From Nitrospirae bacterium JdFR-86 (GTDB lineage Bacteria; Nitrospirota; Thermodesulfovibrionia; Thermodesulfovibrionales; JdFR-86): a stretch of 64,000 nt of DNA. How positions within the stretch are numbered: position 1 is the stretch's first letter; each line of letters opens with the position of its first letter. Below are positions 1 to 64,000 of the stretch, in pieces. The position numbers and the translations under genes were made by a program. Below the pieces are notes generated by a model. It had not been told where the DNA came from and did no database searches. It saw nothing but the letters and a program-made list of their open reading frames with translations. The stretch lies in the NCBI GenBank assembly GCA_002011815.1, contig MTOV01000004.1:115514-179513 (forward strand), written 5' to 3'.

Positions 1-870
1 TATTATCTCTGACTGAAATCCAAGCTCTTCTCCCTTTTGTTCTGCACGCATCAGAGCCTTTCGGTTACTGCATATAATCAGATTTTCTACCATGTCAAAT
101 GCTTCATCCTCCTGCTTAGGGCTTTCCGGTATAAGACCTTTTATGCCTTTTTCTATAACATCAAGAACGCTTCGAGGGGCATCAATAGAGTATTTCTCAA
201 TCACATCCATTGCGTCTTTATATGTAGTGCTGTCTGCTACTGTAGGTCCTGAGGCTATGACATCAAGCCTGTCGCCTATTACGTCTGAGACTATGAGTGA
301 TATAATCCTTGCAGGATAAGCTGTTTTAGCGAGTCTTCCGCCTTTGACCCTTGAGATGTGCTTTCTTACTGCGTTAAGTTCGTTTATATCTGCACCTGCA
401 TTAAGAAGCGCCTTTGTAATAGCTTGTTTCTCCGCAAGGGTTATGCCTTCTGAGGGTGATACAAGCAGGGAAGAACCTCCGCCTGAAAGCAGACAAACAA
501 CCAGCGTATCCTCTGCAGCCTCCTTAAGAAGCCTTACTGTTTCTTCAGTTGCTCTAACACCGTTTTCATCAGGCACTGGATGTCCTGCCTCGAATATCTT
601 TATCTTGCTGTCTCCCCTACCCTTTATGTGTCCGTATTTTGTAATAACAATTCCTGCCTCTATCAAATCCCCCAAGGAGTCTTCTACTGCTCTTGCCATC
701 TCAGAGGATGCCTTGCCTGCACCGACAACCAGAAGTCTTCTAAACTCGCCGGATTTATACAGCGAACGTATCTTTTCAGCTTCGGATTTAACTGCTGGAT
801 ACGGGGCTACTGCCTCAAGTGCAGAAAAGAATATCTCTTTTGCGGTCTCTTTCAGGTCTACGGATTTCAT
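1..870 (-). CDS. Glycerate 2-kinase / hydroxypyruvate reductase-like protein (MOFRL family), C-terminus beyond window edge
   Basis: Absent from the ORF track because it is open at position 1. Hand translation of the reverse strand from the ATG at comp(868-870) gives 290 stop-free codons: MKSVDLKETAKEIFFSALEAV..LVVGAGKASSEMA..CLLSGGGSSLL..RKHISRVKGGRLA..VSDVIGD, the motif set of MOFRL-type glycerate kinases. The + strand ORFs 92-319, 344-883 and 580-1077 are antisense shadows. Confidence 0.8.
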   Translation of the reverse strand, partial: MKSVDLKETAKEIFFSALEAVAPYPAVKSEAEKIRSLYKSGEFRRLLVVGAGKASSEMARAVEDSLGDLIEAGIVITKYGHIKGRGDSKIKIFEAGHPVPDENGVRATEETVRLLKEAAEDTLVVCLLSGGGSSLLVSPSEGITLAEKQAITKALLNAGADINELNAVRKHISRVKGGRLAKTAYPARIISLIVSDVIGDRLDVIASGPTVADSTTYKDAMDVIEKYSIDAPRSVLDVIEKGIKGLIPESPKQEDEAFDMVENLIICSNRKALMRAEQKGEELGFQSEII

Positions 871-918
871 CCATCAAGTATAACAAGAACCGAAAACAAA
901 CATCCTTTCCTGCACCTG

Positions 919-2811
919 TTACAAAAACTGCTCTTTCAATTGAGTGCTCAACAGGCGGATTTCAGGATACCTGACTGCGTAAGGTTCAATGGCTTCTATA
1001 AAAGACTGTATCTCATCTCTGTTCCCTGTAATATCAAGGTACTGCATGTAGTAGACAAGCCCCTGTGGCGTGATTAATTTCAAAGATTTTTCATAGAAGT
1101 CCTGAGAGCGGCTAATGTCTCCCTGTCTTTTCAGGAGATAGGCGTAATGGGAAAGGGATATAAAATAAGACATCTTAAACTCAATGGAGAAAATATCATT
1201 CGCTTTTTCCCTGAGGACTCTCTCATACACGAACATGTCAAACGCTTTTTTGAAATCCTCTGCATTTTTTCTTTTGTCAGGGGTGTGCTCCTTTGGAAAA
1301 AGTCTATAACAGTGAATATACGGAACTGTTATAAAGTAAGAGCTAATCTTCTCAGGCAGATTCATAATGTCGTATATAAAAACCCTTCCCTTGTTTACAT
1401 AGGTTTCATCAACCCTTGAAAAGAGCTTTCCTTCAGGCAGGTCAGGAAAGAGGGTTTTGTATTTCCATGAGGGGTTGACCTGTGTAAGGATACCGCCTTT
1501 GTCTGCAAAAAGCACGATGACGTCTTCTTTTTTTCTTTCGATAATATTTTTATAAAAAACAGGGAAGTAGGACGCGTCAGAACCTGATATAAGAATGCTT
1601 CTGGGAGGCAGGCTCTCAAGCAGATTGTTTGAGAAATCGTCAGCCAGATAATAATTGCTGAGGTCTCCTTTTTTAAGGGCATCCGGCAGGCTGAACACAA
1701 GAGGAAGCAACACCACACCTATGGCAAGGGGTCTGCGCACAAAAGGCAGCCTCTTTTTTACCGGTTTTAAGAGATACCAAAGTCCGCATCCCACAGCTAC
1801 AGCAGAAAGATAAAGCAAAGGAAGCATATAAGGGCTTAAAAGAAACAGCTCGTCTTCCTCAGGTTTTGCAAATGAAAATACCATTGCCGACAAAATGACC
1901 CCGTATGATACAAGGGCTGTAAGAAGGAAAAAGAGCTTTGTTTTCTTTTTCAAAAGAAGCGGCACTGAAAACACTGCCAGTAAGCTAAAGAACCCCATGT
2001 TGCTGAACAAAAGAAACTTCAATGTATTGGATGCACCGAGGAAGAACCGTCCAGGGTTGCTGACAGGTGCTTTGATTGCAGTCATGCTCGAGCCGTATTC
2101 CTTTCTGAAAAACGTAATAATGAAGTTCTCCAGTGTGTTTGAATCAGAATACGCAAACAGCACATTACCGGACAAATACCTGAGAGAACGGATGTAACTA
2201 AACAAATACACGCTTATCCCTATGAAGAAGAACAAAAGACAATAAAGGACAATCTTTTTGTCCCTTCCCTTTACCAGAACCGCAAACACCAAAGGGAAAA
2301 GCATGAACCCGATTGTATGGTGGTTGCCCATACCAATGCCGAGTATGAATGAGCAGAGGAACAAAATCCTTTTGTCGCCTTCTTTAAGGACTCTGAGTCC
2401 CAGATAAAAAATCAATATCACAAGCAAAGAGTTCAGGGAATAGACCTCTGCTTTTGTAGACTCCACCCATGCAAGCGGCACAAAGGCAGAGAAAAATGCA
2501 GAGAAGACCGACACAGAAACATTTTCAGTAAGCATGTAAACAGAGCGGAATACGAAGACAGAAGCCAGTGCTCCGCACAGGGCTGAAAACAGGTTCAGTT
2601 TGTAGGCTACACTACCGAGGGGAATAAATGTGCTGAGTTTACCAAGGACTACATAAAGCGGGTAGCCTGGAGGATGTGCCAGTCCAAGGGAAAATGCCGC
2701 GGTATAAAGCAAAGGACTGTCCCCGCTATAGATCAAGGGACAGAGATATATAACATAGACAATAAAAATTCCCAGAAAGACAAGGAAAGATGCTTTTTCT
2801 TCGCTTCTCAA
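919..2811 (-). CDS. DUF2723-type polytopic membrane protein (GT-C-like glycosyltransferase fold) with helical C-terminal domain
   Basis: 630 aa with many predicted TM helices. The N-terminal GDSPLLYTAAFSLGLAHPPGYPLYVVLGKL motif is typical of DUF2723/PMT_2-like proteins, and the last ~150 aa are soluble and TPR-like. Confidence 0.65.
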   Translation of the reverse strand: MRSEEKASFLVFLGIFIVYVIYLCPLIYSGDSPLLYTAAFSLGLAHPPGYPLYVVLGKLSTFIPLGSVAYKLNLFSALCGALASVFVFRSVYMLTENVSVSVFSAFFSAFVPLAWVESTKAEVYSLNSLLVILIFYLGLRVLKEGDKRILFLCSFILGIGMGNHHTIGFMLFPLVFAVLVKGRDKKIVLYCLLFFFIGISVYLFSYIRSLRYLSGNVLFAYSDSNTLENFIITFFRKEYGSSMTAIKAPVSNPGRFFLGASNTLKFLLFSNMGFFSLLAVFSVPLLLKKKTKLFFLLTALVSYGVILSAMVFSFAKPEEDELFLLSPYMLPLLYLSAVAVGCGLWYLLKPVKKRLPFVRRPLAIGVVLLPLVFSLPDALKKGDLSNYYLADDFSNNLLESLPPRSILISGSDASYFPVFYKNIIERKKEDVIVLFADKGGILTQVNPSWKYKTLFPDLPEGKLFSRVDETYVNKGRVFIYDIMNLPEKISSYFITVPYIHCYRLFPKEHTPDKRKNAEDFKKAFDMFVYERVLREKANDIFSIEFKMSYFISLSHYAYLLKRQGDISRSQDFYEKSLKLITPQGLVYYMQYLDITGNRDEIQSFIEAIEPYAVRYPEIRLLSTQLKEQFL

Positions 2812-2848
2812 CAGTATAAACCGGGGGAATCACCCCCTTTTACAGAAT

Positions 2849-3226
2849 TTATGAGCTGCTTATACTGAGAGTTCCGATGCTGGTAATTGCAGTGCCAAGC
2901 AGATTAACCGTGAACCTGCCTGTTCTTTTGCCTCCTGCAATCATATTTGCACCGCTTTGAATCTGTATTGTACTGCTGCCGTTTACCGTAAGTGAACCAG
3001 CATCACCTGAAAGATTGGCGTTTACCTGATCTACTGTAGGGTTTCCCTTTACAGAGGCTATTGTAATACTGTAAGCAGAAATGATCTGACCGTAAAGAGC
3101 ACGAATCGCTGCATTTTCAGCATCAGTCTGAAGGTCAATAAACTTTGGTATCGCTACTGCAGCAAGTATCCCGAGTATGACTATTATCATCACCAGTTCA
3201 ATAAGCGTAAAACCTTTTTTACCCAT
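2849..3226 (-). CDS. Prepilin-type N-terminal cleavage/methylation domain protein (type IV pilin or pseudopilin-like)
   Basis: MGKKGFTLIELVMIIVILGILAAVAIP is the canonical G/FTLIE leader plus hydrophobic helix. A GGAGG Shine-Dalgarno lies just upstream on the minus strand. Confidence 0.85.
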   Translation of the reverse strand: MGKKGFTLIELVMIIVILGILAAVAIPKFIDLQTDAENAAIRALYGQIISAYSITIASVKGNPTVDQVNANLSGDAGSLTVNGSSTIQIQSGANMIAGGKRTGRFTVNLLGTAITSIGTLSISSS

Positions 3227-3309
3227 ATCTACCTCCTTTTTTCAGAGTTCTCCATTCCTGACTCCCCGTGTAAATTGTAGCAAAAAAAGGAATTAATGCA
3301 AACAAAAGT

Positions 3310-4719
3310 TTACATTGTGCCTCTTTCTGCTACTTCTGAGAGCACCTCTGAGACAGCCCTTTGGGCATACTCGGAATCCCAATAGGCATAGATTTTAGCG
3401 GAAGGAACTCTATCGAGAATATGAGGGCTTCCGAATGAAATAAATACACTGGCTTTGTTTTTAAGCTTCAGGATGATACGCTTAAGCCATGGGGGTGTTC
3501 CGCCTTTCCATCCTTTTACAGCAGAAAAGACGGCAACTATTATGTCAACTCCCTGAGGCAAGGATTTCAAACGAAATCCCATGCCGGAATTAATAATCAA
3601 GTGCTTTACGGATGGATTTCTTTTTGCCATTTCAGCGATAAATACCTTGCCCTTCTCCTCCTCATCATCGTTCAAAAGCACTATAAAGGGTTTCTTCAAC
3701 GGCTTGACAGAGCCTGCTACTTTTATCGCCTTTTTTGTAATCTCCATAGACAGCTTTTCACTGCTTCTGGGCTTTCTGCCGGTTGGGCTGGATATAAGGG
3801 TCTTCCTGAACCGCACGAGCCTGTTTTGTCTGAATCTGCAATCTGTTTTTTCAAGGGCTGATGAGAGTTTTTCAGGCTCATCCGGATGAAGAAGCACATC
3901 AACCCCTGCCCTGAGAGCCATAGACGCAGCCTCATCCGCACTGTAAGCGCTTATTCCTCCCATATTCATGGCATCTGTCATAACAATCCCTTTAAATCTC
4001 ATTTTCTCCCGCAGAAACCTGACTGCATTCGCTGAAAGAGACACTGGCATGCCAGAAGGCTCTATTGCAGGCACACTCAGATGTCCGAGCATTATTGCCT
4101 TTAGACCGGCTTTTACAGCCGTTCTAAAGGGCACAAGCTCGCATTCTTCCAGGGCATTCAGGGACTTTCCGACCACAGGCAGGGTTATGTGCGAGTCAAC
4201 CCCTGTATCACCGTGCCCTGGGAAGTGCTTGCCGCACACTTCAATACCCCTGCCTCGTAAGGTCTTTATCATCTCCGAACCAATTGCCGAGACTGTTTCA
4301 GGGTCTTCGCCGAACGCCCTTGTTGAGATTATGGGGTTATCAGGATTCGTATTGACATCCAGCACCGGAGCTAAAATCATGTTTATGCCTGCATACCGTG
4401 CTTCATCAGCCATGCATTTAAAGACTGCTTTTAAAATATTCGGGTCTTTTTTTGCGGCTTCGCCTATTGCCATTGCCGGTGGAAAGAGCGTTCCGCCTTT
4501 TACCTGCTGTCCAAGTCCCTGCTCAAGGTCAGAGGCTATAATCAAGGGGGTCACAGACTCTTTCTGAAGCCGTTTAATCCTTTCTCTTAATGAATTCAGT
4601 TCTCCGCCAAAGACGATAAAGCCAGCCACTCCCTTCCTGACAAGACCGCGATAATATTCGAACTCCTGCTCTATACGGTTGCCTTCAAGCCTCGGCATCA
4701 TGAATTGATAAAAGCTCAT
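3310..4719 (-). CDS. nagZ: Glycoside hydrolase family 3 beta-N-acetylhexosaminidase-like protein with extra C-terminal domain
   Basis: 469 aa with the GH3 motifs KHFPGHGDTGVDSH and VMTDAMNMGG. Confidence 0.8.
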   Translation of the reverse strand: MSFYQFMMPRLEGNRIEQEFEYYRGLVRKGVAGFIVFGGELNSLRERIKRLQKESVTPLIIASDLEQGLGQQVKGGTLFPPAMAIGEAAKKDPNILKAVFKCMADEARYAGINMILAPVLDVNTNPDNPIISTRAFGEDPETVSAIGSEMIKTLRGRGIEVCGKHFPGHGDTGVDSHITLPVVGKSLNALEECELVPFRTAVKAGLKAIMLGHLSVPAIEPSGMPVSLSANAVRFLREKMRFKGIVMTDAMNMGGISAYSADEAASMALRAGVDVLLHPDEPEKLSSALEKTDCRFRQNRLVRFRKTLISSPTGRKPRSSEKLSMEITKKAIKVAGSVKPLKKPFIVLLNDDEEEKGKVFIAEMAKRNPSVKHLIINSGMGFRLKSLPQGVDIIVAVFSAVKGWKGGTPPWLKRIILKLKNKASVFISFGSPHILDRVPSAKIYAYWDSEYAQRAVSEVLSEVAERGTM

Positions 4720-4760
4720 GTTGTATTATAGAGCATTAAATAAACAAATACGGAGGTATA

Positions 4761-5657
4761 ATGGGTCTCTTTGAAAGACTGAAACAAGGGCTTTCAAAAA
4801 CAAGAAAGGGATTTACAGAAAAAGTTGATTCTATTTTCAAAGGCAGAGGGGTTGACGAAGAGACCCTTGAAGAACTGGAAGAAACGCTTATTATGTCCGA
4901 TGTCGGGGTAAAAGCCGCTATGGAGATAACCGGGCATTTGAGGGAAAAGAAAAACGACATTAAATCCGGCTCTGTAAAAGAATTTCTCAAGCGTGAGATG
5001 GCAGAGCTTCTGGGCAACGCACATCCTCTTGTGACCTTTGGAGAAAAGCCCTTTGTAATCCTTACGGTTGGAGTCAACGGAACAGGCAAGACGACAACCA
5101 TCGGGAAGCTGGCAAGCAGGTTCGTCTCTGAAGGAATGTCGGTTATACTTGCTGCTTCGGACACATTCAGGGCAGCTGCCATAGAGCAGCTTGAGATATG
5201 GGCAGAACGGTCAGGAGCACAGATAATAAAGCACCAGAGCGGCTCAGACCCTGCAGCAGTGGCATTCGATGCCGTAGAGGCTGCCAAGCATAGAGGCACC
5301 GACGTGGTTATCGTGGATACCGCAGGCAGGCTTCATACGAAAAGCCCGCTCATGGAAGAACTGAAAAAAGTAAAGCGTGTAATCAGCAAGGCAATGCCTG
5401 ATGCACCACAGGAAGTCTTACTGGTCCTTGATGCCACAACAGGACAGAACGCCTTAAGGCAGGCAGAAATGTTTAACAACGCAGTCGGGGTTACTGGCAT
5501 TGCACTTACAAAGCTTGACGGCACTGCAAAAGGCGGAATTGTCTTTGCGATAAGAAAAGAACTCGGCATACCTGTAAGGCTCATCGGCATCGGTGAAGGC
5601 ATAGACGACCTTAGAGACTTCGACCCGAAAGAGTTCGTGGATGCACTGTTTTCCTAA
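4761..5657 (+). CDS. ftsY: Signal recognition particle receptor FtsY (short form, NG domain only)
   Basis: GVNGTGKTTTIGKLA P-loop, DTAGRLH and LTKLDGTAKGG SRP-GTPase motifs. Confidence 0.9.
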   Translation: MGLFERLKQGLSKTRKGFTEKVDSIFKGRGVDEETLEELEETLIMSDVGVKAAMEITGHLREKKNDIKSGSVKEFLKREMAELLGNAHPLVTFGEKPFVILTVGVNGTGKTTTIGKLASRFVSEGMSVILAASDTFRAAAIEQLEIWAERSGAQIIKHQSGSDPAAVAFDAVEAAKHRGTDVVIVDTAGRLHTKSPLMEELKKVKRVISKAMPDAPQEVLLVLDATTGQNALRQAEMFNNAVGVTGIALTKLDGTAKGGIVFAIRKELGIPVRLIGIGEGIDDLRDFDPKEFVDALFS

Positions 5658-5734
5658 CTGAAGCAACAACTGTTGCCTCTTATTTACTAATGCAGGAAAA
5701 AACCTTATAATATAAGACTTATTCGAGGTGAAAG

Positions 5735-6223
5735 ATGATATTTAAAGGCAAAGTCTGGAAATTCGGAGACGACATAGACACTGACGCAATCATTCCGGCA
5801 AGGTATCTCAATACTTCCGACCCGAAGGAGCTTGCCTCCCATGTGATGGAAGACGCAGACAAAGACTTCCCCGGCAAGGTAAAACCCGGGGATATCATCG
5901 TGGCAGGAAAGAATTTCGGATGCGGCTCATCCAGAGAGCATGCCCCTATTGCCATAAAAGCCGCAGGGGTTCAGGCTGTCGTGGCTAAAAGCTTCGCAAG
6001 AATATTCTACAGAAACGCCTTCAATATAGGGCTTCCTATATTTGAATCCCCTGACTCGGATATAGACGAAGGGGATGAACTTGAGATTGACGCAAATGCA
6101 GGCGTCATAAAAAACATAACAAAATCAAAAGAATACAAGGCAAAGCCTATTCCGGCTTTTATGCAGGAGTTAATCTCTGCAGGCGGACTCATCGAGTGGA
6201 CTAAAAAGAAAATTAAAGGATAG
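5735..6223 (+). CDS. leuD: 3-isopropylmalate dehydratase small subunit (aconitase swivel domain)
   Basis: 162 aa, [34 protein letters not shown], the archaeal-type short LeuD pattern. It sits next to leuB. Confidence 0.85.
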
Positions 6224-6232
6224 AGGTTAGCT

Positions 6233-7297
6233 ATGAAATCATACAATATTGCAGTCATTCCTGGCGACGGCACAGGACCGGAAGTTATCAGGGAAGGCGT
6301 CAAGGTGCTTGATGCCGCATCAAAACGGTTCGGGTTTAAGACCGAACTTAAGTATTTTGATTTCGGTGGAGAGAGATATCTGAAGACAGGGGAAACCCTG
6401 CCTGAAAGCGCCATTTCTGAATTAAAAGAATTCGATGCGATATATCTCGGCGCTATCGGACACCCTGAGGTAAAACCCGGAATACTCGAAAAAGGCATTC
6501 TCCTGAGACTCAGGTTTGAACTCGACCAGTATATAAACCTGAGGCCTGTAAAGCTCTATCCAGGTGTTGACTGTCCGCTTAAGGACAAGACCCCGGAGGA
6601 TATAGACTTCGTTGTCGTGAGGGAAAACACCGAGGGGCTTTATGCAGGGGCAGGAGGAGTCCTGAGAAAAGGCACGCCTGACGAGGTGGCTGTGCAGGAG
6701 TCAATAAACACCAGAAAGGGTGTTGAACGCTGTATAAGGTATGCATTTGAATACTGCAAAAAACGCAACAAGGACAAAAAACTCACCCTCTGCGGCAAGA
6801 CCAACGTCCTGACCTTCGCATTTGACCTCTGGGAAAGGACATTCAATGAAGTGGCAAAAGAATACCCTGATATAAAGACCGATTATGCCCACGTGGATGC
6901 AATAACCATGTGGTTTGTCAAAAACCCTGAATGGTTTGACGTAATTGTCACAGACAACATGTTCGGAGACATAATCACTGACCTGGGTGCAATGATTCAG
7001 GGGGGAATGGGCATTGCAGCCGGAGGCAACATAAACCCGCAGGGTGTCTCCATGTTTGAGCCTATCGGAGGCTCAGCACCAAAATACACAGGGAAAAACA
7101 TGATAAACCCTCTTGCAGCCATATGCGCCGCAGGCATGATGCTTGAGCATCTCGGCGAGGATGCTGCAGGCAAGACCGTGGAAAAAGCCGTCATGGAAGT
7201 CACTGCCAAGCACATAAAAAGCCTCCAGGCAGGACGCATGGGATTGACAACCACAGAAGTCGGAGACCTTGTAGCAGAATACGTTGGAAAGCTATAG
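6233..7297 (+). CDS. leuB: 3-isopropylmalate dehydrogenase family enzyme (LeuB / tartrate-D-malate dehydrogenase subfamily)
   Basis: [25 protein letters not shown] and [12 protein letters not shown] motifs of beta-decarboxylating dehydrogenases. Substrate assignment rests on adjacency to leuD. Confidence 0.75.
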
Positions 7298-7349
7298 ACT
7301 TTACTTTCCCTCCCGGATTGTATTATACTTTTAGGCTGGAGGTGATGCT

Positions 7350-7595
7350 TTGGTAAAGATTAGACTGGCAAGATTTGGTGCACACAAAAGACCTTTCTAC
7401 AGGGTGGTTGTTGCTGACTCGAGGGCAAGAAGAGACGGACCATTTATAGAAATAATCGGGACATATGATCCGTTGAAAGAGCCTTCTGAGATTAAAATCA
7501 ACCTCGAAAAAGCCACTTACTGGCTAAGTAAAGGCGCCCAAGCTACCGATACCGTCAAAAAACTTTTACAGAAGGCAGGCCTGGAGGCAGCCTAA
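7350..7595 (+). CDS. rpsP: 30S ribosomal protein S16 (TTG start)
   Basis: [30 protein letters not shown] is the S16 signature. Confidence 0.95.
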
Positions 7596-7621
7596 TTTCC
7601 TATTTCCTACGGAGGTGGATC

Positions 7622-7855
7622 ATGATGAAAACATTAGTTGAGACTATGGCTAAAGCTCTGGTTGACAGACCTGAGGAAGTCAGCGTCGCTGAGGTCGACG
7701 GAGAAAAAACCACAGTGTTTGAACTCAGAGTGTCTGTAAACGACTTGGGGAAAGTGATAGGCAAACAGGGTAAAACTGCACGTGCAATGAGAACAATTCT
7801 GAGCGCAGCAGGCACAAAAATCGGTAAACGCTGCGTTCTTGAGATTCTCGAATAA
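7622..7855 (+). CDS. KH-domain RNA-binding protein (UPF0109/YlqC family)
   Basis: 77 aa with the [24 protein letters not shown] motif, in the conserved position after rpsP. Confidence 0.85.
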
Positions 7856-7881
7856 AATAATTATTAAACAAACAACTACTT

Positions 7882-7904
7882 AAGGGGCTATTCATTAGCC
7901 CCTT
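7882..7904 (+). terminator. 9-bp perfect hairpin between the KH gene and trmD (possible attenuator or processing site)
   Basis: AAGGGGCTA-ttcat-TAGCCCCTT. The downstream tract is A/T-rich but is not a clean U-run. Confidence 0.4.
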
Positions 7905-7925
7905 AATAATTTAAGAGGCTCGCCC

Positions 7926-8681
7926 ATGCATATCGCTGTCATCACCATCTTCCCTGAAATCTTCAAAGCCTACCTGAACGAAAGTATTATGAAAAAGGCT
8001 CTAAACAAAGAAATAGTAAAGATTGACATACATAACCTGCGGGACTTCACAAGCGATAAACACAAAACCGTTGATGACTACCCCTACGGCGGAGGTCCTG
8101 GCATGGTGATGAAGCCTGAGCCCCTTTCAAATGCCATAAGGCATATAAAATCAGACGGTATTGATACCCTTACCATCATGCTTACACCTCAGGGAAGACT
8201 GTTTACACAAAAAGTGGCAGAAGAGCTTTCAGCAGAAAAACGACGGCTTCTTCTTATATGCGGCAGGTATGAAGGTATCGACGAAAGGATAAGGGAGACA
8301 CTTGTGGATGATGAAATCTCCATCGGAGACTATGTGCTGACTGGCGGAGAACTGCCGGCTTTGGTTATAATAGATGCCGTTGTCCGTCTCCTGCCAGGGG
8401 CGGTAGGAGATGAAAATTCCCTCAGGGAAGAGTCTTTTTCGTGGGGGATACTTGATTACCCCCACTATACAAGACCGCCTGAATGGCAGGGACTGAAAGT
8501 TCCAGAGGTGTTACTCTCTGGCAACCACAAGCAGATAGCACTCTGGAGAAGAAAAGAAGCACTGAAAAGAACTCTGAAAAGAAGGCCTGACCTTATCGAA
8601 AAGGCCCGGCTTTCAGAGGAAGATTATAAACTGATTTCTGAGATAAAGGAGGAAAATGATGGATTTCATAAGCGTAATTGA
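7926..8681 (+). CDS. trmD: tRNA (guanine37-N1)-methyltransferase
   Basis: [47 protein letters not shown] are the TrmD motifs. Confidence 0.95.
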
Positions 8682-9009
8682 AGAGGGATATAAAAAAGAA
8701 GTCCCTCCGTTTAACGTCGGAGACACTGTAAGAGTTTATACAAAGGTCATCGAAGGGGATAAAGAAAGACTCCAGCCTTTCGAGGGAGTGGTCATAGCCA
8801 AAAGGGGCGGAGGCACAAGAGCAACATTCATGGTAAGAAAGATATCCTTCGGGGTTGGCGTCGAAAGAATATTCCCTTTGTATTCACCATCTATAGACAG
8901 GATAGAAGTGGTAAGGAGGGGCTCCGTCCGGAGGGCAAAACTCTACTATCTCAGGCACAAGAAAGGCAAAGCAGCAAAAATAAAAGAAAAAGAAAGAACC
9001 TCACGCTAA
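8656..9009 (+). CDS. rplS: 50S ribosomal protein L19
   Basis: [33 protein letters not shown] is the L19 signature. It overlaps the trmD 3' end. Confidence 0.95.
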
Positions 9010-9012
9010 ATA

Positions 9013-9624
9013 ATGGACATTTACCGGCATGACGAATCCTTCAGACAGGAAGGGTTTCAGTGGATAGCCGGTATAGACGAGGCAGGCAGGGGTCCTATTG
9101 CAGGACCAGTGGTAGCAGCAGCCGTTGTTCTGCCTCCAGACACAAGAATCGAAGGCTTAAGAGACTCCAAAAAAGTTCCTGAAAAAGAAAGACAGAGACT
9201 ATTCTATGAAATCCTCTGCCATGCGTCAGACATAGGAGTAGGCATCTCTGACCCGGAAATCATAGACAGGGTTAATATACTCGGTGCAACAAGACTGGCC
9301 ATGGAAGCCGCAGTCAGAGACCTCCTAAGACAGCCTGACCTCCTGCTTATTGATGCAGTCACGCTTCCAAACCTTCCCATAAAACAGGTTTCGACATTTA
9401 AAGGAGAATCCAAAAGCGCTGCAATAGCAGCAGCATCAATAGTCGCAAAGTTTACAAGAGACAGCCTCATGCTCCATTACCATAACCTTTACCCTGAATA
9501 CGGTTTTGACAGACATAAAGGCTATTGCACAAAGGAACACATCGAAAGCATTAGAATCCACGGGCCCTGCCCTTTACACCGGAAAAGCTTCCAGAAGGTA
9601 ATGAGTCTGATGCTGCCTTTTTAA
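9013..9624 (+). CDS. rnhB: Ribonuclease HII
   Basis: IAGIDEAGRGPIAGPVVAAAV and DSKK motifs. Confidence 0.9.
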   Translation: MDIYRHDESFRQEGFQWIAGIDEAGRGPIAGPVVAAAVVLPPDTRIEGLRDSKKVPEKERQRLFYEILCHASDIGVGISDPEIIDRVNILGATRLAMEAAVRDLLRQPDLLLIDAVTLPNLPIKQVSTFKGESKSAAIAAASIVAKFTRDSLMLHYHNLYPEYGFDRHKGYCTKEHIESIRIHGPCPLHRKSFQKVMSLMLPF

Positions 9625-9625
9625 C

Positions 9626-11578
9626 TCAACTCTCTATAGGAAGGATAACAGTAAATTTGCTTCCCTTGCCTTCTTCGCTTTCCACTTCTATTCTGCCCTT
9701 GTGGCTCTGGATTATCTTATAGCTTACTGACAGCCCAAGCCCTGTGCCGCGTTCTTTCTTAGTGCTGAAGAACGGCTCAAATATCCTTGGCATTATCTCT
9801 TTCGGTATGCCCTTGCCCGTATCCGAAATGGTCACATAGACATTGCCGTCTGCCGCATACGTGGATATGCCGAGCACACCTTTGTCCTGCATGGCAAAAA
9901 TAGCATTATTGATAATATTAAGAAACACCTGTTTCAGCTGGTTCTCGTCTCCTTTTATCTTTGGGATGTCACCAAAGCTCTCAGATATCTTTATCCGGGT
10001 ATCTTTTATCTGCAGTGAGATTAACTCAATTACGTCCTTAAGTATCTGGTTTATGTCTATTTCTTTTATTTCAAGCGGACGTTTTCTTGAAAACTCCAGA
10101 AGCTGGTGCACAATCTCTCTGGCTCTCAATGATTCTTTTTCTATAATATCTACATCCCTCATTATGCTCTCGAGGTCTGTCTCTTCTTTTATCAGTTCAG
10201 CGTATCCGAGGATGCTTGTCAGAGGATTGTTTATCTCATGAGCCACATTGGAGGCAAGCTCTCCGATGGCAACGAGCTTTGCTGCCTGCACGAGCTGTTC
10301 CTGAGCGTCCTGAAGTTCACGCATCTGTCTTCTAAGGTCATCGTAGAGTCTTGCATTTTCAAGGGCAACTGAAACGTTATTAGCCAGTATTGCCAGTGGC
10401 CGGACGTCCTCCTCAGTGAAGTCACCGGATATTTTATTTGCAACCCTTATAACACCTACAAGCTCTCCTTTGTGCCTGACCCACACGAGCATCAGGTTTC
10501 TTACATTAAGTTTTTTGTCAACCTCTGCAATCGGCGAAGCGTCAATGTTGTCGTTTAATATAAACGCCCTTCTTTTTGTGGGGTAATAAAGCTTCATAAC
10601 CGCATCTTTCGGGACTCTCAGAAGCTTTATATCCTCTTCGTCAAGCCCTACTGCCGGAGACATGTGGACGAAATAGTCGCCTTCAGGAAGCATGAGTCCG
10701 CACTGCTCAGCGCCTACCAGGTCAGCCACACCGTAAGCAAGCTCCCGGTATATGTCAGTTTTGTTTGTTATCGCGTGGAACGTCAGTGTAACGCTGTAGA
10801 GGTTCGCCAGACTGTGCAGATGCCTCATTATCTCCTGATTACTCTCGCTTAACGAGCGGCTCATGTCGTTAAAGGACTCTATAAGCTCTCCAAACTCGCC
10901 CTTCCCTTTGTAAGAAGTCGTGTATCCGAGTTCGCCGGCTTTTATCCTTCTGGTAGCGTCAACAAGCTCAAATATCGGTTCGGTAATCTGTCTTGTCATG
11001 GTTATGGCTATGGCAAGAGCTATAAAAAAAGAAAGCACCAGTGTTACTATCAGTATTACCCTGGAATTGTTAATCTCTTTTATGGCGTTGACTGTCCTCT
11101 CGTTAAGCTTCTGACCTGCTATGAAAGCCATCTCCTGCGTCTTCTTAAGCAACGTAGTGCCTATACCGATAGCGACTGTTCTGAGCCTTTCTATCCTCTC
11201 TTTATTGGCAGAAGTCGTTATGAGGTAACTCAGGGCATCCTTGTACTGCTCGACGATATTGACTACTTCGGTAAGCTTCTCTGTTATCTCTTCAGTATGA
11301 TGACAGCTCAGACATTTATGAGCCGATTCATCAAGGTCTATGACGTTTTCGACTATTACATCAAGTTCCTGACCAAAGACCGTGCCGAAAGTGTAAAGAT
11401 GTGTCTGAACAGTCTGGGCATTAATGACAAGGTCTTGTCGTATTATCTCCACTCTGTGAAGATTTATAACCGATTCCAGGTCAGACGTTGTCTTATAGAG
11501 ATAAAGCATCGTAATCCCTGCTCCTAGGAAGAACAGGGCGAACAGACTAAAAAGCGAATATATGAGTTTGTTCCTCAT
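9626..11578 (-). CDS. Sensor histidine kinase (periplasmic helical domain with CxxCH, HAMP, GAF, HisKA, HATPase_c)
   Basis: Two TM helices flank a ~150 aa periplasmic segment containing AHKCLSCHH. H-box LASNVAHEINNPL; ATPase motifs NNAIFAM, DTGKGIP, GTGLGLSVS. Confidence 0.85.
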   Translation of the reverse strand: MRNKLIYSLFSLFALFFLGAGITMLYLYKTTSDLESVINLHRVEIIRQDLVINAQTVQTHLYTFGTVFGQELDVIVENVIDLDESAHKCLSCHHTEEITEKLTEVVNIVEQYKDALSYLITTSANKERIERLRTVAIGIGTTLLKKTQEMAFIAGQKLNERTVNAIKEINNSRVILIVTLVLSFFIALAIAITMTRQITEPIFELVDATRRIKAGELGYTTSYKGKGEFGELIESFNDMSRSLSESNQEIMRHLHSLANLYSVTLTFHAITNKTDIYRELAYGVADLVGAEQCGLMLPEGDYFVHMSPAVGLDEEDIKLLRVPKDAVMKLYYPTKRRAFILNDNIDASPIAEVDKKLNVRNLMLVWVRHKGELVGVIRVANKISGDFTEEDVRPLAILANNVSVALENARLYDDLRRQMRELQDAQEQLVQAAKLVAIGELASNVAHEINNPLTSILGYAELIKEETDLESIMRDVDIIEKESLRAREIVHQLLEFSRKRPLEIKEIDINQILKDVIELISLQIKDTRIKISESFGDIPKIKGDENQLKQVFLNIINNAIFAMQDKGVLGISTYAADGNVYVTISDTGKGIPKEIMPRIFEPFFSTKKERGTGLGLSVSYKIIQSHKGRIEVESEEGKGSKFTVILPIES

Positions 11579-12468
11579 TTATATTTATATTCTTTTATGT
11601 TTATTCCTGCCTTTCTTGCCAGTTCTCTGACTACTCTGAAGTCTTCCCTGCTGGCTTCAACAAATCTTAACGCTCCAAGCGTTTTCAAGACCTCTTTCCC
11701 CTCTGGATCTTTGTCGAGAAAGAGAAGCGCCTCCTTAAGTTTTTGCACCAGTTCCGGAGGAACATTACTTCTGACGCAGAGTGTAGTGTCAGGCAACCTT
11801 ATGGACTCAGTGATTATAAGTATTTCTTCTTTTATCAACGGGTCTTTTCTGCTGAGTCTATCCAGTATCCTGCCTTTTGCAACCCCTATATCAGCTCTTC
11901 CGTCCAGCACGGCATACACAGCAGAGTCATGACTGCCTGTAAAATAATATTCGCTGAAATAGGTGTCTAAATCACCTATGCCATGCTCTTTCAGAAAAGC
12001 AAGAGCAAACACATAGCCTGTTGCAGTTGCTCTGTCAACAAAGGCAACTCTTTTGTTCTTCATATCTGCAAGAGACCTTATACCACTGTCTCTCCTGACG
12101 AACATATATCCCCGTGCAGTAGTGCTTCCGTCAAGGTTCACCTGTCTTACAATAGGAATGACTCCGAGCTTTTCCTGTGCAAGAACCGCAGTGAAGATCC
12201 CGAAAAACGCACCGTCCATATTTCTTGAGACAAACCTGTCAACTATATCGCCGTATCTGCTGAGAATCGTAAACCTGACTTTCATGTCAAGTTTCTTAGA
12301 TAGATATTCCGCAAGGGGCATGTGTCTTTGTATCTGTCTGAAGATATTCTCCTCTGGTATGAGTCCGATAAGGAATTCCTCCTCCGCACTGCCTTTACAG
12401 GGAAAGGCAAGCACTGCGATGAGCAGCACAAGCCCTATAAATCCGGCTATGAAGCTTTTTCCTGTCAA
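11575..12468 (-). CDS. PhnD-like periplasmic substrate-binding protein (phosphonate/phosphite ABC-type SBP fold)
   Basis: 297 aa with a signal peptide and PhnD-like pattern (LIGLIPEEN..RVAFVDRATATGY..). It overlaps the kinase start by 4 nt. Confidence 0.65.
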   Translation of the reverse strand: MTGKSFIAGFIGLVLLIAVLAFPCKGSAEEEFLIGLIPEENIFRQIQRHMPLAEYLSKKLDMKVRFTILSRYGDIVDRFVSRNMDGAFFGIFTAVLAQEKLGVIPIVRQVNLDGSTTARGYMFVRRDSGIRSLADMKNKRVAFVDRATATGYVFALAFLKEHGIGDLDTYFSEYYFTGSHDSAVYAVLDGRADIGVAKGRILDRLSRKDPLIKEEILIITESIRLPDTTLCVRSNVPPELVQKLKEALLFLDKDPEGKEVLKTLGALRFVEASREDFRVVRELARKAGINIKEYKYK

Positions 12469-13400
12469 TATATTATCCTCGTTGCCTCTGTCACAAGATC
12501 CATTGATATTCTGATGCCCAGATGATGGGCATCCTTCATGTTAAATATCAACTCTATATTCTTTGAGCAGGTAGCAGGGATGTCTCTTATTGGAACGCCC
12601 TTTAAGAACTCTATCAGTTTTTCAGCTGCAACCCGTCCCTGCTCCTCAGGCTGGGAAGAAAGCACTATGGTAGCGCTTAACCCGTCATATTGAATCAGCG
12701 AAGCTGTTGGTATTTTTCTGCTTCCGGCAATGTGCAGAATCGTAGGGAAAACACTATTGACTATGGAAGAAGACGTTATAAAAAAAGCACTGACATCGAT
12801 ATTAGAAAGCATTCCAGCTATATCAACAGGTCTTCTGAGGTTAAGCGGTGTTACGGCAAAGCCGTATTTTTTGGAGAGTTTTTTGACCTCGAAGAGCTGG
12901 TATCTTGAATCTTCCTCCATGCTTGAGTAAATGACACCGAGCTTTTTTATTGTGGTGGATGCCCTGAGATACCTCACAAGACTGGAAATCGGATATCTCG
13001 AACATACACCTGTTACATTCTTTGCCTTGATTTTGGATACCAGTGGTTCGTATACACCTGCGTATATAATCGGAATATCAGCCTTTTCCCTGATGGCTGA
13101 GAACGTTACCGGTGCGCCATAAGTCACCATGACGTCAACGTCTGCTGCTATGAGTTTTCTTGCGGCATTGCTCCATGCAATAGGGTCAGGATATGGTCTC
13201 TGGATTATGAATTTCAGTCTATTTTTATAGCCCTTCTTCGCAAGATACGACTGGAATTCCTTAAAGGCTTTTTCATGAGAATACACACCATGGGTAACAA
13301 TAACCCCTACTGTCTCTGCACTGGTGTCTTTTACATAAACGGTAAAAAACACCACAATGCATACGGCAATAATGAGTAGCTTGCGTAAAAGCACAGACAT
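12465..13400 (-). CDS. ABC-type substrate-binding protein (ABC_sub_bind-like)
   Basis: 311 aa with a signal peptide and a periplasmic binding-protein pattern. 4-nt overlap with the next gene. No permease or ATPase genes in the operon. Confidence 0.6.
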   Translation of the reverse strand: MSVLLRKLLIIAVCIVVFFTVYVKDTSAETVGVIVTHGVYSHEKAFKEFQSYLAKKGYKNRLKFIIQRPYPDPIAWSNAARKLIAADVDVMVTYGAPVTFSAIREKADIPIIYAGVYEPLVSKIKAKNVTGVCSRYPISSLVRYLRASTTIKKLGVIYSSMEEDSRYQLFEVKKLSKKYGFAVTPLNLRRPVDIAGMLSNIDVSAFFITSSSIVNSVFPTILHIAGSRKIPTASLIQYDGLSATIVLSSQPEEQGRVAAEKLIEFLKGVPIRDIPATCSKNIELIFNMKDAHHLGIRISMDLVTEATRIIY

Positions 13401-13480
13401 TAATCTCTCCGCTTTATGATAACCCCCATACCCCCAGAAGATTATAACTTAAAACAGGATAAAATGCATGTTTACACACT

Positions 13481-14962
13481 TCAGGCGCTAACCAGAGTCA
13501 ACGTTCTAATAAGTGCCTCAGCTTTCTTCAATGACTCATGATACTCCCTTAGAGGGTCTGAGTCTGCGACTATGCCGGCACCTGCCTGCACATAAGCCAT
13601 TTCGTTCTTTATAGTGAATGACCTTATGATTATATTCAGATCAACATTGCCTGAAAAACTTATATAGCCCATAGAGCCTGTATAAGGTCCCCGCCTGACA
13701 GGTTCGAGTTCATCGATTATCTCCATGCACCTGACCTTGGGAACACCTGTAATCGTGCCGCCGGGAAATACGGCTTTTATTGAGTCAAGCGGTGTCCTTC
13801 CAGCGTTTAATCTTCCCTTGATGTTCGAGACTATATGTATAACATGGGAGTAATCCTCAGTAATCATCAACTCATCCACCTCAATAGTACCGTAATCGCA
13901 CACCCTGCCGATATCGTTTCTTTCAAGGTCTATGAGCATTATATGCTCTGCCCGTTCCTTGTCATTAAGCAGGAGCTCAGCACGCATTAAATTATCTTCT
14001 TCCTGATTCTTGCCTCTTGGTCTTGTGCCGGCAATCGGTCTGGTCTCCACAATTCTGTCCCTTACAAGAAGCAGTCTTTCCGGCGATGAACTCACAATTA
14101 AATAGTCACCGAAGTCCACAAAACCTGCAAACGGAGAAGGATTTATTTTTCTCAATACTGTATAAAGATTCCACGGTTTTAGCCCCCCTATAAATGCCGA
14201 GACCCTCAGGGAAATGTTCGCCTGAAATATATCTCCAGCGGCAATGTATTCTTTTGTCCGCCTGACCATTTCTGTATAGCCCTTCTCAGTCATCTCATGA
14301 AACACTTCTATCTTTGACTTATAAGAAGCAGAAGCGTTCAGGTCTTCCCTAGGATGCACTGACTTCTGAATCTCTGCTATCTCGTGCTCTGCCCTGTCGA
14401 ACTCCTCTGACCAGTCGGAAGAACCCGTGCTTCTTGCACCAGGGCAAAGAATAATCCATGTCTTCTTCTTTAGATGGTCAAAGGCTATAAGTTTGTCTAT
14501 CAGGAAGAAGTGCGCATCAGGGATTTTCAGGTCATCTACAGCAGTGGCAGGGACACGCTCAAGATACCTGACAAAGTCATAGCTTAAAAGCCCTGCTGCC
14601 CCTCCTTGAAACGGCGGCAGGTTATCAGCCGGCATTTGCCTATACCCTGAAAGAATTCCGCCCAATACCTTCAGGGGGTCTGCCGATAATATCCTGTCCC
14701 TGCCTTGTGAGCTAAGCTCTATGACACCATCTTTGACCTTAAAAATCAGATACGGGTCGAAACCGATAAAAGAATAACGTGCAATCTTATACGGACCTTT
14801 TACACTCTCAAAGAGAAAGCTCCCTGCACCTGAAAAATTAGGATACAGTGAGGCAGCAGATGTATAAGGCACTTCGGCATAAAGAGGTGGTATACACCCG
14901 CACTTTACTTTATCTAAAAAAACCTTTTTACTGATAGACAAGCGGGAAGATATGCCTAACAT
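13481..14962 (-). CDS. Chorismate-utilising enzyme, anthranilate / aminodeoxychorismate synthase component I
   Basis: 493 aa with C-terminal chorismate-binding motifs: GDIFQANIS, PFAGF, SSSPERLL, AGTRPRG, FPGGTITGVPKVR, RGPYTGSMGY, GAGIVADSDP. Confidence 0.85.
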   Translation of the reverse strand: MLGISSRLSISKKVFLDKVKCGCIPPLYAEVPYTSAASLYPNFSGAGSFLFESVKGPYKIARYSFIGFDPYLIFKVKDGVIELSSQGRDRILSADPLKVLGGILSGYRQMPADNLPPFQGGAAGLLSYDFVRYLERVPATAVDDLKIPDAHFFLIDKLIAFDHLKKKTWIILCPGARSTGSSDWSEEFDRAEHEIAEIQKSVHPREDLNASASYKSKIEVFHEMTEKGYTEMVRRTKEYIAAGDIFQANISLRVSAFIGGLKPWNLYTVLRKINPSPFAGFVDFGDYLIVSSSPERLLLVRDRIVETRPIAGTRPRGKNQEEDNLMRAELLLNDKERAEHIMLIDLERNDIGRVCDYGTIEVDELMITEDYSHVIHIVSNIKGRLNAGRTPLDSIKAVFPGGTITGVPKVRCMEIIDELEPVRRGPYTGSMGYISFSGNVDLNIIIRSFTIKNEMAYVQAGAGIVADSDPLREYHESLKKAEALIRTLTLVSA

Positions 14963-14972
14963 TCAGCCCAAC

Positions 14973-15692
14973 CTACTTGGCCGTTAACATTTCTATTGTT
15001 ATAAGGTCAAGTGCCTTAAGTGGATCAGGCTGGCTGAGTATAGACCTTCCGATGACGAGATAATCTGCTCCTTCTCTGATTGCTTCTCTCGGAGTCATTG
15101 TTCTTTTCTGGTCATCAGGAGGTCTCCATGAGGGTCTTATGCCCGGGGTCGCTATCAGGAAGTTTTTTCCACAGTAGTTTCTTATCATCGAGACCTCATG
15201 CCCTGAAGCTATAACTCCATCCAGTCCGGCTTTCATCGCCAGAGAGGACAACTGCCTGACATGAGTCCTCAGGCTGTGCTGAATTCCGAGTTCCTCTTTC
15301 AGAGTATTCTGCCCAAGACTTGTAAGCACAGTGACCCCCAGAATCTTTGGTCTGTTTAGGTTCTCCTTCAGGCAGAGCTCGACAACAGAGTCCCTGCACC
15401 TTCTCATAGCCTCAAATCCGCTTGAGGCGTGAATGTTGAACATGAATACACCGAGTCTTGTAGCGGCAATCGCTGCCCTTGCTACAGTGTTTGGAATATC
15501 GTGCAGTTTAAGGTCCAGGAAGACCTTTTTGCCCCTGTCCTGTATGCTCCGGACTACAGAAGGTCCTGCGGACGAGAACAACTCAAGTCCGACTTTAAAT
15601 ATCTCGATATGGTCGCTGAACCTGTCAACAAGTTCCAGAGCATAATCAGCATCACTGACATCAAGTGCCAGAATAATTCTTTCCTTTGACAC
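14973..15692 (-). CDS. pyrF: Orotidine 5'-phosphate decarboxylase
   Basis: ILALDV..FKVG..VFLDLKLHDIPNTV..PGIR are the PyrF motifs. Confidence 0.9.
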   Translation of the reverse strand: MSKERIILALDVSDADYALELVDRFSDHIEIFKVGLELFSSAGPSVVRSIQDRGKKVFLDLKLHDIPNTVARAAIAATRLGVFMFNIHASSGFEAMRRCRDSVVELCLKENLNRPKILGVTVLTSLGQNTLKEELGIQHSLRTHVRQLSSLAMKAGLDGVIASGHEVSMIRNYCGKNFLIATPGIRPSWRPPDDQKRTMTPREAIREGADYLVIGRSILSQPDPLKALDLITIEMLTAK

Positions 15693-16240
15693 TATGCCCT
15701 CGGAAGCACTATCCCCTTCTGCGCCTGATACTTCCCTGAGCGGTCAGCATAGGAGGTCTCACATACTTCTTCTGCTCCAAGAAATATCAACTGGGCTATG
15801 CCTTCATTGGCATAGACCTTTGCAGGCAAGGGGGTTGTATTGGACACTGCAATGGTTACATACCCTTCCCATTCAGGCTCAAGCGGTGTTATATTGACGA
15901 GTATGCCACACCTTGCATACGTGGACTTTCCAAAACATATCACGATGACATCCCTCGGAATCCGGAAATACTCCACCGACCTTCCGAGAATAAAAGAGTT
16001 TGGCGGTATAATGCATACATCCCCTTTGAAATCCACAAAGTTCTGCGGGTCAAACTTTTTAGGGTCCACTGTCCCTGCCTTGTCTGCATTGAATATCTTG
16101 AACTCATTGGAGATTCTCATATCATACCCGTAAGAGCCTACTCCAGAAGAAATCACACCTTCTGTCCGCAGAGCCTCGTTGAAGGGTTCAATCATGCCTT
16201 TTGCAGCCATTTGTCTGATCCAGCGGTCGTTTTTAAGCAT
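15692..16240 (-). CDS. dcd: dCTP deaminase
   Basis: 182 aa, [29 protein letters not shown] is the Dcd pattern. Confidence 0.9.
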
Positions 16241-16367
16241 TTAAAAGACTAACATAATACGCAGTTTTATGACAAGAACCGGAGAATTTTTTCATTGCCC
16301 TTAACAGTACATTTTTGTTATAAAATAAATGTAAAGGGTTGGACAGATGTGCCTGCCCTGTTTGTGA

Positions 16368-16536
16368 CAGGTGAATAATGTTGATCCAGCAAATTAGATC
16401 TATAGGGAGCCTGCGTAAGGAGTACGGTGTGCATGTCTTCTGTAAAAGAAGAAAGCCTAAAGGCTCCTTCAGGGCACCCACCTGTTGGAAGGGCGGATCT
16501 AATTACTCACCTGCACGGCAGGGTGGGTTTTGATTT
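16368..16536 (+). promoter_or_regulatory. Candidate structured leader or small RNA with mutually exclusive helices, ending in a terminator-like hairpin plus U-run
   Basis: Hand-found pairings: CAGGTGAATAAT (16368-16379) with ATTACTCACCTG (16502-16513); AATTAGATC (16392-16400) with GATCTAATT (16496-16504); GGAGCCT with AGGCTCC (16406-16412 / 16461-16467). Hairpin CACCTGC-acg-GCAGGGTG (16508-16525) is followed by GGTTTTGATTT. The CACCTG segment is shared by two alternative helices. Confidence 0.35.
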
Positions 16537-16547
16537 AAGGAGTTATT

Positions 16548-16664
16548 ATGGCTTTACCGTTTACGTTAAAAAATAAAGTCACGATGGTAAAAAAGGGTTT
16601 TAACCCTTGCAGCATAAACTGCTCTAAAACTTACCATAAAACTTTAAAAAACAAACGCCTATAA
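16548..16664 (+). CDS. Candidate 38-aa lysine-rich small protein (below the ORF-track cutoff)
   Basis: An AAGGAG Shine-Dalgarno lies 7 nt upstream of the ATG. Reads MALPFTLKNKVTMVKKGFNPCSINCSKTYHKTLKNKRL*. There is no other support. Confidence 0.3.
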   Translation: MALPFTLKNKVTMVKKGFNPCSINCSKTYHKTLKNKRL

Positions 16665-16724
16665 CTCCATCCCTATTTCTCTGTCCAACTCCTTAGTATA
16701 AATACATTAAGGAGGAACAGCCCG

Positions 16725-18287
16725 ATGACAGAGGTCGGATATCTATTGATTGCCATCGGTGTCGGCATAGCCTTAGGTCTCGTATTGAGTCTGGCGTACA
16801 GGCAGTCGCTAAAGGCAAAGTGGGCTTCTCTTGAAAAACAAAAAGAAGAAATCATAAAGGAGGCAGAGAAGGCAGCAGCGGCAATCAAAAGGGAAGCTCA
16901 TATCGAGGCAAAGGATGTAGTCTATCAGGCAAAATCAGAGGCGGAAAAAGAAATAAAAGAAAGACGGCAGGAACTGAACCATCTTGAAAGACGTCTGAGA
17001 CATAAAGACGAGATTCTCGAAAAGAAGATGGATCAGCTCGAAAGAAGAGAGCATGAGCTGAGCAGAAAAGAAAGGGAATTCAGTGCCAGGGAGCGCTCAA
17101 TACAGGAAAAAGAAAACCACTACAAGGAGCTCATCAAAGAGCAGAAAGCCGTGCTCGAAAGAATCTCCGGACTTAACTCCGAGGAAGCCAGACAGGAACT
17201 TCTAAAACGGGTGGAAGAGGAGTCCCGCTTTGAGGCGGCAAAGCTTGCAAAAAGAATAGAAGACGAGGCAAGAGAAATCGCCGACAAAAAGGCAAAAGAG
17301 ATTATAAGCCTCTCTGTTCAGCGCTACGCAAGCGACTATATCACAGACGCTACAGTAACTGCAGTAAGTCTTCCCAATGATGAAATGAAAGGAAGAATTA
17401 TAGGAAGGGAAGGCAGAAACATCAGGGCGCTTGAGGCTGCTACAGGGGTTGACCTTATCGTTGACGATACGCCAGAGCTCGTTACTCTATCGGCATTCGA
17501 CCCGGTAAGAAGAGAAATAGCAAGGCTTGCCCTCGAAAGATTAATCTCGGACGGAAGAATCCACCCTGCAAGAATAGAAGAAGTGGTGGAAAAGGTGAAA
17601 AAGGAAATAGAGGCAACCATTATCGAAGAGGGGGAAAAAGCAGTCTTTGACCTCGGGCTTTCAGGCATACACCCTGAACTCATAAAAACCCTCGGCAGGC
17701 TGAAATACAGGACATCCTACGGGCAGAACGTGCTCCAGCACTCAAGAGAAGTGGCGTTCCTTGCCGGTATGATGGCAAGCGAACTTGGCGTAGACCCCAA
17801 GACAGCCAAGCGTGCAGGACTGCTGCACGATATAGGAAAGGCAGTAGACCACGAGGTTGAAGGCTCGCATCAGGACATCGGCGCAAAAATCGCCAAGAAA
17901 TACGGAGAAAACGAAAAGGTAATAAACGCAATACTGGTTCACCACGGCGACGGAGAACCAACATCCATAGAGGCTGCACTTGTGGCTGCAGCAGATGCAC
18001 TGTCCGCAGCACGCCCGGGGGTAAGAAGCGAAAGCATCGAAAATTATCTCAAACGGCTTGAAAAACTCGAACAAATCGCTACTTCTTACGACGGTGTGGA
18101 AAAATGCTATGCAATACAGGCAGGCAGGGAGATCAGGATTATCGTCAAGCCTGACCATGTATCGGATGAAATGGCATGGACTATCTCAAAAGAACTGTCT
18201 AAAAAGATAGAATCCGAGATGACATATCCCGGACAGATAAAAGTGACGGTTATAAGAGAGTCCAGATACGTAGAGTATGCAAAATAA
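16725..18287 (+). CDS. rny: Ribonuclease Y
   Basis: N-terminal TM helix, long charged coiled coil, KH ([15 protein letters not shown]) and HD ([13 protein letters not shown]) domains. Confidence 0.95.
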
Positions 18288-18295
18288 CTACTGTA

Positions 18296-19078
18296 ATGAA
18301 TGTTCTATTTATAGGAGACATCGTAGGGAAACCTGGCAGAACCGCACTCAAGGCGCTTCTGCCAGGACTTGTGGACAAATATAAAGTAGACCTCGTCGTA
18401 GTAAACGGTGAGAATGCAGCAGGCGGCTTCGGTATAACCGAAAACGTAGCCTCCGAGATATTCAGTCTCGGAGTCCACGTCATCACATCCGGAAACCATA
18501 TCTGGGATAAAAAAGAAGCCATCCCCTACCTTGCAAAGGAAGACAGAATACTAAGACCTGCTAATTACCCTCCTTCTGTGCCTGGACAAGGAAGCCTTGT
18601 TTATAAAACCCGTGACGGAATCAAAATCGCAGTGCTCAACCTGTCAGGCAGAATCTTCATGTCCCACATGGACTGCCCCTTCAGGACATCAGACAGAGAA
18701 ATCCAGAGACTTAAGGATATAACAAATATCATCATAGTGGACTTCCACGCTGAAGCCACATCAGAAAAACAGGCATTCGGATACTACCTGGACGGCAGGG
18801 TCAGTGCAGTCATAGGCACGCATACCCATGTCCAGACCGCTGACGAGAAAATCCTCTCCGGCGGAACAGCATACATAACAGACGTCGGCATGACAGGACC
18901 GGAAGATTCAGTAATAGGCGTGGAGAAAGAAACAGTGATAAACAGATTTCTCACCGGAATGCCTGCAAAATTTGAAGTTCCAAAAGGGACTTCAATCTTC
19001 TCGGCAGTAGTCATAGAAATAGACAAAGACACAGGAAAAGCATCTGCTATCCACAGGATTCAGCTTACTCATCCCTGA
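18296..19078 (+). CDS. ymdB: YmdB-family metallophosphoesterase (2',3'-cyclic-nucleotide phosphodiesterase-like)
   Basis: MNVLFIGDIVGKPGR..VVVNGENAAGGFGIT..DFHAEATSEK..GTHTHVQTADE, in the conserved position after rny. Confidence 0.85.
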   Translation: MNVLFIGDIVGKPGRTALKALLPGLVDKYKVDLVVVNGENAAGGFGITENVASEIFSLGVHVITSGNHIWDKKEAIPYLAKEDRILRPANYPPSVPGQGSLVYKTRDGIKIAVLNLSGRIFMSHMDCPFRTSDREIQRLKDITNIIIVDFHAEATSEKQAFGYYLDGRVSAVIGTHTHVQTADEKILSGGTAYITDVGMTGPEDSVIGVEKETVINRFLTGMPAKFEVPKGTSIFSAVVIEIDKDTGKASAIHRIQLTHP

Positions 19079-19119
19079 CATAATCTCTTTCAGAGAAATT
19101 CCCAAGCAGGCTTTAGTCT

Positions 19120-19284
19120 TTACAGTTTTTCAACTATCGCTTTCAATACCACTTCTTCTCTCTTAAGAGGCGGCTTTGTTTCATGACTTTCCGTCTTATA
19201 GATTTCCTCTCTGAGGTCTGATATATACACCTTAACGGCATGTTTAAGAATCTCCCTTTCCTCTTCTGTAAGCTCTATCATCAT
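19120..19284 (-). CDS. Candidate 54-aa acidic small protein downstream of the 12-haem cytochrome gene
   Basis: A GGAGGTGA Shine-Dalgarno lies 6 nt upstream of the ATG. Reads MMIELTEEEREILKHAVKVYISDLREEIYKTESHETKPPLKREEVVLKAIVEKL*. Same strand as the cytochrome gene, 68 nt after it. Confidence 0.45.
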   Translation of the reverse strand: MMIELTEEEREILKHAVKVYISDLREEIYKTESHETKPPLKREEVVLKAIVEKL

Positions 19285-19352
19285 AGTACTCACCTCCTAA
19301 AAAATGCTACTGCCAAATGCACAACACGTCAAGATTGTTTATCGCTCCGATG

Positions 19353-21287
19353 TCACTGCTTTTGCAAATCCACCCCTCTACGGAATATCTGTTCAAGTAT
19401 TTCTTTATGCATCTTGTCTGTCATTGCAAAACCTGTAACATTGGTGATTTCTCCCCAGAACGAAGCGTCTTTTTGCACATCATGGCATGCAATGCACAAA
19501 TTGACTCTCATAATCCTCTGGAGTTCTTCCTTATTAAAAGGTCTTGCACCGAAATGACTTGTTGCTTGAAGTTGTTTCCCATTGTCGTCAACAATCTGTT
19601 CAAGTTCAAAAGGGATGTCAATACCGTTTTCTGCAGCATTGTAAAAGCCTGAACCCAGTCCCATAGCTTTTCTGCTTGCATGGCAGTCTTCGCATGTTCT
19701 TGCCTTTGGCGTAACAGTATGTGGATTTACCGGGTTATGCGAGATGCCGGAAAAACCGTCATATGTAGTAAACACCATGTTATGCACAGTCGCCCTGCCA
19801 TCCTGCCCTATCTGCGTGAATATAATCTGACAGCCTGGTATAAAAGGAGATACCTTCCCCTCGGAATTAATGCCGAGAGCAGGTGTTTCCCACCTGAGAT
19901 AAGAACGGGTCTCCAGCCACTGAAATGTAGTCTTCTGTCTGTTGGCCTTCAGTCCTGCTTTTGAAGGGTCTTCTGGTATCTTTGTATTTATCCAGTCGCT
20001 TGACCTCTGTGCAAGGTTCTGCTGTACATGGCATCCATAACACTGTGGAGCCCATCTGGCATGACAGGCGTAGCATTCAAGTTTAGTCATATGCGCTTCT
20101 ATTCCCATTGCAGTCTGTGCAAGCCCTGAGCCCATTGCCACCACGTCTCTTACCTGAGGCACAATTTTTTCTTCCCCATTCAGTTTGGAAACAAGAACGA
20201 CCTTGCCATCCACCATCCTGAGGTTGTTCAAGGCATTGCCCCAGGAGGATTGGAGAATGCTGTAGGAGTCTTTAGTTCCGTGGCAGTCCTCGCATTCGAT
20301 CTCCACTGCCTGCTCTCTCTTGCTGTAGATGTTTCCGTCACCGTGGAGATCCTGTTTTGTATGGCAGTCTATGCACACCATCCCACCCTGATAATGGACA
20401 TCCGCAGTAAGATGATTGTAGTACTTGCCGTGAAGTTTCTTTCCGCCTTTTTTGCCTGCCTCTTCTGCCCATGGCGAGCCGTACCCGTCAGACTCCATAG
20501 TGCCGATATAGCTTACCCCTGTTCTTCCACCCCGGTTATGACAATGAAGGCACTGATAAACAGGTATCTTGCTGGTAATTCTGTGAACTATAGGTCTATC
20601 TTTCTGTCCCTTGGGAATAGCCTTATCCCCGCCTTCATAAACACCATCGTCACTGTAGATTACATGACATGCTGCACACCCGCTTGCCCTGTAATCACCG
20701 TCCCTTTCATGTCCAGAACTCCAGAGATGACACCTCAAGCACTGGTCTCTTAAATAATCATCGACAGGATGGTTCGTGCTGTTTACTGCAAGCAAAGGGT
20801 CATATACCGGAATTTGCTCAAGCGACAGCACAGCCCCTTTTTCAACAGGCACATAGCCATCCACATCTTTTACGTCGTAAGTGGCATAGATTGCGTTTCT
20901 CGTATCCTGAGCCGCCCATGCATACCTTGCCCCGCTTATCATGCCTGCCATTGTAGCGTGAAGAGACTTCTTTGAGTTTTTTACATCTTCTGGATGACAC
21001 GTTCCGCATGTTTCATCCACTACCCTGAAGTCAGCAGGATTTGCATACATGCCTTTATGCGCTTTATCTACGGTCTTGCCTTTAGGATTTCCCTTATGAC
21101 ACAACACACACGTAAGCTTTGACATCACAGGAGTATCAGCAATTACCTCAATCCCCTGATGACATTTTAAACACCCTGCATCCAACGGATTACTTGCCGC
21201 CTGATAGACCTCAGCCTCCACAGTAAAAGACCACAAAACAACCACTGCCACAGCAACAAACAACACAAACACCAATCTCCGGAACAT
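19353..21287 (-). CDS. Periplasmic multihaem c-type cytochrome with 12 CxxCH motifs
   Basis: Signal peptide MFRRLVFVLFVAVAVVVLWSFTVEA. Twelve CxxCH counted by hand (CLKCH, CVLCH, CGTCH, CLRCH, CAACH, CLHCH, CIDCH, CEDCH, CYACH, CYGCH, CEDCH, CIACH). Confidence 0.9.
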   Translation of the reverse strand: MFRRLVFVLFVAVAVVVLWSFTVEAEVYQAASNPLDAGCLKCHQGIEVIADTPVMSKLTCVLCHKGNPKGKTVDKAHKGMYANPADFRVVDETCGTCHPEDVKNSKKSLHATMAGMISGARYAWAAQDTRNAIYATYDVKDVDGYVPVEKGAVLSLEQIPVYDPLLAVNSTNHPVDDYLRDQCLRCHLWSSGHERDGDYRASGCAACHVIYSDDGVYEGGDKAIPKGQKDRPIVHRITSKIPVYQCLHCHNRGGRTGVSYIGTMESDGYGSPWAEEAGKKGGKKLHGKYYNHLTADVHYQGGMVCIDCHTKQDLHGDGNIYSKREQAVEIECEDCHGTKDSYSILQSSWGNALNNLRMVDGKVVLVSKLNGEEKIVPQVRDVVAMGSGLAQTAMGIEAHMTKLECYACHARWAPQCYGCHVQQNLAQRSSDWINTKIPEDPSKAGLKANRQKTTFQWLETRSYLRWETPALGINSEGKVSPFIPGCQIIFTQIGQDGRATVHNMVFTTYDGFSGISHNPVNPHTVTPKARTCEDCHASRKAMGLGSGFYNAAENGIDIPFELEQIVDDNGKQLQATSHFGARPFNKEELQRIMRVNLCIACHDVQKDASFWGEITNVTGFAMTDKMHKEILEQIFRRGVDLQKQ

Positions 21288-21454
21288 TCCCCCCTCCTGG
21301 ACTTCTTCAGAACCCGTTTACAACATTTGTTCGCTTAAAATATATCACCAGACAGGACCGAATTAAAGAAAAAAATAATTAAATATCATTACCAACGAAA
21401 ATCAATATTTTAGTATAATGCTTTTGTTGTGATTTTTAATGTTGCGGGTAAAGT

Positions 21455-22807
21455 ATGCAGACTTTAAGACTTAAAAACAACAAGTGGATTTTCCTGATAG
21501 TCCTTTTTGCCTTAATGTTCGGGCTGCTCTTTATATATGCATACAGAGAACACAAAAAGGAAATCAAAAGCGTGATGCAGACCGCTGCCACAGAAGAAGC
21601 CTTTTACATGCTGAAAAATCTGAACGACCGCCTGATTTTCATAGCAAAAGACCTGCTGGACATCTACGAAAACTCCCTGCCTGCAAGACAAAGCGAATAC
21701 TTAAGGAAGACAAAACACCTGATTGAAGCCAATCCTTTTCTACAGAGCATAAACTACATTGGCACTGACCAGCGTATTAAATTCGTCTCTCCGCTTGAAC
21801 CTAACAAGTCGGCAATAGGACTCAAGATAGAAATCGAGGCTCCAAGAGAAGCCATGGAGATGGCAGCACTTACACAAAAACCCTATCTGTCCGCACCGTT
21901 CGAGACAGTTCAGGCAGGGACAAGCTATTCCATGATGGTTCCTTATTTTAACGGCACATTCTTTGAAGTCGTGTTTAAAGCCGAAGACGTCTTTGGCAGA
22001 GGCAGTAGTTTTCGCCGCAGGGACGACATCCTCATAGAAGTGCTGGATAACTCCATCTCAGTTTTTAAATCTCCTGAATATGACAACAAACAACCTCAAA
22101 CTGCTGAATACAGGACAAATGCAGAAGGAGTATTACTCAACAGGCTTATCCACTTAAACGCCATCCCTACAGAAAGCATTCTGAAAAAGAGTGCAAAATT
22201 CTGGCGAACCCTTACCGTAGGAAGCCTCTTCATATCTTTTGCATTGTTAATTACAATCATTATCATGCAAACGCTCAACACTTCCAGACTTAGAAAAATG
22301 GAAGGGAAACTGCGTGCCATGTCCATTACAGATGAACTTACAGGTCTTCTCAACCGGCGGGGATTCTTTACCATTGCACAGCATCAGTTGAAAACAGCCC
22401 ACAGGGCAAAGAACAGCGTTTTACTGTTTTTTGCCGACCTGGACAACCTGAAAAAAATCAATGACACACTCGGACACGAAGAAGGCGACCTTGCACTGAT
22501 TGACGCTGCAAACATCCTCAGGGAAACTTTCCGCGAATCAGACATTATTGCACGTATCGGCGGAGACGAGTTTTCAATACTTTTATTGAATGCCTTTGAG
22601 TCCGCTGAGGGCGTTATTGAAACCCGCCTGCAGGATAACATCAACGCCCACAATACAAAAGGTAAACGTAATTTTAAACTTTCAATAAGCATGGGAGTCG
22701 CCTATTTTGACCCTGAAAATCCATGCTCCATTGACGAACTCCTGACACAGGCAGATGCATCAATGTATAAACGCAAGCAGAGAAAAACTGGAATCAGTGC
22801 AGCCTGA
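21455..22807 (+). CDS. Diguanylate cyclase (GGDEF) with N-terminal periplasmic sensor domain between two TM helices
   Basis: LTGLLNRRGF..DLDNLKKINDTLGHEEGD..RIGGDEFSILL are the GGDEF active-site motifs. Confidence 0.85.
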   Translation: MQTLRLKNNKWIFLIVLFALMFGLLFIYAYREHKKEIKSVMQTAATEEAFYMLKNLNDRLIFIAKDLLDIYENSLPARQSEYLRKTKHLIEANPFLQSINYIGTDQRIKFVSPLEPNKSAIGLKIEIEAPREAMEMAALTQKPYLSAPFETVQAGTSYSMMVPYFNGTFFEVVFKAEDVFGRGSSFRRRDDILIEVLDNSISVFKSPEYDNKQPQTAEYRTNAEGVLLNRLIHLNAIPTESILKKSAKFWRTLTVGSLFISFALLITIIIMQTLNTSRLRKMEGKLRAMSITDELTGLLNRRGFFTIAQHQLKTAHRAKNSVLLFFADLDNLKKINDTLGHEEGDLALIDAANILRETFRESDIIARIGGDEFSILLLNAFESAEGVIETRLQDNINAHNTKGKRNFKLSISMGVAYFDPENPCSIDELLTQADASMYKRKQRKTGISAA

Positions 22808-22898
22808 ACCCCTGTTCAGCCTTCCCTTATATCACTCGATGCCTCCTGAAGAACAAAAATAATGAGAAAAAGAAGTTTTACCCTGATAAAATGAATAT

Positions 22899-23849
22899 AT
22901 GCATCATGTAAAAGCAACGAACGAAGTTCTAAGCAACAGTTTAAAGGCACTTGAAGACAGGGTAAATTCGGTCATAAAAGGCAAAGCAAAAGTAACGAGG
23001 CTTGCCATCTGCACTCTGCTTGCCAGAGGGCACCTTTTAATAGAAGACGTTCCTGGTGTTGGAAAGACCACCCTTGCCTTCACACTTGCAAAGGCAATAA
23101 ATTGCTCTTTTCAGAGAATTCAGTTTACAAGCGATATGCTTCCCTCGGACATAATCGGCGTAAGTATCTATAATCCCGAAAGCAGGGAATTTGAGTTCAA
23201 ACAGGGTCCTCTGTTTGCAAACATTGTGCTTGCCGACGAGATAAACAGAACGACTCCGAAGACCCAGTCTGCCCTGCTTGAAGCCATGAATGAAAGACGG
23301 GTCTCGGTAGAAAGAAAAACCTACACACTTCCAGAACCTTTTATGGTAATAGCCACACAAAACCCTCTTGAATACCACGGAACGTTCCCACTGCCTGAAA
23401 GCCAATTGGACAGATTTATGCTTCACCTGAAACTCGGCTACCCTGCCCTTGAATACGAAAAAGAAGTGCTTTTTGAACGGGCAGACTTTGAGGCTATAGA
23501 GAAAGCCGGTCCTGTAATCGAGACCAGCGAGATTCTGAAGATGCAGAAAGAAATAGACAATGTCAGAATCGAACAAAGCGTCCTCGATTATCTAATGACA
23601 ATAATAACCGAGACAAGGAACAACGAAAAGATAAGGCTTGGTGCAAGCACAAGAGGCGCTCAGTTCCTGCTTAAAATCGCACAGGCAAGTGCCTACTATG
23701 AGGGAAGAGACTATATCACACCCGAAGACATAAAAGAAACCGCTCCTTATGTCCTCGGACACAGAATTATACTTAGAAGACAGACATCCATATCCGATGC
23801 AGTAAAAGTCATTGAGGAAATACTTGAAAAAACCCCTGTCCCTGTCTAA
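22899..23849 (+). CDS. MoxR-family AAA+ ATPase
   Basis: GHLLIEDVPGVGKTTLA Walker A, LADEINRTTPKTQSALLEAM Walker B/sensor. Confidence 0.9.
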   Translation: MHHVKATNEVLSNSLKALEDRVNSVIKGKAKVTRLAICTLLARGHLLIEDVPGVGKTTLAFTLAKAINCSFQRIQFTSDMLPSDIIGVSIYNPESREFEFKQGPLFANIVLADEINRTTPKTQSALLEAMNERRVSVERKTYTLPEPFMVIATQNPLEYHGTFPLPESQLDRFMLHLKLGYPALEYEKEVLFERADFEAIEKAGPVIETSEILKMQKEIDNVRIEQSVLDYLMTIITETRNNEKIRLGASTRGAQFLLKIAQASAYYEGRDYITPEDIKETAPYVLGHRIILRRQTSISDAVKVIEEILEKTPVPV

Positions 23850-23858
23850 GGTTGGGGC

Positions 23859-24863
23859 ATGAGACCCACAAGAGAAGGAAAAAGATTTCTGCTTGCCACA
23901 TTCCTGATAGGTGTTGCTGCATTCAATACAGGCAATAATCTCATATATCTTATCCTTGCAATGATGCTTTCAATCCTCGTAATCTCGGTTGTTGTACTTA
24001 ATCTGAACATGAGAAGGCTGGCTTTAAGCGTATCAGTCAGACAGCCTGTATTTGCAAAAGAGACTGCCCGGATGAATATCGCAATAACAAACAACAAAAG
24101 ACTTCTGCCATCTTATTCGCTTAGAATCAAATTGCCGTCAGGACTCAAAGGCGAAGGCTATATAGCTCATGTGCCTGCTTCAGCCACGGCTGAAGGACAT
24201 GCTGACGTCCATTTTCAAAAGCGTGGAGCATACAGTTACGGCGATTTTCTTGTCGAAAGCTCATTTCCGTTCATATTCTTTACAAAAAAGCTCAAGACGC
24301 ATGTTAAAGGCGAGATAATCGTCTATCCTGAGATAAAAGAGACAGAAGGGATTCCGGAACTTTCAGGAAATGGAATCAGTGCATACACGACAAAGCCGGG
24401 ACACGGGGAAGAACTCCTGATGATAAGAGAATTCAGATACGGTGACGATGTAAAACTCATTCACTGGAAAGCAAGTGCAAAAAGCGAAAAGCTTATGGTT
24501 AAGGAGTTTGCAGCGGAGATGCCAAAAACAGCCTCTTTGATTCTGGACGACATCAAGCCATTTAATGCAGACGCCTTTGAAAAGGCTGTCTCTTTTGCAG
24601 CGTCCCTTGCCCAAAGACTCATAAATGAAGGTTATTTCGTGCGGTTGATAACATACAGTAAAGTTCTGCCCTTTGGAAACGGCTCTGAGCACCTTTTCAA
24701 GATACTCGACATACTGGCAGTAATCAAAGAAAGCGATACCTTGGAGTATCCGCAGATAAAAGACACTGGCAGTGTAAACATCCTGATACTTAAATCCGGA
24801 AACTCGGCGCTTAAACCTCTTTCTGCCAGCTCTGACATGGTGGTCTATGCCGAAACTTTATAA
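23859..24863 (+). CDS. DUF58 domain protein (MoxR partner)
   Basis: N-terminal TM pair and the REFRYGDDVKLIHWKASAKSEKLMVKEF DUF58 motif. Confidence 0.85.
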   Translation: MRPTREGKRFLLATFLIGVAAFNTGNNLIYLILAMMLSILVISVVVLNLNMRRLALSVSVRQPVFAKETARMNIAITNNKRLLPSYSLRIKLPSGLKGEGYIAHVPASATAEGHADVHFQKRGAYSYGDFLVESSFPFIFFTKKLKTHVKGEIIVYPEIKETEGIPELSGNGISAYTTKPGHGEELLMIREFRYGDDVKLIHWKASAKSEKLMVKEFAAEMPKTASLILDDIKPFNADAFEKAVSFAASLAQRLINEGYFVRLITYSKVLPFGNGSEHLFKILDILAVIKESDTLEYPQIKDTGSVNILILKSGNSALKPLSASSDMVVYAETL

Positions 24864-26751
24864 ATCCATAACAGCACTGCTTGCCTTTACAGGCTGTATA
24901 AGCCTTGTAATTACAGGCGAACTGAACCCTGTGTTTCTTCTTCCAGGAATCGCTCTTATCCCTGGTTACTGGAGATTTCTCAAAGGCAGGCCTCCCCTGC
25001 CCAGATGGCTTATAGGAAGCCTTTCGCTGGTTGAAGTCGTGATTGTCTTTTTCGATGCATTCATTGTGTCCGGCGACTTCCTCATAGCCATAGCGCACAT
25101 GACCATCGTCTTTCAGGCATTAAAGAGCTTTGACCTGCGGGAGCCGTGGGACCCTCTTCAGGTGTTCTTCATGTCGCTTCTTCAGCTCATCATAACCTCT
25201 GAATTGACTCTTTCCATAGCTGTCGGCGGAATCTTTATTGTCTTCCTCTTTGCAATGATAGTAGCAATAGTGCTTTCCCATTTTATAAAAGAAGGGACTT
25301 TGCACAAGGTGGAGTTTAAAAAGCCGCTTGTATTTATCTCCCTCTTTGCCTTTATAGCAACTTCAGTCTTCTTTGTATCGATACCGAGGGCAAAAGGTGG
25401 GTTGTGGGGCAGGAGGACAGAAAAAGGAATCACCTTCGTAGGTTTTTCAGAAAAAGTCGATTTCGGCTCATTCGGAAATGCGCTTATAGACTCCACTATC
25501 GCCATGAGAGCCGAGGTCTCAGACAAAAGACTGCCCCTTTACTGGAAAGGCATTACACTCGATTATTTTGACGGGTTTTCATGGAAAAACACACTCAGGA
25601 AGAAAAAGCGAATCTTCTCAAAAGCTGGAAAATTCACTATCCGGTATGCAAAACCCGAAAAGCTCACCATACAGAAGATATTTATCGAGCCCATGGATAC
25701 AGCAGTGCTCTTCGGTCTCGGAGAGATTGTAGCCATAGAATCAATTGGAAGGGTGCTCTACATGGACGAGGCAGGGATACTTCTTCTCCCTGCAAAAATC
25801 AACAGAAGGTTTTCTTACACGGTTTACAGCATACCCTATTCAAGGGCGTCACCTGTAGAAAGCAAACCCGAATACCTTCAAATTCCAGATGGTATCGAAA
25901 AGATAGCCGCTCTTGCACAGCAAGTGGCAGGAAAAGCCGATACTGCCCTTGCAAAGGCTAAACTCATAGAGGCTTTCCTCAGGACAAACTATAAATATTC
26001 ACTGACCACAAAACCTACTCCTGAAGGAATAACACCCATAGAAGACTTCCTGTTTAACTCAAAGGAAGGGTTCTGCGAGCACTACGCCACTGCAATGGTT
26101 TTGATGCTAAGGTCTTTGGGAATACCTGCAAGAATAGTAACAGGCTTCCTGGGTGGAGAAGAAAACAGCTATGCAGACTACATCATAGTGAGGCAAAGCA
26201 ATGCCCACTCATGGGTAGAGGCGGCAATCGACGGCACGTGGAGAAGATTCGACCCTACACCTGCCGGGCCACCAAAAATGGCATCCCTTCTCTTCCTCTA
26301 TCTTGATGCCATGAAGATGAACTGGTACAGATATATCATAGGGTTCAGTTCAAGAGACCAGATAATGCTCCTGCGGTCTCTTACCATGCCGGTCTTCAAA
26401 ATGCCTGAAATCCCAGGGATTAAGATTACAGTAAGACCTGTATTCATCGTCATTGCAATCGCAGCGTTTACGACTCTTACAGTAGTATTTATACTCAAAA
26501 TCTCCAGGCTCAAAAGATACCCGCCTGAGACAAAACTTTATCTTAAGTTCAAAGACAGGGTAAGAAAAAAAGGCGGAAAGGTCAGCCCTTCCTCCACGCC
26601 TTCTGAAGTGATGCACGAGGCTTACAGGCTGAAAATGAATCCAGACGCTGTCTCTGAATTCATAGGGATATACAAGGAGATAAGGTTTGGGGGCAGAAAA
26701 ATGGACAGCAGAATAAAAGACAAATACAAGTCACTGTTTTCAGGTAGATAG
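24847..26751 (+). CDS. Transglutaminase-like membrane protein (TgpA/DUF3488-type)
   Basis: Multi-TM N-terminus; Cys-His-Asp core GFCEHYATAMVLMLR..NAHSWVEA..RFDPTP. Confidence 0.85.
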   Translation: MPKLYKSITALLAFTGCISLVITGELNPVFLLPGIALIPGYWRFLKGRPPLPRWLIGSLSLVEVVIVFFDAFIVSGDFLIAIAHMTIVFQALKSFDLREPWDPLQVFFMSLLQLIITSELTLSIAVGGIFIVFLFAMIVAIVLSHFIKEGTLHKVEFKKPLVFISLFAFIATSVFFVSIPRAKGGLWGRRTEKGITFVGFSEKVDFGSFGNALIDSTIAMRAEVSDKRLPLYWKGITLDYFDGFSWKNTLRKKKRIFSKAGKFTIRYAKPEKLTIQKIFIEPMDTAVLFGLGEIVAIESIGRVLYMDEAGILLLPAKINRRFSYTVYSIPYSRASPVESKPEYLQIPDGIEKIAALAQQVAGKADTALAKAKLIEAFLRTNYKYSLTTKPTPEGITPIEDFLFNSKEGFCEHYATAMVLMLRSLGIPARIVTGFLGGEENSYADYIIVRQSNAHSWVEAAIDGTWRRFDPTPAGPPKMASLLFLYLDAMKMNWYRYIIGFSSRDQIMLLRSLTMPVFKMPEIPGIKITVRPVFIVIAIAAFTTLTVVFILKISRLKRYPPETKLYLKFKDRVRKKGGKVSPSSTPSEVMHEAYRLKMNPDAVSEFIGIYKEIRFGGRKMDSRIKDKYKSLFSGR

Positions 26752-26765
26752 TCAGGATTAATTAT

Positions 26766-27425
26766 TCAGCGTCGTGTGTCCTTCCAGCCATACTCACCGA
26801 CAAGCGGGACAAACACGCATGGTGTATGGTATTCCTCAGAGAGTTTCTCTTTGTGTTTTCTGCCTTTGACGAGTCGTTGAGACAGAAAATCTCCAACCGG
26901 GATAACGATTATTCCCCCCTCAGTTAACTGTGCTGCCAGGGTCTCTGGTATATCAGGCGCTCCGGCAGTAACGAGTATTCTGTGGAAAGGAGCCTCCTCT
27001 GGCCAGCCTTTTGTTCCGTCACCAACCATAAACCGAATGTTGTCATAATCCAATGCCGTAAGCTTTTCTTTTGCCCTATCCGAAAGGTTTGCAAATCTTT
27101 CAATAGTAAACACTTCTTTTGAAAGCTCTGCCAGTATTGCTGTCTGATAGCCTGAGCCAGTGCCAATCTCAAGGACTTTCTCATCGCCTGTAAGCTCAAG
27201 AAGCTCTGTCATAACAGCGACCATGTAAGGCTGGGAAATCGTCTGCCCATCGCCTATCGGAAGTGCCATGTCATCGTATGCCTTGTCCTGCACGTATTCA
27301 TCCACAAACAGATGTCTTGGAACTTTTCTCATTACCCTGAGGAGGCGTTCGTCTTTTATGCCCCTCGGAATGAGTTGTGTTGTTACCATCAGGTCTCTGA
27401 GTTCTTGGAAATCCACGGCTCCCAC
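26766..27425 (-). CDS. pcm: Protein-L-isoaspartate O-methyltransferase
   Basis: VPRHLFV..QTISQPYMVA..VLEIGTGSGYQTA are the Pcm motifs. The true start may be a little downstream of the listed one, given the overlap with surE. Confidence 0.9.
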   Translation of the reverse strand: MGAVDFQELRDLMVTTQLIPRGIKDERLLRVMRKVPRHLFVDEYVQDKAYDDMALPIGDGQTISQPYMVAVMTELLELTGDEKVLEIGTGSGYQTAILAELSKEVFTIERFANLSDRAKEKLTALDYDNIRFMVGDGTKGWPEEAPFHRILVTAGAPDIPETLAAQLTEGGIIVIPVGDFLSQRLVKGRKHKEKLSEEYHTPCVFVPLVGEYGWKDTRR

Positions 27426-28168
27426 CGTTCTTTAAGAAAATCCAGTGCATTGTAATTTGTAAGGTCAAGGTGTATCGGAGTTATTGACACATAACCGTTC
27501 TGAACTGCGTTTATATCCGTATCCTCACCATGTTCCCAATAAGGAACTCCGCCGCCGATCCAGTAGTATTTTTCTCCCCATGGGGAGTACGTTTCATGAA
27601 TTGCACCTTCATAGATGCGTTTGCCCTGCCTTGTGAATTTCACGCCGGCAATATCCTGCACCGGCTTATTTGGAACATTGACATTAAGAAGTGTGTCATA
27701 AGGAAGGGATTGTTCAAGGATATAAGATGCCACCTTGGCAGCGACTTCTGCAGCAGTCTCGAAATAATGCACATCGCTGTCATCCACTACAAGTGATACT
27801 GCAAAAGAAGGTATATTCAGTATAGTGCCCTCTATGGCAGCGGATACAGTGCCTGAGTATGTTATATCATCCCCTAAATTTGCCCCTATGTTGATGCCTG
27901 ACACTATAAGGGTAGGTTTTTCCGGCAGTACCTTGCTCGCACCGATAGCAACGCAGTCCGTTGGAGTGCCGTTTACCGCATATATATGCTCCTTCACTTT
28001 TTGAACCCTCAGAGGCTTGTGCATTGTAAGTGAATGACTTACTGCAGACCTCTCTCTGTCAGGCGCAACCACATAAACCGTTGCAAGTCCTTTGAGCTTC
28101 TCATAAAGCGCTGTCAGCCCGGGTGAATAAATCCCATCGTCATTTGTGACAAGAACCAAAGACATCAC
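27389..28168 (-). CDS. surE: 5'/3'-nucleotidase SurE
   Basis: LVTNDDGIYSPGL..SGINIGANLGDDITYSGTVSAA are the SurE motifs. Confidence 0.9.
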   Translation of the reverse strand: MMSLVLVTNDDGIYSPGLTALYEKLKGLATVYVVAPDRERSAVSHSLTMHKPLRVQKVKEHIYAVNGTPTDCVAIGASKVLPEKPTLIVSGINIGANLGDDITYSGTVSAAIEGTILNIPSFAVSLVVDDSDVHYFETAAEVAAKVASYILEQSLPYDTLLNVNVPNKPVQDIAGVKFTRQGKRIYEGAIHETYSPWGEKYYWIGGGVPYWEHGEDTDINAVQNGYVSITPIHLDLTNYNALDFLKERWEPWISKNSET

Positions 28169-28245
28169 TTATATCATACAAAAAAACTTGCTCATATGGC
28201 TGATTTTATGCAAATATATATTTGCCCTTCAAGGAGGTTGGGGAA

Positions 28246-29283
28246 TTGACAGAACTTACTTATAAAAAAGCCGGAGTTGATATCGAAGAAGGCGAGAAAT
28301 TCGTCGACCTAATCTCCCCTCTTGTCAAAAAGACCTTCAGACCCGAAGTCATAACGGATATCGGCTCCTTCAGTGCGCTTTTCAGATTAGACATAAAGAA
28401 ATACAAAGAGCCTGTTCTTGTAAGCGGCACGGACGGCGTCGGCACAAAACTAAAAGTGGCGTTCATGGCGAACAGACATGATACAGTCGGCATTGACCTC
28501 GTCGCAATGTGCGTAAACGATATACTAACAAGCGGTGCAGAGCCCCTGTTCTTTCTCGATTATTTTGCAACAGGCAAACTTAAAAAAGAGACCGCAGTAA
28601 AAGTCATAGAAGGGATTGTCAAAGGATGCGAGGAAGCAGAATGTTCCCTTATAGGCGGAGAGACCGCAGAAATGCCGGGATTTTACTCCGAAGGAGAATA
28701 CGACCTTTCAGGATTTGCCGTCGGAGTGGTCGAAAAATCAGGCATCATTGACGGCTCTGACATTAAAGAGGGAGACGTTCTAATAGGACTCGCCTCTAAC
28801 GGCATCCACAGCAACGGGTTTTCACTCGTCAGAAAGATATTCTTTGACCTTAAAAAAATGGACATCAAACAATACGTGCCTGAAATCAAAACAACGCTTG
28901 AAGACGAACTCCTGAAGCCTACAAGGATTTATGTAAAAGCGGTAAACGCCCTGCGGGGAAAAATCAACATTAAGGGTATGGCGCATATAACAGGCGGCGG
29001 AATACCAGGAAACGTTCCAAGAATACTACCCAAGGGCATGCATGCAGCTGTCAGAGAAGGCTCATGGCACGAGCCTCCTATATTCGGTCTGATTAAAACC
29101 ATGGGTAACGTGCCTGATGAAGATATGAAAAAAACTTTTAATATGGGAATAGGTTATGTAATAATATCCTCTGAAGACTCGGCTGACACCGCAGTCTCTA
29201 TTTTAAGGGAAAACGGTTATGAGCCGTATATAATAGGTAAGATAAGGAAAGGAGGTGGTGGAGTCAAATATGTACAGGATTAA
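28246..29283 (+). CDS. purM: Phosphoribosylformylglycinamidine cyclo-ligase (AIR synthetase)
   Basis: LTYKKAGVDIEEG..SGTDGVGTKLK..DYFATGKL. I prefer the in-frame TTG at 28246, 9 nt after AAGGAGG, over the track start at 28222. Confidence 0.9.
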   Translation: MTELTYKKAGVDIEEGEKFVDLISPLVKKTFRPEVITDIGSFSALFRLDIKKYKEPVLVSGTDGVGTKLKVAFMANRHDTVGIDLVAMCVNDILTSGAEPLFFLDYFATGKLKKETAVKVIEGIVKGCEEAECSLIGGETAEMPGFYSEGEYDLSGFAVGVVEKSGIIDGSDIKEGDVLIGLASNGIHSNGFSLVRKIFFDLKKMDIKQYVPEIKTTLEDELLKPTRIYVKAVNALRGKINIKGMAHITGGGIPGNVPRILPKGMHAAVREGSWHEPPIFGLIKTMGNVPDEDMKKTFNMGIGYVIISSEDSADTAVSILRENGYEPYIIGKIRKGGGGVKYVQD

Positions 29284-30109
29284 GAAACTGTTACAGAAAT
29301 TATTTACACCTGTAACTATAATGCTTATTCCTCATACCAGCCGGAAAACCTTTCGGCTAAAGATGCCATCCATTGGAATATTTGCCTCTGTTATTATGTG
29401 CGTTATTGGCATTGTTTATATATTTTCAGTTGCCGTGGATACAATCAGATATCGAGAGATGGAGAAAACTCTCAGCTACTACGAAGAACAGTTTCTTGAC
29501 CTGAAATCAACTATAGATGCATTGAAAGTGGCGGAAAGAGACTTCCGGAGATTGTTCTCCCTCGGGTCAAAGGAAGCAGTCCTTGAGAATCTGAACCTGT
29601 CCGACAGTGGTGCAATAGAGATGGAATTACTCAAGCGCCAGATTAAAAAGACGATTGACACTGTCGGCGAGATAAAAGACTACCTCAGCCAGCAAAGGGA
29701 CTTATACAGGGCAACACCCATGGGCTGGCCTGTCACAGGATGGATTTCCTCAGGGTTTGGCAAAAGAGTTCATCCGATAAGAGGCAATAAGGACTTTCAC
29801 ACAGGTATTGACATCTCTACACAGCCAGGCAAACCCGTAAGAGTTACAGCAGACGGGATAGTAAGCTTCTCAGGCTGGAGCGGTGCAAACGGCAATCTCA
29901 TTGCAGTGGAGCACGGCTTCGGATATACAACATTCTATGCCCACAATAAAAAGAATTTAGTGAAAGTCGGACAGATAGTGAAAAGAGGTGATATCATCGC
30001 ATATGTGGGCTCTACAGGTAGTTCTACAGGTCCACACGTGCACTACGAGATATGGAAGGAAGGCAAGATTGTAAACCCCAGACCATTTCTTAAAGGGGGG
30101 AAGTGGTAA
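29270..30109 (+). CDS. M23-family metallopeptidase (membrane-anchored)
   Basis: HTGIDIS..GNLIAVEHGFGYTTFYAHN..GSTGSSTGPHVHYEI are the M23 motifs. ATG at 29270 preferred over GTG at 29255; the start is uncertain. Confidence 0.85.
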   Translation: MYRIKKLLQKLFTPVTIMLIPHTSRKTFRLKMPSIGIFASVIMCVIGIVYIFSVAVDTIRYREMEKTLSYYEEQFLDLKSTIDALKVAERDFRRLFSLGSKEAVLENLNLSDSGAIEMELLKRQIKKTIDTVGEIKDYLSQQRDLYRATPMGWPVTGWISSGFGKRVHPIRGNKDFHTGIDISTQPGKPVRVTADGIVSFSGWSGANGNLIAVEHGFGYTTFYAHNKKNLVKVGQIVKRGDIIAYVGSTGSSTGPHVHYEIWKEGKIVNPRPFLKGGKW

Positions 30110-30495
30110 TGTTTTCAAAAGGCAAGGAAAAACTTGAGTCTTTTATAGGCACCAATACTCACTTTACCGGTGACATTACCGTAAAAGGAACATTAAGAGT
30201 TGACGGAAAGGTCACCGGTAATATAGAAACCGACTGGCTGATCTTAGGCGACAAATCAACATTAAAAGGCAATGTGACAGCCACCGGAATCATAGTAGCC
30301 GGCACAATAGAAGGCAATCTGAACGCCAAAGAAATGGTGGAGATAAAAAAGAAAGGCCAGGTAAAAGGCGATATCGTGACTAATAAACTCATGGTCGCTG
30401 ACGGTGGATTCGTTAACGGGAAAATCTCGATGCTGTCGGAAGAAACAAAAATAATTGAGCTTACAAAGGATAAGTTTAAAGAAGCCCAGTCTTAG
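30103..30495 (+). CDS. Bactofilin (polymer-forming cytoskeletal protein)
   Basis: 130 aa of repetitive beta-helix pattern (VKGTLRVDGKVTGNIETD..LKGNVTATGIIVAGTIEGNL..VKGDIVTNKLMVADGGFVNGKI). Confidence 0.8.
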   Translation: MVMFSKGKEKLESFIGTNTHFTGDITVKGTLRVDGKVTGNIETDWLILGDKSTLKGNVTATGIIVAGTIEGNLNAKEMVEIKKKGQVKGDIVTNKLMVADGGFVNGKISMLSEETKIIELTKDKFKEAQS

Positions 30496-31025
30496 TATGG
30501 CGGTGGAGGGTAATAAGGGTCATACCACCAGGGGTCATGCCACCAGAAAGGATACAAATCCCAATACCGGTAATAAGGCAGGTAAATCGGCTCTTCTTTC
30601 CAGAGATATAGTTCCTTGACCTCTAAAACCGGATAAACATATTCCACTTTTTTACGTGTTATCTTTTTGCTGTCTATAAGGGTTCCGGCAACTGTAATCA
30701 AGCGCCCTTTTTCATATATTAACGGGTCAAGATATTTTTTATGGAGAGCCAGGAATCTTCCTTCTGATATGTCTGTGTCGACTATACTTCCGTATCTGTC
30801 AATAGGATTCTGAACGACCTCTATAAATGTTCCTTCAGGGGTATTTCTGGTTCTTACTATGAAGCCGCCCCATATAAAAACCGAGCCTTTGTATTTTTCT
30901 ATGTTTTCCTTAACAATGCGAAAAGGAACGTCTTTAACCGCCTGGGTACGGGTCTCCTTGGATATCACATGGGCGCAGGAAGATAGTAAGAATATTGCGA
31001 CTACAATAAAACAAATACGCTTCAT
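30492..31025 (-). CDS. Slp-family outer-membrane lipoprotein with aromatic/proline-rich tail
   Basis: Lipobox LLSSC, Slp-like core (VFIWGGFIV..GRFLALHKKYLDP..VTVAGTL..YPVLEVKELYLW), and tail YYRYWDLYPFWWHDPWWYDPYYPPPPY. Confidence 0.7.
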   Translation of the reverse strand: MKRICFIVVAIFLLSSCAHVISKETRTQAVKDVPFRIVKENIEKYKGSVFIWGGFIVRTRNTPEGTFIEVVQNPIDRYGSIVDTDISEGRFLALHKKYLDPLIYEKGRLITVAGTLIDSKKITRKKVEYVYPVLEVKELYLWKEEPIYLPYYRYWDLYPFWWHDPWWYDPYYPPPPY

Positions 31026-31165
31026 ACTTAATTGTATAGCATTTTATAGAATCCTTTGCAAGAATATTTTTATGCCAGAGCCAGGGCACCAAAAATCCCA
31101 TCTCTATTTTTTGGAGGCCACCCCTGAGGTTGATTTTTCCTTTTAATATATAGTATGTTTTTCTT

Positions 31166-31702
<537 letters not shown>

Positions 31703-31705
31703 GCT

Positions 31706-33133
31706 TTATTTTCTTCCTCCGTATCTTATAGGGTCTCCTTTATACCCAAGGGCTTCCCAGTCAAGCCTGTCGCCTTCCATGTGGCAGTCAATGCATTTAA
31801 GAGCGTTCTTTGCTGGCACGACCTCATGGAAAATCCCCATATAGCGTTCTGTAATAACCCAGCCGTAGCGGACTTTTTCCTTCCCGTAAAACGCCTTTGC
31901 ACCCGCTTTTACTGCAGCGTCATTATCACCCTTTTTGAACACTATCCCGACTTTTATAGGTATGAGCTGTCTGGTGTCTTTGTCAACAGGCAGTTTCGCC
32001 GTGTGTAATTTAAAAGCATAGATTCTTGAGTTCGGGTCATCTATCGAGCCCTGCGGTTCATAGAGCTTGACTCTGCCTTTTACTTCCTTTACCGGTTCTG
32101 TAGTGGTGAGAATGCCTTTTCCGTTCCACCATGTATAGACAGGCCTTACGTTTTTCTTAAATTTTATTTTCGGCTCGTATTTGTCGTGTTCTTTAAGATA
32201 TTCTCTTTTGCTCCAGTCTCTGTGCATGTCAGTGGCCTCGTGCTTTGCAAATGTTGGAATATGGCATGTTGTGCAGTAAACGGTGTTCATATGTTGATTC
32301 AGGGTCTCATCCGAATGGAGTCTGCCTTTGTGGCAGTTTTCGCATCTGACGTTCTCCCCGGGTCTGTCCTGACCGGCAAGCTGAGTGCCGCTTCCGAGCA
32401 CCCTGTGATTTTTAAACTTGTGACACTGCGTGCAGGTCATACCGCTTCCGATATGGACATCGAAATCCCTGTCTGCCCTCAGATGATATGTCTCAAGGTC
32501 TCCGCGCTTGTAATTAAGCCCTCCGCCTGAGCCTACATGGCATCTGAGACACATCTCAGTCGCAGGTCTTCTTACAGACTGCGCAATATTAAGAAGCACC
32601 TCAGGCTTATTCCACGCCTTAGGTCGTCTCCTCAATGTCCCATCCTCTGTCTTATAAACCTCCCTGCGGTAGTTATAAGAGTGACAGACAAGGCAGTCAA
32701 TGTTTTCAAGTTGTTCTCTTGTCATGTTCTCAGTGGGCTTAAGTCCAAGACCTGCATGGCATTTTGAACATCCCTGCCCTATAATTTCACCCCTTGAGTT
32801 CTTAAGTATTGCTATCCAGCTTATTGAGGGGTTCGTGCAGAAATCATTGATTGTGTTTATCTTGCCGAGCTTTCTTCCCCTTGAGTTAACGATATTCGGA
32901 GCGTCCGCCTTCCACTGGTAGTGAATTGACTGAAACACATCCTTTGCCTCTTTTTCATGACAGGCAAGACACGTGCTTGTGTCCTTATAACTTTTGACAT
33001 ACCGTGCATGAGGATTCTCAAAAATCATACCCTCACCCTGCGCCCAAGCCCATTGGGCAAACCACAGAACGCCAAATACTATCAGAATATAAAAACCCCT
33101 TGCTTTCACGGTAAACCTCCTTTTCCTGAACAC
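31706..33133 (-). CDS. Periplasmic multihaem c-type cytochrome with 8 CxxCH motifs
   Basis: Signal/anchor helix. Eight CxxCH counted by hand (CLACH, CSKCH, CLVCH, CLRCH, CTQCH, CENCH, CTTCH, CIDCH). Confidence 0.9.
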   Translation of the reverse strand: MFRKRRFTVKARGFYILIVFGVLWFAQWAWAQGEGMIFENPHARYVKSYKDTSTCLACHEKEAKDVFQSIHYQWKADAPNIVNSRGRKLGKINTINDFCTNPSISWIAILKNSRGEIIGQGCSKCHAGLGLKPTENMTREQLENIDCLVCHSYNYRREVYKTEDGTLRRRPKAWNKPEVLLNIAQSVRRPATEMCLRCHVGSGGGLNYKRGDLETYHLRADRDFDVHIGSGMTCTQCHKFKNHRVLGSGTQLAGQDRPGENVRCENCHKGRLHSDETLNQHMNTVYCTTCHIPTFAKHEATDMHRDWSKREYLKEHDKYEPKIKFKKNVRPVYTWWNGKGILTTTEPVKEVKGRVKLYEPQGSIDDPNSRIYAFKLHTAKLPVDKDTRQLIPIKVGIVFKKGDNDAAVKAGAKAFYGKEKVRYGWVITERYMGIFHEVVPAKNALKCIDCHMEGDRLDWEALGYKGDPIRYGGRK

Positions 33134-33199
33134 TTATAAGCGGATTATAGCAGGATGGTTGGCTAATGCAACGATTAATTGCAAAAACCGGCAGGGTAG

Positions 33200-33559
33200 C
33201 TAGCCTATGAGTTTTTCAATCAGACGTTCTTCGTATTCTTCAAGTATGACGGGTCTTTTGAGGGTTGTGCTTAATTTAAGGAGTTTGAAGTTTAATTCCC
33301 TTATTTTCTTGAGTCTTTCTTTGTCGTCGTCTATGGTGTTTATCAGGGTTTTAAGGTTGAGTATTTCTTTTTTCAGTTCAAGTTCAGGCGGCAGGCAGTC
33401 TGCGTTTTTAAGCACGTGGTAGGCTAATCTCAGGTCTTCGGGAATCCATGTGTCGTCTTCAAGACTAAGCGGTTTTCCGGCATTGGCGAGGTTATCGAAC
33501 TCCCCCTCCTCTATTGCCCTTCTGATTCTCTCTTCAGCGATTTTCCTGAATGCGTCCAT
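33200..33559 (-). CDS. DUF1992 (DnaJ-C28-like) domain protein
   Basis: IAEERIRRAIEEGEFDNLANAGKPLSLEDD is the characteristic DUF1992 N-terminal motif. Confidence 0.7.
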   Translation of the reverse strand: MDAFRKIAEERIRRAIEEGEFDNLANAGKPLSLEDDTWIPEDLRLAYHVLKNADCLPPELELKKEILNLKTLINTIDDDKERLKKIRELNFKLLKLSTTLKRPVILEEYEERLIEKLIG

Positions 33560-34187
33560 AGAGCCAGCCTGTCCAGTCTTTTATTCCTTCTCCGGTCTTG
33601 CACGAAATCTCAAAAACCTTAAGAGAAGGGTTAAGGGACATGGAATCCTGTTTAATCCTCTCTGTATCTGCATCCACATATGGTTTTAGGTCTATCTTGT
33701 TAATCAGCAGAGCGGAGGATTCCTGAAACATCAGCGGATACTTAAGAGGCTTGTCATGCCCTTCTGTTATGCTTAACAGCATGACTTTCATGTGCTCTCC
33801 GACATTAAACTCGGCAGGACAGACAAGGTTTCCAACGTTCTCTATAATCAAAAGGTCTATTTCATTAAGATTAAGGTCATTTATGGCTTCGTTTATCATG
33901 TTTGCATCGAGATGGCAGGCACCACCTGTGTTTATCTGCACGACAGGAACTCCAAGACTGTTTATTTTTTCAGCATCATATGTGCCCTGAATATCCCCTT
34001 CTACAACGCCTATTCTCAGTGCCCCGTTCAGTTCAGTTATTGTCTTTTCAAGCAATGAGGTCTTGCCGGCTCCAGGCGCTGACATGAGATTAAGCACATA
34101 AGTGCCTGTCTTATCAAACAACTCCTTGTTTTCCCTTGCTATTTTTTCATTCGCTTCAAGTATCTTCGAGACCACATTTATTTTCAT
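33534..34187 (-). CDS. hypB: Hydrogenase nickel-incorporation GTPase HypB
   Basis: SAPGAGKTSLLEKT P-loop, ENVGNLVCPA, LINKIDL. Confidence 0.9.
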   Translation of the reverse strand: MKINVVSKILEANEKIARENKELFDKTGTYVLNLMSAPGAGKTSLLEKTITELNGALRIGVVEGDIQGTYDAEKINSLGVPVVQINTGGACHLDANMINEAINDLNLNEIDLLIIENVGNLVCPAEFNVGEHMKVMLLSITEGHDKPLKYPLMFQESSALLINKIDLKPYVDADTERIKQDSMSLNPSLKVFEISCKTGEGIKDWTGWLYGRIQENR

Positions 34188-34188
34188 A

Positions 34189-34533
34189 TCAAGCGACCTC
34201 TATTTCAGTAATATCCAGTTCGCGTCCTGAATTTATACTGAAATCAGCACTGCCGCAATTCGGACATGCAAGAACATAAGACTCACCTACAGTAAAATCG
34301 CTGTTACAATCTCTGCAGGTGCCGCCAAGCGGAACTTCATCTATCACAAGAGAAGCCTCTCCTGCAATAGTGCCTATTTTTATTACGTCGAATGCCAGGG
34401 AGAGAGCCTCAGGCAGGACACTTGAAGCACTTCCTACCCTCACGCCAATGGACTTAATCCTGTTAAAGCCTGCTTTCCTGCAGTACTCTTCTGCAATGCT
34501 CAGTATGTTAAGTGCGATGGATGTCTCGTGCAT
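34189..34533 (-). CDS. hypA: Hydrogenase maturation nickel metallochaperone HypA
   Basis: MHETSIA N-terminus and CRDC..CPNCG zinc site. Confidence 0.9.
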   Translation of the reverse strand: MHETSIALNILSIAEEYCRKAGFNRIKSIGVRVGSASSVLPEALSLAFDVIKIGTIAGEASLVIDEVPLGGTCRDCNSDFTVGESYVLACPNCGSADFSINSGRELDITEIEVA

Positions 34534-34853
34534 TACTGCTCTTTTACATACTTTTCTTTTTCTTTTTCTTTTTCATAAGCCTCTTTTCCCGCTTCAATGG
34601 CAGTGGCTATTATAGACTTTTTTTCGCCAAGAAGTTCCTTTCCCTTCTGCACTTTTGAACTTACCGTGTCTTTTGCCCGATAGACGTAGTCTTCTGTTCT
34701 TTCTTTCAGGTCTTCTGCAAGCTCACTTATTCTCTCTCTCACCTCACGGCCGGACTGCGGCGCAAACAGGAGGGCAAGACCCGCACCTACAATGCCTCCA
34801 AGAAGAAAAGAACACATGACTGAAATTGCACCATAGCCCTCATCGTTTCTCAT
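34533..34853 (-). CDS. YtxH-domain protein
   Basis: TM helix followed by LLFAPQSGREVRERI and a charged helical tail. Confidence 0.65.
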   Translation of the reverse strand: MRNDEGYGAISVMCSFLLGGIVGAGLALLFAPQSGREVRERISELAEDLKERTEDYVYRAKDTVSSKVQKGKELLGEKKSIIATAIEAGKEAYEKEKEKEKYVKEQ

Positions 34854-35242
34854 TGACTGCCTCCTTTTTTTACAAGGTTCTTAAGCAAAACCTCAAGTGC
34901 AGTCTTTACCCCTGCTCTTATACCTGAGACTCTGACTGCTGCCTTTGACCTCACATCCTGTATCAGTTCGCTCATATCCCTGATGTTCTCTGCCACATCT
35001 GTTACTGCTGAAGAAAATGTCTTCACATTGCTGGTAACGGCATTCACATTATCAGTTATACTGCGGAGACTCCTCATAGTCTCTTCCATCTCTTTCAAAG
35101 TCGATTTAAGAGAATCTTCTGTATTTTTCAGGAAATTAGTTGTTTCTTTAGCAGTGCGCCTGAGCTCGATGAGAGTCGGTATAAGAAACCCCACTGCTAC
35201 AGCCAATGCAACACCAATCAATACAAGTGCAAGTTCAAGCAT
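34850..35242 (-). CDS. DUF948-like membrane-anchored coiled-coil protein
   Basis: N-terminal TM helix then helical repeats, with 4-nt overlap with the YtxH gene. The family call is from pattern memory only. Confidence 0.5.
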   Translation of the reverse strand: MLELALVLIGVALAVAVGFLIPTLIELRRTAKETTNFLKNTEDSLKSTLKEMEETMRSLRSITDNVNAVTSNVKTFSSAVTDVAENIRDMSELIQDVRSKAAVRVSGIRAGVKTALEVLLKNLVKKGGSQ

Positions 35243-35257
35243 AATGCCTCCAGAAAA

Positions 35258-35266
35258 ATTATAACA
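35258..35266 (-). promoter_or_regulatory. Extended -10 promoter element (TGTTATAAT) upstream of the DUF948/YtxH/hypAB gene string
   Basis: The minus strand reads TGTTATAAT, then 8 nt later GGAGG and the ATG at comp(35240-35242). Confidence 0.4.
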
Positions 35267-35324
35267 CAGTAGAGTCTCTATTGTAGGGGGTGAGCCTGTA
35301 AAAGTATACCCCCTACAGAGAAGA

Positions 35325-35831
35325 CTACTTGCCTAAACTGTGGATTCCTTTCACGTTTCTAGCCGCCCACTGGATGTCACGGTTCCCATGACAGTTCAGA
35401 CATATGACATCGAGCGTAAGAAATCCTTTGGCATACTTGCCGTCGGCTGTAAACATAGAGGCATTTGGGTCTATGTTTACCTTCCAGTTATGAGTGCGCA
35501 CATCGCCCTCTTTCGGCGCCATGGCTTCTGCTGACTTACTGGCTCTTGGCATATGGCAGTCAATACATTTAACCCGCCTTCCACCGGAATCCGCCTATGA
35601 CATAGCTTATATCGTTCCATGTATAGCCTTTGGAAGGGGAAGTGCCGCATATTTGGCGACAGAGGCAGGTCTTAATTTATACGGATGCCCTGAGGTCTTC
35701 CAGTCATTGTATTGCTCCGGATGACACTTAAAGCACATGTCAGAGCCTGTATATTCGCTGGCAACTGCTGTTGAAACAAAAAACATTGCCAGAATAATTA
35801 CAATTATTAGTAGTAATCCTCTCTTCTCCAT
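35325..35831 (-). pseudogene. Small three-haem c-type cytochrome disrupted by two compensating frameshifts
   Basis: ORFs 35607-35831 (signal peptide + CFKCH) and 35325-35552 (CIDCH, CLNCH) are in the same frame but separated by in-frame TAA and TAG. The ~60 nt between them reads stop-free in another frame as KGYTWNDISYVIGGFRWKAG. Confidence 0.6.
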
Positions 35832-35991
35832 TGCAAATCTCCTTTTCTTAAAGTATCCCTCGGTTCAGACCGCACTTTACAGTTGCATCGTCACAACATT
35901 AAATTGTAGGCTGTAATAAAAAGGTTTGCAACAAAAACTATCAAAAAGCCCGGAAACCGAACTGTTTAGCACATTTCCACAGATTTTTATC

Positions 35992-36021
35992 TTGACAAAC
36001 ATGCCCTATTCTTGCTAAGTT
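35992..36021 (+). promoter_or_regulatory. Sigma70-like promoter for the HU gene
   Basis: TTGACA (35992-35997), 18-nt spacer, TAAGTT (36016-36021), ~45 nt upstream of the HU ATG. Confidence 0.4.
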
Positions 36022-36065
36022 TATTCCGGTCTTTTAAAAATCAAACTCAGGAAGGGGGGAAAATA

Positions 36066-36338
36066 ATGACAAAAGCAGAGTTGATTGAGAAGATAGCATC
36101 CAGTTCTGGACTGACAAAGGCGGACGCAGGCAGAGCTCTGGATGCCACACTGGACGCCATAAGAATAGCACTAAAAAAGGGACAGAAGATTACACTTGTC
36201 GGGTTCGGAACATTTTCAGTCGTAAAGAGAAAGGCAAGAAAAGGACGTAATCCAAGAACAGGCGAAGAGATAAAGATTTCTGCTACAAAAACGCCGAAAT
36301 TTACTCCTGGCAAGGTTTTAAAAGATGCAGTAAGGTAA
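36066..36338 (+). CDS. hup: HU/IHF-family DNA-binding protein
   Basis: [35 protein letters not shown]. The ATG at 36066 is preceded by GGAAGGGGGG; the 18-codon extension in the track ORF (36012) is rejected. Confidence 0.9.
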
Positions 36339-36360
36339 AAACTTAATCTGTTGATTATAA

Positions 36361-36396
36361 AAGGGGTGGAATTTTCATTCACACCCCTTTTATTTT
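36361..36396 (+). terminator. Rho-independent terminator after the HU gene
   Basis: AAGGGGTG (36361-36368), 13-nt loop, CACCCCTT (36382-36389), then TTATTTT. Confidence 0.7.
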
Positions 36397-36449
36397 GCCC
36401 ACTCTTCTGATATTGTTTATTTAACAAGACCATATTAGAGGAGGGGACC

Positions 36450-36755
36450 ATGCTTGTTGAGTTCAGCATTGTGCCTGTAGGCGCAGGCAGCAGCATTGGA
36501 GACCAGCTTGCTAAAGTATTGAAAATCGTAGACGAAAGCGGGCTTCCATATAAGCTAAACCCGATGGGCACCGTTATCGAGGGCGAATGGAACGAGGTAA
36601 TGAAAGTCATTAGAAAATGTCACAATACCATTATGAAGCACAACGACAGGGCGATTACAACTATCAGTATTGATGACAGAAAAGGAAAACCCAGCAGGAT
36701 AGAAGAAAAAGTAAAATCCATCGAGAAAAAACTCGGGAAAAAACTAAAGAAATAA
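36450..36755 (+). CDS. MTH1187/YkoF-family (DUF77) thiamine-binding-like protein
   Basis: MLVEFSIVPVGAGSSIG..SGLPYKLNPMGTVIEGEWNEVM is the pattern of the MTH1187 family. Confidence 0.75.
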   Translation: MLVEFSIVPVGAGSSIGDQLAKVLKIVDESGLPYKLNPMGTVIEGEWNEVMKVIRKCHNTIMKHNDRAITTISIDDRKGKPSRIEEKVKSIEKKLGKKLKK

Positions 36756-36759
36756 CTAT

Positions 36760-37998
36760 CTAAAACAGTTTAACCTCAACCAGTTCGCCTTTTTCAATTC
36801 CTATTGAATCCTGAGGAATAGTTATCGTTCCATCAGCCTTTACAAGCGTGCTTATAAGTCCTGACTTGCCTAAAAGCGGGGTTGCCCAAAGCTCACCGTT
36901 TTTTTCATCAAGAACCACACTTATATGCTCCTGCCTTCCTGAGGCTGAATGTATGCTTTTTGTAAGTCTTGCCTTAAGCGTTATTCTGAATTTTTCTGAC
37001 TTCATACCTGCAATAAGCCGTAAAGCAGCCCTGACAAATACTTCGAAGCAGACCACTACTGCCCTTGGATGCCCGGGAAGACCAAACACAGGCTTATTTT
37101 CCACGACCCCTGCAATCATCGGCTTTCCCGGCTTCATTGAAACACTGTGAAAAAGCACTTTACCCAAACGGCTGATGATTCTCTCCGTCATATCCTTTAC
37201 ACCTACAGAACTGCCACCTGTGATTAAAACCATCTCAGAATCACCCAGAGACTGCCTGACCACATCCTGTATAACCTCGTAATCATCCCTAAAAATTCCT
37301 TTCACAAGGGGTATGCCCCCTTCCCGAAGCACGAGCCCTGCCAGACTGTAAGAATTCATATCCCTGACAAAGCCGGGTTTTAGCGGTGCTCCGGCAGGCA
37401 CTATCTCGTCCCCTGTTGATATTATCGACACTTTAGGTTTCTTAAACACAAAGACCTCTGTCAAACCGATTCCTGAAAGCACAGCGACATCCTGAGGTCT
37501 CAGGCGATGCCCTTTGCCCAACACCAGCTCCCCCTTCCCCACGTCCTCTGCCTTTCGTATTACATTCTCACCCGGTGCTACTGACCTTTGCACTTCTATT
37601 ATTTTTTCGTCAACGAATTGTGCATGCTCAAGCATCAGCACGGAATCTGCCCCTTGCGGCAGCATCCCGCCGGTTGCTATCTTTGCAGCCTCACCCTGCC
37701 TAAGCTCAAAGTCTGGCTCCTCACCCATTAAAATCTCGTACGACACATTAAGATAAGACGGACTCTGTTCTGTGGCACCAAAAGTATCGCTTGAGCAAAC
37801 CGCAAAGCCGTCCACTGTCGAGCGTGAAAAATCAGGAAGGTCTTCAGGCGAAACAACATCTTTTGAAAGCACCCTGCCATAAGAGTCTTCAAGCCTGACT
37901 TTTTCCTCTGGAAGAGAATCGCTGGAAAGGTTTTCGAGAATGAGTCTCAGTGCTTGCTGAACACTGACAGCCTCATCTCTGCCAAGCATGTCTTTCAT
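36760..37998 (-). CDS. moeA: Molybdopterin molybdenumtransferase MoeA
   Basis: 412 aa with MoeA N, MoCF-binding (VSIISTGDEIV..ITGGSSVGVKD) and C-terminal domains. Confidence 0.9.
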   Translation of the reverse strand: MKDMLGRDEAVSVQQALRLILENLSSDSLPEEKVRLEDSYGRVLSKDVVSPEDLPDFSRSTVDGFAVCSSDTFGATEQSPSYLNVSYEILMGEEPDFELRQGEAAKIATGGMLPQGADSVLMLEHAQFVDEKIIEVQRSVAPGENVIRKAEDVGKGELVLGKGHRLRPQDVAVLSGIGLTEVFVFKKPKVSIISTGDEIVPAGAPLKPGFVRDMNSYSLAGLVLREGGIPLVKGIFRDDYEVIQDVVRQSLGDSEMVLITGGSSVGVKDMTERIISRLGKVLFHSVSMKPGKPMIAGVVENKPVFGLPGHPRAVVVCFEVFVRAALRLIAGMKSEKFRITLKARLTKSIHSASGRQEHISVVLDEKNGELWATPLLGKSGLISTLVKADGTITIPQDSIGIEKGELVEVKLF

Positions 37999-38008
37999 GG
38001 AAATGTTT

Positions 38009-38752
38009 TTACTTAAGGAGAGCAGTTAAGAGTCTGCCGTATCTTACACTGCCTATCGGGTTTTCCTTTAAGACTTCGGAACGCTTACCGTTTCTGAGAA
38101 CATCCACAATTCTGTCAAGCGATTCTTCATGAAGTTTTTCAAGTCTGTTTTTCTTTTTCATGCGTGCGGCAGAACCAATAAGCCCTTCTTTATTCAGACA
38201 CGAAAGAAGAACCACACCTTTGAATATTCTTTTATTTGTCTTGAAGGAGAAAATAACCCTCTCGAGCGACTTCTCAAGAAAAAGATCGTTTCTTTTCTGA
38301 ACTTCCCTGCTGATGCCGATTGCCTGAAACCAGTATGATTTGTCTATAACGCTGTCTGCCCTCAGTTCAAGCAATGCATGAGCCAGATTCCTGCTGCCTG
38401 CGGTGTAACTGCCGTGTGCAACAGTGTCGGCGGCAAGATGACTCATATAACCTAAAGAGAACGCTTTTTCAGCTGATGTCCTTGCGGACTCGAAAAGTTC
38501 AAGCGACATATCCCAGCTATGCGGGTTCTTCTGAGAAGGCAAATATTTCTTAGCCAATATCATATCCGCCATGAGATTGCCATAAAGATAATCTTGCCTG
38601 TATCTCCTCAGAAGTTTGTAGACTGCTACTGGCAAAACAGAACCTAAATAAAAGATTTCACTGCCGAGGTACACATGCGTCAGCGGACCCCATGCAAACG
38701 CATAAGAAGGAATGAGCAAAAAAAATATTACAGTCAATAATCTAAATAACAT
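38009..38752 (-). CDS. Zinc-dependent phospholipase C / P1 nuclease-fold family protein
   Basis: A signal-like N-terminus followed by AWGPLTHVYLG, and later SHLAADTVAHG, are His-rich metal-site motifs of that fold. Confidence 0.55.
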   Translation of the reverse strand: MLFRLLTVIFFLLIPSYAFAWGPLTHVYLGSEIFYLGSVLPVAVYKLLRRYRQDYLYGNLMADMILAKKYLPSQKNPHSWDMSLELFESARTSAEKAFSLGYMSHLAADTVAHGSYTAGSRNLAHALLELRADSVIDKSYWFQAIGISREVQKRNDLFLEKSLERVIFSFKTNKRIFKGVVLLSCLNKEGLIGSAARMKKKNRLEKLHEESLDRIVDVLRNGKRSEVLKENPIGSVRYGRLLTALLK

Positions 38753-38865
38753 CCTTTGCCTCTATCGCAGCACTACAAAATTAAGCTAAAATCGGAACTT
38801 TAGCCGCTTGTTTATTTTATCCTGCAAGAAGACCTTATTTCAACTTAATTAATCACAACCCAGAA

Positions 38866-38894
38866 TTGACAACCCTTTTAAACTTCTCTAAAGT
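38866..38894 (+). promoter_or_regulatory. Near-consensus sigma70 promoter firing into a ~300 nt ORF-poor segment
   Basis: TTGACA (38866-38871), exactly 17 nt, TAAAGT (38889-38894). No credible CDS follows before the tRNA fragment. Confidence 0.4.
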
Positions 38895-39198
38895 GAAAGC
38901 GAGGATGCGTTATATGCCGAGGACAGCAGGACTATGGAGAAGGGTGCTCTTATTTTGCCTGCCTTTGTTTTTGTGCCACCCCAAGTGTTGCACTTCATTA
39001 TTGAACTCACGGACCAAAAAAGAGCGCCCTCGAAAATTTCTTAACGGTTCATTCGGTCGGCCTGCGGTAAATTTTTGCAAACTCGGTCGGATCGACCTCA
39101 AACACGCAAAAATTTTTAACCCTTCGGCCTCCCTCATTCCCCTGAGATTTTCCAATGGGGTTATAAGATTTAGAATATTTGGATTTAGGATTTTGAAT

Positions 39199-39246
39199 TG
39201 GCGGGGGGTGGATTTGAACCACCGACCTTCGGGTTATGAGCCCGAG
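39199..39246 (-). tRNA. 3' fragment (anticodon stem to 3' end) of an initiator-like tRNA-Met(CAT); 5' half absent; att-type remnant
   Basis: The minus strand reads TCGGGCTCATAACCCGAAGGTCGGTGGTTCAAATCCACCCCCCGCCA: anticodon stem with three G-C pairs, loop CTCATAA, T arm GGTGG-TTCAAAT-CCACC. Upstream sequence (AACCAAAACC) has no D-arm or acceptor. Confidence 0.8.
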
Positions 39247-39375
39247 GTTTTGGTTAAAAAAATGTTTTAAAAACAATAAGTTATACTCTTATAAATTTCA
39301 ACAGAGACATATAAAACCATATAACAGACATAGTAATTTTTTAAATCCTAAGAATGTTTCAAAATGTTCCAAATA

Positions 39376-39408
39376 GTTTCATTGAAACCTTCTCGTTCAA
39401 TTGAAACC
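39376..39408. promoter_or_regulatory. Two palindromic sites 19 bp apart at the island edge (candidate protein-binding sites)
   Basis: GTTTCA-T-TGAAAC (39376-39388) and GTTCAA-TTGAAAC (39396-39408). The direct repeat ATTGAAACC occurs at 39381 and 39400. Confidence 0.3.
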
Positions 39409-39589
39409 CATCGGCGTTGCACAGCTACCCAGTTTGGCAATCAGTAATCGGTACTAATAGATAGAACAACATTCTTTCCAGACATGCAAACAATCATTCA
39501 CAGCTTCGTCTTAGAGGCTTTTTTTCTTCTTACATTTTTTTCCCCTTATCCTATTTTGGTTTTTGCGATTCTAGGGCTTCTGAAGGCCT

Positions 39590-40130
39590 CTAAGGTAGAC
39601 CTCTAAGCCAGACCTAGCAGTACGGGATACAATCTCACCCCTGCACGCCTCAGGCATCCAAGATACCCATAACCCCGAGTTGCCCGACTGCTTCCTCTAC
39701 GCCAAAGGAGGTACCGTTGAGTTGGGTTCATAAACTTGCTTGAGCACCCAGCCTATGGGCGGCCCCGGCTCCATGAACTCAAGAAGGTGCCTACTCCTAA
39801 GCACGGGGCTGGCACTTGCCGCTCGATCTGAGGCCACCGGACGACGCCGAACATCTCTATCTCCATTTTGGGTACGCCGCCTTGAAGAGGTTCGCGCACC
39901 GAGAGGCCAACTTCTATCACAAAGGTCAAGAATTCCACCGACGTGGGACCGAGCCTCCTCGCGAGCCTTCCTACCGACCGACATCTCGGACTGAGGACTT
40001 AGATATGCCCGTGGCTTAACACAAGCGGCATTACTCATCATCTCAAGCCACTGAGGCGTAGTAACAGCCTTCAGGAATGCTCTCGCCAGGGTATCTCATC
40101 CTGTTCGGCGCGACTATGAGACTTTCACAT
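39590..40130. other. GC-rich ~0.5 kb block without a convincing ORF; candidate structured RNA or foreign non-coding fragment
   Basis: Sharp compositional contrast with AT-rich flanks. Four overlapping low-complexity ORFs on both strands (Arg/Pro/Ser-rich, not protein-like). Several local hairpins, e.g. GTGGCTT..AAGCCAC on the minus strand. Confidence 0.3.
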
Positions 40131-40514
40131 CCCGCCACCGAGCACAGAAGCATCAGAATTGCCGAAGTCCCTATTTTCATAGTTCATATCTGCCGCTTCA
40201 ATTGAAGAGCAGATATTCCTGTGGTGACTGTAGTTAACTAAACATGCCGCCCAAAACCATACTTGTAAAGGCAAATGTGCATGATTGTTCTTATCAAAGA
40301 TATTCTGATGCTCATTTTCCTTACATTGAAAAAGTCTCCTTGTACCAATCCAGTAATATTCAGCATCTCCGCGTACAGGATACCTAAATCCATTGGGCCA
40401 ATGAGCTTTGAACAAATACCGTCCGCACGCTTTCTTTGTGGCAAAGAGCTTCTGAAATTCATCAAATATAGTTGTGGGGTAATAAAGTCTACTCATATCG
40501 CCAACTTTCACCAA
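40125..40514 (-). pseudogene. Remnant of an IS1595-family transposase N-terminus (zinc-ribbon/HTH region, cysteines lost)
   Basis: FATKKACGRYLFKAHWPNGFRYPVRG..LFQCKENEHQ..HLPLQVWFWAACL matches the IS1595 N-terminal pattern (ACxxYL..RWPNGxxCPxCG..CKxCxxQ..LPLxxWF), but the CPxCG and CxxC cysteines are replaced and no DDE domain follows. Confidence 0.5.
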
Positions 40515-40842
40515 GTTCTTGAAGTCTTTTATTTATCCATTCTTTAGGAGGCATTTCTATACCAGCCATCATTTGAGGGCTAATATTATCGTGACTTAAA
40601 ATATATTCTTGTCGGAGTGCTTTTAAAATCCGATAGCGTCTTTGCAATTCTTCCCTACGAAGGTCTTGCGCTGCTTGAAAAAGCGCTATGAGCAAAAGAA
40701 AAATGCCAATACTTATTATTATTCTACTGGGGGCCCGCCTTTTTTTCCACCTTTCATAAATCCCTATTAATATCGTGGCTATTCCACCAAGTAGACTAAT
40801 CCAATGTCCAATAAGTTTTGACAACAAATTAATTACATCCAT
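40489..40842 (-). CDS. Hypothetical two-TM membrane protein
   Basis: 117 aa with two hydrophobic helices then a charged tail. No recognisable family. Confidence 0.4.
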   Translation of the reverse strand: MDVINLLSKLIGHWISLLGGIATILIGIYERWKKRRAPSRIIISIGIFLLLIALFQAAQDLRREELQRRYRILKALRQEYILSHDNISPQMMAGIEMPPKEWINKRLQELGESWRYE

Positions 40843-41381
40843 AATTCACCTCCATACTTGAGGTAAAAGTATTTTACTGCACTTATAAGCTAACCCGATA
40901 AGCATATTTTTAAATGAAGCAATTTGGGCTACCCGTTGCCTCACATAAAAATCTAAACGAAATGCTTCCCAATTGCCTCATGAAAATTATAAACAAAATT
41001 TTCTGCTTTTCTTTGTCCTATTCCTTGGGGCAGCAAGCTCTGTGAGCCTATCCTGTAGCTTTGTGATAGCCCTTTTGAATTCAACCGAGTTCAGATTTTT
41101 ATACTGACTCCTGAACCTTGTTTTAGCAGCACTGTCTATGTACTTTGACTTCAAAACCCTCTTATAAGAGGTCTTAGGCCTGTCATATTTCTTCGTGGCT
41201 TTGCTGCTCACCCTCAGCGGGTAGAGAAGGGGGCCTTTTTGTCAAACATTTTTGTTCGAACAAACCAATGCAGGAGGAGGTGCTGGGTCCTAGGGACATC
41301 TCTTTCCATAAGCGAATAAGGAAAAAATAGGATAGAGAGAGCATACAGAAATGTGAGTTTAAGAACATAGAATATGAGATA

Positions 41382-41801
41382 TTATTTCTTAGCAGAAATT
41401 CTGTTCCAGATTTCTTGAGATTGAAAATTTCTAACCAATTCAATTCTTATTTCGGAAGCGGTAGCACTAGACCGCACTGGCTGATCAACTAATTTGCATA
41501 GTTCTCTTAGTTGTTTTACAGTCAAGTTCTTTAAGTTATCAAGTAGTTTATCGGGATCATTTTTCATTTCTTTTAAGAGTTTAATATATTCCGAGTCGAC
41601 ATTTATTGCTTTAGAAGCCCTTCTCTTTTCCGGTGAGATATATGGGGCAGTGATAGAAAATTGAACCTTTCCACCTAACCGTTCTAGTTTTTGCACGTCT
41701 TCTTCTGAAAAGTATTGTAATAAAATTTGTTTCAATCTATTAGACACTGGAGTTCCTGCCTCGTGTATGAATTCATATTTAGGCACAGCGGTACCCTCCA
41801 A
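41382..41801 (-). CDS. Hypothetical 139-aa protein coupled to the ParA-like gene
   Basis: Overlaps the upstream ParA-like gene by 23 nt. Helical and charged, with no recognisable motif. Confidence 0.5.
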   Translation of the reverse strand: MEGTAVPKYEFIHEAGTPVSNRLKQILLQYFSEEDVQKLERLGGKVQFSITAPYISPEKRRASKAINVDSEYIKLLKEMKNDPDKLLDNLKNLTVKQLRELCKLVDQPVRSSATASEIRIELVRNFQSQEIWNRISAKK

Positions 41802-42816
41802 TTCTAGCTAATACGACATCCGCGAGAGATGATAAACATTCATCAACCGTTGGCTGACCTGAAGTTTTTTTGCTGAAGTCATACCTTGAAAACTTTGTCC
41901 CTGCTTCGCCTAAAAATCGTGCGATAACATCCAGCCTTGGGATGACGCCAATCAATGGATCAGAGCCTAATACTCTTTGTTCTTCTTTATCTAAGTCCGC
42001 CTGTATATTCCTTTTTAAGCGTGTTTCAGCGGATTGTTGGCTGTATACCTTGCCACCGCCTACTCCACCTGTCCGATTAATAGCATTCAATACATACCCA
42101 AGGAGTTTAGGCCTGTCAGAGGGTGGGACAAGCTTTACCCAACGCAATAATCGAGGCATTCCATATATCGAAATAGCATCAGGAATTGTAACAGCTAAAT
42201 AATAGCTACAAGCTCTTAACATAGCTTGTGTTAGAAACATTTTATTCGGTGGACAATCGACGATCACGTAATCATACTCACTGTATGCGTTGAGTAATTG
42301 CTTGCAATAAAGAAATAGTTCATCTACATGTCTTTTAGTGCCTGTAGCTAAACTTTGCGCAATTTGCATGTCTAACTCATCTACATTGAACGAACCTCGT
42401 ACAATAAAAAGATTGTCCGGGGCAACAGTATCCTTTACCTTGGTGACATATTTATCAAAATTTGTCTTGGCAATTTTTGCCCACTTGGATGGTTTAACTA
42501 AATTATATATTGTCAGTTCGGTTTTGCTTACCTCTTCAGGATCGAAGCCAAGCGCCAATGATAAACTACATTGTGGGTCAATATCAAACAATAGTACCTT
42601 TTTCTGTGTTTTTTCAGCCAAATAATATCCCAAGAGACAAGATACTGTGGTCTTGCCGACCCCACCCTTATAATTAACAACACATATCGATCCCCGATGC
42701 TTTTCAGCTCGTAGAGCATCAATTTTTAGTTTATTTTCCGAGCTAACGACCGGATTGAACGGACTAGCATCTTTTTTTTGGGGACTGTAGTCTTTCTTTC
42801 TTTTCTTTCTTGCCAT
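41779..42816 (-). CDS. ParA/MinD-superfamily ATPase with basic N-terminal extension
   Basis: Deviant Walker A VVNYKGGVGKTTVS, FDIDPQCSLS, VIVDCPPN. Confidence 0.8.
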   Translation of the reverse strand: MARKKRKKDYSPQKKDASPFNPVVSSENKLKIDALRAEKHRGSICVVNYKGGVGKTTVSCLLGYYLAEKTQKKVLLFDIDPQCSLSLALGFDPEEVSKTELTIYNLVKPSKWAKIAKTNFDKYVTKVKDTVAPDNLFIVRGSFNVDELDMQIAQSLATGTKRHVDELFLYCKQLLNAYSEYDYVIVDCPPNKMFLTQAMLRACSYYLAVTIPDAISIYGMPRLLRWVKLVPPSDRPKLLGYVLNAINRTGGVGGGKVYSQQSAETRLKRNIQADLDKEEQRVLGSDPLIGVIPRLDVIARFLGEAGTKFSRYDFSKKTSGQPTVDECLSSLADVVLARIGGYRCA

Positions 42817-43042
42817 ATTCCTGCTGTGAGAGTTTTTTAATTATAGCAGAATCTTTAAACCAAATCTGACCTCCCCTATCTTCTCCATGGACGAATAAAA
42901 GAAGCCCCCCTATACAGCCCTAGGGGATATACGAGCTTATAGATGACGATCTTGGGCCGTTAGCGATGGCTCCGGTAGCGACTTGTAGAGATGCCTCCCC
43001 ACAAGGCCTTTTGAGGGCCCAAGTGCCACGTAGGCTTAAACT

Positions 43043-43714
43043 CTATACGGGCTGGAAACGGGACTTGCTCCTCTGACATCCGTAGCAGAGCATTGCGCCT
43101 TGGAACCTGTCCATGAATCTAAGGCAATAATCAACTTCTTTTGGGGTCATTCGTTTGCCGCATTTGGAACAATGAACATCGCCGGCCTTGCCTAAATTTA
43201 TCCCGTCTGTGCTTGCCGCCTCGGCCAGGGCGACGAATTCATCAAGAAGCTGTTTCCTTCCCACAAGAGCTACACCGTTTTTCTTCGCGAGCTCCACTGC
43301 CTGGGACGTAAAATCGCTGTTCGATATCACAATTGCGGCGTCACATCCATAATACCCTTTGGCAGCCACTGCCTCCTGAACCGCTTTGACGCCAACCTTC
43401 CTGTTCCACCTTTTGGCTTGGACTACCTTTCTAACGCCGTCTTTCTCAATGACCAAGTCGCCGCCGAAATCACCCCTGTAAGGGGTCCTCTCTGTCTTAT
43501 AGCCCTTTCTTCGATAAATGGCCTCGACATACTGCTCAAAAGTCCGGCCGTCCATCTTGTCGATGTCGCCAATCCCGGCGCGGGCCAATTTGTCAAACCT
43601 TCTTCGATAAAAGTATCGTTTGATCAAGAGAAATGCAACAACTACCGCGAATAAGGCCAAGATAGGCAACAACATGGTCGGTGCCACTGTCTTTATGATA
43701 TTCAGACTATCCAT
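43043..43714 (-). CDS. Membrane-anchored Mrr-like restriction endonuclease domain protein with C-terminal zinc ribbon
   Basis: N-terminal TM helix; Mrr_cat pattern FEQYVEAIYRRKGY..GGDLVIEKDG..VVQAKRW..ISNSDFTSQA; C-terminal CSKCG..CYGC. Confidence 0.75.
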   Translation of the reverse strand: MDSLNIIKTVAPTMLLPILALFAVVVAFLLIKRYFYRRRFDKLARAGIGDIDKMDGRTFEQYVEAIYRRKGYKTERTPYRGDFGGDLVIEKDGVRKVVQAKRWNRKVGVKAVQEAVAAKGYYGCDAAIVISNSDFTSQAVELAKKNGVALVGRKQLLDEFVALAEAASTDGINLGKAGDVHCSKCGKRMTPKEVDYCLRFMDRFQGAMLCYGCQRSKSRFQPV

Positions 43715-44252
43715 TTCCTCTGATTCTTGGGGTCTGCATATTATATCAGGTATTGCAATTCACATATCTCTTCTGCCGGGCGAAAGCTCCCTTTCCCCCT
43801 AAACCCCTTGAAATCCTTGACTTTTTAGGGGAGGTGATACACTACCCCAATTTGTGAAAATCCATTTTTACAAGGGGGTAACATGAGGTATATTTAATTG
43901 TCCTGATACCTGTATTTCTTGTTTTTACCATCGGCCGCTCGAGGCCATCACGTGAGGGTAAACGGCGTGCCCATGAACGGCGACCTCTATGCCGACTTCG
44001 GGCAAATAGAGACCGACGCAGGCCCACAGGGCAAGAAGAAGTGGTACCAGACCACTGCTGGGAAAATAGGCCTCGTCATAGGCGCTGGCCTCGCAGGTTG
44101 GGATATCTATGAACTAGTTGATGACGATAACGACCCCGCACCGACGGGTGCGACGGGTGGCGGCAGGTAGGTAACGCATGAATCAAAAAAAGCCTTCTCT
44201 GGCCCTACAAGAGGTTTCAGATGTGCTTTTTCTATGTCTATCTTGATGGGTC

Positions 44253-44663
44253 TTATTCTGGCCGCTTCCTCATCCTTTCTGTCATGACCCTGACATGCTC
44301 GGCGAAATCAGGGCTGTATGAGATTTTGCCGTCTTCGACCGTGACCTTGGCCGCCGACCTTACGTATCCCGGCGTGGGTACCTCATCGAGAAATCTACCA
44401 TCCATCTCGCAGAGTATGTATATGTGACCCAGCCTTTGGGAGAGCTCAAGGAGAGCCTCTCTGTCCCTTTCGATTTCTAGGTCTCCGAACCAGATTTTCT
44501 TAGCCTTTGCATTGAAGATGTTGGCGTTGAATATCGTTGTGGGCTTTTTCATGCTTTTTGACGGATAGAGCATCCTTCCAGCAATCCCAAGCAATTTTTC
44601 AGCAACCCGGGATATCTTTGTAAATTTTTGATCTACCCAGGCAGATTTTTCTGTCTTATTCAT
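44253..44663 (-). CDS. Hypothetical 136-aa protein, last gene of the OB/HD operon
   Basis: 4-nt overlap with the upstream HD gene. No recognisable motif. Confidence 0.5.
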   Translation of the reverse strand: MNKTEKSAWVDQKFTKISRVAEKLLGIAGRMLYPSKSMKKPTTIFNANIFNAKAKKIWFGDLEIERDREALLELSQRLGHIYILCEMDGRFLDEVPTPGYVRSAAKVTVEDGKISYSPDFAEHVRVMTERMRKRPE

Positions 44664-45646
44664 ATCCCCACCTCGACAATCTCTCTCTGATGCGTTTTCT
44701 TGTGTTTCTTCTGGTATATTTCGGTATTAAGATATCTATCGTATGGACTCCAAGGGTTTTCAGGATTCGAGTGTTTCAGATGACAGTATAAGTGGTTCAA
44801 CTTTGCATCCATGTTTTCGATTAAATGGAGCATCAGTGCCTCAGGCGTAGCTGGTCTTACCGGACTGCCGTGCTCCAGCTCACCGTGATGAGAAAGGATC
44901 ATGTGTTTAAGTAGCATTGCCAATTCTTCCGGGAAACTATCGAGCCTTGATATCTTTTCATTGACCATGGAAAAGCCAAGAGTTACGTGTCCCAGGAGCT
45001 TGCCTTCTGTTGTGTATTCCCTTGCGATTTCGTAGTGCATTTCTCTGGTTTTCCCGATATCGTGCAGGAACGCACCTGTAAGGAGCATGTCCTTGTCGAT
45101 AAGCCCGGGATGCATATCAGCAATAAATGCTGCCTGGCACATGGTATTGACTGTGTGCTCAAGCAGTCCTCCAATGTAATTGTGATGTACGGAAATTCCA
45201 CCAGGTGTGGACAGGAAGTTTTCAAGGAAAACGGTATCTTCTAAAAAACTGTCCACGAGTTTTTTGCAGCTCGAATCCTTTATCAGGCTGATCTGTTCGA
45301 GCAGCTTTCTATGCCAATAATCAATGCCGCCCGGAACGATCTCAAGGAAGTCCTTGAGGTCGACCTCGTGTTTTTCAGCCATTCTTATCTTTTCGATTTC
45401 TATTGCCAAAGAGCCGTTCAGGATTTTTGTGATGCCTCTTACCTTCACGAATGATTTTTCTTTTAGCAGGGTAGCGGACTCTACTGGTTCGTTCCAGAGA
45501 TATCCTCTTATCCCTCCGGTTTTGTCGTGGAGATTAAGCACCAGGAAATGCCTCAGGTTTCTGCTTTGCCTGAGTTCCATAGATTCAAGGGCGAAGAATG
45601 TTGTTATCCTTTCGTTTGGTAATATATCTTTCCTCATCAGTTTCAT
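44660..45646 (-). CDS. OB-fold + HD-domain phosphohydrolase (YhaM-like 3'-5' exoribonuclease architecture)
   Basis: N-terminal OB pattern (LHDKTGGIRGYLWNE..VKVRGI), then HD motifs HHNYIGGLLEHT..AFLHDIGK..LSHHG. Confidence 0.75.
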   Translation of the reverse strand: MKLMRKDILPNERITTFFALESMELRQSRNLRHFLVLNLHDKTGGIRGYLWNEPVESATLLKEKSFVKVRGITKILNGSLAIEIEKIRMAEKHEVDLKDFLEIVPGGIDYWHRKLLEQISLIKDSSCKKLVDSFLEDTVFLENFLSTPGGISVHHNYIGGLLEHTVNTMCQAAFIADMHPGLIDKDMLLTGAFLHDIGKTREMHYEIAREYTTEGKLLGHVTLGFSMVNEKISRLDSFPEELAMLLKHMILSHHGELEHGSPVRPATPEALMLHLIENMDAKLNHLYCHLKHSNPENPWSPYDRYLNTEIYQKKHKKTHQREIVEVGI

Positions 45647-45885
45647 TTTTCTTTTCTCCTTTCTTCTTCACCTGAAATAAACTCTTTTACTGCATCTAAT
45701 GCGGTCAGTGGAATCAGAAATATCGGTATAAGTAGCAGGCAGCTTAACAACCACAATATCCTTTTCCAGCGTTTATCCATAAGCGAAGGGCATTTGCTTC
45801 TTAAATCTTCAGTGAGTCTCGGCAGAATGAAGAAGGAGGCTAAAACCCAACTCAAATAAATTATTACAAAGGGGAATAATCTCAT
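45643..45885 (-). CDS. Hypothetical small membrane protein (2 TM)
   Basis: 80 aa with two hydrophobic helices and 4-nt overlap with the HD gene. Confidence 0.5.
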   Translation of the reverse strand: MRLFPFVIIYLSWVLASFFILPRLTEDLRSKCPSLMDKRWKRILWLLSCLLLIPIFLIPLTALDAVKEFISGEEERRKEK

Positions 45886-45889
45886 TTTC

Positions 45890-46132
45890 TTACACCTCCT
45901 TTGCTGCCCTATAGGCTTTCTTGATCATTGTCCTCGTTACGAACTCCTTTGGGGCAATTCCTTGCTGGTTGAATATCTCATCGCCCACGATCTGAATCTT
46001 TCCGATATTTGCCTCCCCTGACCTTTCACTACCCGCTTCAAGCAGGATTTCCAAAAACCTTTTCCTCCTTGCCTCGTCAAGGCTCTTATAAAGGCTTTCG
46101 AAATAACTGCAGTCGTCCCTTCTGATGAACAT
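45890..46132 (-). CDS. Hypothetical 80-aa protein, first gene of the OB/HD operon
   Basis: GGAGG upstream. No recognisable motif. Confidence 0.45.
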   Translation of the reverse strand: MFIRRDDCSYFESLYKSLDEARRKRFLEILLEAGSERSGEANIGKIQIVGDEIFNQQGIAPKEFVTRTMIKKAYRAAKEV

Positions 46133-46292
46133 TTTCCCCTCCTTATGTCATTTAAAACAATAAAATATCATTCTAAATATAAATATAACATCCAAAATGG
46201 TATCTGTCAAGTCATTTTTTCATCCAGAATGAAATTTTTTGATTTTCTTTGACAAAATGGGGCTTTTTGTATAAATTATTCTTGGGCTAACT

Positions 46293-46493
46293 ATGATTAA
46301 GTGTCATCTGTCGAAACTGATGGGCGAGAGGAAGTTGAAAATCGCCAATGTTGCACGGGACATCGGCGTCCACAGAAACACTATTGCCCTCTTGTACTAC
46401 GAAAAAGCCAAGAGAGTTGACTTAGATGTTCTGGATAAATTATGTAAGTATTTAAGTTGCGAAATTTCGGACTTATTAGAGTATAGAGATTAA
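46293..46493 (+). CDS. XRE/Cro-type helix-turn-helix regulator
   Basis: 66 aa, KLKIANVARDIGVHRNTIALLY HTH. Divergent from the OB/HD operon. Paralogue at 60313-60519. Confidence 0.85.
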   Translation: MIKCHLSKLMGERKLKIANVARDIGVHRNTIALLYYEKAKRVDLDVLDKLCKYLSCEISDLLEYRD

Positions 46494-46617
46494 ATTTTAT
46501 CTTAATACATTTTCTTTTTTTCTATAAGGGAAATTTTATTGTCCATCTTGTGGTATATGCATAAGTCTAAAGAACGATTGTCTAACAAGAGTTGCAAATT
46601 CACAAAAGAAAGTCCCA

Positions 46618-47352
46618 ATGAATGAAAACCTTTTAGTATCTCTTATAGGCCATACCATTACCCTCCCAGGACAGTTCGATGTCCCAGTTATACTGGAAGA
46701 TGTAAGGCTTCTCGGACCTGATAGCTCGGCTGGTTATGAATGTCGGGTGAGACTTCCTGACGGTACGCTGGAAGAAACGATTATCTCTTTATCGGAAGCA
46801 ACATCAATCATCGGTGTGGATCGAAAGCCTTCTGATTTAATACGACCGGTGGATTCTGAAAAACTTCGCCTTCTTATTGAGTCCACCCGTATTCGACTTG
46901 CCTATGTGCATGACCATCAATTTACTGTGAGCCTTTCTGGTATTCGTACACTTCCTCACCAAATCGAAGCTGTCTATCAAAAAATGCTATCACAGCCTCA
47001 GCTACGGTTCCTTTTAGCAGATGATCCCGGTGCGGGTAAGACCATTATGGTTGGTTTGCTTATCAAAGAGTTAAAACTACGAGAAGCCGTTGAGCGAATA
47101 CTTATTCTATGCCCGGCTCCTCTTACAATACAGTGGCAGGATGAAGGGCAGCTTGTGCGATTTACCATCAATGGATGGTATAAGGCCCAGCAGCTTGCCG
47201 ATACCTACTGGCTCTATGTGGTATGGAACCCGCTTGATAAAGAACCCGAAATTGTCCGTATATAGAACCCTGCTGTGAAGCTTGACCACGCAAAGCGGGA
47301 GATTGTAGCGGCGAGGGTTTTTGAGGTACCGGCTGAGGCGATACAGCATGTG
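46618..47352 (+). pseudogene. Internally deleted SNF2/DEAD-like helicase (N-terminal ~170 aa joined to the C-terminal ~45 aa, then in-frame TAG and 19 further tail codons)
   Basis: LPHQIEAVY..FLLADDPGAGKTIMVG..ILCPAPLTIQWQDE (motifs I/Ia) jumps directly to ..YWLYVVWNPLDKEPEIVRI. No motif II-VI is present. After TAG (47263-47265) the same frame continues NPAVKLDHAKREIVAARVFEVPAEAIQHV*. Confidence 0.65.
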
Positions 47353-47366
47353 TAGGTGGTTTGATG
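47290..47366 (+). repeat. Junction repeat A (helicase-tail half only), left edge of the cassette array
   Basis: GCAAAGCGGGAGATTGTAGCGGCGAGGGTTTTTGAGGTACCGGCTGAGGCGATACAGCATGTGTAGGTGGTTTG aligns by eye with the tail halves of repeats D, B and C. Confidence 0.75.
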
Positions 47367-48226
47367 TGAATAATAAAAGCAAGAAAGCAGAAATTAAAAT
47401 TATTAGGGAATTTTTAAATTTTAGGGGCTGTAAGGTTCTACGGATAATCCCGAATGAAAGACCTGATGCTATAGTAGTTATTGAAGAAGCAGGAAAGCGG
47501 AAAAAAGTCGGGATAGAGCATACTGAGTACCATGTTGATGCTCCGCCAGGCAAGCCTTCGTCAGGCAGAAAAGTTCACAGTTTTTGGCATCATGTCCGAA
47601 GCAGTATTCGTAGACGTGTAAGTCACCGTCCAATTTTGAAGCATATAACTGGGCTGGTTTCTCTTAAGGAAGATAACCATCCAAGACAATCACGAGCAAG
47701 AGATCTGGCCGAAGAGTTGGTCAAATTAGCATTAGAGCATATTAATGCTATCCCAAATGGTGAGCACAGAATAAACAATTTTTCGAATAAAAAATATCCA
47801 CTTTTAAGTAGATATGTCAAAAAAGTTATTCTATATGGTACAGGTTCTGCTTGCAATGTGTCATGGGGATGTGTGAACGCAAATGTTTCAGCTATTGGTG
47901 TTTCTGCGAAAGAGATAACCTTAATCATTCAGAACAAGACCAAGGAATTTCCAAAATATTGCTGGGGAAACGTAAAGGAACGCTGGCTTCTTATAAGCGC
48001 ATCCGGAAAAACTGTTTTTAATTTAGCCACGTCTCATCCAGAAAGAGTTGAGTGGGAAGCGAATACACTCCAGTCCGCCTGCCTTAGTTCTAACGTTGAC
48101 CGTATCTTCTTTTGGGATAGGACATTCAATTGGTATAAGGAGGTCTGGCCCGGTGCGCCTATTGTCCAACGCGAGTGGAGGCCTGAAAAGATATACAAAC
48201 ACGAGACTAACTATGAAAGAGAATGA
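47348..48226 (+). CDS. Cassette 1: hypothetical ~292-aa protein (start uncertain)
   Basis: Long clean ORF. The first 9 codons of the track ORF lie in repeat A, so I prefer the ATG at 47348. A possible nuclease-like stretch (ERPDAIVVIEEAGKRKKVGIEHTEY) is not diagnostic. Confidence 0.55.
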   Translation: MCRWFDVNNKSKKAEIKIIREFLNFRGCKVLRIIPNERPDAIVVIEEAGKRKKVGIEHTEYHVDAPPGKPSSGRKVHSFWHHVRSSIRRRVSHRPILKHITGLVSLKEDNHPRQSRARDLAEELVKLALEHINAIPNGEHRINNFSNKKYPLLSRYVKKVILYGTGSACNVSWGCVNANVSAIGVSAKEITLIIQNKTKEFPKYCWGNVKERWLLISASGKTVFNLATSHPERVEWEANTLQSACLSSNVDRIFFWDRTFNWYKEVWPGAPIVQREWRPEKIYKHETNYERE

Positions 48227-48230
48227 TCCT

Positions 48231-48305
48231 CCAGCCAATGACATTAGTGCTGAAGTGTCGGATAAGATTATTGCAGTAAGATTTTTTGAAAACGATATAG
48301 CAAGG
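48231..48305 (+). repeat. Junction repeat D (short methylase-5' part + helicase-tail part)
   Basis: ..ATTAGTGCTGAAGTGTCGGATAAGATTATTGCAGTAAGATTTTTTGAAAACGATATAGCAAGG reads ISAEVSDKIIAVRFFEN. Confidence 0.7.
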
Positions 48306-48325
48306 AGAAATAGTTAATAGTTTCT

Positions 48326-50035
48326 ATGAAGTTCTCTAAACTAATAATAAAGAACTTCCGCTCCATAGGATCAGAAGGGTTGGAGATTAATTTTCCAAAA
48401 GATCGTAATCTCACTGCCATTGTCGGTGCTAATGCCTCAGGAAAAACAAATGTTCTCTCTGCACTTGGTATTGTATTAGGCATGTATCCTTTCAGCAGGT
48501 TTTCTCCAGAAGATACTGATTTTTTTAGCAAGAAATCTGAGACTGAGCTCCTAATAGAGCTTTATTTAGATCCCCCAATTGTTGATCATGATGTTTATCG
48601 TAAAGGATATACAATTGCAGGATTTCGCTATCGTGCAGCCCGATACAAAGTTGGAGAACGAAAGGGAACACTCCGTGATGAGCATTACTGTTTTGACGAA
48701 AATGGAAACACTATACTTAAACCACAAAGGATATTTCGAAGAAAAAGCCAGCCAGATGATGGTGTTGATAACACCCCTAAGCCTATTCTCGTCTCGGATC
48801 AAGCTTGGAAATTGGGAGACCTTTTTTATCTTGATCCCCCAACCCTCGAACGCTTTTTTGATAAAACTACAGGGTGGAGCCCACTTGGACGTTTATTTGA
48901 GATATATCGGGATGATTTTGAAGCAGACCATAACGTTTATTCTCATGATGGAAAAACAACAATGACATCTAAAGAGGCATTCGAGAAATTTTCTCGTAAT
49001 CTTGCTGGAATTCTTCGTACAACAAAGCTTTCATATATTGAAACTGGATTGTCTACTCGAATCAGAGAATATTTAGGCAATACTTCCGACCAACCATTAC
49101 GTGTAGAATTTTCTTTACCTTCTCATAAGGAACTGTTTGAACGCTGGGTTGCTCTACAAATTTCTGAGCATTCTGGACTTCCAGCACTTCCTATTGAACG
49201 TCTTGGTTCGGGTTACCGAGCTTTACTGCGCTTAGCCGTTCTTGAAACACTACTGGATATGAGAGAGGGTGAGCACACTTCCATTCTGCTGATAGAAGAG
49301 CCTGAAATGTATCTTCATGTGCACTTAAGAAGATATTTCTATCAAGTTCTGAGAAGATTAGCAGAAAGAGGTCATCAAATTATTTACACAACACATTCTC
49401 CCGAATTTATTGATCTTGCTGAGCCTCATGAAATCGTACGCCTGCATCGAAAGCCTGGTGATTCGACCATTTCAAAGCAAGTTGCAGTAAGCACAAAATT
49501 AGATTTCAGGCGAGTTAAACAAAAACTCAGAAGAATGGGAAATGAAGAAGTTGTCTTTGCTAATCATGCTATATTGACCGAAGGACAAGATGACAAAGGC
49601 ATTATTGAAGAATTGTTGGTGCGCAGAGGGGTTGACCCCGATGTCCACAGTATCTCGATTATAAATTGTGACGGGACAGGCCAGATAAAAGATTACATCC
49701 ATCTGTGTTCCGAATTAGGCGTGGATTTTTATGTTGTTCATGATAGAGACGATGACAGCAATAAAGACATTAAAAAGCGCAATGATCAGATTGCTGGGGC
49801 GGTATCAGAAGCTAATCAATCAAATCCATCCTTACATGTATATAACCCTACTCTGGAAGCTACAATGGGAACAGAGAAGAAAAAGGGAAATTTAGACCAT
49901 CTCCTTGAACTCCTCGGAGATAAAAGTTATGAAGACATCAGAACTACATTTCCAGACTTAATAAAACCGATAGAAGAGTTTGTTAAAAGTCGAGGATTGA
50001 AGATTGAAGCAAAGTTTGGGGAAAGAGATGATTGA
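48326..50035 (+). CDS. Cassette 2: OLD-family ATP-dependent nuclease (ABC-type ATPase + TOPRIM)
   Basis: KLIIKNFRSIG..AIVGANASGKTNVLSAL Walker A, ILLIEEPEMYLH Walker B, C-terminal TOPRIM ILTEGQDDKGIIEELL..VVHDRDDD. Confidence 0.8.
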   Translation: MKFSKLIIKNFRSIGSEGLEINFPKDRNLTAIVGANASGKTNVLSALGIVLGMYPFSRFSPEDTDFFSKKSETELLIELYLDPPIVDHDVYRKGYTIAGFRYRAARYKVGERKGTLRDEHYCFDENGNTILKPQRIFRRKSQPDDGVDNTPKPILVSDQAWKLGDLFYLDPPTLERFFDKTTGWSPLGRLFEIYRDDFEADHNVYSHDGKTTMTSKEAFEKFSRNLAGILRTTKLSYIETGLSTRIREYLGNTSDQPLRVEFSLPSHKELFERWVALQISEHSGLPALPIERLGSGYRALLRLAVLETLLDMREGEHTSILLIEEPEMYLHVHLRRYFYQVLRRLAERGHQIIYTTHSPEFIDLAEPHEIVRLHRKPGDSTISKQVAVSTKLDFRRVKQKLRRMGNEEVVFANHAILTEGQDDKGIIEELLVRRGVDPDVHSISIINCDGTGQIKDYIHLCSELGVDFYVVHDRDDDSNKDIKKRNDQIAGAVSEANQSNPSLHVYNPTLEATMGTEKKKGNLDHLLELLGDKSYEDIRTTFPDLIKPIEEFVKSRGLKIEAKFGERDD

Positions 50036-50042
50036 CAATAGG

Positions 50043-50155
50043 AAACTTATAGAGATTATCTTCCTAATTCAGAGCATTATTAGTGCTGAGGAGTCGAAGG
50101 AACTTGTTGCGGTAAGGTTTTTTGAGATACTGGCGGATGTGATACAGCAGTTTGG
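50043..50155 (+). repeat. Junction repeat B (methylase-5' part + helicase-tail part)
   Basis: Reads KLIEIIFLIQSIISAEESKE|LVAVRFFEILADVIQQ in one frame. The first half aligns with 54038-54091, the second with repeat A. Confidence 0.8.
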
Positions 50156-50175
50156 TATGAATACAGGAGTATAAA

Positions 50176-52323
50176 ATGAATAATATCAAAAAAGGATCTA
50201 AAACACACAACTTGCTTTATGATACTCCTCTTCAAGTGCCTGAGCAGGACCGACTTGGAGTGGCTAAATTTTCCAAAATTTTGGCTGATGCAATATTAAA
50301 AATGGACGCCGAGGAAGGATTTGTCTTTGCACTAAATGGTCCTTGGGGAAGTGGAAAAACGACCACAATCAATTTTGTTCTTCATTATCTGAAGCAGCAA
50401 ACTCATAATGAAATAGTTATAGTACGTTTTAATCCGTGGTGGTTTTCAGGGCGAGAGCAATTACTCCAGCACTTCTTTCGGCAGTTCCGGACAGTTTTAG
50501 AGAAAAATGTTACAAAAAACCTGATGAAGATAGGTAAGAAACTTGAACATCTAGCAAACATTCTTGATCCTGCTTTTCAAAAAATCGGTGTTTCGTCAAG
50601 AAGCATTGCAGCTACAATGAAAAAAGATATATTTGAAGTACGTAACTCAATAGATTCGATGCTTCAGAAACAAAGCGTCCGCATATTAGTAGTCATTGAC
50701 GATATAGACAGGCTGTCAACCCAAGAAATACGTCAGATATTCCAGCTTGTAAAAGCAGTTGCTGATTTTCCTAAAACAATATATTTCTTAGCTTTTGACC
50801 GTAATGTAGTCATCAATGCTCTTAAGGAAGTTCAAGGATTAGACGGAGAAGCTTATTTAGAGAAAATAGTTCAAGCTCAGTTTAATTTGCCCTATCCGGA
50901 TAGAACGAGCCTTCGGCGCCTTCTCTTTGAGCTTCTTGATGAGGTCATTTTAGATACTCCGGAAGACAGATGGGATAGTACTGAGTGGGGAAATCTGTAC
51001 TGGGACGGTATTGACCCGTTTATACAAACACCGCGTGATATCAAACGATTCATTAACGCCCTGAGGCCTACTTATCCAGTTGTGAAGGAAGAGGTTAATC
51101 CTGTAGATTTCATTGGCATTCAAGCCCTTCGGATATTTGTACCGGAAATATACGACTTTATAGCTACAAGTAAAGACTTACTCGCTGGTGAAAGTAATAG
51201 CCGTGACTTCTATGAGGCAAAAGATGCGTATAGAAATTTTTTTGAATCTGTCATTGAAAGACTTCCTGAAAAAAAGCGTGAGCCAGTAAAGGGCATGATG
51301 AAAAGACTGTTTCCCAAATGGTCAACCGTATTTGGTGGTGCTTCTTATGGCACAAATTGGTTAGAGAGTTGGAGGCGTGAACTACGTGTGTGCAGTCCAG
51401 ATATATTCGACCGATATTTTATGCTTACGGTTCCACCAGGAGAAATCTTTTCAGCAGAGATGCAAGCTATTCTTGAATTGGCAAGTGACCCTCAGGCTTT
51501 TTCTTCTGAGCTTGTTCGCCTCTCTAAAGAACATAGACCTGATGGTACTACCCGTCTTCGTGTATTCTTGGAACGAATGCTGGATTTTACTGAGAAGGAT
51601 ATACCGGAAGAGCATATAGAACCAATTTTGCGCGCAATTTATACAATTGGAGACCAGCTTTATATAGAAAGTGATAGGGTCAGTATGCTCGATGACGGAA
51701 ACGACATGCGGCTGCTCCGCATTACATATAGATTACTTAGAAGACTTCAAACACAAGAACAGCGGTTCGATATGCTCAGCAAGATGTATAAAGAGGGTAA
51801 GGCTCTATTTTTAATAGTGCGAGAAATGACCTTTCTGGGTATTGAACATGGAAAATATACCAACAAACAACCGGAAGAGCCTGAGGAGAAACGGACTGTA
51901 AGTGCCGAACATTTATCTCAATTGGAAACGCTTGTTTTACAGAAAATACGTGATGCTGCAAAAGAAAATACGCTCCAAAAAACTCCCGAACTTGGACGTG
52001 TGCTATACCGTTTTTCAGACCTGGGTACAGAAGAGGAAGTTAAAGAGTACGTGTCAGGTCTTATTAAGAATGATGAAGGACTGTGCGATTACCTTGCCGG
52101 ATTTCTTTGGAAAAGCCACTCTCATACATTGGGCGATCGAGTCGAACGACGTACATGGAGAATTAGTGTTGATTTTGTTCAAAAATTTATAGATGGAGAT
52201 GCGGCAAACCTATTGCCGCGTTGTCAAAAGCTTCTTAAGGATCAACCAAACTGGCTAAAGGATAGAAGAAAAATCGCTATTGAAACGTTTATACAAGAAA
52301 TCACTAATCCAGAAGTCAGATAA
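50176..52323 (+). CDS. Cassette 3, gene 1: KAP-family P-loop NTPase
   Basis: FVFALNGPWGSGKTTTINFV Walker A, ILVVIDDIDRL Walker B, and the size and layout typical of KAP NTPases. Confidence 0.75.
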   Translation: MNNIKKGSKTHNLLYDTPLQVPEQDRLGVAKFSKILADAILKMDAEEGFVFALNGPWGSGKTTTINFVLHYLKQQTHNEIVIVRFNPWWFSGREQLLQHFFRQFRTVLEKNVTKNLMKIGKKLEHLANILDPAFQKIGVSSRSIAATMKKDIFEVRNSIDSMLQKQSVRILVVIDDIDRLSTQEIRQIFQLVKAVADFPKTIYFLAFDRNVVINALKEVQGLDGEAYLEKIVQAQFNLPYPDRTSLRRLLFELLDEVILDTPEDRWDSTEWGNLYWDGIDPFIQTPRDIKRFINALRPTYPVVKEEVNPVDFIGIQALRIFVPEIYDFIATSKDLLAGESNSRDFYEAKDAYRNFFESVIERLPEKKREPVKGMMKRLFPKWSTVFGGASYGTNWLESWRRELRVCSPDIFDRYFMLTVPPGEIFSAEMQAILELASDPQAFSSELVRLSKEHRPDGTTRLRVFLERMLDFTEKDIPEEHIEPILRAIYTIGDQLYIESDRVSMLDDGNDMRLLRITYRLLRRLQTQEQRFDMLSKMYKEGKALFLIVREMTFLGIEHGKYTNKQPEEPEEKRTVSAEHLSQLETLVLQKIRDAAKENTLQKTPELGRVLYRFSDLGTEEEVKEYVSGLIKNDEGLCDYLAGFLWKSHSHTLGDRVERRTWRISVDFVQKFIDGDAANLLPRCQKLLKDQPNWLKDRRKIAIETFIQEITNPEVR

Positions 52324-52326
52324 GGA

Positions 52327-52746
52327 ATGAATATAGATGATTGCATAGATGCCGCGGAGAGAAACCTTTACGATGCTCGGAGATATCTTGAGAGCGGCGA
52401 AGCTGTCAATTGGGTGCCCGATAGTCTGTCCACCGCTCTGCTTCGGGCTATGGAGGCGTGGCTAATGGCGCATGGCCATAAATGGAATCGAGGTCAAGGA
52501 TGGGAAGGCTTACGTTCTGCTTTTATTGATGTAGCCCCGGAAAAGTTACGCTCTGAGGTTATGTACTGCTTAGGCAAGGCCACTTTTTTAGAATATGACC
52601 TTGAGGGAGGTTTTGAGCATAAAGAACCTATCCTACCGTTGAAGGAATGGAAGAAAGAAGCGTACGAATGTTTGGAAAAAATGGAGAAGGTTGTCAGGCA
52701 CCTACTTGCAGACACGAGATTGAACATATTATCTAAGGATAAGTGA
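52327..52746 (+). CDS. Cassette 3, gene 2: hypothetical 139-aa all-helical protein
   Basis: Starts 4 nt after the KAP stop. No diagnostic motif; any HEPN-like call would be a guess. Confidence 0.5.
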   Translation: MNIDDCIDAAERNLYDARRYLESGEAVNWVPDSLSTALLRAMEAWLMAHGHKWNRGQGWEGLRSAFIDVAPEKLRSEVMYCLGKATFLEYDLEGGFEHKEPILPLKEWKKEAYECLEKMEKVVRHLLADTRLNILSKDK

Positions 52747-52755
52747 TACCCGAAA

Positions 52756-52877
52756 ATGGTTGACGCAAACGCCTTATAGAAGGCTATCTTCCAATCAAGG
52801 TCATGAGTGTAGGGGCGTCGAGAGAGGTTGTCGTAGTAAGGTTTTTGAGATACCAGTGGAGGTGATACAGTGGTTTG
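52756..52877 (+). repeat. Junction repeat C (methylase start codon and 5' part + helicase-tail part)
   Basis: ATGGTTGACGCAAACGCCTTATAGAAGGCTATCTTCCAATCAAGG..GCGTCGAGAGAGGTTGTCGTAGTAAGGTTTTTGAGATACCAGTGGAGGTGATACAGTGGTTTG reads (frameshifted) M..RLIEGYLPIKVMSVGASRE|VVVVRF. Confidence 0.8.
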
Positions 52878-52881
52878 TGTA

Positions 52882-53970
52882 ATGAAGAATTCTCCAAGTG
52901 CGAATAAAGAAAGTAAAAAATACTCGCATCGGGTATTCATTTTAGGTGCGGGTTTTTCGCATCATCTGAGCTGCAAGGAGTTTCCCTTAGGCAATGAACT
53001 CTCTGAAATTATCCGCCGTTTAGAAATCCCTGAACTCGAACGCCATTATCAGGAGTGTAATCACGAACAGCCCCACCTGGAAGAAATTTTAACAAAGCTT
53101 GAGCTGGATCGTTACATTCATCAAAAGAGGAAAGATGAGATTAAAAAACTAATTTTTCTGAAGGTTCAGGAAAGGCTAACAGTAAAAAGCTTAGGTAAAA
53201 TAAATCTTGATTCTTCCAGAGAGCTTGTCAAAAATCTGTTTAGCGATAATGATGTTATCATCACGACCAACTATGATTTACTCCTCGACCATCTCTTGGA
53301 TGCCGCTGGCCTTTGGAGCCCGTTAGGCAATGGCTACGGCAATACCATAGAAGCAGATAATTTTAAAAGCGAAGAAATAAACCAAAAGCTAAAAAACATT
53401 CGACTTCTCAAAATTCATGGTTCTTTCAACTTTTTCTTAGAGCCTCTTGTATCTGGCGGCATGTCCAAATTGATTAGCGTCTTGGTCAATGGCCAGCATC
53501 CAGATTATCTGGATCGAGATGACCTATTCCAAAGCGCAAAAAATACCCACCTTAATGTCGACAAGAATGCTAAAAATCTCCGGGCGATAGTGTTGCCAAC
53601 ATATATTAAGCCTTTTGCTCAAAACCGCACAACCATGAAGATGTGGCACGAGGCAGGTGAAGCCATGGAAAACGCATCTGTTGTAAACATTATTGGTTAT
53701 AGCTTTCCCGAACCAGACCAAATGATGAGTTTTCTTATGAGTTGTCCCGATGCGAATGAATTTTTCAAGAAAGATAATCGAAAGCTGAAAATTAATATTT
53801 TGAATACCAAAAATGAGATCGATAGAATCAAAGATCATATTAAGCGGTGTCTTCGGGCCAATCCGCATGAACATATTGACTGGCGTGAGTTTGTATTGGA
53901 CAGTAATAATCCTAATCAAGCGTATGAGAATCTTGTTAAGTCTCTGAAAGGGCAATTTAATGATTCCTAA
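52882..53970 (+). CDS. Cassette 4: SIR2-like (SIR2_2 type) protein
   Basis: VFILGAGFS, VIITTNYDLLLDHLL and LKIHGSFNF, the three signature blocks of SIR2_2 proteins. ATG at 52882 preferred over GTG at 52870. Confidence 0.7.
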   Translation: MKNSPSANKESKKYSHRVFILGAGFSHHLSCKEFPLGNELSEIIRRLEIPELERHYQECNHEQPHLEEILTKLELDRYIHQKRKDEIKKLIFLKVQERLTVKSLGKINLDSSRELVKNLFSDNDVIITTNYDLLLDHLLDAAGLWSPLGNGYGNTIEADNFKSEEINQKLKNIRLLKIHGSFNFFLEPLVSGGMSKLISVLVNGQHPDYLDRDDLFQSAKNTHLNVDKNAKNLRAIVLPTYIKPFAQNRTTMKMWHEAGEAMENASVVNIIGYSFPEPDQMMSFLMSCPDANEFFKKDNRKLKINILNTKNEIDRIKDHIKRCLRANPHEHIDWREFVLDSNNPNQAYENLVKSLKGQFNDS

Positions 53971-54013
53971 TGAATGCAAACAATTGGCTAAGGTAGATTC
54001 CAAATAGTGAAGA

Positions 54014-54313
54014 ATGAAGATGAAAAATGATAAAAGACTCATAGAAGACTATCTTCCGATTAAGGCTATAAGTGCTGAAGCGTCGAGGGAGAAATCTGTA
54101 AAAAAGGGGCATATCTCTACACCTCATCTCTAGTGGGCAAGGCGGCCGCTTATGGCCTGCCGAGCTGCCGTCTATGGCGCGCTTGTGCCTGCTTCCAGAT
54201 TTGTTCCTGAGAACGGATCAGATAACAAAAAACAAAGCCTTGGAAGAGCCAATGCGGCTAAGTTCATGAGCGTCTTTGCAAATATCGCGGGACCCGTATT
54301 GCAATTTCCATAG
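54014..54313 (+). pseudogene. 5' remnant of a DUF1156-type DNA methyltransferase gene (junction half E), with in-frame TAG and truncation
   Basis: MKMKNDKRLIEDYLPIKAISAEASREKSVKKGHISTPHL*WARRPLMACRAAVYGAL. The conserved LWWARRP has TAG (54131-54133) in place of the first W. The ORF ends after 100 codons with no methylase catalytic region. Confidence 0.65.
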
Positions 54314-54409
54314 GCCCCATTCCTTTAGCTTGCCCTGTAGCTTGCTTAGGGTAGTTTATTGAGGCAACTCGTACGAGATATCTCCCGTCTGAATATGATA
54401 AAATGATCC

Positions 54410-55174
54410 ATGGCGGTTAAAAAAGAATTCAAAATTCGAAACATAAATATTACTGAAATTCATTACCATAGGAATCTACAAATAGCCAACATAGAAAAGC
54501 TTAAAACGTTATTTAATAATGTTGACCTCAACCTAGTCAAAACCTTTTATCCGCCTTTCGTTGTTGAAACACCTAAAGGTTTCTCGCTTTTGGGTAGGCA
54601 TTGGGTGCTTGCGTTAATCATCGCCAAAAATCCAAGGCTTTCCGGAAAAGCTTCCGAGGAAGCTTATAACATACCCGTAATAGTAGTAGATCCTGCTTCG
54701 GTAGAACAAATATTAGAACTTGATAGATTAGAGATAGAATTCTTCTTAAAGTTTAATACCCCAAATAAGGCTTCAAGGTCAACTCTTAATAGGTTAAAAA
54801 GTAGAAAAGCAGGACGTATATGTCCATTCTGCCACGGAGTTTTAAGACGTCCACGGGACAAGGCTGATAGGACGAAAGAAGTTGGCTATATCATTCATTG
54901 CGAAAACAATACAAAGACCAGCACGGGTAGAAAATGTGATTTCGAACTAATCCTAACAGATATTGAGTATAACTTATTCATAAACTATAAACTTCCGATA
55001 TCTAAGATATTAGTCCCCATAAGCAAAAATTGTCCTAAATGTGGAAATAGACTCTATAAAAGAATTGTCCACAAATCCGATGAGATAAGGATATATGAAC
55101 GATGCAGGAATAAGATTTCTTCAAATGGAGGATGTGACTATAATACCTTTATAAAAAATATTATAGAGAAGTGA
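54410..55174 (+). CDS. ParB-like N-terminal domain protein with two topoisomerase-type zinc ribbons
   Basis: The ParB/Srx-like stretch PPFVVETPKGFSLLGRHWVLALIIA, then CPFCHG..HCEN..CDF and CPKCGNRLYKR..RCRNK..GCDY. Confidence 0.55.
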   Translation: MAVKKEFKIRNINITEIHYHRNLQIANIEKLKTLFNNVDLNLVKTFYPPFVVETPKGFSLLGRHWVLALIIAKNPRLSGKASEEAYNIPVIVVDPASVEQILELDRLEIEFFLKFNTPNKASRSTLNRLKSRKAGRICPFCHGVLRRPRDKADRTKEVGYIIHCENNTKTSTGRKCDFELILTDIEYNLFINYKLPISKILVPISKNCPKCGNRLYKRIVHKSDEIRIYERCRNKISSNGGCDYNTFIKNIIEK

Positions 55175-57798
55175 AATCCTTTTCCATAACTAACATTATT
55201 GGAAAACTCTATAGTGTTACCCTGACGCCACAAGGTAAAGAAATATCTCTATATGAGTCTAACATAGACGAGCTTGTTAAATATATTCAAAATTTATTTT
55301 CACCCGAAAGAAACGGTCCAACAATATCAGAGAATGATATAAAAACTTGTATCTTTTTCTTCCTGCGACTGGTAAATACCCCTACTAGTCTTAGAGGGGC
55401 TCTTCTTATAAAACCGTGCTTAATATACCTGACAAAATCTGCTTGCGAAGAAGCTCGAGTATCCCAAAATGCTTCTGATGAAATTATGTCCTTTCTAATT
55501 ATGTGGTTCAAGGCATTGGAAAACTCTCCTGATGCAGCAAGTATTTATCTCAAAAAACCCGATATAAAAGAATCTCCTCTTTTTAGATTTCACATAGATG
55601 CTTACACTTATTCAAAAACTGACGACGCTACCCTACCCTCTTTTTACAGAGCTTATGCTTATATTCTTCACAAAAAGATAAGACTAAACGAAAGGCAAAA
55701 CATTGATTATGACACTCATCTTTCATACATCAGAGCTGCTCGATACTTTTTCAAGTATATGCCAGATGATATAAAGTCTTTAACGAACCACCCTCAAGTA
55801 ATACCAGAAAACTACATTGATCTATTTGCGCGGCGATTAGATATCAATGAAAAAAAGAACTACGATGGTCCTCTGTCTAGCCTCGCAATAACTTATAAGA
55901 AAAAACTAAAAGCGTTAATCATCGGCAAGACAATTAAACCACATCCACATGAAGGAGCAAGATTTACACGAAAAATCAAAGAAGGTTTTCCTCAAAATGT
56001 ACCAGCAGACGGGACTCTTACCATATTGACCCCCAAAATACACACGCCAGATATTGCTCAACGTATTTATCGCCTTGAAGCAGAAAAAGCACTGGAATAT
56101 GAAACGGATGAAGAAGTAATCAACTGTGAAAAGTTCGAAGCAGATTATGAACTGCAAATGTATGAACTACCTGAGAAAGATTTAATTACCCCCCAAAAAC
56201 CTTCTTTGAAAAAAGGATGGGAAGATTTAATAAATCTGAGAAGTTTTAACTTCTATTGGGACTCAAATTACCTAAATCTCTTTCACTATGCAGTTATGTA
56301 CCAAACAATGATTAAACTCTGGAACACATCCTCATTTGATAATGCTAACCTGACTTTCATTGAGATCCTTATCCATACTGGTATACACCCCAAAAAGTTG
56401 ATTGACTTAACAACTACCATTGAAAATACAGATAAAGAATTCATTCAACTTCAGAAAGTTGAAGAAAGGTATCATATATTAATCGAATCTATAGTCAAAT
56501 ACAGAAGGACGATTGACCATCCAGCTTGTTTTAAAACCTCCTCCACAGTTTGGGTTCCACTACCTGATAGGCTAAGCAAATTACTCTCCCACCTTCCAAT
56601 ACATCAAAGCCCATTCGTGTTTAGTTATGTTACTTCCAGAAATAGAATAAAACGGCTCTCATTACTGGATGTCGAGAATTATATAGAAAAAAATATCAAC
56701 AATGCATATCCTGAATATGAGCTAAAAATCACATTAGCAAAAATTTACAGGTCATTTTTGCCGCTTTATCATCACCGTTTTGGATTAGACCCTCTTGTTT
56801 GTACACTTATAAGCGGGGAAGATCACCATAGACTTTACAGATCACAACTGCATTATGTCTATATTGAACATAAACGACTAGCTAAAGAGTATTTGGAAAC
56901 TCATAACAAGGTAACTTCTGCTATTAAAGAAAACCTTTACAACAGCATACAATTTTCTTTTCTTGATAAAAATAGATTCTCTCAAGAGGAAATAAATAAA
57001 TTTATTACACACAATCGCGCAATAGAAAGCCTTGACAAGATTTCAGTCCCACAGAAGCACGATTTTGGTTATGGTTCACCTCTTATATGCAAAAAAGAAT
57101 ATATAATTAATCTTGTTTCGTCTTTAAGGCATGCGATAATAAATGAGACTAACCCTTTAAAAAGGCATAATTTCTATTCTATATATGTCTATTTATGCCT
57201 TCAATTTTCTACATGCTTAAGGCCTAGGAATAACCCAGACATCCTATGGGCGGATTATAATGAACACTCAAATGTGATAGCAATATGCGATAAACAAAGC
57301 GTTAAATATAATGAAGAGAGATTTCTTCCTATCACAACGACATTAAAGACGCTTCTCACACACTTACATAAAGGTTTTAGACCGCTACGATTACATCTTG
57401 CAGAATATTATTACCCACCTTTAATAAAATTTGAAACGGACAAAATCTTCTTTTTCATAGAGGAGAAAACCGGAAAGATTATTGATTTTACTCTTAAAAA
57501 ACTGAAAGAGCACCTCAAAAATATTGGTATTGACTATTCATTGCCATTGAACATGCCTCGGCATTTTTTGAGAAATTATTTATATCACTTAAACCTTTCA
57601 AATGACCTAATAGATTATTGGATGGGCCACCAACATATAAGTAAAGAATTGTTAAACAGTTCTTCCTCTGTACTTGCAGAAAATGCAATTGACACTGCTT
57701 TAACGGAAATTGACTCCTTACTCAATGAACTTGGCTTTACAGTTTTAGACTATCTTCCGAGAAATATTAAATGGAATGCGTCAAAGATAACAGATTAA
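55171..57798 (+). CDS. Large (875 aa) tyrosine-recombinase-like protein lacking an obvious nucleophilic Tyr at the canonical position
   Basis: The C-terminal ~230 aa carry CLRPRN (Arg I), KQSVKYNEERFLPI (Lys), PRHFLRNY (HxxR) and WMGHQH, but the following ISKELLNSSSSV has no Tyr. GTG start overlaps the upstream stop (GTGA). Confidence 0.6.
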   Translation: MKSFSITNIIGKLYSVTLTPQGKEISLYESNIDELVKYIQNLFSPERNGPTISENDIKTCIFFFLRLVNTPTSLRGALLIKPCLIYLTKSACEEARVSQNASDEIMSFLIMWFKALENSPDAASIYLKKPDIKESPLFRFHIDAYTYSKTDDATLPSFYRAYAYILHKKIRLNERQNIDYDTHLSYIRAARYFFKYMPDDIKSLTNHPQVIPENYIDLFARRLDINEKKNYDGPLSSLAITYKKKLKALIIGKTIKPHPHEGARFTRKIKEGFPQNVPADGTLTILTPKIHTPDIAQRIYRLEAEKALEYETDEEVINCEKFEADYELQMYELPEKDLITPQKPSLKKGWEDLINLRSFNFYWDSNYLNLFHYAVMYQTMIKLWNTSSFDNANLTFIEILIHTGIHPKKLIDLTTTIENTDKEFIQLQKVEERYHILIESIVKYRRTIDHPACFKTSSTVWVPLPDRLSKLLSHLPIHQSPFVFSYVTSRNRIKRLSLLDVENYIEKNINNAYPEYELKITLAKIYRSFLPLYHHRFGLDPLVCTLISGEDHHRLYRSQLHYVYIEHKRLAKEYLETHNKVTSAIKENLYNSIQFSFLDKNRFSQEEINKFITHNRAIESLDKISVPQKHDFGYGSPLICKKEYIINLVSSLRHAIINETNPLKRHNFYSIYVYLCLQFSTCLRPRNNPDILWADYNEHSNVIAICDKQSVKYNEERFLPITTTLKTLLTHLHKGFRPLRLHLAEYYYPPLIKFETDKIFFFIEEKTGKIIDFTLKKLKEHLKNIGIDYSLPLNMPRHFLRNYLYHLNLSNDLIDYWMGHQHISKELLNSSSSVLAENAIDTALTEIDSLLNELGFTVLDYLPRNIKWNASKITD

Positions 57799-60308
57799 GA
57801 ACTATATCAGATATAGAATCCTATATAAGAACAGTGGCATCTAAAATCGCCGCTAAAAAGGGAATCTCGGAAAAAGTACTTGAACGAGTTGCTGATACAT
57901 TAATACAAAGGATACGAAAAAAGTACTCTGATAAACACATAAATGTAAATAAAACGCCTCTGCTAAAACTAAGCCGCGATGATATAAATGTCATAGGAGA
58001 TGCACTGGTCATAGGCGACATTTATTCTTATCAGACTTGGCTACATCGTGATAACTTCAATAGCTTGATCTTTAAGCTCAACATTGAACAGGTCATCCAA
58101 GGGCCCTTTTTAAGAATTCCACAACAAATAAGGCGCATGCTGATATTACAGATAGATCGTAGGATGTGGAAGCCACTTAAATATATTTATGCCCTTTCTG
58201 CTGATCTTTCAGCTCTAAAAATAAATAATTTCAAAAATCTAACTGAACTGGGGAGAAAAAAGAAGGAAGAAGAGGAAGATTACCTTTGCTCTTTTATCGC
58301 ATCGGCCGCACTTTTTGGAAAAATACTTTTCCCTGGATTTGAAAATGCCATACTACGATCTACATGGAAAAATATTTCATTATCTCCAGTTTATATTGAA
58401 ATACCCTTAGATAAAAACTACAAACAAGGCAGCAATCCTCCTTTTTACAGATATTTTCTACCTGCACCAGCCTCAAATTACCTTCTGAGATATCTGCTCT
58501 TTATAGAAAAACATTATCCTAGCAGGAATAAGAAAAAAGACTTAAATGCTCCTGTCTTTGAACACATACAAAAAAATCTCAATAAGTTTCCATATATCTT
58601 TGAAAAATGGACCATAAAAAGACTTAATGAACTAGGATTTTATGATATTAAAGGACTTTCGATAAGAACTTTCCGTAAAGCAGCATTGCTGGCATCTGCT
58701 ATGTCTATAATCAGACCTACTAAGACAAGTTCTTATCCTCCTTTTATACTCTCAATTCAAACACAGAAGATAATCAGTGATTCTGTCCCTTGGAAATTTT
58801 TTATGGACTGCCCTGAATTTGATACTAAATCCGGGGTGTTTCTATATAAAGACACTGACTATGGATTACCAGAAAGAGAAAAGCCTGTAATTAACAATCG
58901 AGAGTTATCCAAAGCGTTGAAGACAATACAAACCTTCTTTCGAGATCCTCTTAAAACCGAAAAAAATACGGGCACAAAATCGTCACTGGGCGACAGAAAA
59001 TCTATCATGAAGAAAATAAACTCACTTATCTCTTCTTTTGAAAACTTACTTCCATATGCTGATTATGAAAACCTTAAACTATATTCAGAGTGGATTGCAG
59101 ACATGCTTGTTTTAAAAAGAACAGCAATAAAAACTATCAGTAACTATGTCTCAAATGCAAAAGACCTACTCCTTGCTCTTCCTGGAAACAAACCGGTTTA
59201 TAAATTCTCGCAAGAAGAGCTTACCCAAATCATAAAACAGATCTTAAATCGTCATCTTTCTCCTAATATTATAAAGGGGTTAAAATCATTCTTGTATTTT
59301 GTTGAAGCTCGTTTTAAGGGCACCTTTGAATCTCCCAAATGGAAAAATAAAGAATTACGTAAGAAATCTTCTCTCACAGTGAAACCTTTAATCCACTTTG
59401 AACATGTCTCAGCCGCACTTGATAAACGTCACAACCTCACACACACTTATTTAAACAAGTATAAAGGTGAAAATCAGTATGAGAAACTGCTTCGAAGTAT
59501 AACGCATAAATCAGAAGCCCTTCACCATATGGTTCATCTGGGCTTTTATACAGGACTGAGAGCGGGAGAATTTGCACATCTACGCATCCAAAATGTTGTC
59601 TATGATACTGGATATGTTCTGTGTATAAGAACAACCAAAACTGAAAACGGACTGAGAAACATTCCTCTTAGCTTACTTTTACCGACTAATTATATGGAAG
59701 AGTTTATTTCATATTATGAGCAGCGAAAACGCAACGCTTCAACCTCAAAAGACTTATTATTTCCAGGACATGATGGTAAACCGTGGGATACAAGTTATAT
59801 GGCATCCGAAGTAAGACGCCTTTTTGAGTATATAGGCATAAGAAAAGTGAGATTTCATTATTTGAGACATGCCTTTGCAAACTGGTTTTTATTACGATGG
59901 TTTGTAGCGTTTTATCCTCAATATATAACAGAAGATATCCCATTTTTAAAGAATGAGCTGTTCCAAGAACCTCATATCACAAATTTTAAAAAGTTATTTA
60001 TAGGAATGAACAATAAAAAATGCCAAGAATCTTTCACGTATGCTCTTGCAGTCCTCGCCCGACTCATCGGTCACGGAGGACCTTTAGTTACCCTACAGAA
60101 ATATATACATATCGGGGACTGGCTATTTTTCTTACTTTCAAGACATCACAACAATACGATGGTGGATATTACATCGAAACAGGCCCAAGATTTTTTACAG
60201 GTAAGCTACCCTACTCTTCCTGAGGAACTAAAGGGAAGAAGCAAAAAAACATTATCCTACGAAGAACTTTTGTATTACCAAAGATTAAAATACTTGAAAA
60301 ATAGGTAA
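57771..60308 (+). CDS. Large (845 aa) tyrosine recombinase with complete catalytic signature and ~440-aa unknown N-terminal region
   Basis: YTGLRAGEF (Arg I), TKTENGLRNIPL (Lys), FHYLRHAF (HxxR), LIGHGGPLVTLQKYIH (His..Tyr). A SAM-like core-binding segment lies upstream. Confidence 0.75.
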   Translation: MECVKDNRLRTISDIESYIRTVASKIAAKKGISEKVLERVADTLIQRIRKKYSDKHINVNKTPLLKLSRDDINVIGDALVIGDIYSYQTWLHRDNFNSLIFKLNIEQVIQGPFLRIPQQIRRMLILQIDRRMWKPLKYIYALSADLSALKINNFKNLTELGRKKKEEEEDYLCSFIASAALFGKILFPGFENAILRSTWKNISLSPVYIEIPLDKNYKQGSNPPFYRYFLPAPASNYLLRYLLFIEKHYPSRNKKKDLNAPVFEHIQKNLNKFPYIFEKWTIKRLNELGFYDIKGLSIRTFRKAALLASAMSIIRPTKTSSYPPFILSIQTQKIISDSVPWKFFMDCPEFDTKSGVFLYKDTDYGLPEREKPVINNRELSKALKTIQTFFRDPLKTEKNTGTKSSLGDRKSIMKKINSLISSFENLLPYADYENLKLYSEWIADMLVLKRTAIKTISNYVSNAKDLLLALPGNKPVYKFSQEELTQIIKQILNRHLSPNIIKGLKSFLYFVEARFKGTFESPKWKNKELRKKSSLTVKPLIHFEHVSAALDKRHNLTHTYLNKYKGENQYEKLLRSITHKSEALHHMVHLGFYTGLRAGEFAHLRIQNVVYDTGYVLCIRTTKTENGLRNIPLSLLLPTNYMEEFISYYEQRKRNASTSKDLLFPGHDGKPWDTSYMASEVRRLFEYIGIRKVRFHYLRHAFANWFLLRWFVAFYPQYITEDIPFLKNELFQEPHITNFKKLFIGMNNKKCQESFTYALAVLARLIGHGGPLVTLQKYIHIGDWLFFLLSRHHNNTMVDITSKQAQDFLQVSYPTLPEELKGRSKKTLSYEELLYYQRLKYLKNR

Positions 60309-60312
60309 AGAA

Positions 60313-60519
60313 TTATTCTTTGAATTCAAGAAGATCACTGACTGAACAATTGAAGTATCGACAAAGTTTATCAAGAACTTCAAAATCTATCCGTTTTGCC
60401 TTTTCGTGGTATAGCAAGGCTATAGTATTTCTATGAACGCCGATATCCCGTGCGACATCAGCGATCTTTAGCTTCCTCTCCCCCATTAACCTTGATAAAT
60501 GGCACTTAATCATCTTCAA
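60313..60519 (-). CDS. XRE/Cro-type HTH regulator, paralogue of 46293-46493
   Basis: MKMIKCHLSRLMGERKLKIADVARDIGVHRNTIALLYHEKAKR.., about 51 of 65 aligned residues identical to the first copy (hand count). Confidence 0.85.
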   Translation of the reverse strand: MKMIKCHLSRLMGERKLKIADVARDIGVHRNTIALLYHEKAKRIDFEVLDKLCRYFNCSVSDLLEFKE

Positions 60520-60675
60520 AACCCTTAATAATTTACACTAAAAATGCCTTCAAATCAAATAACTTCACAAAATGTCATTCTGAATAACAAAATCGCTTGA
60601 CAAATGTCTTTTTTAAGGTTATAATATCATTGAAAGTGACATTTAGGCATTTTTAATAGCAAAAAGAAGTTTAAC

Positions 60676-61320
60676 ATGAAATTAATGACTACAAACATGA
60701 AACCAAATGAAATTGTGACGACATTCTTCGTTCTACATGCTCTGGAGCGCAGAGAAAGCAAAACCGGTCAACGTTGTTTTCTCTCGCTAAAACTTTCTGA
60801 CAGAAGTGGGTCAATCACAGGCTATGTCTGGAACGAAATTGAACAGGTATTTCCGGCAATAAAGAGAAAACCCTTTGTCAAAGTAAGAGGAATCACGAGA
60901 GTCTCGAATGATATGCTGGTCATTCATATCGAAAAAATCAGGGGGGCAATGCTATATGGCATAGGAAAAACTAAAGAAATCCAATGGGAAACCATAAAAA
61001 GACTTTCAACAGAAGGGATTCTGCTAGGACACATTAATATCAGGCTCATAATGCTCGCAAACAAAATTTCTATCATTAAGGGTTTTCCTAAGGAATATAC
61101 CCTGCGGTTAAAGCATATGCTTCTTTCCTATCACGGTACGCTCGAATACGGTAACCCTATTATACCAGCGGCTCCAGAAGCAATAGTCCTTCACCTGATA
61201 GAAAATCCGGATGCAAAAATAATCATCTCTATTGTCATTTTGGAAATTCCGATCCTGAAGCCGTATGGGGCCATTTCGACAAGTTTCTTAAGACCAGAAT
61301 TTATCAAGGAGGTGATCTAA
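60676..61320 (+). pseudogene. Decayed paralogue of the OB/HD gene (internal deletion removing the HD core, plus C-terminal frameshift)
   Basis: Aligns with 44660-45646 at both ends, but ~115 residues (..HHNYIGGLLEH..AFLHD) are missing. After LIENPDAK the homologous sequence NNHLYCHFGNSDPEAVW continues in another frame. Confidence 0.7.
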
Positions 61321-61392
61321 ATGAATCTCAAAAGATAAATTTAAATGCAAGACAGGTTTATGCCAGATTGAGAACTAAGAGGAGGAGTAAAT

Positions 61393-61638
61393 ATGAATAT
61401 TTATCTTACAACTGAAGAATTAAGTTTAAAAATAAAATACAATCCACGATATATCAGGGAACATCTTAAGGATAAAGTCTTTAAAAAGGACATTCATTAC
61501 ATAAAACCTTTTGGAGGAAAGAAAATCCTCTACATATGGAATGAAATCGAAAAACTTATCCTTTCACCTGCCAAAGAAGAAAACCCTATGGATAAAATTA
61601 TTTTAAGGAGGAAGAGAGCATACAATGGGCAAAATTAG
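61393..61638 (+). CDS. Small excisionase/AlpA-like DNA-binding protein (candidate Xis)
   Basis: 81 aa, LTTEELSLKIKYNPRYIREHL HTH-like segment, overlapping the integrase start by 14 nt. Confidence 0.5.
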   Translation: MNIYLTTEELSLKIKYNPRYIREHLKDKVFKKDIHYIKPFGGKKILYIWNEIEKLILSPAKEENPMDKIILRRKRAYNGQN

Positions 61639-62785
61639 AGTCACTAAAGCGGGTTACCTTTATTTTGATTTTTTCTATCAAGGAATTAGGTGCAGGGAAT
61701 ATACTAAATTAAAAAATACGCCAGAAAACTTTAAGATAATGAAAGCTGCCTTAGAAAAAATAGAAAGTGAAATTCTTCTGGGTACATTTGACTATCCTAA
61801 ATATTTCCCCGGGAGCAGAATTGCCACACAATTTTCACAAGATACCAAAAAATCTGATGGTATTCCTTTCGAAGAATTCGCTCAACAATGGTATAAAAAT
61901 AACATGATCTCGTGGAAGCCGTCTGTCAGAAAAGATTTTAAATCCATTCTAAACTACCATCTAATTCCGCATTTTAAAGACATACCAGTCATACATATAA
62001 CCAAAGCGATGATAAAAAATTTCAGAACATCACTTGCTCAACTGGAAGGAAGAAAAGGCCCATTAAGCAATAAACGCATTAACAATATACTTTCTGTATT
62101 AAGACTGATACTCAATGAAGCAGCTGAGGAATACGAAATTTCAAACCCTTTTGTCAAAATTAAACCTCTTCCTGTCAGAAAGTCTCACATTATGCCATTC
62201 TCATTAAAAGAAGTATTTACTTTCCTTGATATGGTTCCAAGAGATTTTTACAATTACTATGTCGTAAGATTCTTCACAGGAATGAGAACAGCCGAGATAG
62301 ATGGGCTTAAATGGGTATATGTAGATTTCAATAATAAGAAGATTCATATCAGAGAAACATGGCAAAATAACCAATGGGTTCCACCTAAAACTGAGAGCTC
62401 TGTGAGAGAGATAGATATGTCTGAAATAGTCGAAAAAGCACTGTTATGCCAGAAAGAAAAAACAGGTCATCTTGAGTTAGTCTTCTGCACAAAAACAGGA
62501 AAGCCTTTGGATTACAACAATGTTTCTAAGCGAATCTGGTATCCAACGCTTAAAAAAGCAGGACTTACACCCAGAACTCCATATCAAACACGACATACAG
62601 CTGCGACTCTTTGGCTTGCTTCAGGCGAAAACCCAGAATGGATAGCAAAACAACTGGGGCATTCTGACACGCAGATGCTTTTCAAGATATACTCAAAATT
62701 CATACCAAACTTGACAAGAAAGGATGGTTCAGCATTTGAACGTATTCTCAACGAATACATAACCAATAGGGAGAGGGATGAGTAA
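61625..62785 (+). CDS. int: Phage-type tyrosine integrase with N-terminal arm-binding domain
   Basis: FFTGMRTAEIDGL (Arg I), PKTESSVREIDM (Lys), YQTRHTAATLW (HxxR), LGHSDTQMLFKIYSKF (His..Tyr). Confidence 0.9.
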   Translation: MGKIRVTKAGYLYFDFFYQGIRCREYTKLKNTPENFKIMKAALEKIESEILLGTFDYPKYFPGSRIATQFSQDTKKSDGIPFEEFAQQWYKNNMISWKPSVRKDFKSILNYHLIPHFKDIPVIHITKAMIKNFRTSLAQLEGRKGPLSNKRINNILSVLRLILNEAAEEYEISNPFVKIKPLPVRKSHIMPFSLKEVFTFLDMVPRDFYNYYVVRFFTGMRTAEIDGLKWVYVDFNNKKIHIRETWQNNQWVPPKTESSVREIDMSEIVEKALLCQKEKTGHLELVFCTKTGKPLDYNNVSKRIWYPTLKKAGLTPRTPYQTRHTAATLWLASGENPEWIAKQLGHSDTQMLFKIYSKFIPNLTRKDGSAFERILNEYITNRERDE

Positions 62786-64000
62786 TAGGTTAAATACAAT
62801 TAACACCCTGGCAACTGTATCGCTGGAATTTTTAAAGAGCAAAATCGCAAAAGCTATGAGCAACTTTGAGTTCAGGCCTTCTCAGGTAGAAATGATTAAA
62901 GCCTGCTCAAATATTATCGAATTGGGCGGAACACTTTTGGCAGAAGCAGGTACAGGCACAGGCAAAACCTTTGCCTACCTTATTCCCTTAATTCTCTCTG
63001 GGAAAAAAGGAATTATCTCCACACGAACAATTAATCTTCAAGAACAACTATCTTCAAAGGATTTAAAATTTCTTACTAACTTAGTTAACTTCAATTATGC
63101 AATCATTAAGGGAAGAAGTAACTATCTCTGTTTGAGACGATTCAATTCATTTAAGCCAGAAACCGAAAAAGAAACAGAAATATATAAAAATTTGTTTAAC
63201 TGGGCTTCCACAACAGACAGTGGAGACTTAGACAATTTGATTTTCAACGCATTCCCTATATGGAACAAGATATGTTCCGATTCTGATGCATGTAGAAAGA
63301 CAAAATGTGGATTTTATAACGATTGTTTTTATTTCAAAGCAAGAAGGACATCTGAAAAAGCGCAGATAGTTATAGTAAATCATGCATTGCTGAGTGTAAA
63401 CGGTATGCTTCCAAAGGATAAAAAGATACTGCCAGAGGCAGATGTTTTGGTAATCGATGAAGCTCACGCCCTTGATACAGTTCTCTCAGAACACATTGGA
63501 CTGAATATTTCAAATCGAGGCATCGAAAACATACTGAATACCCTTCTAAGGCTCGATGGGGGAGAAACATATAGAGGTCTGCTCTCAAAATTTCCCGCAT
63601 CATTCCCTGTAATTGAATCACTGCGGTCTGAATTAAGCCTATTTTGGTCCCAGGTGAAAAACATATTCCAGAATAGAGAATCCATAAAAGGCACTTTTAA
63701 ATTAAAGAATTCATTATATGATCTTTCCAACTCTATTAAATTATTTTTAGAAAAAACAAGAAATGAACAGTTAGGATTTTTCGAAGAAAATGAAGAGCTT
63801 GAACTTAACGCTTTCTTGAAAAAACTCCACTCAACAGCTAGTGCAATGGAAACATTCTCCGAAGGAACTGAAAACACCGTCAGATGGGTAGAAATTGAAG
63901 AAAATAGAGTTGCTCTTAGAATGACACCAATTTACCCACAAGAGTTTGTTAATAAGGCAATCCTTCCAAAATATCAGTCAATCATCCTGACATCTGCTAC
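62778..64000 (+). CDS. DinG/XPD-family Fe-S helicase, N-terminal part (continues beyond window)
   Basis: Not in the ORF track because it is open-ended. Hand translation from the ATG at 62778: MSNRLNT..FRPSQVEMI..LAEAGTGTGKTFAYLIP..YLCLRRF..CSDSDACRKTKCGFYNDCFY..VLVIDEAHAL. Its start overlaps the integrase stop by 8 nt. Confidence 0.8.
   Translation, partial: MSNRLNTINTLATVSLEFLKSKIAKAMSNFEFRPSQVEMIKACSNIIELGGTLLAEAGTGTGKTFAYLIPLILSGKKGIISTRTINLQEQLSSKDLKFLTNLVNFNYAIIKGRSNYLCLRRFNSFKPETEKETEIYKNLFNWASTTDSGDLDNLIFNAFPIWNKICSDSDACRKTKCGFYNDCFYFKARRTSEKAQIVIVNHALLSVNGMLPKDKKILPEADVLVIDEAHALDTVLSEHIGLNISNRGIENILNTLLRLDGGETYRGLLSKFPASFPVIESLRSELSLFWSQVKNIFQNRESIKGTFKLKNSLYDLSNSIKLFLEKTRNEQLGFFEENEELELNAFLKKLHSTASAMETFSEGTENTVRWVEIEENRVALRMTPIYPQEFVNKAILPKYQSIILTSA

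Follow-up and report, generated by a model that had tools for sequence, protein, structure and literature searches.

The locus described here is a degraded Hma system, that is, a DUF499-centred BREX-related type 1 system, whose core genes are dead and whose embedding interval has gathered four cassettes. Between the cassettes lie short scars in which the 5' end of hmaB is fused to the 3' end of hmaA. Because the same kind of scar is present in many other metagenomes, it records how Hma loci add defence genes. We consider it fairly probable that the scars stem from illegitimate, microhomology-guided recombination between Hma alleles, stacking modules of an hmaA 3' end, a cassette and an hmaB 5' end, and not from an integron-like site-specific system.

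Hma consists of the SNF2 helicase HmaA, the DUF1156 methylase HmaB and the DUF499 ATPase HmaC and now goes by the name DUF499-centred BREX-related type 1 (Payne et al. 2021, PMC8565338; Payne et al. 2024, bioRxiv 10.1101/2024.01.29.577857; PMC12839542). Of 1,485 Hma systems, 62.7% have other genes embedded between the hma genes in the same orientation, and the stretch from hmaA to hmaB has been described as a hotspot at which defence genes become embedded (Payne et al. 2024, bioRxiv 10.1101/2024.01.29.577857). The published survey used embedding as a discovery tool, left out loci that contain pseudogenes or hma duplicates and allowed no more than three embedded genes; it is silent on the mechanism of embedding, and the word 'recombination' is absent from it (bioRxiv 10.1101/2024.01.29.577857).

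A relic Hma locus

The window, i.e. the whole stretch of 64,000 nucleotides analysed, was searched by tblastn with the Hma proteins of an intact locus (L170). HmaA matched with aa 1-225 and 1111-1176 only and HmaB with aa 1-91 only, while HmaC gave zero matches in the whole window. The absence of HmaC marks the locus as the relic of an Hma system and not as a working member. In the hmaA remnant (Table 1), aa 1 to ~176 are joined to the last ~66 aa, the NOV_C-type C-terminus, after internal deletion of ~935 codons (aa ~177-1110), and an in-frame TAG is present at 47263-47265. Judged by its sequence, the remnant is recognisable as hmaA and cannot be functional. The hmaB remnant reads in one frame from aa 1 to ~98 with a TGG to TAG nonsense change at 54131-33, and its N-terminus shares 72-90% identity with many HmaB proteins. 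A promoter-like match at 46249-46277 lies by the HTH_26 gene, but here such matches are about as frequent as chance would produce.

Table 1. Features of the Hma relic and its cassette array (window positions)
Feature	Position	Strand	Description
HTH_26 (XRE-type) regulator gene	46293..46493	+	Directly 5' of hmaA remnant; Pfam HTH_26 2.5e-22
hmaA (SNF2 helicase) remnant	46618..47355	+	PADLOC HmaA 4.6e-36 (aa 45-177); Pfam SNF2-rel_dom and NOV_C
J0	47290-47355	+	hmaA 3' end only, AKREIVAARVFEVPAEAIQHV then stop TAG 47353-55; cassette-1 ATG (47348) overlaps the stop
Cassette 1	47348..48226	+	292-aa protein, no family assignment
J1	48212-48317	+	Chimera, MKENDPPANDISAEVSDK joined to IIAVRFFENDIARRNS then stop; 34-aa ORF overlapping cassette-1 stop; profile-search entry P0191
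Cassette 2	48326..50035	+	OLD/GajA-like ABC-ATPase and TOPRIM fusion, 569 aa; Pfam AAA_15, AAA_21, OLD-like_TOPRIM; PADLOC Old 8.6e-43, GajA 8.7e-35
J2	50028-50174	+	Intact 48-aa chimeric ORF, MIDNRKLIEIIFLIQSIISAEESKE joined to LVAVRFFEILADVIQQFGMNTGV then stop; called as 48-aa gene in L001
Cassette 3, gene a	50176..52323	+	PifA-like KAP-family P-loop NTPase, 715 aa; Pfam KAP_NTPase 9.6e-65; PADLOC PifA 2.8e-116 (protein 11-687)
Cassette 3, gene b	52327..52746	+	139-aa protein, no family; starts 3 nt past PifA-like gene
J3	52756-52882	+	Chimera, ..KRLIEGYLPIKVMSVGASRE joined to VVVVRF, (-1) shift, FEIPVEVIQWFV then stop; TAA overlaps cassette-4 ATG (TAATG)
Cassette 4	52882..53970	+	SIR2-like protein, 362 aa from ATG 52882; PADLOC SIR2 1.2e-14; Pfam SIR2_2 6.1e-05 (just below cutoff)
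hmaB (DUF1156 N6-methylase) remnant	54020..54313	+	Pfam DUF1156 twice; PADLOC HmaB 2.9e-07
J4	54020-54091	+	First 24 codons of hmaB remnant
Zn-ribbon protein and two very large tyrosine-recombinase-like ORFs	54410..60308	+	Context, outside the array

The recombinase block downstream begins at the break in hmaB and has its own GC content (0.34-0.35 versus 0.39-0.47). It is probably a mobile element that either cut the Hma core short or arrived after truncation. With the XerA/integron-integrase model its tyrosine recombinases scored 46.8 bits against a curated cutoff of 220. An identical architecture was found in two assemblies, L001 (JGI) and L002 (Logan), and their independent agreement rules out an assembly artefact. 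Cassette presence/absence polymorphism at this locus, which the sequence-only reading had proposed to look for, was not seen among two near-identical contigs.

Cassette genes and array layout

The hmaA and hmaB remnants enclose four cassettes with five genes, all on the + strand. Each cassette start overlaps the stop of the preceding helicase half or lies at most 9 nt away, and each stop overlaps the start codon of the following methylase half or falls within 10-50 nt of it. With all genes on one strand, overlapping starts and stops and no internal terminators, the array reads as one putative operon. As is characteristic of Hma-embedded genes, the cassettes lie inside the hma core and share its orientation, and the Old/GajA, PifA and SIR2 models of defence families match. 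Hence the earlier claim of four defence-type cassettes applies to three of the four (OLD/GajA-like, PifA-like and SIR2-like) but not to cassette 1, which has no family.

Neither cassette 1 nor gene b of cassette 3 gave a match in Pfam, PADLOC, NCBIfam or PHROG. Cassette 1 has 17 homologues, one of which (66% identity) is embedded in the intact Hma locus L170 with its own hmaA-3' and hmaB-5' stubs. Its AF2 model (pLDDT 76.5) had no significant match in the PDB; an N-terminal alpha-beta-beta-beta-alpha unit with an invariant P-D...E weakly suggests a PD-(D/E)xK-like nuclease. GC3 ranges from 0.29 to 0.46 among the cassettes, consistent with separate origins.

Internal junctions are hmaB/hmaA chimeras

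The five junction stretches were compared by MAFFT alignment and by local pairwise alignments with 500 shuffles per pair. J2 and J3 were identical at 88/118 positions (z=22.7), J3 and J4 at 46/60 (z=16), J2 and J4 at 45/58 (z=11.6), J0 and J2 at 37/46 (z=12.3) and J1 and J2 at 37/47 (z=10.6); the pair J0-J3 reached z=8.3. J0 and J4 did not match significantly in the local alignment (z=1.5), as expected from J0 being the helicase half only and J4 the methylase half only. In a codon-registered view of J1, J2 and J3, hmaB codons 1-24 are fused in frame to the last ~17 hmaA codons, the switch following S-R/K/D-E/K in each. These three have the VRFFE motif and the single switch point in common and could derive from one ancestral junction instead of three events. 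J1 is the most eroded scar, ~23 nt of its methylase half being gone. The ATG of J2 overlaps the cassette-2 stop (ATGATTGA), and 1 nt separates the J2 TAA from the ATG of cassette 3. J3 carries two 1-nt frameshifts, one near its start and the other in a TTTTTT run. Folding of the junction DNA against shuffles revealed no excess secondary structure in any of the five (z = -1.34 to +0.90), and no Rfam match was obtained.

In these respects the sequence-only reading was right: it had described five related sequences (z 10-22 against shuffles, coordinates now refined), internal repeats that are methylase-5'/helicase-3' chimeras with both halves in one frame, outer repeats with the helicase half only on the left and the methylase half only on the right, and + strand cassette genes placed tightly against the repeats. 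An origin of the repeats by chance or misassembly, for which nothing speaks except the short repeat length, is refuted by the shuffle z-scores, the agreement of L001 and L002 and dozens of analogous chimeras in other datasets, and its probability is negligible.

Chimeras in other Hma loci

A profile built from the window junction peptides was searched exhaustively against 1.84 billion protein representatives. There were 169 matches at E<=1e-3, and among the 143 newly returned short proteins at least 30 distinct chimeric short ORFs from elsewhere begin with an hmaB N-terminus and continue with an hmaA C-terminus. This ORF-based search, the source of most chimera examples, is biased towards intact ORFs. 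Both the occurrence of the junction unit in related sequences, between cassettes of Hma loci, and the existence of solo as well as multi-cassette helicase-X-methylase loci were confirmed.

Chimeras between cassettes occur in intact Hma loci as well as in decayed ones. In L083, hmaA is followed by a DUF4062/HATPase cassette, a chimera (73 aa of HmaB and 85 aa of HmaA), an SLFN_AlbA_2 cassette, hmaB and hmaC; in L091 the order is hmaA, cassette, chimera, cassette, hmaB. L170 contains hmaA, ORF6N, an hmaA-3' stub, the cassette-1 homologue, an hmaB-5' stub, an HD cassette, hmaB and hmaC. Decayed arrays with chimeras are L084-87/L090, L088, L089, L097, L107, L109, L150 and L157. The stubs of L083 were compared with the resident genes, giving dS 1.38 and dN 0.07 for the hmaB half and dS 0.51 and dN 0.11 for the hmaA half. 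The mainly synonymous differences indicate that the stubs came from another functional Hma allele and not from recent local duplication.

Scars were found in 5/29 cassette-bearing loci with both core genes intact; one of the five had been picked for its scar and two are duplicates. Most embedding therefore proceeds without a scar, presumably by swapping of cassettes via the flanking genes. Among ~170 loci neither two complete Hma systems in tandem nor a circular form was encountered as an intermediate, and recombinase or integrase genes are absent from the 14-16 kb loci of the intact arrays L083 and L170.

Among junctions detected independently of ORF calling, 7/9 were in frame (binomial P=0.008), or 5/7 (P=0.045) when the window is counted once. 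Intact-ORF chimeras that start on the stop of the upstream cassette and whose stop abuts the next start were seen in window J2 and in L083, L084, L088 and L089. The in-frame bias together with the tight overlaps of starts and stops hints at selection keeping the linkers, something not expected if they were scars and nothing more.

Breakpoints and a model for cassette stacking

Across loci, the chimeras retain 10-190 HmaB codons and the last 14-110 HmaA codons before the stop, and these differing breakpoints argue for many independent illegitimate events. A constant switch point, as claimed from the window sequence, exists in J1-J3 but does not extend to other loci, where at least 30 independent chimeras have scattered breakpoints. 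When the first 58 codons of hmaB were compared with the last 58 of hmaA from the same locus, the most frequent exact match of 6 nt or more was SRE(K)/KRE(I), in frame, present in 11/35 loci (and in 4 more offset by one codon). The SRE-IV switch of the window is located at exactly this microhomology, so that no dedicated recombinase is needed. The SRE-IV junction occurs with hmaA halves of two clades, IVAARF.. (P0138, window) and IIRRYEIP (P0215).

In the stacking model, each cassette would originally have stood alone between one hmaA and one hmaB, and a module would comprise an hmaA-3' stub (last ~17 codons), whose stop would be translationally coupled to the cassette start, the cassette and an hmaB-5' stub (first ~24 codons). 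Non-allelic illegitimate recombination between the hmaB 5' end and the hmaA 3' end of another copy or allele would stack such modules head to tail, every event leaving one hmaB-5'/hmaA-3' chimera as scar. Long scars would subsequently be shortened by deletion. The favoured deletion or crossover point would be the 6-7-nt direct repeat CGN GAR A, in frame in both genes (S-R-E-K in hmaB, K-R-E-I in hmaA), which would explain the recurrence of the SRE-IV junction. The stubs would then offer 50-500 nt of homology to other Hma alleles, allowing gain, loss and swapping of cassettes by ordinary homologous recombination. What we infer here is the succession of the events, the kind of recombination involved and any translational-coupling role of the short linker ORFs.

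The same layout might be produced if a site-specific recombinase inserted circular cassettes at a single defined hmaB-5'/hmaA-3' site. The identical switch in the three internal window junctions, found again in P0138/L084, P0143, P0215 and L089, the L170 module with stubs on both sides and the two large tyrosine recombinases just 3' of the window array would fit such an integron-like process. However, the switch is the commonest microhomology, breakpoints elsewhere are spread across ~190 hmaB and ~110 hmaA codons, the junction DNA folds no better than shuffles, intact arrays L083 and L170 lack a recombinase gene, the window block resembles an inserted element, and an intact AEASRE[IV]V junction was not found in the scanned viral or metagenome contigs. 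We regard this explanation as distinctly improbable. The sequence-only reading had offered two sources of the layout, tandem integration of circular cassettes at one defined site or unequal exchange between alleles of a helicase-X-methylase locus; recombination between alleles is retained, whereas the single defined site does not hold across loci, the junctions have no attC-like fold and intact arrays no neighbouring recombinase. Local tandem duplication of the hmaA-3' to hmaB-5' segment by unequal sister-chromatid exchange, followed by replacement of one cassette copy from foreign Hma alleles by homologous recombination, is an unlikely alternative, though ends in hmaA and hmaB would yield exactly the hmaB-5'/hmaA-3' junction without damage to the core genes, the microhomology at the join agrees with it, and L063 has three copies of a 194-nt hmaB 5' segment (84-96% identity). 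Against it, no array contains two related cassettes, and the L083 stubs have diverged far from the resident genes at synonymous positions, dN/dS being low. Since gene-conversion tracts during cassette replacement could likewise bring in foreign stubs, local duplication is a variant of the allele-stacking model and not a clean alternative to it.

That many chimeras are intact short ORFs overlapping the starts and stops of neighbouring cassettes, with the in-frame bias of 7/9, could also mean that the unit has a function of its own, as a small linker or leader ORF or as an mRNA element that couples translation or regulates the cassettes, and is not a passive scar. This is very doubtful, as ~23 nt are missing from J1, J3 has two frameshifts, length and breakpoints vary more than tenfold, RNA structure and an Rfam family are both absent, most multi-gene Hma inserts have no such unit, and the ORF search behind most examples favours intact ORFs. 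A broader possibility, to which we give only modest credence, is that Hma loci act as cassette-capture platforms: the highly conserved last ~20 hmaA and first ~25 hmaB codons would be paired substrates with in-frame crossover preferred at CGNGARA (R-E), modules would circulate between lineages, possibly as circles, and chimeric mini-ORFs would be retained for passing translation between cassettes. If true, such a platform would amount to a counterpart of the integron dedicated to immune genes, either recombinase-independent or driven by host recombination.

Relation to known systems

The suggestion that no described system has this structure was correct in part: the helicase-X-methylase locus is Hma, whose embedding architecture is already published, but no description of hmaB-5'/hmaA-3' scars was found in the Hma/BREX-related papers examined or in wider literature searches, so that scars between cassettes are apparently undescribed. 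The window resembles other Hma loci in its flanking genes, the hmaA-hmaB position, orientation and gene types (ABC-ATPase/TOPRIM, SIR2 and other defence families), and differs in its dead core, its four cassettes (five genes) and the scars in between.

Integrons, too, are arrays of compact, promoterless same-strand cassettes that are read from a single end and separated by short repeats. In contrast to attC sites, imperfect palindromes that fold single-stranded, the window repeats are protein-coding gene fragments without an attC-type hairpin. Instead of a fixed crossover the junction positions vary across loci, IntI is not associated with intact arrays, and upstream of cassette 1, where IntI and attI would adjoin the first cassette, there is no recombinase.

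Arrays of orphan toxin-immunity modules are reportedly present downstream of rhs and cdiA. In these arrays a stub of the main gene precedes each variable module, homology of the stub allows modules to be swapped or activated, and horizontally imported modules enlarge the arrays. The likeness, tandem variable modules with homology stubs, would be a functional analogy only. The rhs/cdi stub is one-sided and comes from the gene that the module completes, whereas the window modules are flanked by stubs of two genes and are autonomous defence genes with their own starts and not C-terminal domains; none completes a main gene with a C-terminal toxin domain and an immunity gene. In the immigration control region of E. 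coli, restriction loci vary in a cassette-like manner between conserved flanking genes. Variable defence content swapped by homologous recombination in conserved flanks is common to both cases, but the E. coli process replaces allele by allele, without scars or tandem stacks.

The window locus is a dead Hma system with embedded cassettes

The Hma system owes its name to Payne et al. (PMC8565338) and has recently been recast as a DUF499-centred, BREX-related type 1 system (PMC12839542). Genes 'embedded' between those for the SNF2 helicase HmaA, the DUF1156 methylase HmaB and the DUF499 ATPase HmaC were found in 62.7% of 1,485 Hma systems; their orientation is almost always the same, defence systems are frequent among them, and the hmaA-hmaB interval is a hotspot (bioRxiv 10.1101/2024.01.29.577857). 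That study left the mechanism of embedding unaddressed, offering only the idea of a 'genomic sink' and not using the word 'recombination', and it left out any locus in which hma genes were duplicated or pseudogenes occurred. The window locus (Table) is a relic of such a system with embedded cassettes, and this part was already known. The sequence-only reading, that no described system has this structure, has to be tempered because the helicase-X-methylase hotspot is published. What appears to be new is the architecture of the scars, i.e. hmaB 5' starts fused to hmaA 3' ends, with its implications for array assembly and survival. No description of such scars was found in the Hma/BREX-related or other literature searched, the coverage of which was incomplete, so that priority is uncertain.

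Table. Features of the array and its surroundings (positions in the window; + strand for the cassettes)
Feature	Position	Content
ParA/AAA_31 ATPase	41779-42816	minus strand
Mrr_cat protein	43043-43714	restriction-endonuclease domain; minus strand
First HD/HTH pair	44660-46493	HD/OB-fold gene and HTH_26 regulator gene, divergent
hmaA remnant	46618-47355	PADLOC HmaA 4.6e-36; Pfam SNF2 and NOV_C signals
Junction J0	47290-47355	
Cassette 1	47348-48226	292-aa protein, no match in Pfam, PADLOC, NCBIfam or PHROGs
Junction J1	48212-48317	
Cassette 2	48326-50035	OLD/GajA-like ATPase-TOPRIM
Junction J2	50028-50174	
Cassette 3	50176-52746	PifA-like KAP NTPase, then unassigned 139-aa protein 3 nt downstream
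Junction J3	52756-52882	
Cassette 4	52882-53970	SIR2-like protein
Junction J4	54020-54091	
hmaB remnant	54020-54313	DUF1156 N-terminus of HmaB
Three-gene block	54410-60308	254-aa Zn-ribbon protein and two tyrosine-recombinase-like proteins
Second HD/HTH pair	60313-61320	as first pair, inverted
Classical integrase	61625-62785	

The full HmaA, HmaB and HmaC of an Hma locus from another genome, L170, served as reference for the completeness of the core. Only residues 1-~176 and 1111-1176 of the helicase and residues 1-91 of the methylase are left in the window, and no part of the DUF499 ATPase was found there. Both remnants contain an in-frame TAG (47263-47265 in hmaA; 54131-54133 in hmaB, TGG to TAG), which we read as probable ordinary pseudogene decay. 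Hence we conclude from the truncated helicase and methylase, the missing ATPase and the stop codons that the Hma system of the window is dead. A 162-aa fusion of the N- and C-terminus of HmaA (L014, 2284-2772) and a 118-aa NOV_C piece (L088, 1121-1477) on two other contigs resemble the 215-aa helicase remnant of the window, so that the system seems often to decay through internal deletion of hmaA.

The cassette ORFs all look intact, with GC3 between 0.29 and 0.46. Cassette starts overlap or closely follow the stop of the preceding helicase half in all four cases: the ATG of cassette 1 (47348) precedes the TAG of the helicase half (47353), that of cassette 2 lies 9 nt after the TAA, and the arrangement is TAA-A-ATG for cassette 3 and an overlapping TAATG for cassette 4. 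Each cassette end in turn either overlaps the start codon of the methylase half that follows or lies shortly before it. These overlaps at both ends point to a unit composed of hmaA 3' stub, cassette and hmaB 5' stub (a stub being a short leftover of either gene), which would carry the translational-coupling signals of a single-cassette locus. A scan for terminators gave a single site, fewer than in shuffles, and this falls within the cassette 4 gene and not between cassettes; promoter-like sites were no commoner than chance.

No close relative of the window cassettes was detected by tblastn among all comparison loci, relatives of cassette 1 coming from a separate search only, and exact-sequence look-up of the SIR2-like cassette returned no record. 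One homologue of cassette 1 (61% identical; L171, 4013-4873) lies outside any Hma locus and adjoins an AEP-TOTE/DEAD helicase gene and an HsdM_N fragment, indicating that the protein occurs also in another defence-like neighbourhood.

The junctions are related and switch at one codon site

The five junctions were aligned, and every pair was then locally aligned and compared with 500 shuffles. J2 and J3 were identical at 88 of 118 positions (z = 22.7), J3 and J4 at 46 of 60 (z = 16), J0 and J2 at 37 of 46 (z = 12.3) and J2 and J4 at 45 of 58 (z = 11.6), while J1, the weakest junction, matched J2 at 37 of 47 (z = 10.6). The similarity proposed from the sequence alone is thus beyond chance. J0 and J4 did not match (z = 1.5), as expected if the leftmost copy comprises only the helicase half and the rightmost only the methylase half, in agreement with the earlier description. 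The single switch site ascribed to the internal repeats was also recovered: in a codon-registered view, J1, J2 and J3 all pass from methylase to helicase in frame directly after S-R/K/D-E/K codons. Two 1-nt frameshifts interrupt J3, and about 23 nt are missing from the methylase half of J1; only ~50 nt of the helicase halves were usable for nearest-neighbour analysis. A repeat search of the whole window (seed 12, minimum length 40) returned no repeats because the junctions are too diverged for exact-seed methods. The architecture of the array is identical in two independent assemblies (L001, JGI; L002, Logan).

Scars occur in other genomes and mark stacking

A profile built from the window junction peptides was run exhaustively with HMMER over 1.84 billion protein representatives and yielded 169 hits (E <= 1e-3). 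Thirty of the 143 newly returned short proteins were chimeras in which an HmaB N-terminus is followed by an HmaA C-terminus; these are distinct, since each represents one 50%-identity cluster. The finding is therefore more general than first claimed. The genomic contexts of the chimeras confirm our interpretation of the junctions. In the intact locus L083, hmaA, a DUF4062/HATPase cassette, a chimeric ORF (73 aa of HmaB and 85 aa of HmaA), an SLFN_AlbA_2 cassette, hmaB and hmaC follow each other in this order, and a second intact two-cassette locus, L091, also bears a scar. L170, which was traced through its homologue of cassette 1 (66% identical), contains hmaA, ORF6N, an hmaA 3' stub, the cassette 1 homologue, an hmaB 5' stub, an HD cassette, hmaB and hmaC, so that this cassette has both kinds of stub in a second genome as well. 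Arrays in decay, with no working hma gene, were present in L084-87/L090, here in a metabolic-gene neighbourhood, and in L088, L089, L097, L107, L109, L150 and L157.

A census covered 45 loci of the window's Hma clade with the end of hmaA and the start of hmaB intact on one contig. No cassette was present in 16 of them, 24 had one or more cassettes without a scar, and scars were found in five, one of which had been chosen for its scar and two of which are duplicates. Of the five longest intervals, three contained scars. These counts lead us to conclude that scars mark stacking and that ordinary embedding of a single cassette leaves no scar. In the other large Hma clade, helicase stubs were not seen and only hmaB 5' stubs occurred (L047, L063). 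L063 (8524-10187) has three copies of a 194-nt hmaB 5' segment, 84-96% identical and spaced by 764 and 706 nt, enclosing small genes of PIN-toxin-like and antitoxin-like type ahead of the real hmaB. The same stacking is seen here in a stub-only form.

Other searches returned no chimeras. A word-index protein search with a 41-aa synthetic chimera, insensitive for such short queries, yielded only seven truncated HmaB N-termini, and tblastn of plasmids with the chimera found only ordinary hmaB starts on six cyanobacterial plasmids. Neither the 15 matches to AEASRE[IV]V in viral sequences nor the 140 matches to AEASRE[IV]V[AST] in metagenomes were confirmed, indicating that young junctions with that exact peptide are absent from the viral and metagenome collections scanned. 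A broader two-pattern scan of viral contigs gave no matches.

Three further observations concern stubs. Two degenerate hmaA 3' stubs without recognisable cassette between them lie in a 1-kb gap from intact hmaA to hmaB (L094, 5199-5958, equal to L095, 1471-2230) and may be the residue of cassette loss. Matches to hmaA 3' and hmaB 5' in L147 (2526-6293) form a perfect inverted duplication on both strands, probably an assembly palindrome. A GC-rich palindrome of ~33 nt (CCTGCCTGCCGCG...GCAGGCAGG) is present in the hmaB 5' stub of two unrelated contigs (L005, 10061-10093; L089, ~1785-1817), with nearly the same sequence at the same stub position, and also in protein P0155; it looks like a REP/MITE-like or terminator hairpin travelling with the stub.

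Breakpoints, microhomology and origin of the stubs

The sequence-only reading had envisaged, as one of two routes, integration at one defined site. Across loci this did not hold: breakpoints ranged from 10 to about 190 hmaB codons and from 14 to about 110 hmaA codons, which excludes a universal site and requires many independent events. We listed exact matches of >= 6 nt between the first 58 hmaB codons and the last 58 hmaA codons of the same locus. The commonest match was the in-frame SRE(K)/KRE(I) pair (11 of 35 loci, and four more offset by one codon), and the switch point of the window coincides with it. Outside the window, the SRE/IV junction (the slash marking the passage from hmaB to hmaA) was found in the short chimeric proteins P0138 (L084), P0143 and P0215 and in L089, with helicase halves from two clades (IVAARF and IIRRYEIP). 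This recurrence favours repeated use of microhomology rather than single ancestry. A second recurrent class, KSVR/IQNP or KSVR/IHDP, lies on a shared dipeptide (P0139, P0176, P0217, L091).

The stubs of L083 differ from the resident genes mostly at synonymous positions, with dS 1.38 and dN 0.07 for the methylase half and dS 0.51 and dN 0.11 for the helicase half. These values rule out fresh local duplicates. The stubs are instead foreign, having evolved within working genes of another lineage before they were imported. Among nine junctions detected independently of ORF calling, seven keep the reading frame (binomial P = 0.008; five of seven, P = 0.045, when the window is counted once), and many chimeras are tidy short ORFs that fit closely between a stop and a start codon. 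The excess of in-frame junctions does not fit a purely passive view of the scars; chimeric ORFs might be kept because ribosomes are handed from cassette to cassette.

Assembly of the arrays

The loci themselves show modules with stubs, scars between cassettes, many independent breakpoints, the coincidence with microhomology and the foreign stubs of L083. We propose that stacking would arise from an illegitimate join between the hmaB 5' part of one copy or allele and the hmaA 3' part of another. Possible routes are unequal exchange, homology-anchored illegitimate recombination of incoming DNA and Campbell-type insertion of a circularised fragment; no tandem pair of complete Hma systems, which might be an intermediate, was seen among the comparison loci. 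Long scars would later be shortened, preferentially across a CGNGARA direct repeat, and the remaining stubs could provide homology for further shuffling. Orphan toxin-immunity modules form arrays behind rhs and cdiA, in which recombination is made possible by the stub of the main gene that each module retains. By their stubs, these would be the nearest mechanistic analogy, but the modules of the window carry stubs of two different genes and each is an autonomous defence gene.

The block that follows the array encodes two very large tyrosine-recombinase-like proteins (875 and 845 aa) in overlapping reading frames. This unusual block has a distinctly lower GC content (0.34-0.35) and begins where hmaB breaks off, and no recombinase gene was found near the intact arrays L083 and L170. 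Junction DNA folded no better than shuffled sequence, and an Rfam scan of the junctions matched no family. There is thus no sign of a site-specific system, and in our reading the block is connected with the death of the Hma core and is not the recombinase of the array. An integron was rejected on attC structure, associated IntI and a fixed crossover point.

The scars supply, in one widespread system, physical evidence of how defence genes get nested within other defence systems. They show cassettes travelling with stubs of the flanking core genes, in arrays that can outlive their host system. The HmaB N-terminus is 72-90% identical across phyla, and the two short, very conserved stubs could serve as sequence tags that delimit cassettes even in the absence of surviving hma genes, for example in L084-87 and the window. 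Systematic tagging of this kind would nominate new defence candidates, in the window the 292-aa and 139-aa proteins. Illegitimate stacking also makes clear predictions that are testable by transformation experiments and long-read population data.

Neighbourhood of the array

Two mutually inverted copies of a divergent gene pair, HD/OB-fold and HTH_26 regulator, enclose the complete array together with the recombinase block. Identity between the HTH copies is 79%; the second HD copy is a 214-aa remnant with 41-51% identity to the first; a classical integrase gene follows the second pair. Just upstream, on the minus strand, are the genes for the Mrr_cat protein and the ParA/AAA_31 ATPase, which places the Hma relic in a wider defence/mobile island.

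Follow-up and report, generated by a model that had tools for sequence, protein, structure and literature searches.

A conserved three-gene unit encoding a complete tyrosine recombinase and a tyrosine-less partner, a candidate recombination module of tRNA-integrating islands

In the 64,000-nucleotide stretch of contig MTOV01000004.1 of Nitrospirae bacterium JdFR-86 that was analysed here (the window), three overlapping genes, denoted A, B, and C, make up a conserved unit that has hitherto been uncharacterised and unannotated. With a probability of about one half, A-B-C is a heteromeric recombination module of a new kind, used by islands that integrate into tRNA genes at the anticodon-loop region.

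Results

The three-gene unit and its spread

ORF calling placed gene A at 54410-55174, gene B at 55171-57798, and gene C at 57771-60308, all on the forward strand. The stop codon of A overlaps the GTG start codon of B (GTGA), and the overlap between B and C is 28 nt. The preliminary description, which was made from the letters of this DNA, had proposed a three-gene module at 54410-60308, and the three ORFs found there form a unit conserved elsewhere: the A-B-C order occurs at approximately 12 independent loci, for the most part in Nitrospirota. At all loci examined (L001, L002, L005, L009, L010, L011, L013, L014, L027, L030, and L031) the order is the same and the genes overlap or closely abut, with protein identities among these loci of only 27-47%. 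A diverged version, composed of a small protein, a protein of ~800 aa, and a protein of ~1,100 aa, was detected in Mariprofundus, Aeromonas, Oceanospirillaceae, and on an Acinetobacter plasmid. The gene order is kept in this version at L017, L021, and L023; for L016, the check covers the last two genes only, because the contig begins within the first ORF.

The carriers include plasmids, i.e., Acinetobacter pBspH2 (L021) and a Sphingobium plasmid (L020), with no integrase nearby. Integration is not needed on a plasmid, and this location counts against an integrating role. The RefSeq names of the module proteins on the Acinetobacter plasmid are "hypothetical protein" and "site-specific integrase". 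A search of IMG/VR viral contigs returned no match to the module. The search for terminal repeats that the preliminary description had proposed, around 54314-54409 and from 60309 onward, found no inverted or direct repeats flanking the module in the window (54314-60309).

A tyrosine recombinase, a partner of probable recombinase fold, and a putative zinc-ribbon protein

Gene C encodes a protein of 845 aa (ORF call, HMM, alignment, and Foldseek), in which an N-terminal region without assigned family (1-375) is followed by a core-binding domain (~375-535) and the catalytic domain. The Phage_integrase profile (PF00589) matched C with 57.9 bits, over profile positions 5-140 only, and six residues, R597, K623, H696, R699, H768, and Y778, are invariant in the alignment of 9 homologues, so that the full R-K-HxxR-H-Y signature previously read in this protein holds throughout the family sample. 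The spacing from R699 to H768 is 69 residues compared to ~23 at the same place in XerD and Cre, indicating an insertion of ~46 aa before the His/Tyr segment. The extra stretch noted earlier thus exists, while its length of ~65 aa corresponds to the raw spacing and not to the insertion. The C-terminal tail is conserved as well (TSxQAQxFLQVSYPSLP). A Foldseek search with the predicted model of C recovered XerA (5e-7) and also IntI, lambda Int, and Cre, with both domains aligned over 365-390 columns. Judged by these residues, C is a complete tyrosine recombinase, and it is the sole subunit predicted to cleave and rejoin DNA, via Y778.

Gene B encodes a protein of 875 aa (ORF call, HMM, alignment, and predicted structure). 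In the predicted model, which has a mean pLDDT of 66, a helical N-terminal domain (1-255), a low-confidence linker, and a middle alpha/beta domain precede a C-terminal domain of probable tyrosine-recombinase fold (~640-860), and the best Foldseek matches are XerD, XerA, and an S. aureus integrase, with E-values of ~2e-3 to 2e-2. The match of B to PF00589 is weak (24.3 bits, under the gathering cut-off of 27.1). The C-terminal domain retains R684/R686, K708, N794, R797, H798, and H820, and the distance of 23 residues between R797 and H820 fits the tyrosine recombinase motif. Of the R, K, HxxR, and GH elements previously proposed for B, the pocket Arg, Lys, Arg, and His proved invariant, but the Arg assigned to HxxR, R801, is replaced by Thr or Ser in three members, and the Arg without exceptions is R797. 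At the "His II" position, all members have Asn (N794). The nucleophile position, located nine residues past H820 at the Tyr site of XerD and Cre, is occupied by a near-invariant Asn (N829) in 12 homologues, and the distant L017 relative has MGHWERGQEPWAKFSS at this position.

The suggestion that the 875-aa protein lacks the catalytic tyrosine therefore extends to every homologue examined, and the caveat that came with it, i.e., that a conserved Tyr might have been misplaced, did not hold, since none is found beyond residue 805 in the 12 homologues. The absence of the nucleophile is thus a trait of the family and not the result of a misplaced residue or a pseudogene, and the Asn at this position throughout the family suggests that B is a non-cleaving partner. 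This family is sizeable, with ~60 full-length B clusters and several hundred partial relatives; the number of cluster representatives recovered by an exhaustive HMMER search was 80 for E<1e-30 and 586 for E<1e-10. As far as can be read from the sequences, B appears to be a protein of tyrosine-recombinase fold in which the phosphate-binding pocket (Arg, Lys, Arg, and His) is kept and the nucleophile is gone. The N-terminal parts of both large proteins, in which no motif had been recognised earlier, were not matched by any Pfam, NCBIfam, PHROG, or PADLOC model (residues 1-660 of B and 1-560 of C).

A protein of recombinase fold without a nucleophile may also be a regulator. According to this explanation, B and possibly the whole set are DNA-binding regulators that have lost recombination, and C is maybe kept for an unrelated inversion or phase-variation switch. 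YopR of SPbeta (PDB 8bj6), a recombinase-fold repressor and DNA binder, is among the Foldseek matches of C; divergent CI-like repressors are located upstream of A in L009, L011, and L014; and two inverted HTH_26/YhaM-like sets, 14 kb apart, bracket the module in the window. However, an invariant Arg/Lys/Arg/His pocket would be superfluous in a pure repressor, C retains every catalytic residue, and the inverted copies, being 71% identical over 284 nt, are too diverged for a pair of recombination targets. YopR itself is a single small protein and, unlike A-B-C, does not belong to a three-gene operon. We regard this explanation as highly improbable.

Gene A encodes a protein of 254 aa, with an N-terminal domain of no known family, in which the motif YPPxF...LVARHWVYA is conserved, and two putative C4 zinc ribbons after it. 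Homologues of A were found in the same position at 9 loci. Both Cys clusters of the ribbons in the preliminary description were recovered in these homologues: the first consists of the invariant C138, C141, C164, and C176, and the second (~208-242) is present in most members. Matches to Zn_ribbon_recom (5/9 members, best E 2.4e-4) and to Zn_ribbon_Top1 (4/9 members) are all below the cut-offs. The ParB/Srx-like segment that had been proposed in A is not supported: no ParB HMM matched at E<=1 in the 9 homologues or in the isolated N-terminal 127 aa, and PDB sequences gave no match. The small protein of L017, a distant relative of A, matched ParB_N (PF02195) with 15.4 bits and E 0.02, below the cut-off of 26.3.

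tRNA-fragment junctions

In four lineages (L001, L029/L030, L017, and L023), gene A starts 180-240 bp from a 3' fragment of a tRNA gene on the reverse strand, and in each of them the tRNA homology ends at the anticodon loop. The fragments belong to tRNA-Met in L029/L030, to tRNA-Asp in L023, and, by eye, to tRNA-Arg CCG in L017. In L029, L030, and L023, the fragment is bordered by a terminator hairpin on its outer side. On the sequence evidence, the truncated tRNA 3' half by gene A is best read as the junction left by a tRNA-integrating element. In Aeromonas caviae KAM479, an intact tRNA-Asp gene lies 46 kb from the fragment, and its 3' end recurs in the fragment as a direct repeat of 55 nt without mismatch; it should be noted that the 46-kb interval has a G+C content of 0.52 compared to 0.53 in the host and contains IS copies, making it a candidate single island only. 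The L029 and L030 loci are 99.6% identical from the fragment inward and differ in the outer flank, of which only ~68 nt are available in L030. The motif CCATxTxAAACC and inverted repeats of the type GTTTC...GAAAC are common to the arms by the fragment in L001, L011, L029, and the window. No other recombinase was found downstream of C in 10 kb of L001 or in 3.8 kb of L030. An Rfam scan of L005, L010, L013, L014, and L031 detected no tRNA fragment; the same scan also missed the known fragments, and its negatives are thus uninformative either way.

The distance between the tRNA-Met fragment and A is 4 kb in L011 and 15 kb in the window. In the latter, a tRNA-Met(CAT) gene is represented at 39200-39245 on the reverse strand by its 3' part, which extends from the anticodon stem through the CCA end. 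This piece is probably where the island that contains the module has its left att junction. It contains the exact 17-mer GACCTTCGGGTTATGAG at 39224-39240 (chance expectation, 0.09 matches); ARAGORN called no tRNA gene at 39200-39245. A partner att copy was not found up to the end of the parent contig, ~3.2 kb past the window. If the whole reading is correct, and with odds as evenly balanced as for that reading, the island runs from the tRNA-Met fragment (39245) to past 64000, with the module inside. Between the module and the fragment end lie ~15 kb of accreted genes, among them those for a ParA-like protein and an Mrr-type nuclease, another HTH/YhaM-like set, and OLD, PifA, and SIR2 defence genes. 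The leader/promoter region of A (54311-54409, forward strand) directly follows the fragment of a truncated DUF1156 gene that ends ~100 bp upstream of A, and it may thus mark the left junction of inserted DNA.

Neighbouring genes

Several genes associated with the module follow C in the window, and an ordinary integrase, an Xis-like ORF, and a YhaM-like OB and HD protein are often encoded close downstream of C. The likely function of the module is read from this wider setting and from the tRNA-fragment junctions, neither of which the preliminary description covers. An HTH_26 (Cro/CI-type) regulator gene at 60313-60519 on the reverse strand (Pfam, 81.9 bits) is convergent with C, 5 nt from the C stop codon; it also follows C in L011 and is found within the integrase block in L009, L013, and L016. 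Next, on the forward strand, a YhaM-like gene for an OB and HD protein (60676-61320) is probably decayed, encoding 214 aa compared to ~326 aa elsewhere, and in L009, L014, L017, and L023 a relative of full length is located close to the module. An 81-aa ORF at 61393-61638 (forward strand), which had no Pfam match, overlaps the start of the integrase gene and is Xis-like by position only; its homologues adjoin the integrase in L009, L013, and L017. The gene at 61625-62785 (forward strand) encodes an ordinary tyrosine integrase of 386 aa with an Arm-DNA-bind_2 N-terminal domain (Pfam) and is 65-69% identical in DNA to the integrase genes of L013 and L009. Finally, a DEAD_2/Helicase_C_2 (XPD/DinG-like) helicase gene (629 aa, JGI gene call), which starts at 62778 on the forward strand and runs off the window at 64000, has homologues in L009 and L013. 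The whole Int/Xis-like/HTH/YhaM-like (HD)/helicase block shows 65-75% DNA identity among the window, L013, and L009, whereas A-B-C shows 28-39% protein identity among the same loci and is far less conserved.

In 8/15 loci, C is followed within 8 kb by a tyrosine integrase gene, and this conventional integrase could alone explain the insertion into tRNA genes, leaving A-B-C with another job. In that case, the Int/Xis pair would integrate the element, and A-B-C would be a maintenance or DNA-processing module of integrative elements and plasmids, possibly engaged in multimer or cointegrate resolution, partition-like handling of a site, or relaxase-like nicking for mobilisation. A parallel for the last of these may be MpsA, which resembles tyrosine recombinases; MpsA/MpsB are mobilisation proteins of SGI1 (PMC9299015). 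Such a role is consistent with the integrase-free plasmid carriers, with the far better conservation of the adjoining, complete block in chromosomes, with the single catalytic tyrosine per A-B-C set, which makes single-strand nicking conceivable, and with the ParB_N match in L017. However, the latter is sub-threshold, neither an oriT nor a res or par site was identified, the core-binding and catalytic architecture of true recombinases is complete in C, and in L001 and L030 the module stands beside an att-type junction and the stretch available there encodes no further recombinase. We consider this explanation unlikely.

The position of the module among accessory genes raises another alternative, namely, that A-B-C is anti-phage or anti-plasmid defence cargo, in which the recombinase traps or cuts invading DNA and A and B serve as sensors. 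Upstream of the module in the window, and on its strand, are OLD-family, PifA/KAP NTPase, and SIR2-like genes and the DUF1156 fragment, and neighbours of the module match the Old/GajA, PifA, and SIR2 models of PADLOC-DB 2.0. The surroundings of the module in other loci contain toxin-antitoxin pairs, Fic, RHS, AAA_14/DUF4143, and IS elements, and its fast divergence relative to the integrase block would suit a defence system. Conversely, A, B, and C themselves matched no PADLOC-DB 2.0 defence model at E<=0.1, and we are not aware of any defence system that relies on a tyrosine recombinase. The co-location is weak evidence, because defence genes are common in any island, and a place ~200 bp from a tRNA-fragment junction in four lineages is unexpected for cargo. 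A defensive role thus appears quite improbable.

Comparison with known recombination systems

Three known systems combine recombinase-fold proteins with a small protein. The operons of GInt and SE contain active tyrosine recombinases, a recombinase-fold protein without catalytic residues, and a small auxiliary protein, and mark one end of the element (PMC5385486, PMC10214605). A terminal position of this kind was found for A-B-C in L001, L029/L030, L017, and L023 but not in the window or L011.

GInt (ginABCD; Bardaji et al. 2017, PMC5385486) is similar to A-B-C in having an operon with active recombinases, the incomplete GinC, and the small GinD, at one end of an integrative island with variable cargo. 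The differences are: (i) GInt has four genes, with two active recombinases of ~400-600 aa and the small protein last, whereas A-B-C has one active protein of ~850 aa, a Tyr-less protein of ~850 aa that keeps both arginines, and the zinc-ribbon protein first; (ii) GInts are reported at protein-coding genes, whereas the A-B-C junctions are tRNA fragments. When the profiles of B, C, and A were compared by hhalign with hp620, int574, and hp155 of L024, an operon on a P. aeruginosa plasmid judged to be GInt-like by gene organisation only, the probabilities were 0.1%, 2.7%, and 0.2%, respectively. With no profile-profile similarity to this operon past the generic fold and with a different gene number, A-B-C does not match GInt.

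[quoted passage not shown] The order is different, A-B-C ... Int, and the ordinary integrase of A-B-C loci is transcribed separately, and several loci have none. Moreover, none of the RHRY residues is present in Tfp, whereas in B the Tyr (and His II) alone is missing, and SE have been found only in Gammaproteobacteria. It should be noted that SE is set apart here by its description and not by sequence.

TnpB of Tn554 is a large protein of ~630 aa. Tn554, like A-B-C, is a site-specific element with two recombinase-family proteins, one of which (TnpB) is large, and the small TnpC, but both TnpA and TnpB have the RHRY motif (PMC10214605). Only C has the full motif in A-B-C, sizes and order are unlike, and the hosts of Tn554 are Staphylococcus and Enterococcus; by description, A-B-C does not belong to this family. 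RIT elements have terminal inverted repeats and encode a trio of recombinases, each of 315-410 aa and each with its catalytic Tyr (PMC10214605). A-B-C, with two recombinase-fold proteins of ~850 aa, one of them Tyr-less, and without terminal inverted repeats, is not a RIT either, and the earlier remark that gene order and sizes match neither Tn554 nor RIT agrees with the misfit in gene number, size, and order.

Classical tRNA islands with Int/Xis share with the A-B-C loci the truncated tRNA 3' half, the crossover in the anticodon loop, recombinase genes by att, and variable cargo including defence. In contrast to them, the genes nearest to the junction are A-B-C and not a single integrase of ~400 aa, and A-B-C sits at the end that bears the displaced tRNA fragment. 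By analogy, it is about an even chance that the module acts like those of Tn554, SE, and GInt; it has no detectable relationship to the GInt-like operon, and Tn554 and SE are set apart by their descriptions.

Discussion

If A-B-C is a recombination module of tRNA-integrating islands, its three proteins would be co-translated from the overlapping genes and would form one complex on the attachment site of the element. B would supply the non-cleaving positions of the synapse and recognise the site via its large N-terminal domain. In the Flp active site, the pocket of one protomer is combined with the tyrosine of another. The intact pocket of B may likewise accept the tyrosine of C in trans; the proteins suggest a similar division, in that B has a pocket but no tyrosine, and the segment of C that bears the tyrosine comes after a long insertion and is modelled with little confidence. 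A would be a small architectural or directionality factor in the role of TnpC, GinD, or Srap, and the downstream arm-type integrase and Xis-like ORF, present in many elements, may cooperate with A-B-C in a manner comparable to IntA of SE.

More tentatively, A-B-C may be an unrecognised class of heteromeric tyrosine recombinases, in which the catalytic C and an obligatory, paralogue-like, Tyr-less B share an active site in trans, half of it contributed by B, and A is a zinc-ribbon specificity factor, and which, rather than the neighbouring conventional integrase, inserts a widespread family of islands at the anticodon loop of tRNA genes of several kinds, both in Nitrospirota and in Proteobacteria. 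This stronger version is possible but doubtful.

Obligatory multi-protein site-specific recombinases, such as those of Tn554, SE, and GInt, are poorly understood and, to our knowledge, the role of the catalytically dead recombinase-fold subunit is known in none of the three. A-B-C is a cleaner case, with one active subunit and a partner that is short of the nucleophile only and keeps the phosphate pocket. In addition, it offers defined tRNA junctions and culturable carriers, namely, Aeromonas caviae, Mariprofundus ferrooxydans, and the Acinetobacter plasmid. Should the module not be an integrating one, A-B-C remains a conserved, unannotated module. If it drives integration, it would represent a fourth, phylogenetically broad lineage of such machines and could yield programmable, tRNA-specific large recombinases, and the mobility of the defence-carrying islands of Nitrospirota would be explained.

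The operon and its recombinase-fold proteins

Three same-strand open reading frames, laid out as in the preliminary description, make up the module: gene A (54410-55174, + strand, 254 aa), gene B (55171-57798, + strand, 875 aa, GTG start) and gene C (57771-60308, + strand, 845 aa). The stop codon of A and the start codon of B overlap as GTGA and a further 28 nt are common to B and C, which suggests coupled translation of A, B and C. The G+C content of the window decreases from ~0.40-0.45 to ~0.34 from roughly 55 kb up to its end. The preliminary description had proposed a search for terminal repeats around the module; for inverted and direct repeats around 53900-60720 there were chance-level matches only, as there were for att-like repeats linking 54.2 kb to the region past the downstream helicase gene.

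Judged by its sequence, protein C is an intact tyrosine recombinase. The Phage_integrase profile of Pfam matches it with 57.9 bits, covering only profile positions 5-140 of 172, and NCBIfam gives weak Xer-type matches. Across nine aligned C homologues there is no variation at R597, K623, H696, R699, H768 or Y778, in agreement with the full R-K-HxxR-H-Y signature initially read from this protein. The insertion reported between HxxR and GH is present as well, its size being ~46 aa and not ~65 aa: the R699-to-H768 spacing is 69 residues in C versus an Arg-to-His/Trp spacing of ~23 in XerD and Cre, and thus the extra residues lie just ahead of the His/Tyr segment. In the AlphaFold model of C (mean pLDDT 67), residues 720-784, containing H768 and Y778, have low confidence. 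Solved structures similar to this model are those of XerA (E 5e-7), IntI, lambda Int, Tn1549 Int and Cre; the alignments run to 365-390 columns and span the core-binding and catalytic domains. There was no family match for residues 1-375 or for the conserved C-terminal tail; a helix-turn-helix reading of this tail was rejected (no Pfam match in six homologues).

Protein B is matched by the same Pfam profile with 24.3 bits, under the cut-off of 27.1, and has no match in NCBIfam, PHROGs or PADLOC. Among twelve homologues the following are invariant: R684-P-R686-N, D707-K708, N794, P796-R797-H798 and G819-H820-Q821. We consider R797 the second catalytic arginine of B because it is located 23 residues ahead of H820; R801, which had been taken for the HxxR arginine, is Thr or Ser in three homologues. 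Asn794 occupies the usual "His II" position. Nine residues past H820, where XerD and Cre carry the nucleophile, the B family has Asn829, and no Tyr is conserved downstream of H820 in the twelve homologues, in which S832 and S833 are invariant. The absence of a conserved Tyr together with conservation of the pocket residues indicates that loss of the tyrosine is a family trait and that the phosphate-binding pocket was kept. On this comparative basis, the nucleophile is all that the partner protein B has lost, and family-wide conservation favors the earlier proposals that it lacks the catalytic tyrosine and acts as a non-catalytic partner.

The AlphaFold model of B (mean pLDDT 66) consists of a helical N-terminal domain (1-255), a low-confidence linker (257-366), a middle alpha/beta domain and a C-terminal recombinase-fold domain. 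Structural matches were limited to the C-terminal domain (XerD, XerA and an S. aureus integrase, at E 2e-3 to 2e-2). We rejected the possibility that B and C are full-length paralogues, the match between them being weak and confined to the catalytic domain. Internal fold duplications, hinted by the secondary-structure pattern in B (362-535) and C (150-315), were also rejected, the probability from hhalign of sub-alignments being 3.5% or less.

Protein A

Nine homologues of A from the retrieved loci have in common an N-terminal motif, YPPxF...LVARHWVYA, and two C4 clusters. C138, C141, C164 and C176 are invariant, and the second C4 cluster is found in most of the nine members. The two clusters agree with the topoisomerase-style C4 ribbons suggested earlier; the ribbon family itself is less certain, as all zinc-ribbon matches in Pfam are sub-threshold (Zn_ribbon_recom in 5/9 homologues, Zn_ribbon_Top1 in 4/9). 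A ParB/Srx-like segment, also suggested earlier, was not recovered: Pfam, NCBIfam, PDB sequence search and an isolated-domain scan gave nothing for a ParB assignment of A, ParB matches among its homologues were zero, and PDB sequence searches with A yielded nothing useful. The small protein of a distant relative in Mariprofundus ferrooxydans PV-1 has a ParB_N match with E 0.02, below the threshold; since this sub-threshold match is confined to that protein, the label "ParB-like" is a lead only.

Distribution and diverged modules

Word-indexed searches of 5.8 billion clusters returned 8 relatives of B, 7 of C and none of A. An exhaustive HMMER search with a B profile returned 80 cluster representatives with E < 1e-30, 586 with E < 1e-10 and 1,532 with E < 1e-3, of which ~60 are full-length (800-900 aa). 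Several hits of 1,736-1,840 aa (P0117, P0119, P0122, P0142, P0150, P0162, P0165) have only the B-type Tyr-less recombinase-fold domain in common, which points to fusions or other elaborations of the system. A metagenome scan added four loci only.

All retrieved loci keep the gene order A-B-C, with proteins of 243-290, 837-885 and 811-856 aa, respectively (L001, L002/L012, L005-L008, L028, L009, L010, L011, L013, L014, L027, L029/L030, L031), including Nitrospirae bacterium GWF2_44_13 (L013, 28% identity) and a Thermodesulfovibrionales MAG (L014, 27% identity). In a Nitrospiraceae MAG (L002/L012) the operon is split between A and B by an IS21-family element (IstA/IstB; L002 4747-7318), and B is likewise called in two pieces in another assembly of this locus (L003). 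In L002 (2906-3883) and L005 (2071-3005), which belong to one sub-lineage, A is preceded by two additional conserved ORFs of 154-171 aa and 83 aa, neither with a family match, and the homology between these loci stops ~70 bp past the stop codon of C. Immediately past the end of C in L014, a 153-aa ORF (12070-12531) looks like the C-terminal His/Tyr segment from a different C-like recombinase (hhalign probability 29%) and is perhaps left over from a second tandem module.

A diverged module, type 2, consists of a small protein (~150-210 aa), a B-like protein (~790-820 aa) and an integrase (~1,066-1,120 aa). Its carriers are M. ferrooxydans PV-1 (L017), Aeromonas caviae KAM479 (L023), where it lies at ~278.5-284.7 kb of NZ_AP026896.1, and an Acinetobacter plasmid (L021), whose trio is labeled hypothetical, hypothetical and site-specific integrase in RefSeq; an Oceanospirillaceae MAG (L016) has an 820-aa relative of C in a locus cut by the contig start. 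The middle protein of M. ferrooxydans resembles the C-terminal half of B (hhalign 98%) and carries MGHWERGQEPWAKFSS at the position expected for the tyrosine. The Acinetobacter integrase has the insertion-bearing catalytic domain in common with C (97.6%). Using tblastn, no plasmid relatives of B were found, and C gave catalytic-domain matches only, which led to the type 2 modules and a GInt-like operon. A search of E. coli genomes for the Aeromonas c gene was negative at the DNA level. A phage origin was rejected, as IMG/VR contained no relative of B with the patterns used and C had only generic integrase matches in PHROGs.

Association with tRNA-fragment junctions

In three loci (L001, L029, L030), the 3' half of a reverse-strand tRNA-Met(CAT) lies 180-240 bp to the left of the gene A start, and the tRNA homology ends at the anticodon loop. 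A terminator hairpin lies on the outer side of the fragment in L029 and L030; the sequence of L001 begins within the fragment. Inward of the fragment, L029 and L030 are 99.6% identical over 5.5 kb, and their short outer flanks, of which ~68 nt are available in L030, differ. The type 2 modules of M. ferrooxydans and A. caviae have fragments of tRNA-Arg(CCG), read by eye, and tRNA-Asp(GTC), respectively, ~190-240 bp upstream of the first module gene; the Aeromonas fragment repeats, exactly and in direct orientation, 55 nt from the 3' end of an intact tRNA-Asp located 46 kb away. We regard all these pieces as fragments and not genes because ARAGORN calls no tRNA at any such site. An Rfam E-value scan for partial tRNAs found none in L031, L010 and L014; it is uninformative because it also missed the known fragments in L029, L030, L017 and L023.

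A 17-mer of the tRNA-Met fragment is found 4 kb from A in L011, and once in the window (39224-39240; 0.09 chance matches expected). The window match is part of a 46-nt tRNA-Met(CAT) 3' part (39200-39245, - strand), extending from the anticodon stem to the CCA end, where no tRNA gene is called. The arms adjoining the fragment, roughly 200 bp where A is close by, have motifs common to the window, L001, L011 and L029, among them CCATxTxAAACC and GTTTC/GAAAC repeats. The tRNA part and the motif-sharing arm imply an island that starts at ~39245 and extends past 64000, so that 39200-39245 is a probable att junction where a genomic island of >25 kb begins. Within the island, G+C content is reduced from 40 kb onward. 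For this island we saw neither an excision product nor an empty site, nor a second att copy before the parent contig ends ~3.2 kb past the window. The housekeeping part of the window includes genes for 6S RNA (16347-16533, + strand, 77.6 bits) and tRNA-Ser(CGA) (31608-31697, + strand); the ORF beside the latter encodes a multihaem cytochrome, not an integrase.

Gene neighborhood

The island contains a ParA-like ATPase gene (41779-42816) and a run of defense-type genes (43043-53970): an Mrr-type nuclease (Mrr_cat, 43043-43714), the N-terminal fragment of an SNF2 helicase gene (46618-47265) and, upstream of A on the + strand, an OLD/Gabija-like ATPase-nuclease (48326-50035), a PifA/KAP NTPase (50176-52323) with a 139-aa partner ORF, and a SIR2-like protein (52870-53970). 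Between the SIR2-like gene and A is the N-terminal piece of a methylase-like DUF1156 gene (54018-54310, + strand), which has an in-frame stop at the expected HLWWARRP motif and is cut off ~100 bp upstream of A. Downstream of C are an HTH_26 regulator (60313-60519, - strand), a truncated YhaM-like OB+HD gene (60676-61320, + strand; 214 aa versus ~326 aa in relatives), which is probably a decayed copy as its C-terminal part looks out of frame, an Arm-DNA-bind_2 integrase (61625-62785, + strand, 386 aa), its start overlapped by an 81-aa ORF, and a DEAD_2/Helicase_C_2 helicase (62778-64000 and beyond, + strand, 629 aa) overlapping the integrase stop codon. In the parent contig (L018 11154-15596) the helicase is followed by IS3 remnants and a Cas6 gene, where the contig stops. 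A second, inverted HTH_26/YhaM-like set (44660-46493) includes a full-length YhaM-like protein (44660-45646, - strand), an HTH_26 regulator (46293-46493, + strand) and two 80-aa ORFs; over 284 nt it shows 71% identity to the set at 60361-60644, and the two sets bracket the defense genes and A-B-C.

For 15 loci, we clustered all proteins whose genes lie no more than 8 kb from the module. A tyrosine integrase downstream of C was found in 8/15 loci (including L016, L017 and L023), a YhaM-like OB+HD protein in 5/15 (window, L009, L014, L017, L023), an HTH_26 regulator and an Xis-like small ORF in 4/15 each, and a DEAD_2 helicase in 3/15. The block of these neighbors has 65-75% DNA identity among the window, L013 and L009; the A-B-C proteins have only 28-39% identity. 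CI-like repressors, one with a Peptidase_S24 domain, are divergently oriented upstream of A in L009, L011 and L014. Genes for AAA_14/DUF4143 ATPases recur around the module in L010, L011 and L013 (four copies in L013) and look like independently inserted selfish or defense genes. The YhaM-like proteins adjoining the module have borderline matches to TraI_2 (PF07514; E 5.8e-5 in L017, 1.6e-3 in L014), a family related to MOBH-type relaxases; they might be DNA-processing enzymes, not RNases.

Function and relationship to known systems

We consider A-B-C a heteromeric recombination module of tRNA-integrating islands, with a probability of about one half. This is the best explanation because C is intact, B appears to have lost only its nucleophile, the genes are coupled, and no other gene set lies closer to an att-type tRNA junction in four independent lineages. 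Under this model A, B and C would form one complex, in which the pocket of B with R684, R797 and H820 would receive Y778, the tyrosine of C, in trans, and A would be an architectural factor. The conventional integrase that adjoins the module in more than half of the loci could, with its Xis-like ORF, instead be the recombinase acting at the tRNA site. The presence of this integrase and ORF beside the module, and the occurrence of the module on plasmids as well, leave some room for a role in maintenance or DNA processing, which we consider unlikely, and for a defense role, which is slightly less likely still.

The proposed recombination module has a functional precedent of similar build. The GInt, SE and Tn554 group combines active recombinases with a recombinase-fold protein without catalytic residues and a small auxiliary protein, with the recombinase operon delimiting the element on one side (PMC5385486, PMC10214605). 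A-B-C is similar to these systems in module build, SE being likened by description only, without detectable common ancestry; profile comparisons of A, B and C to a GInt-like operon of a P. aeruginosa plasmid were negative. We group A-B-C, an unannotated and moderately widespread family, with the multi-protein tyrosine-recombinase modules known from integrative elements, as a new variant.
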